A stretch of DNA of 42,347 nt from an uncultured delta proteobacterium (GTDB taxonomy: Bacteria > Desulfobacterota > WTBG01 > CAIYCZ01), in contig CAWDOY010000021.1 of the NCBI GenBank assembly GCA_963803975.1, forward strand, positions 1-42,347, written 5' to 3'. Below, piece after piece: positions 1 to 42,347 of the stretch. Positions within the stretch are counted from its first letter, which is position 1, and every line of letters begins with the position of its first letter. A model generated the notes under the pieces. The model had not been told where the DNA came from. It saw only the letters and a list, made by a program, of their open reading frames with translations, and made no database searches. Position numbers and translations under genes: made by a program.

Positions 1-492
1 GAAATCATCCAGTATTTCCCGTGCAGTATATTTTTTATGCGCTTCAATATTGGCGTCATTTTCAAACTGCTGCGGCATCCAGGCATGGGGAATGGTTTTC
101 ACCAGTTCGTTTGCTTTTTCGATTGCTCCCTTCATGCCAAACTCCCGCGGGGTAAGCTCAAACGCTGCCCCGTATGCTGACATGAGCTTTCTGCGCTCAA
201 TGGACATTGAATCCGGCATGACCAGTATCAGCCGGTATCTTTTTACCGCGCACACCATGGCAAGCCCTACCCCGGTATTGCCGGAGGTGGGCTCAATGAT
301 GACCGAGTCAGGCTTGAGGATTCCCTTCTTTTCAGCATCCTCTATCATCGACAGCGCAATGCGGTCTTTGATGCTGCCGCCGGGGTTGGCCCGCTCAGCC
401 TTCATCCACACTTCAACCCGGCTGCTGAACAGGCGGTTGATTTTAATGTGCGGCGTGTTGCCAATGGTTTCGAGTACGGTTTGTGCTTTCAT
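1..492 (-). CDS. cysK: Cysteine synthase A (5' part; runs off the window edge)
   Basis: Minus-strand translation from the ATG at 492: [22 protein letters not shown]...[16 protein letters not shown]...[12 protein letters not shown]...[11 protein letters not shown], with the PLP-lysine and TSGNT motifs. Not in the ORF track because it is truncated. Confidence 0.95.
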
Positions 493-627
493 GGCAGACC
501 TCTCTATGAGTTTATTGCATGTTAATCATTCACTTTAAAACCGACTAAGTATATGATAGTAAATCTTTATGAGCAATTGAAATAGCGCTTGGAGCGCAAG
601 CTTTATATCCTTATTCAGGAGATATAT

Positions 628-837
628 ATGACGACAGACCTCAAGGCATTATCGACCCCGATGGCTATACTGGAAGCAGCGCTCGAAAAGGAAAAAGCCG
701 CGTACCGGTTTTATGACCAGCTGCACAACAATATAAATATTGGCATGCTGCAGGAAATCATTGAGCACCTGCTCGAAGAGGAATATAAACATATCCAGCT
801 GATAGAGAAAAAGATGGCATCCCTGCGCAACGGCTGA
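628..837 (+). CDS. Small rubrerythrin/ferritin-like protein (half di-iron domain)
   Basis: AILEAALEKEKAAYRFY...LLEEEYKH (E...ExxH pattern); AGGAG RBS upstream of ATG 628. Confidence 0.75.
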   Translation: MTTDLKALSTPMAILEAALEKEKAAYRFYDQLHNNINIGMLQEIIEHLLEEEYKHIQLIEKKMASLRNG

Positions 838-927
838 TATATGGATTGTTTGTCTCAGCTGCTTAACTATAGTGCAAAAAAAAGCGCTTCACAATAGAAT
901 GGATAAGAAATTTTCCAGGAGGAAGCA

Positions 928-1479
928 ATGGGAAAAGTAATCGTGCCGCATGCCAATGAGCGGGAGCGGGCAGCATTTGCCAGCGTCAACATCACCCTGC
1001 TTGATACTATTTCTGAAAAAGATTTTCTGAACGTCATCATTTCCTATCTTAACACCCACAATGTCCTGCACCTTGCCACCTGCAAGGACAATGAGCCGCG
1101 CTGCACAGCGCTGGAATATTTCAACAACGGCCTGACCGTATATATTTTCTCCGAGGGCGGCGGCAAAATCGCCAACCTGAAGGCAAACCCGCAGGTCTCC
1201 TACACCATAAACGATCCCTATGCTCCTGAAAAAGACTTCTTCGGCGCTGTTGGCCTGCAGGTGTGGGGCACGGCAACCGTGTTTAAGAAGAGTGAAAATC
1301 CTGAACGCTTCAACGCGATCCGCAGCCATGCCCGCACCACGGAAGAACTGAAACAACAGGGGCTTGATAAGCTGGCGGACGCGGTCAACTTCAACGTCAT
1401 AACCATCGAGCCCACCAAGTTCCGCTACCTCAATTACCGCAAAGGGTTCAGGAATGTGATATGGAAAAAAGGGGAATGA
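928..1479 (+). CDS. Pyridoxamine 5'-phosphate oxidase-like FMN-binding protein
   Basis: LHLATCKDNEPRCT...GGKIANLKANPQVS...GLQVWGTA split-barrel pattern; AGGAGG RBS. Confidence 0.85.
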   Translation: MGKVIVPHANERERAAFASVNITLLDTISEKDFLNVIISYLNTHNVLHLATCKDNEPRCTALEYFNNGLTVYIFSEGGGKIANLKANPQVSYTINDPYAPEKDFFGAVGLQVWGTATVFKKSENPERFNAIRSHARTTEELKQQGLDKLADAVNFNVITIEPTKFRYLNYRKGFRNVIWKKGE

Positions 1480-1513
1480 TACATCGGGATCAGGAAGTGC
1501 TTCAAGAATTTTC

Positions 1514-1564
1514 TGTAGGAGCGCATTTATGCGCGATGGTTTCGCGGCTAAAACCACTCCTACA
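1514..1564. repeat. GTAG-type REP doublet (REPIN-like inverted pair)
   Basis: TGTAGGAGCGCATTTATGCGCGA-TGGTT-TCGCGGCTAAAACCACTCCTACA: two inverted GTAG-palindrome units at the left edge of the AT-rich block. Confidence 0.75.
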
Positions 1565-1746
1565 ACAAAATCCCATGTCTATGTAATAGTCTGAGAGCAA
1601 AATTCTCAGATTTATCTATGTAAGCGCATAATAATCGTGCTACGATAAATTCATTGATTGCAGAGAATAAGATAGTATAACCATAATTAATTTCTTGACT
1701 TGTAATTAAATAAAAGCTAATTGTATTTATAATAATTGAATATGGA

Positions 1747-1852
1747 ATCCGGGTCCAGGAATAGCGATTTATTTCTGGAGGTGAAATAATAAAAACTGAT
1801 AATCGGGCCGTTATCTGCGCTGAAGAAGTGCAGATAGCGGCTTTTTTATTGG
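1747..1852 (+). promoter_or_regulatory. Repeated structured RNA leader/attenuator, copy 1 (subtype A)
   Basis: GGGTCCAGGAATAG..TATTTCTGGAGGTGAAATAATAAAAACTGATAATCGG, then hairpin GCCGTTATCTGCGCT/AGTGCAGATAGCGGC and TTTTTTATT. Recurs at 1923, 2635 and 13218. Confidence 0.8.
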
Positions 1853-1922
1853 ACAACTAAATTCGGGAATTTCTTATTAATCAGTAACCAAATATTAATT
1901 TAAAATACAATTACATAAGAGT

Positions 1923-2027
1923 ATCCGGGTCCAGGAATAGTTCTTAACCCTGGAGGTTAAATAATAAAAACTGATAATCGGGCCGTTATCTGCACACACG
2001 AAGTGCAGGTAGCGGCTTTTTTATTGG
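1923..2027 (+). promoter_or_regulatory. Repeated structured RNA leader/attenuator, copy 2 (subtype B), in tandem with copy 1
   Basis: Same conserved blocks; terminator GCCGTTATCTGCAC/GTGCAGGTAGCGGC + T-run; about 40 nt upstream of the microprotein ATG at 2069. Confidence 0.8.
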
Positions 2028-2068
2028 GGGTTTTATAAGAAATTAACAAGTAAATAGGTCGTGGCCAT

Positions 2069-2193
2069 ATGAAGGTACCTCAGGAATTAGTAGTACTGAT
2101 ATTTGTCGGAGGTCTAATCAGTTTTTTTTAATCGTGATTTTTTCAGGTAGAAAGAAAAAGGATAAAGACTCAGATAAGGAAAATAGCTCATAG
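2069..2193 (+). CDS. 'PQELV' single-TM microprotein, copy 1 (-1 frameshift in a T8 run at ~2122-2129)
   Basis: MKVPQELVVLIFVGGLISFF[fs]LIVIFSGRKKKDKDSDKENSS*. Adding one T restores colinearity with the paralogs at 2783 and 13357. Confidence 0.6.
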
Positions 2194-2268
2194 TGCCCTT
2201 TTGTTTGCAAAACAACAATTACAGTATCAATCATCAATAACTCAACAACAAACTATTTATTAAAGGAG

Positions 2269-2469
2269 TTGAAAATGAATGTTAGCAAAACAGTGAGAGA
2301 GTTGTTGCTCGGTGTGTTGGGTGGAACAGGTTGTATCTCGATACTACTGGGAATACAGGCGCTATCAAATAAGGGTAATTGGATAATCTTCATGGTAGGT
2401 GGTGTGCTTTTACTTGTGGGTGCACTCTTTATTGCTTCTAAATTTAAAGAGCCTGTTAATAGACCGTAA
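2269..2469 (+). CDS. Small two-TM membrane protein ('NKGNW' family)
   Basis: Two hydrophobic helices around a SNKGNW loop; AAGGAG RBS; paralog at 5248-5431. Confidence 0.75.
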   Translation: MKMNVSKTVRELLLGVLGGTGCISILLGIQALSNKGNWIIFMVGGVLLLVGALFIASKFKEPVNRP

Positions 2470-2477
2470 AAAGTGAT

Positions 2478-2615
2478 GCTTGTTGTTTGGTGCTAAATTG
2501 GGGGAACAGCAACGACATAAAGCATAATGCTATATTCGAATTTGCTGAACAATCTCCAGCAGATAAAGCTCCAGAGCATTAAAGAAATGGATGAAAACAA
2601 GTTTTGCTACAGTAA
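2478..2615 (+). pseudogene. C-terminal relic of the PH-like membrane protein family (type A)
   Basis: With frameshifts it reads CCLVLNWG NSNDIKHNAIFEFAEQSPADKA..ALKKWMKTSFA, matching SCLVLNWEHSDKKKHNAVFEFPEQASADTAAQALNKWMK of the 3292-3832 gene. Confidence 0.75.
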
Positions 2616-2634
2616 AATAAAATTACATAAGAGT

Positions 2635-2741
2635 ATCCGGGTCCAGGAATAGTTCTTAATCCTGGAGGTTAAATAATAAAAAGACTGATAATCGGGCCGT
2701 TATCTGCACAGACGAAGTGCAGGTAGCGGCTTTTTTATTGG
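2635..2741 (+). promoter_or_regulatory. Repeated structured RNA leader/attenuator, copy 3 (subtype B)
   Basis: TCCAGGA/TCCTGGA perfect stem, A-rich linker and terminator hairpin + T-run; about 40 nt upstream of ATG 2783. Confidence 0.8.
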
Positions 2742-2782
2742 GGGTTATATAAGAAATTAACCGGGAAATAGGTAGTGGACAT

Positions 2783-2905
2783 ATGAAGATACCTCAGGAA
2801 TTAGTAGCAGTGATATTTGTCGGGGGCATCATTGTCTTTTTTTTGTTTGTGATTTTTTCAGGCAGAAAGAAAAAAAGTAAGAAAAAGACGCATGATAGAG
2901 AATGA
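2783..2905 (+). CDS. 'PQELV' single-TM microprotein, copy 2 (40 aa)
   Basis: MKIPQELVAVIFVGGIIVFFLFVIFSGRKKKSKKKTHDRE*; intact, TM helix plus Lys-rich tail; below the ORF-track size cutoff. Confidence 0.75.
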   Translation: MKIPQELVAVIFVGGIIVFFLFVIFSGRKKKSKKKTHDRE

Positions 2906-2952
2906 AACAAGTCTAACAGTAAATGATTCGTTGCAGGGAAGGGGTAAAGGCC

Positions 2953-3072
2953 ATGGACAGGGATAAAATTATTTTTTACGCAGTGCTTGGTACGGTAGTC
3001 GTTATTGTTTCTATTGTTCGATTTATCGGCTGGAGGAAAGAAAAAAGGGAAGAGAAGGAGAATAAAAAATAG
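2953..3072 (+). CDS. Single-TM microprotein (39 aa) with charged tail
   Basis: MDRDKIIFYAVLGTVVVIVSIVRFIGWRKEKREEKENKK*; purine-rich GAAGGGG RBS upstream. Confidence 0.6.
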   Translation: MDRDKIIFYAVLGTVVVIVSIVRFIGWRKEKREEKENKK

Positions 3073-3291
3073 CACCAAAACGCAGCCTAAAAACAAAGCT
3101 TGCTCCTTAGAACAATATATAAAATATGCAGAATGTCTCAATTAATACTCCGGGGCGGGATAGTGGGGATAGTCTATCTATAGATGGCACACAAAAAAGA
3201 AAATTAGCAGGTGATGATTTTAATGCGGTAACAATTTATAAATTAAAACTAACTAACTCGGCAACTTATATTTACCAGTAAGGAGAAAATT

Positions 3292-3832
3292 ATGTTGCAA
3301 GAATATCCTTGGATTATACCAGTCGTTTTTCTAATCATTGGAGGCGGTGTAACTCTTATATTTCGCCTTTTATAAAGATAAAAAGACCGAGGTTGAAGAA
3401 AAGCCTAAAGAGAAAGAGCTGACAGAAAGATTCTGCATGAGTGGCTATCTGGCTGGATTTCCAAATGCAGCTACCCCTGCTCCCTACGTTTTTTGTGGAG
3501 TGACTGAGGAGTCTTTTCTATTTTCAAAGGGGAGTAGAGGTGTAGAGATAGGCCGGATACAAAGAGATTCAATAAATAATATTATAGTTGTCAACAAATC
3601 TCAGGTCGTCCGGCAATTGACCGCAGAGGAAAAGACATCCTTTGGTAAGCTATTTGAGTCCCCAAAAGACAATAGCAGTTGTTTGGTTTTAAACTGGGAG
3701 CATAGCGATAAGAAAAAACATAATGCTGTATTTGAATTTCCAGAACAAGCCTCAGCAGATACGGCTGCACAGGCATTAAATAAGTGGATGAAACAAAAAC
3801 ACGTAAAAGAAAGCTTTGCTAAAGCCTCATAG
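3292..3832 (+). CDS. N-terminally membrane-anchored protein, PH-like family type A (frameshift at ~3372)
   Basis: AAGGAG RBS, then MLQEYPWIIPVVFLIIGGGVTLIFRL[fs]KDKKTEVEEKPKEKELTERFCMSGYLAGFP..., colinear with the intact paralog at 13567-14082. Confidence 0.75.
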
Positions 3833-3921
3833 CATGGCAAGCATTTCCATTGATTGAGTAACTATTAGTAATGATTTGGGAGGGGGAAGAGGGTTCTATT
3901 TTATAAAGGAGCGACATAAAG

Positions 3922-4491
3922 ATGGAAAGTGGGGAGTATTTTGCCATAGGAACATTCATATGTTTTGGAAGTGTAGTTGTTATACTTGCGATTCTGTCGA
4001 AAATTAAGCCTAAGCAGTCCGCTAAAGAAGTGTCCCATGAACTCCCAAAACCTAAACTACTAAAGAACTTTTACATAGGGGAATACCTCGGCAGTATTCC
4101 AGACGGCAGTAAAACATTTAATATCTCGTATTGTACTGTTGATGGAGACTCTTTTAAGTTTACCGGCGGAATAAGGGGCATTGAATTTGAACGCATACCA
4201 ATGGACAATGTTAATGAAATAATTGTTGAAGATAAATCCTTGATTGCACAGAGAGTCCCTGAAATAGAAAAATCAGCACTTAATAAAATTGTTTCTCCCG
4301 AAACTAAGCAGCGAAAATATTACTGCCTTTTCATTGATTGGAATGACAAAAAGGGGGCAAAACATTATTCCTTTTTTCAGTTCGGTGGCTCTGGAAAGGA
4401 AGGGTTAGCAAACACTGCAGCAAACACTTTAAAGAGATGGGTGTCACGAGAAGAGATAAATGGAGAGAGATTACAGTCCCAAGCTACATAG
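3922..4491 (+). CDS. Membrane-anchored protein, PH-like family type B
   Basis: N-terminal TM, then YLG..P / beta-rich core / CLxIDW...FQF and a C-terminal helix; paralogous to 3292, 4634 and 13567; AAGGAG RBS. Confidence 0.85.
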   Translation: MESGEYFAIGTFICFGSVVVILAILSKIKPKQSAKEVSHELPKPKLLKNFYIGEYLGSIPDGSKTFNISYCTVDGDSFKFTGGIRGIEFERIPMDNVNEIIVEDKSLIAQRVPEIEKSALNKIVSPETKQRKYYCLFIDWNDKKGAKHYSFFQFGGSGKEGLANTAANTLKRWVSREEINGERLQSQAT

Positions 4492-4633
4492 TTTAGTTAA
4501 AAGTTAATAAGCCAGTTAAAGAGGTCTTTATAGTTGTTGATGAAGAAAACGACAAAGGTAAATACTGACAAAGCCTCATAGCAGTCTGCAAATTCATAGA
4601 GTTTAAGATAATATTTACATAAAGGGGGACACC

Positions 4634-5224
4634 ATGGAAAAATATTTTGTCATAGGGTTATTCATTGTTATTGGAGTTGTGGTTGCTGTATTTTCGCTTA
4701 TGTCACGGAAAAAATCTGAGCACCAAGAAAATCAACAAATAAATAAACAGACAACTCACCAGACAAACGAACAACCACAGGCAATCCAGCCTCCCAAAAG
4801 GTTTTTTATGGGCAAATGTCTGGGGGGCATTCCGAATGGTAGTGTAGCCTATGAAGTTGCCTATTGTTCTGTTGATGGGGATACTTTCAAATTTACCAGC
4901 GGTATGCGGGGTATTGAATTTGCATCTATACCACGAGCCAAGATAAATACAATAACTGTTGAAGATAAATCTCTGATTGCCCAGAAATTGAATGACATAG
5001 ATAAGTCCACTCTTGATAAAATTATAAACCCCAGAACTAAACAGAATAAATATTGCTGCTTAGTCATAGATTGGAATGACAAGGATGGGACACGACAATA
5101 TTCCTTTTTTGAGTTTGCAGGCTCTGGGAAGCAGGGGTTAGCAACTGATGCAGCAAATGCATTCAATAGATGGATGTCACGAGAAGATATAAGTGGAGAG
5201 AGATTACAGCCCCAAGCTACATAG
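4634..5224 (+). CDS. Membrane-anchored protein, PH-like family type B, second copy
   Basis: Close paralog of 3922-4491 (YCSVDGDTFKFT.G.RGIEF...VEDKSLIAQ...IDWNDK.G...RWMSREDISGERLQPQAT). Confidence 0.85.
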   Translation: MEKYFVIGLFIVIGVVVAVFSLMSRKKSEHQENQQINKQTTHQTNEQPQAIQPPKRFFMGKCLGGIPNGSVAYEVAYCSVDGDTFKFTSGMRGIEFASIPRAKINTITVEDKSLIAQKLNDIDKSTLDKIINPRTKQNKYCCLVIDWNDKDGTRQYSFFEFAGSGKQGLATDAANAFNRWMSREDISGERLQPQAT

Positions 5225-5247
5225 ATTAATTATTTAAAGAGGTAACC

Positions 5248-5431
5248 ATGAAAGTTAATAAATCAGTAAAAGAAATATCTACGCATAGCTGTCTTGGGTG
5301 GTTCGGGTTTCATCATGTTAATGCTTGGGATAGAAGCGATAGCAAATAAGGGTAACTGGGTAATATTGATGGGATGTAGCGTGCTTCTTATAGCGGGAGC
5401 TATTCTTATTGCCAAAATAATTAAAGTGTAA
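5248..5431 (+). CDS. Two-TM 'NKGNW' family paralog (frameshift at ~5280)
   Basis: MKVNKSVKEI[fs]IAVLGGSGFIMLMLGIEAIANKGNWVILMGCSVLLIAGAILIAKIIKV*, aligns with 2269-2469; GAGG RBS. Confidence 0.65.
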
Positions 5432-5453
5432 GTAATTTCTATTACATGTAGCG

Positions 5454-5496
5454 ATTAACAGAGTGGGTTTCTATAAACCCACTCTGTTAATTTTTC
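5454..5496 (+). terminator. Intrinsic terminator closing the membrane-protein array
   Basis: Perfect 17-bp stem ATTAACAGAGTGGGTTT-CTAT-AAACCCACTCTGTTAAT followed by Ts. Confidence 0.85.
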
Positions 5497-5556
5497 ATAT
5501 AATGAGCAGCCCCTTGTAGCAATCGCATCATTATCTAAAAAACAGAAAGATTAAAA

Positions 5557-5622
5557 ATTTTTCAGTTCGCAGGCTCTGGGAAAGGGTTAGCAAACTCTGC
5601 AGCAAATACATTAAAAAAATGA
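5557..5622 (+). pseudogene. C-terminal relic of the PH-like family type B
   Basis: FFQFAGSGKGLANSAANTLKK* matches FFQFGGSGKEGLANTAANTLKR of the 3922-4491 gene. Confidence 0.7.
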
Positions 5623-5678
5623 TCTGGTTTTTTAGCTATAAATAGGAACTAGGATAAAAAAATATTATTTAACCTCTT

Positions 5679-6917
5679 TCACATGAAAATTGTATGTCCG
5701 CCTTTACCTTTGAGGATGTAAAGAAAAAGGGTAAGATATTCCCGGAGTTGCCTGGTCAGCAGAAAATTCTCCCGGACAAATTCCCGTCCAGTTCTACCCA
5801 TTTCCAACATTTTATCCCTTCGGTGCAACAGATAGCGAATACGGTGCGCGGCACCCTCTGGAGTTTTTACCAAGAAGCCGGTATGATGATTGATTACCTG
5901 TAGTCGTATGCCCCCCACGTCTCCGCCAATCACAGGCTTTCCCTTCCAGAGTCCCTCTGTCACGACAAGGCCAAATCCTTCTTTGGTTGATTTCTGGATA
6001 ATAATATTTGCTAATCGCTGTAAAGCGTTGATGGTCCGGTGTGCGTCCGGGGGAAGAAGCAGGATGTGTATATCGGGATCGTTAGCTGCATTTTCCAACA
6101 CCTCCTCAAGCACCTCCCGGCCTTCCGGGTCGTCAGTTGCTTCACCACCTGCAATGACCAGCTGCACTGGAATCACTTTGCGTACCAGCCGGTATGCCTG
6201 AATAACCCCGACCGGATCCTTAAATCGGTCAAACCGTGAAATCTGAACAATGAGAGGGCGGTTGGGGTCCAGTCCGAATTCCGTCCGGACGGCTTTAAGT
6301 TCCGGTGGTTCCAAGTCACAATTTTTTTCACTTAAAGGATCGATACTTGGGGCAATTATAAATTGAGGATGAGGCAGCACTTGGGCGAACTGACACATGG
6401 AAAAGATGCTTGCATCATATTTTTCCACAAAGGGGCAGAGGGTCTTCCACACCGGGCGAAACGGATGGCTAATATCAATATGTGCTCTCCATATCCATTT
6501 ATTTTTTCGTTTCCGGCAACACTTTAAGAGTGCAGCAGGCTGTGGATCATGAATCACGACAATGTCTGATTCCTCGAGAAGCGGTTGCAGTCTGGTACAA
6601 TTCTGCGAATTTATATCCTGATAGGTATCCCAGTCCTTTTTCTTAAGCATGGCGGGGTGCCCCTGCAGTCCATTGTGAATGGATTTGGTCATCGCAAAAA
6701 AATCATGGGTGCCCTGTATCACCTCCCAATGGGCATCAATACCAAGGTCGCGCATGAGCGGGATCATCCATGCAAGAATCTCGGCAACCCCTCCCCCTTG
6801 TTTGGTGGAATTGATATGTACCACACGGGTACCAGTAAGCCGCTCACCCAGCCTGCGCAACTGTTCAATGATAGGAGCACCAACAATTTCAGCGTAAGGA
6901 TCCAGCGACAGAATCAT
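5679..6917 (-). CDS. treT: Trehalose synthase, GT4 glycosyltransferase (TreT-like)
   Basis: HINSTKQGGGVAEIL, IHDPQP, WRAHID, QISRFDRFKDP, QKSTKEGFGLVVTEGLWKGKPV motifs. Confidence 0.9.
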   Translation of the reverse strand: MILSLDPYAEIVGAPIIEQLRRLGERLTGTRVVHINSTKQGGGVAEILAWMIPLMRDLGIDAHWEVIQGTHDFFAMTKSIHNGLQGHPAMLKKKDWDTYQDINSQNCTRLQPLLEESDIVVIHDPQPAALLKCCRKRKNKWIWRAHIDISHPFRPVWKTLCPFVEKYDASIFSMCQFAQVLPHPQFIIAPSIDPLSEKNCDLEPPELKAVRTEFGLDPNRPLIVQISRFDRFKDPVGVIQAYRLVRKVIPVQLVIAGGEATDDPEGREVLEEVLENAANDPDIHILLLPPDAHRTINALQRLANIIIQKSTKEGFGLVVTEGLWKGKPVIGGDVGGIRLQVINHHTGFLVKTPEGAAHRIRYLLHRRDKMLEMGRTGREFVRENFLLTRQLREYLTLFLYILKGKGGHTIFM

Positions 6918-7567
6918 CCTTTATTCCCTTTCTTTTGCAGAATTTTAGTCAGTTCCTTTCGCAGTTCAGCGAGTGTGTAGAAAGCAAAGTCAATAGAACC
7001 CATAGCCCGGATGTAATGTTCCCACGGTCCCCCCCCATTGATCAGCCATGCTGAAAAATCATCGACACCGAGTGGTGGGCGACGACGCGCTTCCAAAAAA
7101 TGAAAATAGATACTGCCGCTGGTCATTCCGCTTATTGCGGTGGCCAGTTCGTCTGGGTGGCTCATTCTCTGACCGGTATCAAAAACTATAGTCGTTGCCT
7201 CCATGAAATAGAATTCATGCCCCGGATATGCCCACGGCACAAACGGCCGTTCGCTTAATCGTTCCTCAATAATTTCCAGGGTAATAGTCCGGAGATCTTC
7301 AAGCGAGTGGTAGGAATAGGGATCAATTATCCCCAGACGCTCTGCCAGCACTTCATCATTCAGGTGATGTTTTGCCCAGACCGCAAAGTCATTCCGGTAA
7401 TCAGGGTAGTCAAAAACTGGAACAAGGAGTGTTTCGTAAAAATGGTGATATATAACATTGTGGCTGCACACAGCTATCCGGTCGCGCAGTTCCCTTAGGT
7501 TAACAGCGGCAGGCAACCCGCTCATCTGGGTCAAGAGGGTGCAATCTTTAATCTCAAATAATGTCAT
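6914..7567 (-). CDS. DUF5752-family protein (TreT-associated)
   Basis: Internally duplicated IYxHF...NDF/DDF.xW pattern; overlaps the treT start, the usual context for this family. Confidence 0.8.
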   Translation of the reverse strand: MTLFEIKDCTLLTQMSGLPAAVNLRELRDRIAVCSHNVIYHHFYETLLVPVFDYPDYRNDFAVWAKHHLNDEVLAERLGIIDPYSYHSLEDLRTITLEIIEERLSERPFVPWAYPGHEFYFMEATTIVFDTGQRMSHPDELATAISGMTSGSIYFHFLEARRRPPLGVDDFSAWLINGGGPWEHYIRAMGSIDFAFYTLAELRKELTKILQKKGNKG

Positions 7568-7578
7568 CTATAAACCTC

Positions 7579-8352
7579 TCAGCAATTCATTCTTTCCGGT
7601 TTATTGTCTTCCATGCTGGCAAGGATGCGTATTTTCTCCGCCAGAGAAACCGGTCCATCTACAACTTTGGAGCCGACAACTAATGGTGAATCACCTACGG
7701 TAAAGGCAATGCCACCGCGTTGCACAATCCACTGCATGGCAATGGCATCATTCTCGTCGTCGCCAGAGAAAATTAAATTCCCCCGGGAAGGTTTAAACTT
7801 GAGGTGCTTGCACAGCGCCTGGATCCCAAAAGCTTTGTTTATTTCCGGAAGAAATTGGATTTCTATTGCTTCCGGCCCATAAAACATTCTAATCTCGAAG
7901 ACAATCTCAAGCCTTCTAAGAAGTAAAGCGATCTTTTTTTTCGATTCCGCGGATGCATTACGGAAATGAAACGTAAAAGACCATTTTTTATCTTCAATGT
8001 CCAAACCAGGGCATGGTCTCAAAACTTCAATTTCAGGAATTACGGCGCTCCGTTTTGAAAAGAGCTTTAGTTCCAGCTTTTCTTCTGGATGCAAACTTTT
8101 TCCATCTGGGGTAATCCATTCCATCCCACTGCTGCCGCCAAGGAGTATACCAGGAATCCTGACCCGGAAGTAAAGATCCTCCAGCATTCTGCTGGAAAGT
8201 ATGGCAACATGCTGATGTGGCTGTACAGCTATCTCGGAGATAACCTCCTGACAGTCTGGATGTATCGCAGCTTTTGAACGGTCGGCAACTATGGTCGAGA
8301 GAGTACCGTCAAAATCAAAAATCCAGAGTCGTCTCTTATCGGTTACATACAT
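7579..8352 (-). CDS. otsB: Trehalose-6-phosphate phosphatase (HAD)
   Basis: FDFDGTL motif I, EDKKWSFTFHFR, NKAFG and GDDEND motif IV; directly downstream of otsA. Confidence 0.85.
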   Translation of the reverse strand: MYVTDKRRLWIFDFDGTLSTIVADRSKAAIHPDCQEVISEIAVQPHQHVAILSSRMLEDLYFRVRIPGILLGGSSGMEWITPDGKSLHPEEKLELKLFSKRSAVIPEIEVLRPCPGLDIEDKKWSFTFHFRNASAESKKKIALLLRRLEIVFEIRMFYGPEAIEIQFLPEINKAFGIQALCKHLKFKPSRGNLIFSGDDENDAIAMQWIVQRGGIAFTVGDSPLVVGSKVVDGPVSLAEKIRILASMEDNKPERMNC

Positions 8353-9838
8353 TTTGCGTTTTCCCTGTCTTTGGTACTTTTTCAATTTCCTCAAAAATTT
8401 TCCTGCCCCAGTGATAAACAGTATTCTTTTTAAGATGCGCCCGCATCCTTGTCATCCTGCTGCGGCGCTCTGCCTCCGGCATAGTGAGTGCTGCATAAAA
8501 AGCATCTGCAAGCTGATCAATGTCAAAAGGGTTAACCTGTATAGCATCCGGAAATTCGCGGGCAGCGCCGGTATATTTGGAGAGGATGAGCACTCCATCA
8601 CCGTCAATCCGTGATGATATGAACTCCTTCGCCACCAGATTCATCCCATCGTGGAGGGAAGTAACAACAACAATATCTGCCATACGGTATGCAGCAAGCA
8701 CATCATAGTAACCATGGTGTGCCCGTAAAAAATTTATTGAAGACCATTCTTCGGTATTATGCTGCCAATTAATCTCATCTATCAGGTCATCCAGATTATC
8801 ATTAAGTTCCCGGTACTCTTCAATATGGGTTCGGCTTGGTGCGGCAAGCTGCACAAAGGTTACGTTGGTTTTTAATTCCGGGTGCCGTTCCAGCAATAGT
8901 GAAAAGGCCTTAAGACGTTCCATTATCCCCTTGGTATAATCAATCCGGTCGGCACCTATAAATAATTTTGTTCGGGAAAGTGTCTCGCCCAGTTCTTTGG
9001 AGAATCTTTCCCGACTTCTTTTAACCGGCGGCGACTCTGCATCAGTTCCAATTTGAGGGAAATCAACACTGATCGGGAATGGGCGGACATACGTTGGCCT
9101 CCCGCCTCGAAAAACGCTGAAGTGTTCATAATCTACCTTTGCCTCAATCCCTCTGTCTACAGTATCCAGAAAGTTGTTACAGTGATTCTGGATATGAAAA
9201 CCCAAAATGTCGTTGCCCAGAAGGCCGTCGAGAAGTTCTTCTCCCCAGGGGAAAATCCGGAATGCTTCCCGATTAGGCCAGGGTATATGCCAAAAGTGAA
9301 TTAGCCTAAGATTTGGCTGATTATTTCTTAAAAGACGCGGTAACAGTGCAAGATGGTAGTCCTGAATAAAAACAATGGCGGGTTTACCATCGGCCTCCTC
9401 CAGCACTGTGTCACAGAAACGCTGGTTTACCTCCTTATATAGTTCCCAGTCGCTCCTGGAAAAATGAGGCCTGGCATATACGATATGGCATAGGGGCCAT
9501 AAGGCTTCATTGGAGAGTCCATAATAATACCCGTCCTCTTCTTTCCTGGTCAGCCACACTCTTCTCAACGTATATTTAGGAGATTCCTCCGGGAGATCAA
9601 TACGCCCTTTTTCATCAACGACTAAGCGGTCTGCTGACCCTGAACCGTGAGCAATCCATGTACCTCCTACGGCACTTACAATCGGTTCCAGGGCTGTAAC
9701 CATACCGCTTGCCGGACGTATTGACTTGATGCCATCACCTACATGTTCATGAAGACAAGGTTCGCGATTGGAAACAATAATAACTTTTGACCCCTTTGCA
9801 ATGCTGGAAATAAAGGCTCCTAATTGTTTAGCATTCAT
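8336..9838 (-). CDS. otsA: Trehalose-6-phosphate synthase (GT20)
   Basis: VSNREP, YYGLSNEALWPLCH, IQDYHL, FWHIPWP, DRIDYTKGI, SLHDGMNLVAKEF. Confidence 0.95.
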   Translation of the reverse strand: MNAKQLGAFISSIAKGSKVIIVSNREPCLHEHVGDGIKSIRPASGMVTALEPIVSAVGGTWIAHGSGSADRLVVDEKGRIDLPEESPKYTLRRVWLTRKEEDGYYYGLSNEALWPLCHIVYARPHFSRSDWELYKEVNQRFCDTVLEEADGKPAIVFIQDYHLALLPRLLRNNQPNLRLIHFWHIPWPNREAFRIFPWGEELLDGLLGNDILGFHIQNHCNNFLDTVDRGIEAKVDYEHFSVFRGGRPTYVRPFPISVDFPQIGTDAESPPVKRSRERFSKELGETLSRTKLFIGADRIDYTKGIMERLKAFSLLLERHPELKTNVTFVQLAAPSRTHIEEYRELNDNLDDLIDEINWQHNTEEWSSINFLRAHHGYYDVLAAYRMADIVVVTSLHDGMNLVAKEFISSRIDGDGVLILSKYTGAAREFPDAIQVNPFDIDQLADAFYAALTMPEAERRSRMTRMRAHLKKNTVYHWGRKIFEEIEKVPKTGKTQNVCNR

Positions 9839-10023
9839 AGGTTGACTCCTTTTATCTTTCTCACTTCTTGCATAATCTTATTTTTAGGCTGGCTAAGCCT
9901 ATAACATCATCTTTTTAGATTAATTATTTAGGTGCTCACATATAAAAAAAGTCAGTCTCATAGACTGCACTATTTTTATATTGTAAATTTTCAAACTCTT
10001 CGGTTTTGCTTGTGATATAATTT

Positions 10024-10344
10024 TTATACTTGGTTATGGTTGGTTTGAAGAAAAAGCTTTAAGGCATCATCCGCTTCACCGGTTACCCCTGGTACTAAGG
10101 TTATCCCGTTTCCCAGAAGAAGTTGCTGAGTAAAATTTGAGATTCCTCCACAGATAATTTTTTCCACCCCCATTTTTTTAATGGAAGCGACTTTCCTGAC
10201 AGGATCATTTGCCGTGAACAAAATGTTTTCGATATCAAGAACAGCGTTTCTTTCTACTGTAGCAACAAGAATATAGGGTGCATATTCAAAACAGGGGGAT
10301 ACTCTCGTGCCAAAAACTGGAATTGCAATTTTCATGTGTGTCAA
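10024..10344 (-). CDS. NifB/NifX (FeMo-co-binding, orange-protein-like) family protein
   Basis: MKIAIPVFGTRVSPCFE...GVEKIICGGI...GVTGEADDALKLFL. Confidence 0.85.
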   Translation of the reverse strand: MTHMKIAIPVFGTRVSPCFEYAPYILVATVERNAVLDIENILFTANDPVRKVASIKKMGVEKIICGGISNFTQQLLLGNGITLVPGVTGEADDALKLFLQTNHNQV

Positions 10345-10361
10345 TCCTTGATAAAATATTT

Positions 10362-10378
10362 TGCAATATAAGTACCAA
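10362..10378 (-). promoter_or_regulatory. Sigma54 (-24/-12) promoter for the NifX-like gene
   Basis: Minus strand TTGGTACTTATATTGCA = GG-N10-GC, about 20 bp upstream of the gene and next to a sigma54 activator. Confidence 0.8.
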
Positions 10379-10462
10379 GGGGCGGCCTAATATTAATTCG
10401 AGTGTTTTGCCGATATGTTATGAGTATAAATAAGGGGGACTGCCGAGGAAAAGAGAAATATA

Positions 10463-10484
10463 AATATTGCAATTCTGCAATATT
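10463..10484. promoter_or_regulatory. Palindromic upstream activating sequence TTGCA-N4-TGCAA
   Basis: AATATTGCA-ATTC-TGCAATATT, about 90-100 bp upstream of the sigma54 promoter; the same core recurs at 12031 and 12064. Confidence 0.65.
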
Positions 10485-10621
10485 GCGGATACGATTTAGA
10501 TGCATTTTTGAAAGTATCCGGATAATCTGCGAAACAACGATGAGGTCCCCTTTTATAAATCTTAGTTGACTACGCGCTGGGGTTCGAGCGAACGTTGTTA
10601 GATAGTAAGCGAGGCACTTTT

Positions 10622-11962
10622 ATGAAGAAAAAATTAGAAAATGATCCTCAAATGGAAACCATTCTAAGCAGTATTGCTGATGGGGTATTTACTATTGACC
10701 ATGAAAAAAACATAACATCTTTCAATAGAGCAGCTGAAAATATTACCGGTATCAAGCGGGCTCAGGCAATTGGGAAAAAATGTTTTGATGTAATGCGTGC
10801 CAGTGTCTGTCAGAACAGTTGCACCATGGAGAGGGCTATTAAAAAAGCTACGCCTGTTATCGTCCTTCCTCTTACCATTATTAACAACCATGGTGACATT
10901 GTGCCCATAAGTATAACAGCGGCAGCACTGAAGGATAGTGGGGGCAAGGTTATTGGGGGGGTGGAGACTTTTCGTGATTTATCAGAACTGGAAGGCATGA
11001 GAAAGGAGTTAACTAGGCAATACACGTATCATGATATTATTGGTAAAAGTCCGCCAATCCAAAGGCTTTTTGCTATTCTTCCTGATATAGCTGAAAGTGA
11101 TAGTGCTGCTTTGATCCAGGGGCCAAGCGGTACCGGCAAAGAACTTTTTGCACTTGCAATACATAACATCAGTAATCATAAAGATGGTCCCTATGTCACA
11201 GTAAATTGTGGGGCACTTCCTGATACATTATTGGAGTCTGAGCTTTTTGGATATGTCAAAGGAGCCTTTACAGATGCAAAAATCGATAAACCCGGCCGTT
11301 TTGCACGGGCAGAAGGCGGGACGCTGTTTTTAGATGAGGTGGGAGAGTTGCCCCTTGCAGTTCAGGTAAAACTTCTCCGGGTGTTACAGGGCGGAGAATA
11401 CGAACCGTTAGGAGCAACACAATCGTTAAAAGCAAATGTTCGAATCATTGCTGCAACTAACCAGGACTTATTACAATTATTATCCGAGGGAAGATTCAGA
11501 GAAGACCTTTATTATCGTCTTAATGTAATAAAATTAACTTTACCGTCACTATCTCAAAGAAAGGAAGATATCCCCCTGCTGGTTGAACATTTCATTCATA
11601 AATTTAACGTAAAGAAGGGTAGAACAATTGCAGGTGTATCCCGTCAGGTTATGCAGTTTTTTATGAGTTATGATTTTCCCGGTAATATTCGTGAACTTGA
11701 AAACATGATTGAGCATGCCTTTATATTATGCCGCGGATCTATTATCAATGTTGATCATCTCCCACAGGAGATAAAGAGCAAAACAACTATTGTAAAACCA
11801 ATTTCATATCAGGGTGCCCCGCCCCTTAAAAGTGCCGAGGCTGAGATAATTCACAATGTGCTCATAAAACATAATGGCAATAGAGCGAAAACTGCTGCTG
11901 AACTCAGCATTGATAAGACAACTCTTTGGAGAAAGATGAAAAAATATAATTTAAAATTCTAG
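10622..11962 (+). CDS. PAS-AAA+-Fis-HTH sigma54-dependent activator, OrpR-like
   Basis: PAS with C-x8-C-x3-C (CFDVMRASVCQNSC), GPSGTGKE, ESELFGYVKGAFTDA, LFLDEVGE, FREDLYYRL, and HTH NRAKTAAELSIDKTTLWRKM. Confidence 0.92.
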   Translation: MKKKLENDPQMETILSSIADGVFTIDHEKNITSFNRAAENITGIKRAQAIGKKCFDVMRASVCQNSCTMERAIKKATPVIVLPLTIINNHGDIVPISITAAALKDSGGKVIGGVETFRDLSELEGMRKELTRQYTYHDIIGKSPPIQRLFAILPDIAESDSAALIQGPSGTGKELFALAIHNISNHKDGPYVTVNCGALPDTLLESELFGYVKGAFTDAKIDKPGRFARAEGGTLFLDEVGELPLAVQVKLLRVLQGGEYEPLGATQSLKANVRIIAATNQDLLQLLSEGRFREDLYYRLNVIKLTLPSLSQRKEDIPLLVEHFIHKFNVKKGRTIAGVSRQVMQFFMSYDFPGNIRELENMIEHAFILCRGSIINVDHLPQEIKSKTTIVKPISYQGAPPLKSAEAEIIHNVLIKHNGNRAKTAAELSIDKTTLWRKMKKYNLKF

Positions 11963-12030
11963 CCTGTTCGGTACACCCCCCTTCTGCGATAACCCACGGT
12001 AATATTTGAAAAATAACATACCCAAAAATA

Positions 12031-12077
12031 TTGCAATATTGCATTATAATTGATCTTATAATGTTGCATTTATGCAA
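12031..12077. promoter_or_regulatory. Two TTGCA-N4-TGCA(A/T) sites (putative UAS pair)
   Basis: TTGCAATATTGCAT (12031-12044) and TTGCATTTATGCAA (12064-12077), starts 33 bp apart (about three helical turns). Confidence 0.6.
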
Positions 12078-12163
12078 TTTATCAACCACCCCTATTTTCT
12101 CTCAACAAATAACCATAGCATTAACTAAATATTAATCCTTTATATTTTAACCAATAGGCAAGA

Positions 12164-12179
12164 TGGTATTTATCTTGTA
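12164..12179 (+). promoter_or_regulatory. Possible sigma54 promoter (non-canonical GT at -12)
   Basis: TGGTATTTATCTTGTA = GG-N10-GT, about 90-130 bp downstream of the UAS pair. Confidence 0.45.
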
Positions 12180-12427
12180 TTGCAATGATAACATGGAATT
12201 AAAAAACAAGTGCAATCTCATTTTCTAAATAGTCAATATAGGGGAATCAAGAGCCAGCTCATTAGAATTAATTTTGTTAAGCGCGCCCCCCGCTCGACTC
12301 CTGAACCCCGTTTTATTTTCAATACGCAGATGCAGTTATAAGAATAAAATGGAATATTTTGTCTCTGAATTCTTGTAAAAGCTGTTTTTTATGCAACTGG
12401 AAAAACAGTTGAGAGGCTTATGACCAT

Positions 12428-12925
12428 ATGTATAAGGTATTTTTATTCATTATGAGTGTCGCATATGTCAGCATCATCCTGACGGCCAGGGGACAGGCAG
12501 AAGAGGCAACCTATGCCCTCATTGTGAATAAAAATTTATTCAGCCCCAACCGAACAGCATGGTTTATAAATGAAACACAGAAGACACAGAGGATCGTTCC
12601 GAAGAATGTTCCCCGGATTGATGATAAGAAGGTGCATCTCCTGGGTACTGTTATAACCGCAAAAAAGCGGAGGGCAGTCATCAGCACATCTTCACGGAGT
12701 TCACGCAAAGACACGGAAATATATACAACAGGAGATTACTTGCAGGGATATCTGGTTAAAGAAATAGAGCCAAAAAAAGTTATGCTGGTGAATCAGGAGC
12801 TAAATGAGGAATGTATTCTCTTCCTGAAGGCTGACAAGTCCCAGCGTACACATGAAAAAACGCCACTGCCGCAGCCTCCTCCACCTGATGCAGGCAAGAG
12901 TCGACCGCGTTCAAAGCGGAAATAA
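12428..12925 (+). CDS. GspC/PilP-like (T2SS protein C-type) membrane-anchored protein, orphan
   Basis: N-terminal hydrophobic segment, I..KNLFSP.R, LLGTVI....RAVI, Y..GD...GY.VKEIEPKKVML and a Pro-rich tail. Confidence 0.65.
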   Translation: MYKVFLFIMSVAYVSIILTARGQAEEATYALIVNKNLFSPNRTAWFINETQKTQRIVPKNVPRIDDKKVHLLGTVITAKKRRAVISTSSRSSRKDTEIYTTGDYLQGYLVKEIEPKKVMLVNQELNEECILFLKADKSQRTHEKTPLPQPPPPDAGKSRPRSKRK

Positions 12926-13217
12926 CACTGGATCTGGCTGAACGAATGAAAACCGCTCGTAATCTGCTGAAGCAAAGGGACAGCGATCTGGTCAGGCAAT
13001 AGGTTGATAGAGACTTTGCAAACTACAGCAACATTTTGACTCAATGTCAGCACAGGCAAGTGCAGAAGGTAATCCTGATGAAAAAAGAAATTGATAAAAT
13101 CCGAGCCGGCAGAAAATAAGACCCACACATTAAATTGTGGGGCTATTTCTCATGATACACCAACTGCCAGCCAGTATGGTTTTTGGTATCTAATTAATAA
13201 AACTAAATATTGTACTT

Positions 13218-13319
13218 GGGTCCAGGAATAGCAATTTATTTCTGGAGGTGAAATAATAAAAACTGATAATCGGACCGTTATCTGCGCTGAAGAATTTCAG
13301 GTAGCGGCTTTTTTATTGG
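13218..13319 (+). promoter_or_regulatory. Repeated structured RNA leader/attenuator, copy 4 (subtype A)
   Basis: GGGTCCAGGAATAGCAATTTATTTCTGGAGGTGAAATAATAAAAACTGATAATCGGACCGTTATCTG...CAGGTAGCGGCTTTTTTATTGG; about 40 nt upstream of ATG 13357. Confidence 0.8.
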
Positions 13320-13356
13320 TGACTCTACTGCATTTAAAAAGGAAGGGGTAGCATAT

Positions 13357-13494
13357 ATGCCTGCTGTACCTCAGGAATTAGTAGTAGCTATAATCATTGG
13401 TGTTGTCATTGTTTGTTATGTTTTATTGATTTTTTCAGGTAAAAACAAAAAGAATGAAGACCAGGAAGGGAAAAAGGAAATTAGCGGGCGGTGA
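13357..13494 (+). CDS. 'PQELV' single-TM microprotein, copy 3 (45 aa)
   Basis: MPAVPQELVVAIIIGVVIVCYVLLIFSGKNKKNEDQEGKKEISGR*; GAAGGGG RBS; PQELV...IFSG conserved with 2069 and 2783. Confidence 0.75.
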   Translation: MPAVPQELVVAIIIGVVIVCYVLLIFSGKNKKNEDQEGKKEISGR

Positions 13495-13566
13495 TTTTAA
13501 TGCGGTAACAATTTATAAATTAAAACTAACTAACTCGGTAACTTATTTAACAGTAAGGAGGCAATT

Positions 13567-14082
13567 ATGCTTAAAGAATATTCTTGGCTTATACCAGTCG
13601 TTTTTTTGGTCGTTGGTGGCAGTGTAACTTTTATATTAAGCCTTCTCAATAAAGGCAAAAAAACTGTCGCAGAGGAAACGCCTAAAGAGATTGAACTGAC
13701 AGAAAGGTTCTGCATGAGCAAATATCTGTGCGGATTTCCAAACGCAGCCACCCCTGCTCCCCTCGTTTTTTGTGGAGTGACCGAGGAGTCTTTTCTATTC
13801 TCAAAAGGGAGTAAAGGGGTAGAGATAGGCCGGATACATAGAGATTCAATAAATAATATTATAGTTGTCATAAAATCTCAGGTCCTCCACCAATTGACGG
13901 CTGAAGAAAAGTTGTCCTTTGGCAAGCTATTTGAGTCTCAAAAAGACAATAGCAGTTGTTTGGTTTTAAACTCGGAGAATAGCGATAATAAAAAGTCTAA
14001 TGCAGTGTTTGAATTCCCAGAACAAGCCTCAGCGGATAGTGCAGCACAGGCACTAAAGAAATGGATGAAACAAAAATCATAG
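13567..14082 (+). CDS. Membrane-anchored PH-like family protein, type A (intact)
   Basis: AAGGAGG RBS; TM helix, then a domain nearly colinear with 3292-3832. Confidence 0.85.
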   Translation: MLKEYSWLIPVVFLVVGGSVTFILSLLNKGKKTVAEETPKEIELTERFCMSKYLCGFPNAATPAPLVFCGVTEESFLFSKGSKGVEIGRIHRDSINNIIVVIKSQVLHQLTAEEKLSFGKLFESQKDNSSCLVLNSENSDNKKSNAVFEFPEQASADSAAQALKKWMKQKS

Positions 14083-14171
14083 CAGAGCAATTATTCAAAT
14101 TGCATGTGTAAAACTATTAGTAATACTTTGGGGGGGAAGGAGGTTCAGTTTTATAAAGGAGATGCAGCATT

Positions 14172-14225
14172 ATGGAGAGTGGAGAGTATTGTGCTATAGG
14201 AACATCATAGTTTTGGAAGTATAAC
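14172..14225 (+). pseudogene. N-terminal relic of a type B PH-like gene
   Basis: TTTTATAAAGGAG RBS, then MESGEYCAIGTS*, matching MESGEYFAIGTF of 3922; homology stops just before the MMPL terminator. Confidence 0.75.
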
Positions 14226-14253
14226 TTTTTTGGATCGGATAAGAAACATGTGT

Positions 14254-14288
14254 AAAAAAGCAGGGCCGATACTGGACCTGCTTTTTTT
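14254..14288. terminator. Bidirectional terminator downstream of MMPL copy 1
   Basis: AAAAAAGCAGG...CCTGCTTTTTT; a related hairpin at 16822-16852 follows copy 2. Confidence 0.7.
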
Positions 14289-14331
14289 ATGCACTACTGC
14301 TTTGATATGCAGCCTCGGCTGCTTTTTGCCG

Positions 14332-16725
14332 TTACTTTCTTGTGGAAGTTATAAATTTCGGCTTAAACAGCGAGATAAAACTGGGTACGACAAAAATCGC
14401 TCCCAGCATGTTAATTATCAGCACGATTGCCAGCAGCAAGCCCATCAAAGCCTGGAACATCAGCTTGGAGATTACCCAGAACCCAAGACCGCAGATAAGG
14501 GTCAACCCGATATACAGCACCGCCTTGCCGGAGGTCCCCAGCGATATTGCAATCGCGTCATTCAGGTCACGTTTGTTATCCCGGTATTCCTCAATAATAC
14601 GGCCGACAATATAAATCGAATAGTCAACACCAAGCCCCATGCCCACTGACGCGATCGGCAGCGTCGCCGTGGTCAGCGGTATCGGCGGGTTCATGAGGGT
14701 CATGAACGACTGGGTCAAAAACGTTGAGGTCAGAAGCGGCAGGGTGATAAAAATCGCCGCCACAAAGGACTGAAAGAAAAAGGCTACAAAAAAGAAGCAC
14801 ATGATGTAGGCAATGATGGTGGTCAGGCCGTTGTATTTCAGCAGAGTCTCATTGATACCTGCCTGGACGCCTGCCGTGCCCCCTGCCAGACGATACTTGA
14901 AGTTAAAAGTTGTCTCCGCTTTATTCACTATATCCTTTACCGTCTTGGTGGAGACCGACTCCTCCGCAATAAATTTATTGATCCGGTCAATAACTTCTCT
15001 CAGGCTGTCCGCTGTCTTGTCACGCAGGTACAGGACGATATTTGCGCGCTGCTGGTCAGCGTCGAGATATTTATCCCAGGCGCCGGGAGCTCCGGTAGTG
15101 AGAATAACCCATTGGAGCATTTTGAGCTGCATATCTATGGTCGGGGCAAATATCCATTTAGGGTCAGAATCTCTCACCGCCCGGTTGTAATTCGGAATCG
15201 GGCCGGCAAGGCTCCCCACGAACATGACCCGCTGGTTGGGCGTGCGCGACATGTAGCGCACAAATTTCAGTATGTCGCGAAGAACGGTCGGGGTCATCTG
15301 GGTAAATGGTTTGTCACCTTCGCACACTATGTACATGGGGTTCAAAAGCGGCATATTAAAGATAAGCCGGAACGCATCCACGTTGTAGCGGTGAAACGGC
15401 CACAGGATTTCAGACCCCGGCACCACGTTTCCCACGGGGAGCTTCAGCTGCTGGAAGTAGCCCCAGGTGCAGACAATCAATACAATGACCAGAATGGGGA
15501 TTTTTCCTTTCCGGCAGATAAAATGGCCAATGCCATGCAGCATCCTGTCCAGGAACCCCTCCTTTTCCGGTGTTGTCTGCACTGGGAAATAGGAAAACAT
15601 TATGGGCAGCAGAAAAAACGCGATAAATATCGTGCCGAAGGCCCAGAACGCGCAGGATAGTGTTATCTTGTACAGGATATCGATCGGCGTAATGGCGATA
15701 ATCAGAATGCCCGAGGCATCGGTTATAATTCCTGCGATGCCCGGGACGAACAGGCTGGTAATAACTTTCTTGCAGGCTGCCTTGCCATCGCCAAGGATTA
15801 TGGACTCTTCCCGGTAGCGCTTCACCACCTGCACCGAGTGCGATGCAGCCATGGCGCCGATGAGAAACGGAAAGACCAGCACCAGCGGGTCAAGGTTGAA
15901 GTTGAGCATGGCAAGAAATCCCAGGCCCCACACCGCGCTGATCAGCGCTGCAAAAACCGGCATCACCATACCGCGCCTGGTGCGGAAAAACAGAAAAAAC
16001 ATCACCAGCATGGCGATAATGGTGTAGACAAAAATCTTCACTGCCTGCGGCACATAGCTTTCAATGTAGCCGATGTGCATGGGATTGCCGGCTATGGCAA
16101 TAAAATGATTATCATCTTCATATTTCTTACGCAACGCCTGCAGCTCTTTGAAGGTAACCCGGTAATCCATCTTCTCTTCAAAAAAATCTACCTGGATTAA
16201 TGTCTTCGCGCTGTCGAGAGATACCAGCCCCGGGTAGGTAATGGGGTTTCCATAAATAATCAGTCTGAGCTTATTGATATCTTCCGGGGTTTGCGGAACT
16301 TTGGGAAACATAACCGGAACAGATGTGTAGCCCTCGGGCAGTGCTTTGAAATCCCTTATTTGCGAACTTGCTATGGAGATAATCTTGTAGCGGTCAACTG
16401 CATTAAGTTGAAACATATCCTCCGTGATGTTCTTTACCTTTGTCAGGGTTTCAACATTAAAGATATCCTTGTATTTACCCTTGGGTTTCACCCCCACCAT
16501 GATAAGCACCTGGTTGGCACCGCCAAACTTGTTGCGGATCTCATTGTGCAGCTTTATGTACGGGTGCTGCTGCGGCAGCAGGTCAGCGAACACGGTCTTA
16601 ATCGACAGCTTCCGGCACTGCCAGCCGAAAAAGATGGTGATGATGATGGCAAGGATGAGGTAGATGTTGCGCTTCTCTATGACATGATCTGCAACACGTT
16701 CCATGAATGTTTCTATTTTACCCAT
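14332..16725 (-). CDS. MMPL/RND-superfamily transporter (intact copy)
   Basis: About 800 aa, two-repeat 12-TM topology, FGGAN and GMGLGVDYSIY motifs; GGGGAG RBS before MGKIETF. Confidence 0.9.
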   Translation of the reverse strand: MGKIETFMERVADHVIEKRNIYLILAIIITIFFGWQCRKLSIKTVFADLLPQQHPYIKLHNEIRNKFGGANQVLIMVGVKPKGKYKDIFNVETLTKVKNITEDMFQLNAVDRYKIISIASSQIRDFKALPEGYTSVPVMFPKVPQTPEDINKLRLIIYGNPITYPGLVSLDSAKTLIQVDFFEEKMDYRVTFKELQALRKKYEDDNHFIAIAGNPMHIGYIESYVPQAVKIFVYTIIAMLVMFFLFFRTRRGMVMPVFAALISAVWGLGFLAMLNFNLDPLVLVFPFLIGAMAASHSVQVVKRYREESIILGDGKAACKKVITSLFVPGIAGIITDASGILIIAITPIDILYKITLSCAFWAFGTIFIAFFLLPIMFSYFPVQTTPEKEGFLDRMLHGIGHFICRKGKIPILVIVLIVCTWGYFQQLKLPVGNVVPGSEILWPFHRYNVDAFRLIFNMPLLNPMYIVCEGDKPFTQMTPTVLRDILKFVRYMSRTPNQRVMFVGSLAGPIPNYNRAVRDSDPKWIFAPTIDMQLKMLQWVILTTGAPGAWDKYLDADQQRANIVLYLRDKTADSLREVIDRINKFIAEESVSTKTVKDIVNKAETTFNFKYRLAGGTAGVQAGINETLLKYNGLTTIIAYIMCFFFVAFFFQSFVAAIFITLPLLTSTFLTQSFMTLMNPPIPLTTATLPIASVGMGLGVDYSIYIVGRIIEEYRDNKRDLNDAIAISLGTSGKAVLYIGLTLICGLGFWVISKLMFQALMGLLLAIVLIINMLGAIFVVPSFISLFKPKFITSTRK

Positions 16726-16880
16726 AGCCTTAATCTCCCCTGTGAGGTTCCCTGACAATGGATGAGAAGCTATCGCATCCCGTTTCCATTACTGTTCTTT
16801 GTATAACCGGCAGCAGCTATCAAAAGCAGGGCCGAACATAAGCCCTGCTTTTGATATGCAGCCTCAGCTGCTTCTTGTTG

Positions 16881-19278
16881 TCACTTTCTTGTGGAAGTTA
16901 TAAATTTCGGTTTAAAGAGCGCGATAAAACTGGGTACGACAAAAATAGCTCCCATCATGTTAATTACCAGCACGATTGCCAGCAGCAGGCCCATCAATGC
17001 CTGGAACATCAGCTTGGAGATTACCCAGAACCCAAGACCGCAGATAAGGGTTAAGGCGACATACAGAACCGCTTTCCCGGACGTTCCCAGCGATATTGCA
17101 ATCGCGTCATTCAGGTCACGTTTGTTATCCCGGTATTCCTCAATAATACGGCCGACAATATAGATCGAATAGTCAACCCCAAGCCCCATGCCCACTGACG
17201 CGATCGGCAGCGTCGCCGTGGTCAGCGGTATCGGCGGGTTCATGAGGGTCATAAACGACTGGGTCAAAAAGGTCGAGGTCAGCAGCGGCAGAGTGATAAA
17301 GATCGCCGCCACAAAGGACTGGAAGAAGAACGCAACAAAGCAAAAGCACATGATGTAGGCAATGATGGTGGTCAGGCCGTTGTATTTCAGCAGTGTCTCA
17401 TTGATACCTGCCTGGACGCCTGCCGTGCCCCCTGCCAGACGATACTTGAAGTTAAAAGTTGTCTCCGCTTTATTCACTATGTCCTTTACCGTCTTAGTGG
17501 AGGCCGACTCCTCCGCAATAAATTTATTGATCCGGTCAATAACTTCTTTGAGGCTGTCCGCTGTCTTGTCACGCAGGTACAGGACGATGTTTGCGCGCTG
17601 CTGGTCAGCGTCGAGATATTTATCCCAGGCGCCGGGAGCTCCGGTAGTGAAAATAACCCATTGGAGCATTTTGAGCTGCATATCCACCGTAGGGGCAAAT
17701 ATCCATTTAGGGTCAGAATCTCTCACCGCCCGGTTGTAATTCGGAATCGGGCCGGAAAGGCTCCCCACGAATATGACCCGCTGGTTGGGGGTCCGCGACA
17801 TGTAGCGCACAAATTTCAGTATGTCGCGAAGAACGGTCGGGGTCATCTGGGTAAATGGTTTGTCACCTTCGCACACTATGTACATGGGGTTCAAAAGCGG
17901 CATGTTAAAGATGAGCCGGAACGCATCCACGTTGTAGCGGTGAAACGGCCACAGGATTTCAGACCCCGGCACCACGTTTCCCACGGGCAGCTTCAGCTGC
18001 TGGAAATAGCCCCAGGTGCTGACAATTAATACAATGACCAGAATGGGGATTTTTCCCTTGCGGCAGATAAAATGGCCAATGCCATGCAGCATCCTGTCCA
18101 GGAACCCCTCCTTTTCCGGTGTTGTCTGCACTGGAAAGTAGGAAAACATGATGGGCAGCAGAAAAAACGCGATAAATATCGTGCCGAAGGCCCAGAACGC
18201 GCAGGATAGTGGTTATCTTGTACAGGATATCGATCGGCGTAATGGCGATAATCAGAATGCCCGAGGCATCGGTTATAATTCCTGCGATGCCCGGGACGAA
18301 CAGGCTGGTAATAACTTTCTTGCAGGCTGCCTTGCCATCGCCGAGGTTTAACGGACTCTTCCCGGTAGCGCTTCACCACCTGCACCGAGTGCGATGCAGC
18401 CATGGCGCCGATGAGAAACGGGAACACCAGCACCAGCGGGTCAAGGTTGAAGTTGAGCATGGCAAGGAACCCCAGGCCCCACACCGCGCTGATCAGCGCT
18501 GCAAAAACCGGCATCACCATGCCGCGCTTGGTGCGGAAAAACAGAAAGAACATCACCAGCATGGCGATGATGGTGTAGACAAAAATCTTCAATGCCTGCG
18601 GCACATAGCTTTCAATGTAGCCGATGTGCATGGGATTGCCGGCTATGGCTATAAAGTGATTATCATCTTCATATTTCTTCCGCAACGCCTGCAGCTCCTT
18701 GAAGGTAACCCGGTAATCCATCTTCTCTTCAAAAAAATCTACCTGGATTAAGGTCTTCGCGCTGTCGAGAGATACCAGCCCAGGGTAGGTGATGGGGTTT
18801 CCATAAATAACCAGCCTGAGCTTATTGATGTCTTCCGGGGTTTGCGGAACTTTGGGGAACATAACCGGAACAGATGTGTAGTCCTGCGGGCAGTGATTTG
18901 AAATCCCTTATTTGCGAACTTGCTATGGAGATAATCTTGTAGCGGTCAACTGCATTCAAGTTGAAACATATCCTCAGTGATGTTCTTTACCTTTGTCAGG
19001 GTTTCAACATTAAAGATATCCTTGTACTTACCCTTGGGTTTCACCCCCACCATGATAAGCACCTGGTTGGCACCGCCAAACTTGTTGCGGATCTCATTGT
19101 GCAGCTTTATGTACGGGTGCTGCTGCGGCAGCAGGTCGGCGAACACGGTCTTAACCGACAGCTTCCGGCACTGCCAGCCAAAAAAGACGGTGATGATGAT
19201 GGCGAGGATGAGGTAGATGTTGCGCTTCTCTATGACATGATCTGCAACGCGTTCCATGAATGTTTCTATTTTACCCAT
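16881..19278 (-). CDS. MMPL/RND transporter, tandem duplicate with four +1 frameshifts (~18210, ~18348, ~18888, ~18957)
   Basis: Highly similar to 14332-16725 over its full length and 4 nt longer (2398 vs 2394); most substitutions are synonymous. Confidence 0.8.
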
Positions 19279-19608
19279 AACCTTAATCTCCCCTGTGAGG
19301 TTCCCTGACAATGGATGAGAGGCTATCGCATCCCGTTTCCATTACTGTTCTTCGTATAACCGGCAGCAGCATGATTCCGTCATTTTTTTTATCACGGTAC
19401 AGCTCATGTGCTGCGGATGAAATGGACTGCTTGTGGAGGGAGTTAAAAAGTAATTGCTGAGCATGTGCGGTAACAGTATTCAGCGTGAAATAGCAATACG
19501 GGTAACATAATAAGCGCCGGCGGATGCGTAACTGCTGGAGTAATTACTTTTCAAAAAAATCTTTTCAAAATTAGCTATAAAAGTCAAGCACTTGTTTTTT
19601 TACCTTTT

Positions 19609-21091
19609 TTAAATACATTTCCTCTTCTTATCAATATAGTCCAAGAGCACGCACTGGCCAAGGTCAAGCGGGCTTATGTGAAATACCCTGCCCTGCGCCC
19701 GCTTTGCCATCTCATCGACAAACCTGACGCTGCTCTTCTCCTGGGACAGAAGAAAAACGCTTAAGGATATCTTATGCCGCGCCAGGCTTTCAACCGCGCT
19801 GAGCGTGCGCTGCAGGGTCTTCTGGTGGGGCGGAAACTGGAAGAATACCGTGCCCCGCTCGCGGTGAGCCGTGGGCTCTCCGTCGGTGATAAGAAATATC
19901 TGCCGGCGAAAGCCCTTGTGCAGGGCAAGGGTTTTGCGCGCTGCATCAAGCGCTGCTTCCATGTTGGTGTAGGGATTTGTTTCATCCCAGAAGAGAAACG
20001 GAATCTCCTCCGTGCGAATTTTGCGGGCCTCCATGGAAAAGGTAACGACTGCCACCCGGTCCTGTGGATAGCGCCTGCGGCTGAGCTCATAGAGGGCGAG
20101 CGCCACTTTTTTAGCTGCAATGTAGCGGTCTTCAAAACGCATGGACTTGCTGACATCAATTAAGAGCACGGTCGCGGACCGGGAGAAGGGCTCCTGGTCA
20201 TAGACGATAAAGTCCTGCGCGCTGATACGCACCGGCAGTTCCATCCCCGCCCGCCGTACCGCGTTCAGCACTGACCTGCTCAGGTCAAGGTGCAGGGGGT
20301 CGCCGAACTGGTAGGGCCTGGTTTCATGGGCTGCCGGCGGCTCGCTGCTGCGCCGCGGCTGGCGCCGGTCTGCTGCGGGGTCGGTTTTTCGCGGCTTAAA
20401 GATTTCTTTCAGGATGTGCCGGGCGATTTTTTGCAGCCCCTGGGAGGTGAGCCTGAGCCCTGACGGGACCCTCACGGGCAACACCTTCCCGGACCATGTG
20501 TGCGGCAAGGTTCTTAATCATCTGCCAGTGCTTGAGACTGTCTTCCCCCAGCACTTCCTCAAGCTGTTCCTCATCAATACTTTCCAAATCAAAGCCCCAG
20601 TAGACGCGCTTCAAGTCCTTTTCCAGGTTTTCAATGGTGTGGAGGTGATCGGCAAGCATGAGCGCTTCACGCGCGGTAAGCTTTTCCTTGCGGGACGCAT
20701 CACTCAGCAGACGCGCCAGGGCCTGGAGGGACGCGCCGTCCATTGGCTTTCCTGACAGGGGCGGGCCGTCCTGGCCGGGCAGGTAATAGAGCGATTCATC
20801 GTTGTGGCTGAGCTGCCGCTGAGAGCCTTTCCTGCGCGCCGGGTCATCGTGCGGCAGAAGCCCTGCGAGCTGCTCTTTCAGCTTCTTAACCTCTTCCATG
20901 AGGTCTTTTATGCCAATGAACAGTTTCTCACCCTGCTCATCCCGGTATCCCTCCTTCTGCAGCTCTTCAAGAGCTTCCTGCAAGGACTGGTTTTTATGCA
21001 CTGCATCTGCAAGGGCTTTGACCGGGAATGGCGCCCCGGGAAAATTCAGCTGCTCGTCCGGGGAGAGCGGGCGGTAGGTGATTACTTTCAT
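19609..21091 (-). CDS. vWA-domain protein (frameshift at ~20466)
   Basis: ETRPYQFGD, LIDVSKSM (MIDAS DxSxS), TNMEAAL, LITDGEPTAH; the N- and C-terminal ORFs join at EGP/SGLRLT. Confidence 0.85.
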
Positions 21092-22488
21092 GCGGGCTTT
21101 ACATAGAACACGGTATCATGCCGCACTTCTTTTTTAATCCTGCCCAGATGGGAAAGGCTTTCAAGAATGAATTCCACGCCTGAAGCAAGAAGTCCCGGTG
21201 AGAGTTCTTCAAGAAGCGCTGCTACATGATTCTTCAGGGATGGGTATTTTTCAAGGTGTGCCGCGTAGGCGGAAGACGGTGTCATCTCCGACACTTCAAA
21301 GCCGTCGGCAGAGGCAAATTCCTTCAGGAACAGCGCAAAGGTTTCCTGGGGATACTGTTTGCGGAATATTTTCACCACCGCGTCCCGTATCAGGGCGTTG
21401 ATTTTTTCCTCTTCCACGCCGTCCTCAAGAAACTCCCACTCAATCTTTCCCTTCATGGTTGAGCAGAGGTGCATGAGGTCGGTGATGCGCGGCACCACCT
21501 GCTGCTCATGCAGCCTGATGGACCTGCGCAGGGCATTGCTGATCAGGTTCTCCATGTTGTGGATGGTCATGCGCACGCTGATGCCCGAGTGCTGGCTGAT
21601 CTCTGATTTGCGGCGCGCTGACTGGGAGACCTCGGCAATAATCTCTTCAATGAAAAGCGGCAGTTTCAGGGAGAACCCGTCGCAGTCAAAGGGCAGGCGC
21701 TCCTGCCGCACGATTTGAATCTCTTCCTCGATGGTGCGGGGATAGTGGGTGCGGATCTGGGCGCCGAAGCGGTCTTTGAGCGGGGTAATGATCCTGCCGC
21801 GGCTGGTGTAGTCTTCAGGGTTTGCGGTGGCAAGTATCACCAGATCAAGGGGCAGGGAAATCTTGTAGCCCCGGATCTGCACGTCCTGCTCCTCAAGAAG
21901 GTTAAAGAGTCCCACCTGGATTTTCTCATGGAGATCTGGCAGCTCGTTTATGGAGAGGATGCCGCGGTTGGCGCGGGGGATCAGGCCGTAATGAATCGCA
22001 AGCTCATCTGATAAATAGCGGCCCTCGGCGATTTTCACCGGGTCGATGTCGCCGATTAAGTCCGCGATGCTGACATCAGGGGTTGCGAGCTTTTCCGCGT
22101 AGCGCAGGCTGCGCGGGATCCATGCTATTTTGGTGTTTCCCTTCTGCTCCTTTACGGTGTTCCGGCACTGCCTGCAGACCGGGCTGAAGGGACTGTCGTT
22201 TATTTCGCATCCCGCGATAGCAGGAATGTGCTCATCCAGCAGGTCAGTAAAAGTGCGCATGAGTCTGGTCTTTGCCTGCCCGCGCTCGCCCAGAAAAATA
22301 ATGTTGTGGCCGGAGAGCACCGCGTTTTCAATTTCCGGGATCACGCTGTCATCATAGCCGATGATGCCGGGAAAAAGCTGCTCTCCCTTTTTCATCTTCG
22401 CTATCAGGTTGCGGCGCAGCTCATCCTTGACAGAGCCCGTTTTATGGCCTGCCTGCTCAAGTTCTGCAATGGTCTGCGGTAATGTCAT
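21088..22488 (-). CDS. MoxR/Mg-chelatase-like AAA+ ATPase (partner of the vWA protein)
   Basis: LGERGQAKTRL, NRGILSINELPDL, ATANPEDYTSRGRIITPLKDRFGAQIRTHYP; likely start MTLPQT at 22488. Confidence 0.88.
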   Translation of the reverse strand: MTLPQTIAELEQAGHKTGSVKDELRRNLIAKMKKGEQLFPGIIGYDDSVIPEIENAVLSGHNIIFLGERGQAKTRLMRTFTDLLDEHIPAIAGCEINDSPFSPVCRQCRNTVKEQKGNTKIAWIPRSLRYAEKLATPDVSIADLIGDIDPVKIAEGRYLSDELAIHYGLIPRANRGILSINELPDLHEKIQVGLFNLLEEQDVQIRGYKISLPLDLVILATANPEDYTSRGRIITPLKDRFGAQIRTHYPRTIEEEIQIVRQERLPFDCDGFSLKLPLFIEEIIAEVSQSARRKSEISQHSGISVRMTIHNMENLISNALRRSIRLHEQQVVPRITDLMHLCSTMKGKIEWEFLEDGVEEEKINALIRDAVVKIFRKQYPQETFALFLKEFASADGFEVSEMTPSSAYAAHLEKYPSLKNHVAALLEELSPGLLASGVEFILESLSHLGRIKKEVRHDTVFYVKPA

Positions 22489-22532
22489 GGCAAACGCATT
22501 TCCTTCCCGTGTACTATTAAAGCACTTTTTTT

Positions 22533-22656
22533 CAGGCTGGTCAAAAACATCCAGATGTAAGGCGCGCGACATCGTGAGGAATGAGGCGTACTGTACGTAC
22601 GTCGCAATGACGAAGGATGAGCGCAACGAAGCAGATGGGTGTTTTTCAACAGCCTG
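22533..22656. mobile_element. 124-bp MITE-like element with terminal inverted repeats
   Basis: CAGGCTGGTCAAAAACATCC...GGGTGTTTTTCAACAGCCTG (17/20 match), internal self-complementarity, intergenic, no ORF. Confidence 0.75.
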
Positions 22657-22661
22657 TTAAT

Positions 22662-23129
22662 TTACAGCACTCTTCTGAAATAAGCCTTCTTTTTCTTCCA
22701 GTAGTTTTCATCAATGCGGTCAATGGAAACACCTTTTGTGGTTGAGCTGTGGATAAACTCTTTTTTGTTCAGCATGATGCCTACATGAAAGACCTTTATG
22801 GTTCGGAAAAACACCAGGTCCCCGGGGCTCACATCCTTCAGGGCAATCTTCTCTCCGATCTGGTTCTGCTCACGGGTTGACGGCGGCAGGCTGATTTTTG
22901 CTTTCTTATACACATACTCCACAAAGCCGCTGCAGTCAAAGGCATCAGGGCCCTTGGCCTTTTTTTTATAGGGCCGGCCCTTGAGGCTCAAAGCAGTTTT
23001 AATTATTTTTTCCCGGACATCAGGCTTTGAAGGTGCCGGCACCGGCGGCTTCTTGCGAACGGTCGCGCACCCGCTGACAATAGATAAGAGCAGCAGTGCA
23101 ATAAGAGCTTTTTTATTATATGCCTTCAC
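22662..23129 (-). CDS. NlpC/P60 (C40) cell-wall peptidase lipoprotein
   Basis: Lipobox VSGC; GRPY...FDCSGFV...PGDLVFF...HVGI...FIHSS. Confidence 0.92.
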   Translation of the reverse strand: MKAYNKKALIALLLLSIVSGCATVRKKPPVPAPSKPDVREKIIKTALSLKGRPYKKKAKGPDAFDCSGFVEYVYKKAKISLPPSTREQNQIGEKIALKDVSPGDLVFFRTIKVFHVGIMLNKKEFIHSSTTKGVSIDRIDENYWKKKKAYFRRVL

Positions 23130-23319
23130 CGTTCTTCTGTTAATCCCGGCTGGTAAAAAATGTTTTCCCGTTATAGGGATAGTGTAAAATAATACTATGC
23201 TTTAGTAAATGAGGAAATAGACCTCGCTTCAGTTTTGCCTGCATTTTAATTGACATGCAACAATCTGCTACCGATACTATTTTAGAAAAGAAATTTTTCC
23301 ATAAAGGAGAGCGTTTGCC

Positions 23320-23541
23320 ATGCTGCCATCAGATATTCCTGCAATTTCAAAATTAAGTATTCCCGAAAAGATACTTTTCCTGGAAGAACTATGGGATACC
23401 ATAGTAGCCAGGGACGCAGAAATACCGGTCCCGGAAAGCCATAAAGCAGAACTTGACAAGAGGCTGAAGCGGCATCACAGTTCACAGGGAAAACTATTAA
23501 CTCTTGAAGAATTACAAGCTCGCATAGTCAGCAGGAAATGA
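23320..23541 (+). CDS. Addiction-module antitoxin component (TIGR02574-like), no toxin adjacent
   Basis: LSIPEKILFLEELWDTI...ESHKAELDKRL; AAGGAG RBS; TTGACA promoter-like site at 23250. Confidence 0.8.
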   Translation: MLPSDIPAISKLSIPEKILFLEELWDTIVARDAEIPVPESHKAELDKRLKRHHSSQGKLLTLEELQARIVSRK

Positions 23542-23614
23542 GGGCCTTGTAAGGACGGTTTCAACTGCACCCCGTCTGTTTTATGGATTGGGGGGATGCA
23601 GATACCCCGAACGC

Positions 23615-23652
23615 ACAACAGGGACTTGCTCTAATGAGTAAGTCCCTGTTGT
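23615..23652. terminator. Long hairpin between the convergent antitoxin and pilT genes
   Basis: ACAACAGGGACTTGCTC-TAAT-GAGTAAGTCCCTGTTGT. Confidence 0.7.
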
Positions 23653-23675
23653 ATTGTAAATGATTTCTGTACCCA

Positions 23676-24749
23676 TCACCCGGTCAGCAGCGGCTCGCCG
23701 AGCATTTTGGAGAATACATTCTTGTCAATCGCCTTTTCATAGGCTGCCTGCGGCGTGAGGCGGTCTTCCTTGATAAGCTGCAGCAGATGCTGGTCCATGG
23801 TCTGCATGCCGGAGCCGGTTCCGGTCTGGATGTAGGAGCTTATCTGGGAAATTTTCCCCTCCCTGATCATGCTCGCCAGCGCCGGCGCGCCGATGAGAAT
23901 CTCATTGGCTGCGCACCTGCCCTTCCCGTCCTTGGTCTTCAGAAGCTGCTGAGCTATCACTGCCTTGAGCGATTCCGACAGCATGGTGCGGGTCTGCTCC
24001 TGCCGGTCGGCGGGGAATGCATTGATGACGCGGTCGATTGTTTTGGCCGCGCTGTTGGTGTGCAGGGTGCCGAACACCAGAATGCCCAGCTCCGCGCAGG
24101 TCAGTGCCAGCGCTATGGTCTCAAGGTCGCGCATCTCACCGACGAGGATTATATCCGGGTCTTCGCGGCTTGCTACCCGCAGGGCATCGGCAAAACTGCG
24201 GGCATGGGTGCCGATCTCCCGCTGGGTGATCAGGCACTTCTTATTGGGGTGGACAAATTCAAGGGGGTCTTCAATGGTGATAATATGGGCTTCACGAATT
24301 TCATTGATATAATTGATGATGGCGGCAAGGGTGGTTGACTTGCCGCTTCCGGTTGGCCCGGTAACGAGCACCAGCCCCTGCTTCAGCATGGCAATATCCT
24401 TTACCACCGCGGGAAGGCCCAGCTGCTCGACAGTCATGATATCAGTGGGGATAATGCGAAACACCGCCCCAAGGCCGCGCTGCTGATGGAGAAAGTTGCA
24501 GCGGAACCGGGCAAGCTGCGCAACCTCATAGGCAAGATCCAAATCCCGGTTTTTCTCCAGATGGGACTGCTGCTCTGCGGAAAGAATTTCGTACAGGATA
24601 TCCCGGTTGGATTCCGGCGTCAGGACCGGGTGCTGCGTCGGCACCAGGTCTCCGCGCATTCTGAGAAGCGGCGGAAAGCCTATGACCATATGCAGGTCGC
24701 TTGCTCCCCGCTCCTTCATCTCCCTGAAAAGTGCATCTATCTGTGCCAT
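23676..24749 (-). CDS. pilT: Type IV pilus retraction ATPase, PilT family
   Basis: ASDLH, GPTGSGKST, TIEDPLE, REDPDIILVGEMRD, GTLHT, GMQTMD. Confidence 0.9.
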   Translation of the reverse strand: MAQIDALFREMKERGASDLHMVIGFPPLLRMRGDLVPTQHPVLTPESNRDILYEILSAEQQSHLEKNRDLDLAYEVAQLARFRCNFLHQQRGLGAVFRIIPTDIMTVEQLGLPAVVKDIAMLKQGLVLVTGPTGSGKSTTLAAIINYINEIREAHIITIEDPLEFVHPNKKCLITQREIGTHARSFADALRVASREDPDIILVGEMRDLETIALALTCAELGILVFGTLHTNSAAKTIDRVINAFPADRQEQTRTMLSESLKAVIAQQLLKTKDGKGRCAANEILIGAPALASMIREGKISQISSYIQTGTGSGMQTMDQHLLQLIKEDRLTPQAAYEKAIDKNVFSKMLGEPLLTG

Positions 24750-24775
24750 CTGATAACCTCTCCGTTTCCCGATGC

Positions 24776-25882
24776 TTAAACATTAAAGCCTGAGGTCATA
24801 AGCGGACCGGCGGCGTTTTTTATTTCTCTGTCATACAGCGGTTTGAATGCCTGTTTGCTCTGCGCGTACATATATGCGTCCCGGGCGCTGATGGTTGCGG
24901 CTTTTAACAGGGCCATGAGCGCATCGTCCATGGTCTGCATGCCCACACCTTTTCCGGTCTGCATCATGGATGGAATCTGAAAGGTTTTGCCGTCCCGCAT
25001 GAGATTTGCCATCGGCAGGGTGCAGATGAGCACTTCAACCGCAAGCGCCATGCCGTTGCCATCCACCCGGGGAATAAGTTTCTGCGTGAGCACTGCTCTG
25101 AGCGATTCAGAAAGCATGGCGCGTATCTGGTTCTGCTCCTCCGGCGGGTAGGAATCGATAATCCGGTCAACCGTCTTGGGAGCGGTGGAAGTGGACAGGG
25201 TGCCGATAACCAGATGACCGGTTTCGGCAGCAGATATGGCAAGCGATATGGTTTCAAGGTCCCTGAGCTCGCCGATCATGATAACATCCGGGTCCTCGCG
25301 TAATGCCCCGCGCAACGCATTGGCATAGCTCAGGGTGTCAGTGCCCAGCTGCCGCTGATTAACCACGCCCTTTTTCAGGGGATGAATGAATTCAATGGGG
25401 TCTTCTATGGTGAGAATGTGGTGGGGGCGGTTTTCATTAATATAGTCAATCATGGCGGCAAGGGTGGTTGACTTGCCGTGTCCGGTAGCGCCGGTCACTA
25501 AAATAAGGCCCTGGTGATTATCCAGCACCTTCCTGACTACTTCAGGAAGGCCCAGCGCCTCCAAAGCAGGGATCCGCGGCGGGATGATACGGAATGACGC
25601 TCCCACGCCGTCCCGATGCATAAGCGCGCTGCCGCGGAAGCGGCCCAGCTCGGGAATCGCGTAGGCAAAGTCAAGCTGCAGGTCCTCGGCAAACCGCTCC
25701 TGCTGCTGCTGGTCAAGGATCTCAAGTATCAGCTCCCGGCACTTCTCAGCGGCAAGCGCCTCTCCGTTTAATTTACGCAGGCAGCCGCACTGGCGGACGA
25801 TAAACGGCTCTCCCGGCGTGACGTGAACATCTGAAGCTTTCATTTCAACTGCCTGTTTGAAGATAGTATCCAGTAACGCCAT
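24776..25882 (-). CDS. Second PilT/PilU-family ATPase
   Basis: ASDVH, GATGHGKST, TIEDPIE, LREDPDVIMIGELRD, AETGHLV, GMQTMD. Confidence 0.9.
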   Translation of the reverse strand: MALLDTIFKQAVEMKASDVHVTPGEPFIVRQCGCLRKLNGEALAAEKCRELILEILDQQQQERFAEDLQLDFAYAIPELGRFRGSALMHRDGVGASFRIIPPRIPALEALGLPEVVRKVLDNHQGLILVTGATGHGKSTTLAAMIDYINENRPHHILTIEDPIEFIHPLKKGVVNQRQLGTDTLSYANALRGALREDPDVIMIGELRDLETISLAISAAETGHLVIGTLSTSTAPKTVDRIIDSYPPEEQNQIRAMLSESLRAVLTQKLIPRVDGNGMALAVEVLICTLPMANLMRDGKTFQIPSMMQTGKGVGMQTMDDALMALLKAATISARDAYMYAQSKQAFKPLYDREIKNAAGPLMTSGFNV

Positions 25883-26046
25883 CGTGCATCTCCCGCAATA
25901 GTATGCAATGTTCTGCCAGGTTCCTTTTCACCAGCCGTACAATTGGTCTTATATAATCGTTTTCTGGAAGATTTTCTTGAGGATAAAATTCCTTCTGCTG
26001 CGTGCGGTGGGAACGATTGCAGGTTCACTGCAGAGGAAAGAAGGTA

Positions 26047-26448
26047 TCAGCTTTTATGCTTGCCTTTGAATACTGCGCCGAACTTTTTCAGAAAATCAAC
26101 GAGGATATACCGGTGGCAGTTTTTGCCCGCGGCATTGCAAGAACATACCAGAACAACTTTTCCGCTGTCCAGTATTTTATCCCAGGTGTATTGATACTGA
26201 ATAAAACTGTTCTCGAGAAATTTAAAATACTGCTGCTGCAGCTTTTCCCTGCTCAGCTTACCCATCTTGTAGTCAAACTGCTGCTGCTTGGGAGGGGTAA
26301 AAACAGGATCGCCGCCGTAAAACGATACATCAATTTTACCTTCACCATCATAACCCTCGTCTGCCATATAGACGGTAAGCTTATGCTTATTTTTTGCTCT
26401 TTCTTTGAATACTTTCTCAATATCTATGGGGATTGCCCCTGCTCCCAT
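26047..26448 (-). CDS. Hypothetical protein, DUF488-like
   Basis: C-terminal VLVC.C.....CHRYIL..L resembles the C...CHR motif of DUF488; GGAG RBS. Confidence 0.55.
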   Translation of the reverse strand: MGAGAIPIDIEKVFKERAKNKHKLTVYMADEGYDGEGKIDVSFYGGDPVFTPPKQQQFDYKMGKLSREKLQQQYFKFLENSFIQYQYTWDKILDSGKVVLVCSCNAAGKNCHRYILVDFLKKFGAVFKGKHKS

Positions 26449-26627
26449 GAATATTTCTCCTGCACGGTATAGTTATTTATAGGGAAATTTATTCTCCTTT
26501 TGGCGCCCATTATATAATCGGCAAAAGGGGGAAATCCAGCTGAATTTTTCCAGCCTCATGATGGGGTATTGGTTTACATCGTCAGTGGGTGCGAATTATT
26601 AATGGCTGCAGGCGAGCAGATTTTTTA

Positions 26628-27227
26628 TTACGGTGCGGTGCATGCAGAATCAGTCTGGTTTGTCATTTTGAACTGAGAATAATTATATCCTTTTGCAATA
26701 AGCCGCTCACCGATACCTCTGAGAGTCTCCTCTGAAAGCACGGGCGTGCGGCTGAGAATCCAGCCGATGCTGCGGCCGGGATGACCGATAACCGCATATT
26801 CATAGTTCGGCCCGAGGTCAATAACCCAGTAGTCGCCGGCAAACAGCCAGAAGCCAAAGAGCGAGAAAAAGCTCACCTTCAGTTTGGCGTTGGTCTTTTT
26901 GTCCACCACCCACGCCTGACCCCGCGCCTCTTTTTTCTGCCCGTCTTTGGTGCAGCACTGGTTCAGCACGCTGATCGTCCCGTCCTTATTGAGCGAATAG
27001 GTTGCTTTGGTGCCGCCGGCACAGTCCTTCTGGAACCAGACCGGGATGCTGGCGACTTCATACCACGCGCCCAAATAGCGGGACAGTTCAACGTGATCCA
27101 CCACCTGCAGCTCGTTCGAGACGCTGCCTGCATCTTCAGCCCGGAGGTTCCCGGCGCTGAAACTGAACACTGCCATGAACAGTAAAAAGCTTATCACTGC
27201 GAAGGATGAAGAAATAGAGTGCATCAT
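26628..27227 (-). CDS. blc: Bacterial lipocalin (Blc-like)
   Basis: Signal peptide; RYLGAWYEVA, AKLKVSFF, GDYWVIDL..NYEYA, WILSRTP. Confidence 0.9.
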   Translation of the reverse strand: MMHSISSSFAVISFLLFMAVFSFSAGNLRAEDAGSVSNELQVVDHVELSRYLGAWYEVASIPVWFQKDCAGGTKATYSLNKDGTISVLNQCCTKDGQKKEARGQAWVVDKKTNAKLKVSFFSLFGFWLFAGDYWVIDLGPNYEYAVIGHPGRSIGWILSRTPVLSEETLRGIGERLIAKGYNYSQFKMTNQTDSACTAP

Positions 27228-27274
27228 ATCACGCCTTTCTTAGAGCCCTGCCCGGGCTCAGGTTTAGTGCGTGT

Positions 27275-27424
27275 TCAGCAACCCGGCTCACCCGGATGGT
27301 TGCAGCAGTTCTGGAAATTTTTTAGCTTGAGCAGGTTATTCTTCAGCAGCAGGCGAAGTTTTTCCCGCCAGGCCATACTGCAGCGCAGGTTCGCAATAAA
27401 ATCACGCGGGCTTGGTTCAGTCAT
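27275..27424 (-). CDS. Unannotated 49-aa protein ending CCNHPGEPGC
   Basis: MTEPSPRDFIANLRCSMAWREKLRLLLKNNLLKLKNFQNCCNHPGEPGC-TGA; fills the gap between co-oriented genes. Confidence 0.7.
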   Translation of the reverse strand: MTEPSPRDFIANLRCSMAWREKLRLLLKNNLLKLKNFQNCCNHPGEPGC

Positions 27425-27460
27425 CCTGATTTTCCATTACGCCAGTCATTGGCACGGCAC

Positions 27461-27979
27461 TTATTTCTTAAGGCATACCCGGCAGGTTTCACCGGGAAAG
27501 ACCTCAATCTCTATCCCGACTTTGGCGGCAAATGCTTTCCACAGCGGGATGCACCACTTATGATGAACATCTTCCCAGGTTATGCTGAAGGTTCCCAGCG
27601 ACCCTACTATTTCAAGCATTTCCTTGTAGGGGCACTGCAGCAGGCGCTCACCCGGCCGCACTTCGATCTTTTCAAACTGCTGATAGTGGCAGGAGTTTGC
27701 CTCAAAAATTCCCCACAGGCCCTTTTCCGGCCCCTGCTCCTGCACCCAGCCGCCGATCATCTCAAGAATCGGCCCCAGGATGTAGGCTTCATGCTCCACC
27801 TTTTCTTTCCAGAGATTATGCTTTACCGCAAAATCAAGGCCCTGGAGATGGGCTTTCAGGAGCGCATCGTTAAATTTGTGCGGATAGGGCATGACATCGG
27901 TGTAGGTTTGAAAAAGCATCCGTACCGCTGGCGCCACATTTGCTGCCTGTTCGTCAAAATTAAATTCAATACCCGGCAT
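27461..27979 (-). CDS. Hypothetical protein with CPY...WC...C pattern (possibly V4R/ATC-hydrolase-like metal-binding fold)
   Basis: GAGGAGG RBS; the spaced Cys pattern is the only basis for the fold guess. Confidence 0.6.
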   Translation of the reverse strand: MPGIEFNFDEQAANVAPAVRMLFQTYTDVMPYPHKFNDALLKAHLQGLDFAVKHNLWKEKVEHEAYILGPILEMIGGWVQEQGPEKGLWGIFEANSCHYQQFEKIEVRPGERLLQCPYKEMLEIVGSLGTFSITWEDVHHKWCIPLWKAFAAKVGIEIEVFPGETCRVCLKK

Positions 27980-28065
27980 ACAATCCTCCTCATAGCTATG
28001 GTTTACACAGGGGTGCCGGCTGCCGGCACCCGGTTAATGATCTTGAGCAGGAGCCACAGACCCTG

Positions 28066-29071
28066 CTATACATGCAATTGTTCTTTTATCGCGGCAATGT
28101 TCTCAACGCCCTCGGACAGGAGCTTAAGCGTCGCAGCGGAGAGCCCCGGAGAGTGAATCTGGATGCCCCGCCTGATAGTCGGGTGATCCCAGACATCAAT
28201 GGCTGTTAATGCCGGTGTTGTACCTATGACTTTCAACAGGGCCAGGCCCACGGCATCAGCCGCCGCAAGATTTGTACTTGCTATCATGATGCCCGGCTCG
28301 ATAAGGTCTCCTGAATCAGGCCCGCCGCTGTTAAAACCCTGGCGCGCGTCAAGAAGTGACAGCCGCACGTTAGCTATACCGAGGCTGATCTCGGCAATGC
28401 TCTCAAGAAACTGCAGGGAACGGTGCATTGCGTTCCGGTCGTCCTGGGGCAGCGCGCCGACAAAAATCTTCATCCCCATGGTGAACCCGGCCATCTGATG
28501 AGTCCGCAGGGTGGGAAGCGCTATGATGTGGTCGACTTCGTTGAAAATCTTCGGCATGGAAAAGCCATCGGGCCAGTGGGTTGCCTTTTCCGGCTGTACG
28601 GCAATCATGTCTTCATCTTCAAAAGTTACCATACGGGCGCCGGCACTGACTGCCGCGTCATGAATTCCTGTTTCCTTCATGCAGTTCAGGGTGTCCTGCC
28701 AGCTTGGTGATTTATCTCCCACCAGAACCTCTCCAGCTCCCCGCTCTTTAAGCAAAGAAGTCAAAACACTTACCACAAAAGGGCTGGTAGTCGCCGGGAA
28801 GGGGCTTGAGGAATTGAGGGCGAGTTTAAGCAGCACACTGTCGCCGGGCTTCAGAAAGGAAAGTCCGTCAATCAAGCTGAATGGCCCGCTTCAGCGCGTA
28901 TGCATCATCAGAGTTTTTTACCAGCGCTACCGAACCGGGTGTCTTCACGCCTGCATCTTCGCATCCGGGCAGAAGCGGAACGCTGAGCAGCAGGGAGGAG
29001 TATCCCAGAAGCTTTAAAAAATCACGCCGGTCAATGGCATCAGGAACTGCAGCTTGTTTTTTCTTTTTCAT
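28066..29071 (-). CDS. DUF362-domain protein with Tat/lipoprotein signal (frameshift at ~28875)
   Basis: DRRDFLKLLG...LLPGC signal; GDSVLLK...ATTSP...LPTLRTH..AGFTMGMK...ADAVG. Confidence 0.8.
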
Positions 29072-29259
29072 GTGCGGGATGGCAGTTGAATGTATTGTTA
29101 TATATATAGAACATATTTCATTTTTTGCAACATGGTTCGTGATGGCATGGAGCTTTTTAATTGACAATGACAGGCCTTTTTCTTATGGTGAATTTATATA
29201 GGAGCTCTATATAAAACCACAGAGATCATTCAGCGAAGTTCGGGATTCGGGGCTTGCTT

Positions 29260-29356
29260 GTCCGCCGTAGCTTTAGGCGTAGGCGGGTGATGAGCGAAAA
29301 GTGGAAGGTAAAAGGTGAAATTCCGATTTACCGATTCACCCATTCACCGACTCACC
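29260..29356. repeat. REP-like palindrome plus degenerate octamer tandem repeat
   Basis: CCGCCGTAGCTTTAGGCGTAGGCGG, then CCGATTTA-CCGATTCA-CCCATTCA-CCGACTCA (29323-29354). Confidence 0.55.
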
Positions 29357-29400
29357 TTTTCGCCTCTGTGCATTTTGCCGTTATTTTCCCCGGAGGAATT

Positions 29401-29883
29401 ATGTCACACAATAAATTGTCTGCTGTTTTCGCACTGCTCTGTATGGCCGCCGGTACCAGTGCCTGTATCATGGCGCAATCACCGGCACTGCCGCAGAGCA
29501 GCGCACAGAAAAGCAACCTCACCGCCGGCATGGTTAAAAAGTATGTCAAGGTGGGAAAAGCAACCCAGGCAGACTTACTTTCCGTATTCGGTGCCCCGAA
29601 CATTATCACCCGGGACCGGGACGGCAATGAAGTCTGGACCTATGACCGGCAGAGCATGGCAAGCGTTTCAGAGATTGCTGCATGGAATGCCGGCGGCAGC
29701 GTGACTGCCGCAGGTGCAGGGCTCGCCGGGAGCACGCCGGTCGGCGGGGTTGCCTCAGGAGGCGGCTCGGCAGGGAAAAGCAGCAATACCGGTCAGGTGA
29801 GCAGCGCAACCTTTACCCTCATGTTAACCTTTGGCGCTAATGATGTGGTCAAGGATTATCGCATGATGGCCACCCAGTTTTAG
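29401..29883 (+). CDS. Lipoprotein with SmpA/BamE-like motif
   Basis: GGAGG RBS; TSAC lipobox-like; VKVGKATQADLLSVFGAPN...EVWTYD...LTF...VVKDY. Confidence 0.7.
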   Translation: MSHNKLSAVFALLCMAAGTSACIMAQSPALPQSSAQKSNLTAGMVKKYVKVGKATQADLLSVFGAPNIITRDRDGNEVWTYDRQSMASVSEIAAWNAGGSVTAAGAGLAGSTPVGGVASGGGSAGKSSNTGQVSSATFTLMLTFGANDVVKDYRMMATQF

Positions 29884-29895
29884 CGTGGGACTAGA

Positions 29896-30525
29896 GTGAT
29901 ACAGCAACCATCCTATTGGCTCTTGAGCATAGTGTTCTCTGCAGTGCTCCTGCTGAACGGCTGTTTTGTAGGCAGCACCGGCAGGCTGGCACCTCCTCCA
30001 CCCCTGTCGTCGCAGCAGCGCGCAGCCATGCAGACCAGGGAGCTGAGCGGTGATTTCGCTACTGCTTTTTCTGCAACCCTTTCAGTTCTCCAGGATGAAG
30101 GCTGGCAGATTGATGTGGTGGACAAGGAGAGCGGTATTATCCAGGCAAGCTCACTCAAGCGCCAGGACAGCATCGGCCCTGCTGAAGACTGGTATGCAGA
30201 GCAGGACGCAGCCTATCGCGACAACCTTATAAAAAAAGTCCGGAAAGCTGAAACAGCGCTCCCGGAGTGGACCCGGTGGGAACGGCTTACCGCCCATATC
30301 GAGCCGTGGGGCAAAAAGACCGTGCGCCACCGGATCACCATAACCAAATGCGGCTCTCTGACCCCCAGCACGTACAGCTTTTCAGGCAAGAAGGGGACAC
30401 AGAAAATTTCCACCACCGGAGGCAAAGAACAGTCGCTGGTGATAGAAAACCCCGCAACCTACCAGTATCTCTTTCAACAGATTCAGCGTGCTATTTTTGT
30501 CCGCGAAGGCCTGGGCAGGCGGTGA
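29896..30525 (+). CDS. Hypothetical lipoprotein
   Basis: LNGC lipobox; MQTREL...F.A..SVLQD.G..I...DKESGII.A. Confidence 0.7.
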   Translation: MIQQPSYWLLSIVFSAVLLLNGCFVGSTGRLAPPPPLSSQQRAAMQTRELSGDFATAFSATLSVLQDEGWQIDVVDKESGIIQASSLKRQDSIGPAEDWYAEQDAAYRDNLIKKVRKAETALPEWTRWERLTAHIEPWGKKTVRHRITITKCGSLTPSTYSFSGKKGTQKISTTGGKEQSLVIENPATYQYLFQQIQRAIFVREGLGRR

Positions 30526-30552
30526 GCAGTGCTATCAATCAGGGAAGGTTTT

Positions 30553-31068
30553 TCAGGCTAAATGCCACGTCCGCAGCCAGCGGTATACGTCACTGACCCC
30601 GCTTACATTGAGGTTATCCTGCCGTACCAGTTCTCTCACCGATGTCAGACACCTGTCGCTCCTGCTGCGGTAGAGGTATTCCAGGACTGAAAAGGCCCGG
30701 GCAAATGGCTGACGCAGAGTAATGGCAATATGGTACAGATCCGTGGCCATGTGCAATGCCATGCCGGCGATTACATAAACCAGGGGCGGGAACAGAATTG
30801 ACAGGCAGAGCAGGAGGATAAAAAATTCAATGGTGTGGAAGGCACTGAGGACGAGATAGTTCTTATCCAGGTTTTTCTCTATAAGATGGCTGTACGCGAA
30901 TACCCCGCGCACATCATATGACCCGGTGTCCCGGACATACTCGATAACATGATCTACATCGATGAATACATTTGCCAGGCCTACGGTGAGTGCCTGGTCC
31001 CCGATGAACGGGTACAGGGCCGCGGTTATCGCGACGCCCTGCAGTGCATGAACTTTCAGACTGCTCAT
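30553..31068 (-). CDS. Membrane protein, metal-dependent hydrolase-like
   Basis: H...IDVDH...FHTIE...LHMATD motifs within TM segments. Confidence 0.65.
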   Translation of the reverse strand: MSSLKVHALQGVAITAALYPFIGDQALTVGLANVFIDVDHVIEYVRDTGSYDVRGVFAYSHLIEKNLDKNYLVLSAFHTIEFFILLLCLSILFPPLVYVIAGMALHMATDLYHIAITLRQPFARAFSVLEYLYRSRSDRCLTSVRELVRQDNLNVSGVSDVYRWLRTWHLA

Positions 31069-31204
31069 ATTGTGTTTACCTGCCTTTTACGCGAGCTGAT
31101 GATTTCCCGCTGGCACTATCAGGTTGTTTAAAAAATAGTTTCCAGGCTATATGTATCGTCAGCAGAGAGTATAACTTCACCGCTATTATGTACTGTAAAC
31201 AGCT

Positions 31205-31633
31205 CTATTTGCAGTCGCCGATACGTTTGCCGCTCATGCGCTGGGTCATCTGCATCTTTCCACCCTCCGGATCATTGAGCGTCATCTTTATGGTGCCCTG
31301 CATGGTATCGCTGCTGTAGGTAACCGTGCCGCTGCCGTCAATGGTCGCCCCCTGCTCATCGCAGCGCATTGTCCAGGTAACCGTGTTACCCTCTGCTTTC
31401 ATGTTTTTAATGGTGCAACCCTTGACGGTATCCGGGTTCTTCGGGACCGCGTCTTTGCTGGTGAGGCATTGAGCATATTTCATGGGCACCGCACCCCCTG
31501 CGGGCATTCCCTCCATTTCCATGGTGCTGGTAATTTCCCAATTCCCCTCATGTATATTCGGGCCCGCGCCGGCGTATGAGAGTGAAACACCGGCTATTAG
31601 AATTAACACTGCTGATGAAAGTTTCTTGAACAT
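31205..31633 (-). CDS. DUF3617-family exported protein
   Basis: Signal peptide; GNWEIT...QCLT...C...GNTVTWTMRC...GKRIGDC. Confidence 0.85.
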   Translation of the reverse strand: MFKKLSSAVLILIAGVSLSYAGAGPNIHEGNWEITSTMEMEGMPAGGAVPMKYAQCLTSKDAVPKNPDTVKGCTIKNMKAEGNTVTWTMRCDEQGATIDGSGTVTYSSDTMQGTIKMTLNDPEGGKMQMTQRMSGKRIGDCK

Positions 31634-31774
31634 ACTGCTGACTCCTTTCTCTTCTTCAATATAATAATTTACAGTTTCCGGATAATACTATAGTTTAGAA
31701 TATATCCCTGATTCAGGCAAATAAAATATAGCAGCTCTACAGCATGCTCAGTGAAAAAGCTTCATCCTCCAGCA

Positions 31775-32421
31775 ATGACAATCTTTACGCTCGGCCATTC
31801 AACCCACAGCCTTGATGAATTTGTTCATCTGCTGCAGATATATGCCATCCGGCTTGTTGTGGATGTACGAACCATTCCCCGTTCACGGCACAACCCGCAG
31901 TTCAATCATGAAACACTTGGTGAGAGACGCTCCCCCGCCATGGCATCAGGTACCTGCAGATGAAAACTCTCGGCGGATTGCGCCACGCACGTGCTGATTC
32001 ACCAAACACCGGATGGAAAAATGCTTCGTTTCAGGGCTTTGCTGACTATATGCAGACTCCGGAATTTTCCGCGGCTGTGCAGCAGCTCATAGAAGCTGCT
32101 ATTGAAAAACCCGCGGCCATCATGTGCGCGGAAGCTGTTCCCTGGCGCTGCCACCGGTCGCTGATCGCTGATGCTCTGACCGTGAGAGGCATTACCGTGC
32201 AGCACATTTTGAGCCGCACCAGCGCCAGGGTCCATACCGTAACCCCCATGGCCAGGGTTGAGGGCACACGCATTACCTATCCGCGACAGCCAGACGCTTT
32301 TGTAATAGAAGAAGGCAAAAGGCAATCAGCCGCCGCTAAGGCTATGGCTGACAAGCAGGCAATAGGCACAAAGACAAGCAAACAAGCTGTAACTGATTGC
32401 AGTTCGACTCAAAGCTCATAG
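31775..32421 (+). CDS. DUF488-family protein (+2 frameshift at ~31925)
   Basis: IFTLGHST...VDVRTIPRSRHNPQFN + LGGLR...FADYM...MCAEAVPWRCHRSLIADAL. Confidence 0.85.
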
Positions 32422-32492
32422 CTCAGCACTCGTTACCATTACTCCGAACTCTAAGCGCTGATAGCTTTTTATTTTTACTGAGAGGAGATACT

Positions 32493-33152
32493 ATGGACAT
32501 GCTAACACTTATAAAAGAGAGAAAAAGTATCCGCCACTTTTTACCGGAAATCCCTTCCCGCGCAATAATTCTTGAATGTCTTGAAGCTGCCTCCTGGGCG
32601 CCCAATCCCACCAGCCAGCAGCCCTGGCAATTTATTGTCCTCACCAATGACGCGCTTAAAACCGTGTGCCGGGTAATTGAAGACAACTTTACCGAGGCTG
32701 CGGCAAAAATGGCAGGCCATACTGCACCTGCGGTCAGCGACAGCGTGGCATCAACTTTAAAAGAGCGCAAAGACCGTTCATTTGGTGAAATGCTTTCGTT
32801 TCTCAAGGAAAAAAATGTGGACCTGAAGGCTATAGGAAGGGGCAACTTTATATTTCACAATGCGCCCATGGGGATACTCTTTGCTACCTATCCCTGCAAG
32901 GACCAGAACTTTCTTAAGTCAACAATTGCAGCCATGCAGACTTTTTTGCTGGCCGCAACCGCCCGGGGGCTGGGCACCTGCTGGATGAATGCGGTCTCCA
33001 TCTGCCAGGAATATATCAAAGAAGCACTGAACCTTGAACCAGAGCTTATTCTGGTGGACGGCGTTGCCGTGGGCTATCCGGTTGCAGATTCTCCGCTCAA
33101 CCAGATTCCCCGGCACCGTCTGCCGGTGGAGGAGGTAACGGTTTTCCTGTAA
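32493..33152 (+). CDS. Nitroreductase family protein
   Basis: RKSIRHF, AASWAPNPTSQQPWQF, LAATARGLGTCW, VGYP; GAGGAG RBS. Confidence 0.92.
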   Translation: MDMLTLIKERKSIRHFLPEIPSRAIILECLEAASWAPNPTSQQPWQFIVLTNDALKTVCRVIEDNFTEAAAKMAGHTAPAVSDSVASTLKERKDRSFGEMLSFLKEKNVDLKAIGRGNFIFHNAPMGILFATYPCKDQNFLKSTIAAMQTFLLAATARGLGTCWMNAVSICQEYIKEALNLEPELILVDGVAVGYPVADSPLNQIPRHRLPVEEVTVFL

Positions 33153-33178
33153 CAAGGGGGCACCATAAAAAAATAAAA

Positions 33179-33305
33179 TGGATTCCGGGCAGGCTGGAAT
33201 GACCCTTGTTTTTATACTAAGTCCTACGATTCATAAATTCGGTGACGAATTTACTCACTCAGGACTTAGTGCGGCAGGCTCACCGCCCTGAGCTTATCGA
33301 AGGGC
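33179..33305. repeat. Cluster of three short intergenic palindromic elements
   Basis: TGGATTCC...GGAATGAC (33179-33203); ACTAAGTCCT...AGGACTTAGT hairpin (33216-33270); CCCTGAGCTTATCGAAGGG (33286-33304). Confidence 0.6.
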
Positions 33306-33408
33306 TGAGTAAGCATTGTAAAGCTTTTATTTGGATCACATATGTCACTGTATTTGCGAATCGAAGCACTAAGCATATAATTTTTATTTGAAAGAAAGAC
33401 AACCAACC

Positions 33409-33711
33409 ATGGCAAAAAAAGACAAGATTCCTGAAAAGTATCGCGTGTGGATTGATGCCAGAAAAAAACACAAATTGTCTCATGCCCATATTCAGATGGC
33501 ACGGGAGCTTGGTATGAACCCAAAAAAATTCGGAAGTCTTGATAACCATAAGCAGGAACCATGGAAAGCTCCTTTGCCTGAGTTTATCAAAGACCTCTAT
33601 TTCAAGCGATTCGGCAAACCGGCACCGGATAATGTGCGGCCGATTGAACAGATGGTGCATGAAAAAAAGATGAAAAAAGAGGAGAAAAATAAAAATAAGA
33701 TCAAGGCCTAA
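33409..33711 (+). CDS. Conserved hypothetical basic protein
   Basis: WIDARKKHKLSHAHIQMARELGMNPKKFGSLDNHKQEPWK.PL.EFI; protein-like composition. Confidence 0.7.
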   Translation: MAKKDKIPEKYRVWIDARKKHKLSHAHIQMARELGMNPKKFGSLDNHKQEPWKAPLPEFIKDLYFKRFGKPAPDNVRPIEQMVHEKKMKKEEKNKNKIKA

Positions 33712-33783
33712 AAGGGGAACAGATTTATTTCTTGCTCTTGATGAGGTGAATAGAAATGGCCTTACTATAACTGAAGGCACTGA

Positions 33784-34774
33784 TTAGCTATTTAAGTACA
33801 TCTTTATATACGCCTTATTCTTAATATCCTCCATCCATTTCTGATAGAGCGTGTCAACTTGCTGCCGGTAGAGGCTGTCCTCAATTTCTTCGCGGTTTTT
33901 AGACATTGCCTTTTCCTCGCCCATATTCTGCTTCTCTAACACCTTGATAACATGTATGCCCACCGGAGTCCTGATAACCGAACTTACATCCCCCGCCTGC
34001 ATGTTGAATGCGGCATTCTCTATGAGCGGCATGCAGCTCGCCCCGGTTGAAGTATCCCATGTCGCCGCCTTCTTTTGCTGAGGCATCCTGGGAGTATTTG
34101 ACCGCCATCTGGCCAAAATCTTCCCCGGCCACTATCTTTGCCCGCAGCTCCTCCAGCTGCCTGGTCAGATTTTCCGCCTGCTTTGGCGTGGTTTCCGCAG
34201 AGATGGCAAAAAATATCTGCTGGATTCTCACCCGCTCTCCGGGCCTGTTCGTGTCGCTGGCACTTTTGCCGTAGTATTCCTGTATATCCTTTTCCGTTAT
34301 GGTGACCTTTGAGCGGACTTCCCGGGCTACTACTTTTGACAGGGTAATTTCAGACTTGAGCATCTTCTGGTATTCTGCAAAGCTGCTGCCGTCTTTTTTC
34401 AGGATATCCTTGAGCTGCTCAAGGGTGATATTATTTCTCTTTAAAACGTCGTCAATTGACCTGGTTATCTCCTTATCTGTTACCTTGATGTCAAGTTCTT
34501 TTGCTTTCTGCTCAATGAGCTTTTTTTCAATCAGCTGATCAATCGCTTTTTTCACCAGCTCCGCGCGTTCTTCATCGGTCAATACCTGCCCCTTCTGCTG
34601 GCTGTAACTTGCCAGCATGGGCGCAACTACTTTGTTAATGTCAGAGAGCGTTATCACGTCATTATTAACGACCGCGATAATTCTATCGATGAGCTCATCG
34701 GCGGTTGCAGCCGGCACGAAAGCCAGACCGGTCAGCAATGCTGACAGTAAAAGCAGCTTAAAGGTACGGGTCAT
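33784..34774 (-). CDS. surA: SurA-like periplasmic chaperone/PpiC rotamase (frameshift at ~34033)
   Basis: IDRIIAVVNNDVITLSD, GEDFGQMAVKYSQD...GGDMG, VSSVIRTPVGIHVIKV; located downstream of mfd. Confidence 0.8.
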
Positions 34775-34971
34775 AGTCCTGGTGTGGCGTTATTTCCATA
34801 GGGTTACATGGTTGGAATAACTGATTCTGCTTCGTTGCATGACGTTCGTAGAAAGTACGGAACGTAGCCAATTTGTCATTTCGCGCGATTGCTCTGCAAT
34901 CTTGACAACTGCGGAAATTAACTTTTTACGATGTTTGTCCAATTTAGTTTATTTAATCACAGAATGCCTCT

Positions 34972-37900
34972 CTATTTCAAGATGTTTTTAATTTCAGAGA
35001 AAATCTGTTCCCCGGTCTCTCCCTGATAGCGGGCAAAAAGTTTCGAGTCCAGGGGTGAAGCGGAATCTCTTTTGGTCCCGTGACACCAGCGATAAAATCT
35101 TGTCCAGAGACCCCTCTGCCTCCCGGTGAAAGGTGAAAATAATCTGCCCGGCCCCATATTCAACCGAGGTAATCAGGTAGCGCCGCAGCAGGCTTTTGAT
35201 GCGGGTCATCTCCAGCAGGTTTTCAACCGTCCGGGGAAGCGCGCCGAACCGGTCAATGAGCTCCCGCTCCAGGTCTGCAATCTCATCCTCGCTGGGTACC
35301 AGTGAAAGCCGCTTGTATAGCACCAGGCGCTGGTTGATATCTCCGATATAGTCTTCCGGTATATAGGCCGGTACCGGCAGGTTGACGGTCGGTTCAATCT
35401 TGGGCGGAAGCTTCTCGCCCTTTAATTCATGGATCGCCTCATCCAGCAGCTGCAGGTACATATCCAGTCCCACGGCAGCAATCTGCCCTGACTGGGCATG
35501 GCCGAGGATGTTTCCTGCCCCGCGTATCTGCAGGTCGCGCGTTGCGAGGCGGTACCCCGAGCCCAGTTCGGTAAATTCGGCAATCGCCTCAAGGCGCCTG
35601 GCTGCATCCTGGCTGACCGCTGTTTCTCCGGGGATAAGCAGGTAGGCATAGGCCCGGAGTTTTCCTCTGCCGACCCGGCCCCTGAGCTGATACATCTGCG
35701 CCAGGCCCAGCTTGTCTGCCCGGTTGATGATGATGGTATTTGCTGCCGGGAAGTCAAGCCCTGATTCAATAATAGTGGTGCAGAGCAGCAGGTCCACCTC
35801 TTTCCTGATGAACTGTATCATCGCTTCTTCCAGCTCCTTTGCGCTCATCTGGCCGTGGGCAATGCCCAGCCGCGCCTCCGGAACAAGCTTCTTTAAAAAG
35901 AGCGCCATGGCGGGAATGGAGCGCACCCGGTCATGGACAAAAAATATCTGGCCCCCGCGCCGCAGCTCCTGGACCAGGGCCTCACGTATTACGGTCTCAT
36001 CAAACCGGGTAACCACCGTCCTGATGGAAAGCCGGTCCTGGGGCGGCGTGTTGATGACGGAAAAGTCCCGGATCCCGAGCAGCGAGAACTGCAGGGTGCG
36101 GGGAATGGGGGTGGCGGTAAGGGTGAGAACGTCAACCGTCCTGCGCATTTTTTTCAGCACCTCTTTAGCCTTGACCCCGAAGCGGTGCTCCTCATCAATC
36201 ACCACTATGCCCAGGTTATTGAAGACCACATCTTTCTGCAGGAGGCGGTGGGTGCCGATAACAATATCGACCGTGCCGGAGGCCAGCCCTTCGATAATCT
36301 TTTTCTGATCCCTGCCGCTGCGGAAACGGCTTAAGATATCAACCGTGACCGGGTACGCGGAGAAGCGCTCGGTAAAGGTCAGATAGTGCTGCTGGGCAAG
36401 GACCGTCGTGGGCACCAGCACGGCGACCTGCGCGCCGTCCATAGCCGCCCTGAATGCCGCGCGCAGGGCAACCTCGGTTTTGCCATAGCCGACATCACCG
36501 CATACCAGCCGGTCCATGGGCTTTGCCTCTGACATATCCCGCATCACATCCTCTATGGCTGCAAGCTGGTCAGGGGTTTCTTCATAGGGAAAGGCTGCCT
36601 CAAATTCCCGGTAGTAATGGTCAACGGCAGCGAAGGGATGGCCCTCGTACACTTTCCGTGCGGAATAGAGCTCAAGCAGGTCTTTGGCCATTTTCTGGAT
36701 GGCATCCTTGACCTTCTTTTGCACGTTTTTCCAGGAATAGCCGCCCAGTTTATCCAGGCGCGGGAGGATCTCTTCCGCGCCTTCATATTTCTGGATGAGA
36801 TTGATACGGTCAACCGGCAGGTACAGCTTGTCGCCTCCCAGGTACTCAAGCGCCAGAAAGTCGCCGCGGATGCCCCCGGCTTCAAGGGTTATAAGCGCCC
36901 GGTACCGCCCGATGCCGTGTTCCCGGTGCACCACAAGATTTCCCTCCTTGAGATCGGTGAAGCTTGAAATCTCAATGCCTTCTTTGATCCGGGCCGCTGA
37001 GGAGCGCCGCCTTTTCTCTCCAAAAATTTCTTCCTCGGTAATGATAATAAGCTGACCCGGCTCGTAGCGGAAACCATGTGCCAGCTTGCCGATTTTCAGC
37101 TCAACCACGCCCGGCTGCATAGTGAAAAAATCATCCACACCCCGGACCGACGGAGAGATCCGGGCCTGAAAGCCATAATCATGAAACAGGTCACTGAGCC
37201 TCTGGCACTGTCCCGGCGTATGGCAGATGAGAAAAATCCTGTTACCCTCGTCGCGCCAGGCGCCCATTTTCTCCACCAGCGGGGAGAGCGCTCCCTGAGC
37301 TGAATCAAACCGTATCATATCCCGCCGGATATCAGCGTTTGACGCGCTGGAGCATATGACCTGCGCGGCGTGCGGCCGTGCCGCATCCAGGCTTTCGGCA
37401 ATGACCTGCTTGAGTCCGGCCTGGTGCTCCTTAAGCAGTTCTTCCGTTATAAAAAGCTCCTCGGGGGGTGATACCATGCGCCGCTCCTCAAGCGCTCTCA
37501 GGTAGTGGGTTGCAACGTCTTCGCGAAAGTCTTTCTGCGCTTCCGCAAGCGCTCCTGGTTCGTTCCACACGCACCAGGCCGCAGGCGAAAGATAGTGAAA
37601 CAGGGTTTCAAGTTCAGGATAGATGAGGGACAGGCCATATTCAATGCCGGCGGGGAAAAAGCCGCTCTGAATGCTTTCAGCAAACGCTTTCCCCCGGCCC
37701 TCCGCGAACATCTTTTTCCGGGGCGGCTCCAGCGCTTTATTACTGAAGGTGGTAATCGTCTCCCCGTTCAGAATTGCTTCTTTCACCGGCACCATGAGCG
37801 CCTCCTGGTATTCTGCACAGGAACGCTGGGTTACCTGATCAAAGGCCCTGATTGATTCAACCGTGTCGCCGAAGAAACTGATGCGCAGCGGCCGGGGATA

Positions 37901-38518
37901 GCCGGGGGGGAAAATGTCCATCACATCGCCGCGGATGCTCATATCACCCCGGTCTTCCACCAGGCTGACCCGTGTATAGCCGCATTCTATGAGGCCCCGG
38001 CTGAGCGGCTCCCGGTCCAGGTCGTCATTGACACGAATGCGCTGACACGCGCGCAATAAAATATTTCGCGGCAGCGTCTTTTGCAGCAGCCCTTCCATAC
38101 AGGTTATGACCAGTGCCGGCTTCTCTCTCCGGCAGAGCTGATACAAGGTCCACACGCGCTGCCCGCTCACGTCCGGATGCGTTGCAAGATGCTCATAGGG
38201 ATGTGTTTCCAGAGGTGGAAACACCAGGATATCCTGCGCGTCATAATTCCCGGCGTCAGCTTCCCGCCCCCTGAAAAATGCTATTTCATCATAGAGGTCA
38301 AGCGCTTCATCATGAGAGGAGGTAATGACGAGAAAGGTTTTTTGCAGCTCCTGAAACAGCAGGGACAGAAAAAACGCCGCAGCAGAGCCTTTAAGGCCGG
38401 AGAGGAAAATTTCCGGCTCACTGCTCTCGATAAGCTCCCGGAGCTTTTTCAGCTCATTGTTGTGGCTGAAAAATTCCGCGGCACGAGCCGGCATGGTGCT
38501 GAATGATTGCTGGGCCAT
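34972..38518 (-). CDS. mfd: Transcription-repair coupling factor (frameshift at ~35050 near the C-terminus)
   Basis: VVHREHGIGRY, ETPDQ, CGDVGYGKTEVA, DEEHRFG, TATPIPRTL, QLRGRVGR, DLQIRGAGNILG. Confidence 0.96.
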
Positions 38519-38530
38519 GAGCGCGGCAGG

Positions 38531-39238
38531 CTAAGGTGCGGGATTGGGTGATGATAAGGCTGGCGGCTCGTAGATCTCCACACCGGGAGGCGGCGTGAAC
38601 ATAAACAGGGAATCACTCAGCCCTTTATCAATGGTTATGGCGGAAAATTTCAGCAGCGTACGGTTCCCTATTTCGTCCTCCAGAGATGACCGGGTAATGC
38701 AATAGTTTTTGCGGTCAACCCAGAGCGTAAGACTTTTAAGGTTTGGATGCGCAGTCTTTGGTGAGAGCTTGAGGACGGTGGTATCTTTCTGCTCCTGAGC
38801 TTCTCCGGAGACAACCTGCACATTAAATTTTTCTCTTATTTTCAGCTTTCCCGCAAAAAGGTCCAGGGTGATATCTGAAGGAAGCTTTGACGCATCGTTT
38901 TTCAGCACCTGGTTATCTTCAGGAAGATAGAACCACAGATTCTTTCCATCGAGATAAATTTTCTGCACCGCCGGCTGTGTATACTCCCAGTACATTTTCC
39001 CGCCCTTTTTAAAATAAACCATGCCCGCACCCTTTTCCGCGCGCTTGAGAGAGCCGATGTAGGTCTCCTGCTCGAAACGGGCGGATAAATCCTGCATCGC
39101 ACGGTAGCGCTGCTCAAGACCTCGGATGCAATCATCAAGCGTGCCTGCGGCACAACTGCTGCTATGGCCGGCAACGAGGATAGAAAGTACCAGCAGCATA
39201 AGCAGGGTGTTATTGGTATAGGGTTTTTTTTTCAGCAT
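38531..39238 (-). CDS. lolA: Outer-membrane lipoprotein carrier LolA family
   Basis: A.FEQ...G...FKKGGKMYWEY..P....DGKNLWFY.P..NQV...F.FTPPPGVE; downstream of ftsK. Confidence 0.88.
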   Translation of the reverse strand: MLKKKPYTNNTLLMLLVLSILVAGHSSSCAAGTLDDCIRGLEQRYRAMQDLSARFEQETYIGSLKRAEKGAGMVYFKKGGKMYWEYTQPAVQKIYLDGKNLWFYLPEDNQVLKNDASKLPSDITLDLFAGKLKIREKFNVQVVSGEAQEQKDTTVLKLSPKTAHPNLKSLTLWVDRKNYCITRSSLEDEIGNRTLLKFSAITIDKGLSDSLFMFTPPPGVEIYEPPALSSPNPAP

Positions 39239-39307
39239 GGTTTCACGTATTCCTGTATCAGGATTATCTACATAGCGTCTGCGCACAGCAGCCTTCCCGT
39301 TCTTTTA

Positions 39308-41666
39308 TTATAATCTGCTGATTAACACATGGCGTGGTTTGACCCCGTCACTGGGGCCCACGACACCCTGCTCTTCCATCTTTTCTATCATCCGGGCGGC
39401 CCGGTTATAGCCCACCCGGAGCCTGCGCTGCAGCATGGAAATTGATGCCTGGCCGGTCTCTGCAACAAGCGCCACGGCCTGATCATAGAACTCATCAAAG
39501 TCCTCATCCGGTGCCTTCCGCGTCTTCCGCCTTGGCCGAGAGCAAAATCGATTCATCATAGGAAGGGCTCATCTGCTGCTTGAGAAAATCTACCAGCCGG
39601 TTAATCTCTTCCTCTGAAAGATAGGCGCCATGTATGCGCTGGAGCTTTGAGCTTCCCGGCGGAAGAAACAGCATGTCACCCATGCCCAGCAGCCGCTCGG
39701 CCCCGATGGTGTCAAGGATGGTGCGGGAGTCCACTTTGGAAGAAACCTGGCACGAAATCCGGCACGGGAAGTTTACTTTTATGGTGCCGGTTAAAATATC
39801 AACTGACGGCCGCTGGGTGGCCACGATGAGATGAATCCCGGCAGCCCGCGCCATCTGCGCCAGCCGGGCGATGTGCACTTCCACATCGCGGGCGCTGACC
39901 ATCATGAGATCCGCGAGCTCATCAATAACTATCACGATATAGGGCATTTTGGGGTCCTGCTCTGCCGGGGGTTCTGTTTCAGTCAGGGCCGCCTTTTTGC
40001 CGTTCTTCTCCGGACGCCGTCCCAGTTCTTCGGCAATTTTCTGATTGTAGCGGACAATATCCCTGACCCCCTTCTCAGCAAGTTTTTTATAGCGCCGCTC
40101 CATTTCTTCTACTGCCCAGCGAAGCGCTATGGCCGCCTTTTTCGGATCGGTCACTACCGGATGGAGCAGATGGGGGATCCCTTCATACAGGGAAAGTTCA
40201 AGACGCTTGGGGTCAATCATCAGAAACTTCACTTCATCAGGAATGGCTTTATACAGGAAGCTGCATATAATAGTATTGACCAATACACTTTTCCCGGAAC
40301 CGGTAGAGCCTGCTATGAGCAGGTGCGGCATGCGGGCAAGATCACTGATCACCGGTTTTCCCTCAGTATCCTTACCCAATCCGACCGTAAGCTTTGATCC
40401 GGCATTAAGAAACTCTTCCCGGGAAACAATTTCCTTAAAAAAAACTGTCTCCCGCCGTTTATTGGGCACCTCGATGCCCACGGCCGCCTTCCCCGGGATG
40501 GGCGCAATAATCCTGATACTGATAGCCTTTAATGCCAGCGCCAGATCATCCGCGAGCCCGACGATTCTGGTTATTTTTATTCCCGGGGCTGGTTCAAATT
40601 CAAAGCGCGTGATAACCGGGCCGGGACTGATTTCGGTAATTTTGCCGTTAATATTAAAATCCTCTAATTTCTGGACCAGAATCTGCGCATCTTCTTTGAG
40701 TGATTCCTTGCTGACCCGGCCATCCCGCTCTTTCTGATGGGAGTCAAGCAGATTGATGGAAGGCATCTGCAGCGTGCCTGATATTTTACGCACGGTAGGC
40801 TCAAAGGTTATCTTTTCTTCTTCTTTTTCATCATGGTGAGGCTTTATAATTATGTCATCCCTGATTACCGGGCTTTCCTTTTTTTTAGGTAGCAATCGTT
40901 TCTCAGCGCCGGCTGGTTCAATATCTGCTTCCGACGGGCCATCATCAATCACGCATATCATCCCACAGCACCTTGTCTGTTCTGATTGTTCTCTCTTTTT
41001 TTCTTCCCTGGGCGCTGCTGTTTCTTCTTGAGGTTGTTTGGAAAATGGCCACTCTATTTTCTTTACCGTCCGGGTGATAGCCTGATTTACTTTCTGCCCG
41101 CCTTTTACGGAATGCTGGACAAACCGCCTGGAGAGGTTCACATAAGAAATCTTGGTGATGCCCAAAAACGTGAGCAGGCCGACAAGCATGACAATAAAAT
41201 ACGTGCCAAAGACATTCAGGTATTTCACCATCAGCCGGGAAATAGTATCTCCCAGCAGCCCCCCTGCCTGAAAATGATAGTTATAGGCATTCATTGTATC
41301 GAGGTAGAGGCTTAAAAATAGTATCGCGCAGAGGGAAAAAATGATCCACAGGCCGCTTTGCAGGTAAAAGGAAAGAGTCGCGGGAGCGGGGAAGAGAATT
41401 TTTTTGGCAATAAACAGCAGCGCCACAGGAATTAAAAAAGCGCTAATACCAAAAATCTGAAACAGCCAGGAAGATATATAGGAGCCGATAATCCCTCCCC
41501 CGTTCTGAATTTTTACCGGCATCCGGGAGTATCCCATGAAAAAAGATGGATCGTGGGAATCGTAGGTAATGAGACAGCAGACAGTAAAAATCGAAAAACC
41601 GATAAGGATGATTCCTGCTATTTCACGCCACAAATAGGGATGTTTTTTTGAAGATGCCATATTCAA
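39308..41666 (-). CDS. ftsK: DNA translocase FtsK (frameshift at ~39512 before the gamma domain)
   Basis: 4-TM N-terminus, [29 protein letters not shown], and gamma domain [19 protein letters not shown]. Confidence 0.96.
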
Positions 41667-41735
41667 GTTAACAGGGAATGTAAAGCGCTGGATTGATAAA
41701 AATTAATAAAGAAAATCAAATAGTACAATTTTTAA

Positions 41736-41764
41736 AGTTTACTGTATAATATTTTTATAGTCAA
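41736..41764 (-). promoter_or_regulatory. Putative sigma70 promoter for ftsK
   Basis: Minus strand TTGACT-N17-TAAACT. Confidence 0.5.
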
Positions 41765-41824
41765 TCCCAAAATAAGCTTATGGAGCGCTTCCGCCCGCGG
41801 TTATCACGCTTCGCATCAAACTCC

Positions 41825-41852
41825 TTGACTTTAGCGGGCAAGCTTGTAGAAT
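41825..41852 (+). promoter_or_regulatory. Putative sigma70 promoter for ssb
   Basis: TTGACT-N16-TAGAAT. Confidence 0.55.
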
Positions 41853-41897
41853 GCTGCCAGTTGCAAACTTTCAAAAATCATTTTTAAGGAGTTGGTT

Positions 41898-42317
41898 ATG
41901 GCCGGAGTAAACAAAGTAATTCTTCTTGGCAGGCTGGGAAAAGACCCTGAAGTCCGCTACTCAAGCAGCGGCACGGCAATAACCAGTTTTAGCATGGCTA
42001 CCAGCACAACTTTTACCAACAAGGAAGGCCAGAAAGAGGAAAAAACTGAATGGCACAAGATAGTAGCATTCGGTCGTCTGGGAGAGATCTGCGGAGAATA
42101 TCTTGCAAAAGGAAAGCAGGTCTACATCGAAGGCCGGATTCAGACGCGTGACTGGGAGGACAAGGAAGGCAAAAAGCGCTGGACCACCGAGATAATAGTG
42201 CAAAACATGCAGCTGCTCGGCGCTCCCGGCGCAGATAAAGACCGATCCTCTTCTTCTGAGCCGCCGCCTATTGATGACAGCGCTGTGGGACCGCCTGAAA
42301 GTGATGTGCCGTTTTAA
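41898..42317 (+). CDS. ssb: Single-stranded DNA-binding protein
   Basis: [33 protein letters not shown], acidic tail DVPF; AAGGAG RBS. Confidence 0.97.
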
Positions 42318-42347
42318 TACAGCTCAGTTATAATTCAACTGCACTAA

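Follow-up and report, generated by a model that had tools for sequence, protein, structure and literature searches.

The nhaA-I motif has been listed in Rfam since its discovery in 2017 (Weinberg et al., 2017; PMC5737381), where entry RF03057 corresponds to the Li+-I riboswitch. For most Li+-I members, control is assumed to be exerted at the ribosome binding site, and 356 of 944 are located before nhaA (PMC9646797, Supplementary Table I). Tandem doublets and one triplet have been reported for this class (PMC9646797; PMC9481103). nhaA-I aptamers with terminator stems are found in Deltaproteobacteria, before genes of unknown function (White et al., 2022, Sci Rep 12:19145; PMC9646797). One of these, the "hypo" RNA of Desulfobulbus propionicus, was turned ON by Na+ in single-round transcription and was named Na+-II (PMC9646797). 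In its listing of classes, a review of tandem riboswitches places Na+-II among those not seen in tandem (PMC9481103). Na+-I is the DUF1646 motif riboswitch (White et al., 2022, Nat Chem Biol; PMC9337991).

We analyzed a 42,347-nt stretch of DNA from an uncultured delta proteobacterium (contig CAWDOY010000021.1), here termed the window. The + strand was found to carry four copies of an element of about 100 nt (copies 1-4; 1751-1847, 1927-2022, 2639-2736, and 13218-13314), in agreement with the four copies described in an earlier note on this DNA. Every copy consists of two hairpins and an overlapping intrinsic terminator. In copy 1 the order is 5' GGGU, P1, the AGG linker, and P2 with the loop CGGGCC, and the 5' arm of the terminator is the reused 3' half of the P2 loop together with the 3' arm of P2. 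Copy 2 stands in tandem, 79 nt behind the T-run of copy 1, and the intervening stretch contains no ORF (ORF lists).

Table 1. Riboswitch copies, ORFs behind them, and repeat groups in the window. R1 is the covariance model built here; the R1 scores of the copies follow by construction, since R1 was built partly from them.
Feature	Position	Strand	Basis
Copy 1 aptamer	1751..1816	+	RF03057 38.8 bits; R1 76.8 bits over 1751-1847
Copy 1 intrinsic terminator	1805..1847	+	terminator scan, 17 pairs and T-run; fold of copy -43.1 kcal/mol, z -6.29
Copy 2 aptamer	1927..1991	+	RF03057 36.1 bits; R1 74.3 bits
Copy 2 intrinsic terminator	1980..2022	+	terminator scan; fold -39.7 kcal/mol, z -5.79
20-aa ORF, shortened copy of one-helix membrane peptide (MKVPQELV...)	2069..2131	+	ORF list; repeat D10
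66-aa ORF, two-helix membrane protein (family B)	2269..2469	+	no Pfam match over cut-off
Copy 3 aptamer	2639..2705	+	RF03057 38.2 bits; R1 75.7 bits
Copy 3 intrinsic terminator	2694..2736	+	terminator scan; fold -39.8 kcal/mol, z -5.44
40-aa small membrane peptide, first ORF past copy 3	2783..2905	+	ORF list; no Pfam match over cut-off
Family-A gene (membrane anchor and PH-like domain), frameshifted	3292..3832	+	alignment with 13540-13760
Family-A paralogue, 189 aa	3922..4491	+	alignment A1; no Pfam family
Family-A paralogue, 196 aa	4634..5224	+	alignment A1; no Pfam match over cut-off
45-aa ORF related to family B	5294..5431	+	repeat D12; BLASTP
Copy 4 aptamer and weaker terminator	13218..13314	+	R1 76.3 bits; P2 loop CGGACC
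45-aa small membrane peptide, first ORF past copy 4	13357..13494	+	ORF list; repeat D10
Intact family-A gene, 171 aa, N-terminal membrane helix and PH/PTB-like domain	13567..14082	+	
Repeat group D7	1724-1852; 1899-2027 (72%); 13191-13319 (88%)		repeat search
Repeat group D16	1901-1970 vs 2613-2682 (97%)		repeat search
Repeat group D8	1966-2129 vs 2680-2843 (88%)		repeat search

The leaders had been taken for a candidate new riboswitch or attenuator, with a search against the Rfam covariance models named as one of the checks. For RF03057 the gathering score is 37 bits, and matches were listed to E ≤ 10. Two of the four copies (1 and 3) scored above the cut-off, while copy 2 fell 0.9 bits short of it. 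Copy 4, in which a G of the conserved loop is replaced by A, gave no RF03057 match at E ≤ 10 in 13100-13500. When the whole window was run at the gathering threshold copy 3 alone was listed. No riboswitch family besides RF03057 was matched at E ≤ 10 by copies 1-3 (Rfam, 1600-2900). The 5' GGGU, the AGGU, and the loop UCGGGCCG fall on conserved positions of the RF03057 alignment. The conserved GGGU, the AGG that follows P1, and the loop CGGGCC with the G behind it are complete in copies 1-3, and copy 4 has CGGACC; these columns were invariant or nearly so in an alignment of 37 related sequences. Relatives of the same build within the class scored 40-53.6 bits with RF03057. The claim of novelty therefore fails, since a known family is matched and the terminator-bearing build has been published as Na+-II (PMC9646797). 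The four leaders very probably belong to the nhaA-I family in its terminator-coupled build, with the ON-switch mechanism of that class. They represent a known device, of which they are a good example, and as an RNA class they add nothing new.

Compared to Na+-II, the window copies share the two-hairpin aptamer, GGGU, the P1 base UCCAG/CUGGA (GGGUCCAG...CUGGAGGU in both), AGGU and, for copies 1-3, CGGGCC. The aptamer is followed by an intrinsic terminator overlapping P2, as seen in the terminator scan, the covariation, and the folds, and, as in the published template, its 5' arm is built from the 3' half of the loop plus the P2 3' arm. The hosts belong to the same phylum, and in both cases the genes that follow are "hypothetical." The window copies differ from Na+-II by a U instead of a C directly 5' of the loop, by the sequence of the P2 stem, by a linker of 19-21 nt compared to 10, and by occurring four times, with one tandem pair. 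With Li+-I they share the match to the covariance model and the U at the specificity position. Unlike Li+-I, they have a terminator as platform, without a transporter gene behind it, and a P1 base of CC/GG whereas that of Li+-I is GC/GC. Na+-I is similar in its overall two-hairpin shape, its ON logic, and its sodium biology but differs in the conserved nucleotides in lower P1 and in the P2 loop (PMC9646797), and no match to the DUF1646 motif was found at E ≤ 10 in 1600-2900 or 13100-13500 (Rfam). Because U and not C is found at the specificity position, we would on sequence grounds file the leaders as nhaA-I with a Na+-II-like platform, short of proven Na+-II.

In the class set the linker measured 7 to 21 nt, as estimated by a rough script that misplaced the start of the linker in some rows (e.g., L056 and L087); the linker sequence was free and only the AGG start was kept. 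The linkers of the window are the longest in the class-level set, a point against the likeness.

Covariation was analyzed in the 37 aligned related sequences. For P1 and P2, 93.5% of the cells were paired and 11 of 13 pairs had changes on both sides; none of 500 shuffles was as high, and slid controls had 36-56% of cells paired. The terminator helix was paired in 90.9% of the cells, with changes on both sides in 6 of 12 pairs. P1, P2, and the terminator are thus all supported. The GAUAAU/GUUAUC helix, which the earlier note had placed in competition with the terminator, is the P2 of the family, and with covariation in both helices the proposed terminator/antiterminator switch is supported as well. 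P1 was found to be kept between the copies as described, the variable U-A or U-G position in the terminator is real, and the G-U pairs are compatible with the + strand only. Two further pairings had been suggested. A pseudoknot between UAG of the P1 loop and CUG of the linker was rejected, as 66% of the cells were paired, which was no better than in shuffled sequences. The 5' GGUCC and the loop GGGCC were pairable in 99.5% of the cells in the 37 sequences but had no change on both sides, since the loop is almost invariant (a single G>A in the 37 sequences). This pairing consumes two nucleotides that belong to P1 and covary with their partners there, and at most three pairs (G-C, G-C, and U-G) could form as a tertiary contact. 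With filters off, model R1 found exactly the four copies in the window, on the + strand only, and the same four were the only ones found across the whole 4.25-Mb genome (next match 21.3 bits, E 0.38).

Terminator-like sites were called at 1805-1843, 1980-2018, and 2694-2732, and the number of sites around copies 1-3 was six compared to 2.4 ± 1.6 in shuffles. The minimum free energy (MFE) folds of copies 1-3 were composed of P1 and the terminator (-39.7 to -43.1 kcal/mol; z -5.4 to -6.3), so the default state is predicted to be OFF. The terminator of copy 4 was not called in the terminator scan, which we ascribe to its 13-nt loop, and the fold of this copy was far weaker than those of copies 1-3 (-24.9 kcal/mol; z -1.96). 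The change noted earlier in copy 4 was located to 13274 in the P2 loop, where A replaces G. The terminators lie inside sense 5' leaders, as had been proposed: the distances from the ends of the T-runs to the ATGs at 2069, 2783, and 13357 are 47, 47, and 43 nt, respectively. The promoter scan of the + strand called no site between the terminators and these ATGs, although its calls carry little information (12 sites overall compared to 12.8 expected); one weak site was located at 2591-2618, upstream of copy 3. A single metatranscriptome run contained 12% of the sampled words and yielded five contig pieces of 33-201 nt (contigs of 83-204 nt) with 90-99% likeness, none of which was on a riboswitch.

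Each unit would act as an ON switch. The sequence analysis here supports the family, both helices, the terminator that competes with P2, and the conservation of the gene context; ion binding and the ON direction are carried over from the published relative. Binding of an alkali cation would hold the aptamer (GGGU, P1, AGG linker, and P2/CGGGCC loop) together and thereby retain the GCC-GUUAUC segment within P2. With no ion bound, this segment would pair with its downstream complement to form the intrinsic terminator, and transcription would halt about 45 nt ahead of the first ORF. At copies 1 and 2 the RNA polymerase would pass two independent switches, and the response should thereby sharpen. 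Copy 3 would gate the main gene cluster (2783-5431) and copy 4 the duplicated cassette (13357-14082). Copy 4 may be leaky or dead due to the G>A change in its conserved loop and its weak terminator. In published mutants, a loop change of C,G to U,U (M3 of the D. propionicus RNA) or a G-to-A pair at other strictly conserved G positions (M1) abolished or greatly weakened the response (PMC9646797).

Riboswitches of this family usually lead cation-transport genes, chiefly nhaA, which is an association and not a structural requirement. No transporter was found among the ORFs behind the switches in the window, and none of these ORFs had a Pfam match over the cut-off. Trehalose genes lie beside these downstream genes in the window. 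Repeat D10 aligns the 20-aa ORF with 2790-2874 and 13367-13451. Relatives of the two-helix family B were found by BLASTP directly behind riboswitch arrays in four loci (L028, L029, L030, and L032). Weak relatives of the 40-aa peptide stand behind arrays at one place, covered by the overlapping L027 and L034, and for its 45-aa paralogue behind copy 4 further weak relatives were found in L011, L016, and L020, which likewise count as a single place. The first family-A gene of the main cluster carries a frameshift caused by a 2-nt gap near 3370, leaving 3437-3832 open (131 aa), and the 45-aa ORF related to family B is the last gene ahead of a terminator at 5453-5492 (terminator scan). For the intact 171-aa family-A protein 43 homologues were found, all metagenome proteins; none had a Pfam family, and their only name was "hypothetical protein," with one label empty. 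Its AF2 model had a pLDDT of 82, and the best Foldseek matches were PTB/PH domains (top 4dx9, E 1.7e-4). For family A, the clusters returned by the ESM Atlas were all unnamed, and bPH_11 was a weak lead (0.82). The modeled fold of family A appears to be a generic PH/PTB fold, which names no function.

RF03057 matches were present in 8 of 21 genomes of the order and in 17 of 42 genomes of the class, both including the genome of the window, and many of them were doublets or triplets. By the Rfam model, none of the other three genomes in the family carried a copy. R1 gave one weak match (33.5 bits) in G002 and no match in G003, which belongs to the same genus and is 91% complete. The gene families of the window also follow riboswitch arrays in other genera, and the same families were found behind arrays in two of the three metagenome loci holding at least 940 nt upstream. 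Among the matches listed, 9 of 30 hand-picked ORFs behind the same build elsewhere were ion transporters or channels (three CitMHS, two NhaB, two NhaA, one Na_H_Exchanger, and one ClC), and one further ORF was OtsA. Comparison of the printed sequences showed that the arrays in a genome of the same order (G020, locus L006) read the same as locus L103 of Thermodesulfobacteriota.

We infer that Na+ is the ion sensed, a reading we hold to be somewhat better than even. In the D. propionicus construct a single change at C54, directly 5' of CGGGCC, was shown to set Na+ selectivity (PMC9646797); the position of this nucleotide follows from the wild-type and M4 templates in the supplement of that work. 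All four window copies have a U here (GAUAAU-CGGGCC in copies 1-3), as do 33 of 37 aligned terminator-type copies. Among the matches listed, U was found in 52 of 59 terminator-type copies (53 after correction of one mis-parse, L058), counts that are not a census as the 59 came from a DNA pattern scan biased toward P2 stems like GATAGT/GTTAGC. Li+-I RNAs, too, mostly have a U here, and with C changed to U the D. propionicus RNA is triggered by Li+ (PMC9646797). On these grounds the leaders could be Li+-I riboswitches of the ordinary, Li+-selective kind that simply have a terminator. However, the same mutant still responds to Na+ and NH4+, and U therefore confers no Li+ selectivity in the D. propionicus scaffold. 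The authors of that study moreover consider terminator-bearing variants before genes of unknown function to sense something besides Li+ (PMC9646797). The gene surroundings, with trehalose genes here and NhaB, MscS-like, and compatible-solute-type genes in relatives, are more in keeping with salt or osmotic stress than with a rare toxic ion. Li+ selectivity is accordingly improbable in our view; a broadened response to Na+, Li+, and NH4+ is a possibility to which we give more weight, though less than to sensing of Na+.

The locus is rich in duplicated or decayed pieces, including the cut 20-aa peptide, a gene remnant at 2487-2582, and the frameshifted gene at 3292-3832. Together with the mutated loop and weak terminator of copy 4 and the lack of a copy in G003, this is what would be expected if the copies were relics of segmental duplication with constitutive or inactive terminators that sense nothing. 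This reading is very unlikely, because copies 1-3 keep strong terminators and every invariant nucleotide of the family, the differences between copies are confined to loops or preserve pairing, and the arrangement of RNA and genes is kept in several genera. The unusually long, A-rich linker could alternatively be a binding site for a protein in a protein- or ribosome-dependent attenuator with no direct sensing of ions. This we regard as the least probable explanation of all; linker length and sequence vary freely in relatives, the element has no leader peptide ORF (ORF lists), and the family binds ions directly in vitro in the absence of protein (PMC9646797). The ON switch responding to an alkali cation is the reading that we retain. 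An extension of it, in which U-type terminator-coupled nhaA-I RNAs form a distinct subgroup, the cargo is a salt or alkali-ion stress module, and copy 4 is a retuned or disabled sensor, is offered as a speculation that is rather unlikely to hold as a whole.

The majority of the terminator-coupled copies in the phylum have a U at the specificity position, and the sole Na+-II RNA that has been assayed has a C. Among the relatives there are tandem C-type aptamers, nhaB behind riboswitches of this type, and copies outside the Deltaproteobacteria, each of which differs from published statements. The riboswitch marks a conserved group of uncharacterized membrane proteins, comprising the small peptides, the two-helix family, and the membrane-anchored PH-like family that has no Pfam entry, as likely salt- or ion-stress genes, and gives a testable condition for their expression.

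The four leader elements (copies 1–4) were found on the + strand where an earlier note had placed them, both by sequence inspection and by repeat search, and their architecture had been read correctly. The repeat search paired 1724-1852 with 1899-2027 (72%) and 13191-13319 (88%) (group D7), 1901-1970 with 2613-2682 (97%, D16) and 1966-2129 with 2680-2843 (88%, D8). Copies 1–3 fold as P1 plus terminator (-39.7 to -43.1 kcal/mol, z -5.4 to -6.3); the fold of copy 4 is weaker (-24.9 kcal/mol, z -1.96), and its terminator is absent from the calls of the terminator scan, in our reading because the loop is 13 nt. The elements occupy leader positions in the same orientation as the genes, and the 47 nt (ATG 2069), 47 nt (2783) and 43 nt (13357) between T-run end and ATG agree with the gap of about 40 nt noted earlier for copies 2–4. 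The ORF lists contain no ORF between copies 1 and 2, which therefore form a tandem pair.

Coordinates of the riboswitch copies and of features around them
Feature	Coordinates	Strand	Remark
Copy 1	about 1747-1850	+	sequence inspection
RF03057 match, copy 1	1751-1816		38.8 bits, above cut-off
Copy 1 terminator, hairpin and T-run	1805-1843	+	terminator scan
Copy 2	about 1923-2027	+	sequence inspection
RF03057 match, copy 2	1927-1991		36.1 bits, slightly below cut-off
Copy 2 terminator, hairpin and T-run	1980-2018	+	terminator scan
Shortened 20-aa peptide ORF	2069-2131		behind copy 2
66-aa two-helix membrane protein	2269-2469		behind copy 2
Family-A C-terminus remnant	2487-2582		behind copy 2
Copy 3	about 2635-2741	+	sequence inspection
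RF03057 match, copy 3	2639-2705		38.2 bits, above cut-off
Copy 3 terminator, hairpin and T-run	2694-2732	+	terminator scan
40-aa membrane peptide	2783-2905		behind copy 3
39-aa ORF	2953-3072		behind copy 3
Frameshifted family-A gene	3292-3832		behind copy 3; 2-nt gap near 3370 relative to 13567-14082; open from 3437
Intact family-A paralogue	3922-4491		behind copy 3
Intact family-A paralogue	4634-5224		behind copy 3
45-aa relative of 66-aa protein	5294-5431		behind copy 3
Terminator closing copy-3 gene set	5453-5492		terminator scan
TreT-type synthase, DUF5752, OtsB (trehalose phosphatase), OtsA (GT20)	5679-9838	-	convergent with riboswitch operon
Copy 4	about 13214-13320	+	sequence inspection
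45-aa peptide	13357-13494		behind copy 4
Intact family-A gene, 171 aa	13567-14082		behind copy 4

The earlier note had proposed a new riboswitch or attenuator, a novelty that a strong match to a known Rfam family would remove. Rfam cmscan gave such a match to RF03057 (nhaA-I, an annotated riboswitch; cut-off 37 bits) for copies 1 and 3, with copy 2 close behind; copy 4 had no RF03057 match at E<=10 in 13100-13500, and a gathering-threshold run over the whole window returned copy 3 as sole RF03057 match. No other riboswitch family matched around the copies at E<=10. In the alignments the 5' GGGU, AGGU and UCGGGCCG of the copies fall on conserved positions of the model, with a linker insertion of 9-11 nt relative to it. 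These matches, together with a published terminator-coupled form (White et al., 2022; PMC9646797), rule out a novel class; the four copies are further members of the nhaA-I family in that form.

Li+-I riboswitches are nhaA-I RNAs, and "rare variants" with an intrinsic terminator stem, reported from Deltaproteobacteria only and 5' of genes of unknown function, were named Na+-II; the consensus models are based on updated alignments in the supplemental files (PMC9646797). In single-round transcription, Na+ strongly activated the D. propionicus representative (PMC9646797). Where it has a C (C54), most nhaA-I RNAs have U, and its C54U mutant (M4) responded to Li+, Na+ and NH4+ (PMC9646797). Comparison of the wild-type and M4 supplement templates places C54 directly 5' of the CGGGCC loop of P2 (PMC9646797). 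The D. propionicus template and the window copies share one design, in which the terminator's 5' arm is built from the P2 3' arm together with the 3' half of its loop; the P1 base (GGGUCCAG...CUGGAGGU) is likewise the same. Na+-II shares scaffold, host and gene context with the window copies, whereas the one proven specificity nucleotide is U in the copies, as in Li+-I and M4, and C in D. propionicus. Judged by sequence, the copies are assigned to nhaA-I rather than to Na+-II proper, since the position of C54 was examined and holds U.

With a Na+-II-like scaffold, host and gene context and a U as specificity nucleotide, Na+ is slightly favored as the sensed ion; a broadened response to Na+, Li+ and NH4+ is a possible but less probable outcome, and a Li+-selective response appears unlikely. 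The covarying terminator is incompatible with a coexisting P2, and the default fold contains the terminator. By analogy with the validated relative, alkali cation binding by the aptamer would stabilize P2 and prevent termination, making the copies ON switches. The tandem pair should give a sharper dose response, as is proposed for tandem riboswitches generally and for Li+-I doublets (PMC9646797, PMC9481103). Copy 4 carries a G>A in the conserved P2 loop; published mutations there (M3), or of other strictly conserved Gs (M1), left the response absent or much reduced (PMC9646797). With this change and a weak terminator, copy 4 may be leaky, impaired or retuned.

The helices were assessed by covariation, along lines the earlier note had suggested. 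From 38 distinct aptamer-plus-terminator stretches 37 were aligned, omitting a copy of locus L008 that differed only in the T-run. P1 and P2 had 93.5% of cells paired and both sides changed in 11 of 13 pairs; none of 500 shuffles scored as high and slid registers were 36-56% paired. The terminator helix of 12 pairs also covaries (90.9% of cells paired; both sides changed in six). For the previously proposed helix between 5' GGUCC and loop GGGCC, 99.5% of cells were paired with no pair changed on both sides, the loop being nearly invariant (one G>A); two of its 5' nucleotides covary with P1 partners instead, and at most three pairs could form, as a tertiary contact. A pseudoknot between loop UAG and linker CUG, likewise suggested earlier, was rejected, as 66% of cells paired and shuffles did equally well. 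R1, a covariance model trained on the 37 aligned sequences, found the four copies and nothing else in the window (filters off) and across the whole genome. Among the family's three other genomes, one contained a single weak R1 match (33.5 bits); the same-genus genome, 91% complete, contained none.

Counting the present genome (G000), RF03057 occurred in 1 of 4 genomes of the family (G000 only), 8 of 21 of the order and 17 of 42 of the class. Doublets and triplets were common, spaced about 105-210 nt, with three copies in a row in G004, G035, G036 and G038 and two in G005, G006, G009, G020, G028, G029 and G037. A wider sample, one genome per species, came from a degenerate P2 motif scan with at least 119 stretches, 80 loci being taken; the search motif skews this sample, and its counts are not a census. 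Among the matches listed, R1 hit 59 places in 45 of these 80 loci, the longest array being four in a row (L087). Their record titles were mostly Thermodesulfobacteriota or "delta proteobacterium", with a minority of Nitrospiraceae, Nitrospirota, Thermodesulfovibrionales, Elusimicrobia, Edwardsbacteria, Rokubacteria, Spirochaetia and Polyangiaceae. The specificity position was U in 52 of the 59 listed matches and C in 6 (one script misreading is U by eye); of the 37 class-level sequences, 33 have U and 4 have C. At least four T followed the element in 46 of the 59 and in 37/37, respectively.

Some loci depart from published descriptions. C-type aptamers occur in arrays in L029:1501-1919 (two of three, plus one U-type), L032:1477-1720 and upstream (3/3) and L073:671-868 (2/2), whereas a tandem-riboswitch review (PMC9481103, Table 3) puts Na+-II with the classes for which no tandem arrangement was found. 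R1-matching nhaA-I copies were seen under titles other than Thermodesulfobacteriota or "delta proteobacterium" in L046 (Elusimicrobia), L062 (Nitrospiraceae), L074 (Nitrospirota), L086 (Edwardsbacteria), L111 (Rokubacteria), L084 (Spirochaetia) and L110 (Polyangiaceae), MAG binning errors being possible for all seven. A terminator can be recognized chiefly in L046, L062 and L086, in contrast, binning errors aside, to the Deltaproteobacteria-only report (PMC9646797); L074 and L084 end at the record edge. NhaB genes (PF06450) directly follow nhaA-I-type riboswitches in L054:663-1418 (E 1e-92) and L069:1-755 (E 2e-89), although nhaA-I RNAs are stated never to occur with nhaB (PMC9646797).

The ORFs behind copies 2–4 had no Pfam match over cut-off. 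Family A, proteins with a membrane anchor and a PH-like domain, has 43 homologues in a set of 5.8 billion proteins, none with a Pfam family and named "hypothetical protein" at most (one label empty); an Atlas search gave unnamed clusters only. In the AlphaFold2 model (19-sequence alignment; pLDDT 82, pTM 0.70), an N-terminal helix precedes a domain of seven strands, which a C-terminal helix closes off and into which two short helices are inserted; the model's top solved-structure matches are PTB/PH domains (best 4dx9, E 1.7e-4, target TM 0.54). The gene context is conserved: riboswitch arrays in other genera precede family A in L006, L008, L011 and L017 (frameshifted in L007), family B, relatives of the 66-aa protein, in L028, L029, L030 and L032, and small peptides in L011, L027 and, by eye, others. 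Close relatives of family A are encoded at six metagenome loci. In three of them the upstream sequence is at least 940 nt long, and the riboswitch is present there in two of the three, once as a doublet. Among 30 longer first ORFs hand-picked from the wider sample behind the nhaA-I/terminator build, nine were ion transporters or channels (NhaB 2, NhaA 2, CitMHS 3, Na_H_Exchanger 1, ClC 1), one was OtsA, two DctQ, four had no match and the rest were mixed; three had a Cache-type-sensor-like start below Pfam cut-offs.

The window locus holds decayed duplicates, namely a frameshifted family-A gene, a family-A C-terminal remnant and a peptide ORF cut to 20 aa; the 2-nt gap in the frameshifted gene could alternatively be an assembly error. 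Between the cassettes, 3194-3269 and 13471-13546 are 93% identical (D14), more than the coding DNA after them (83-85%; D13, D4). This stretch, which surrounds the small-peptide gene's end and the beginning of the pre-family-A spacer, is a candidate for a conserved regulatory or RNA element. At 14301-19257, an MMPL/RND-type membrane protein gene (- strand) lies in a 2.55-kb tandem duplication of 93-99% identity; its first copy is intact (808 aa) and the second is broken into pieces of 422 aa and 278 aa. Between the trehalose genes and copy 4, a sigma-54 activator gene with a PAS domain occupies 10595-11962 (+). R1 over the window found no copy on the minus strand at the trehalose genes. The trehalose gene set adjoining the riboswitch operon fits a salt- or osmotic-stress neighborhood.
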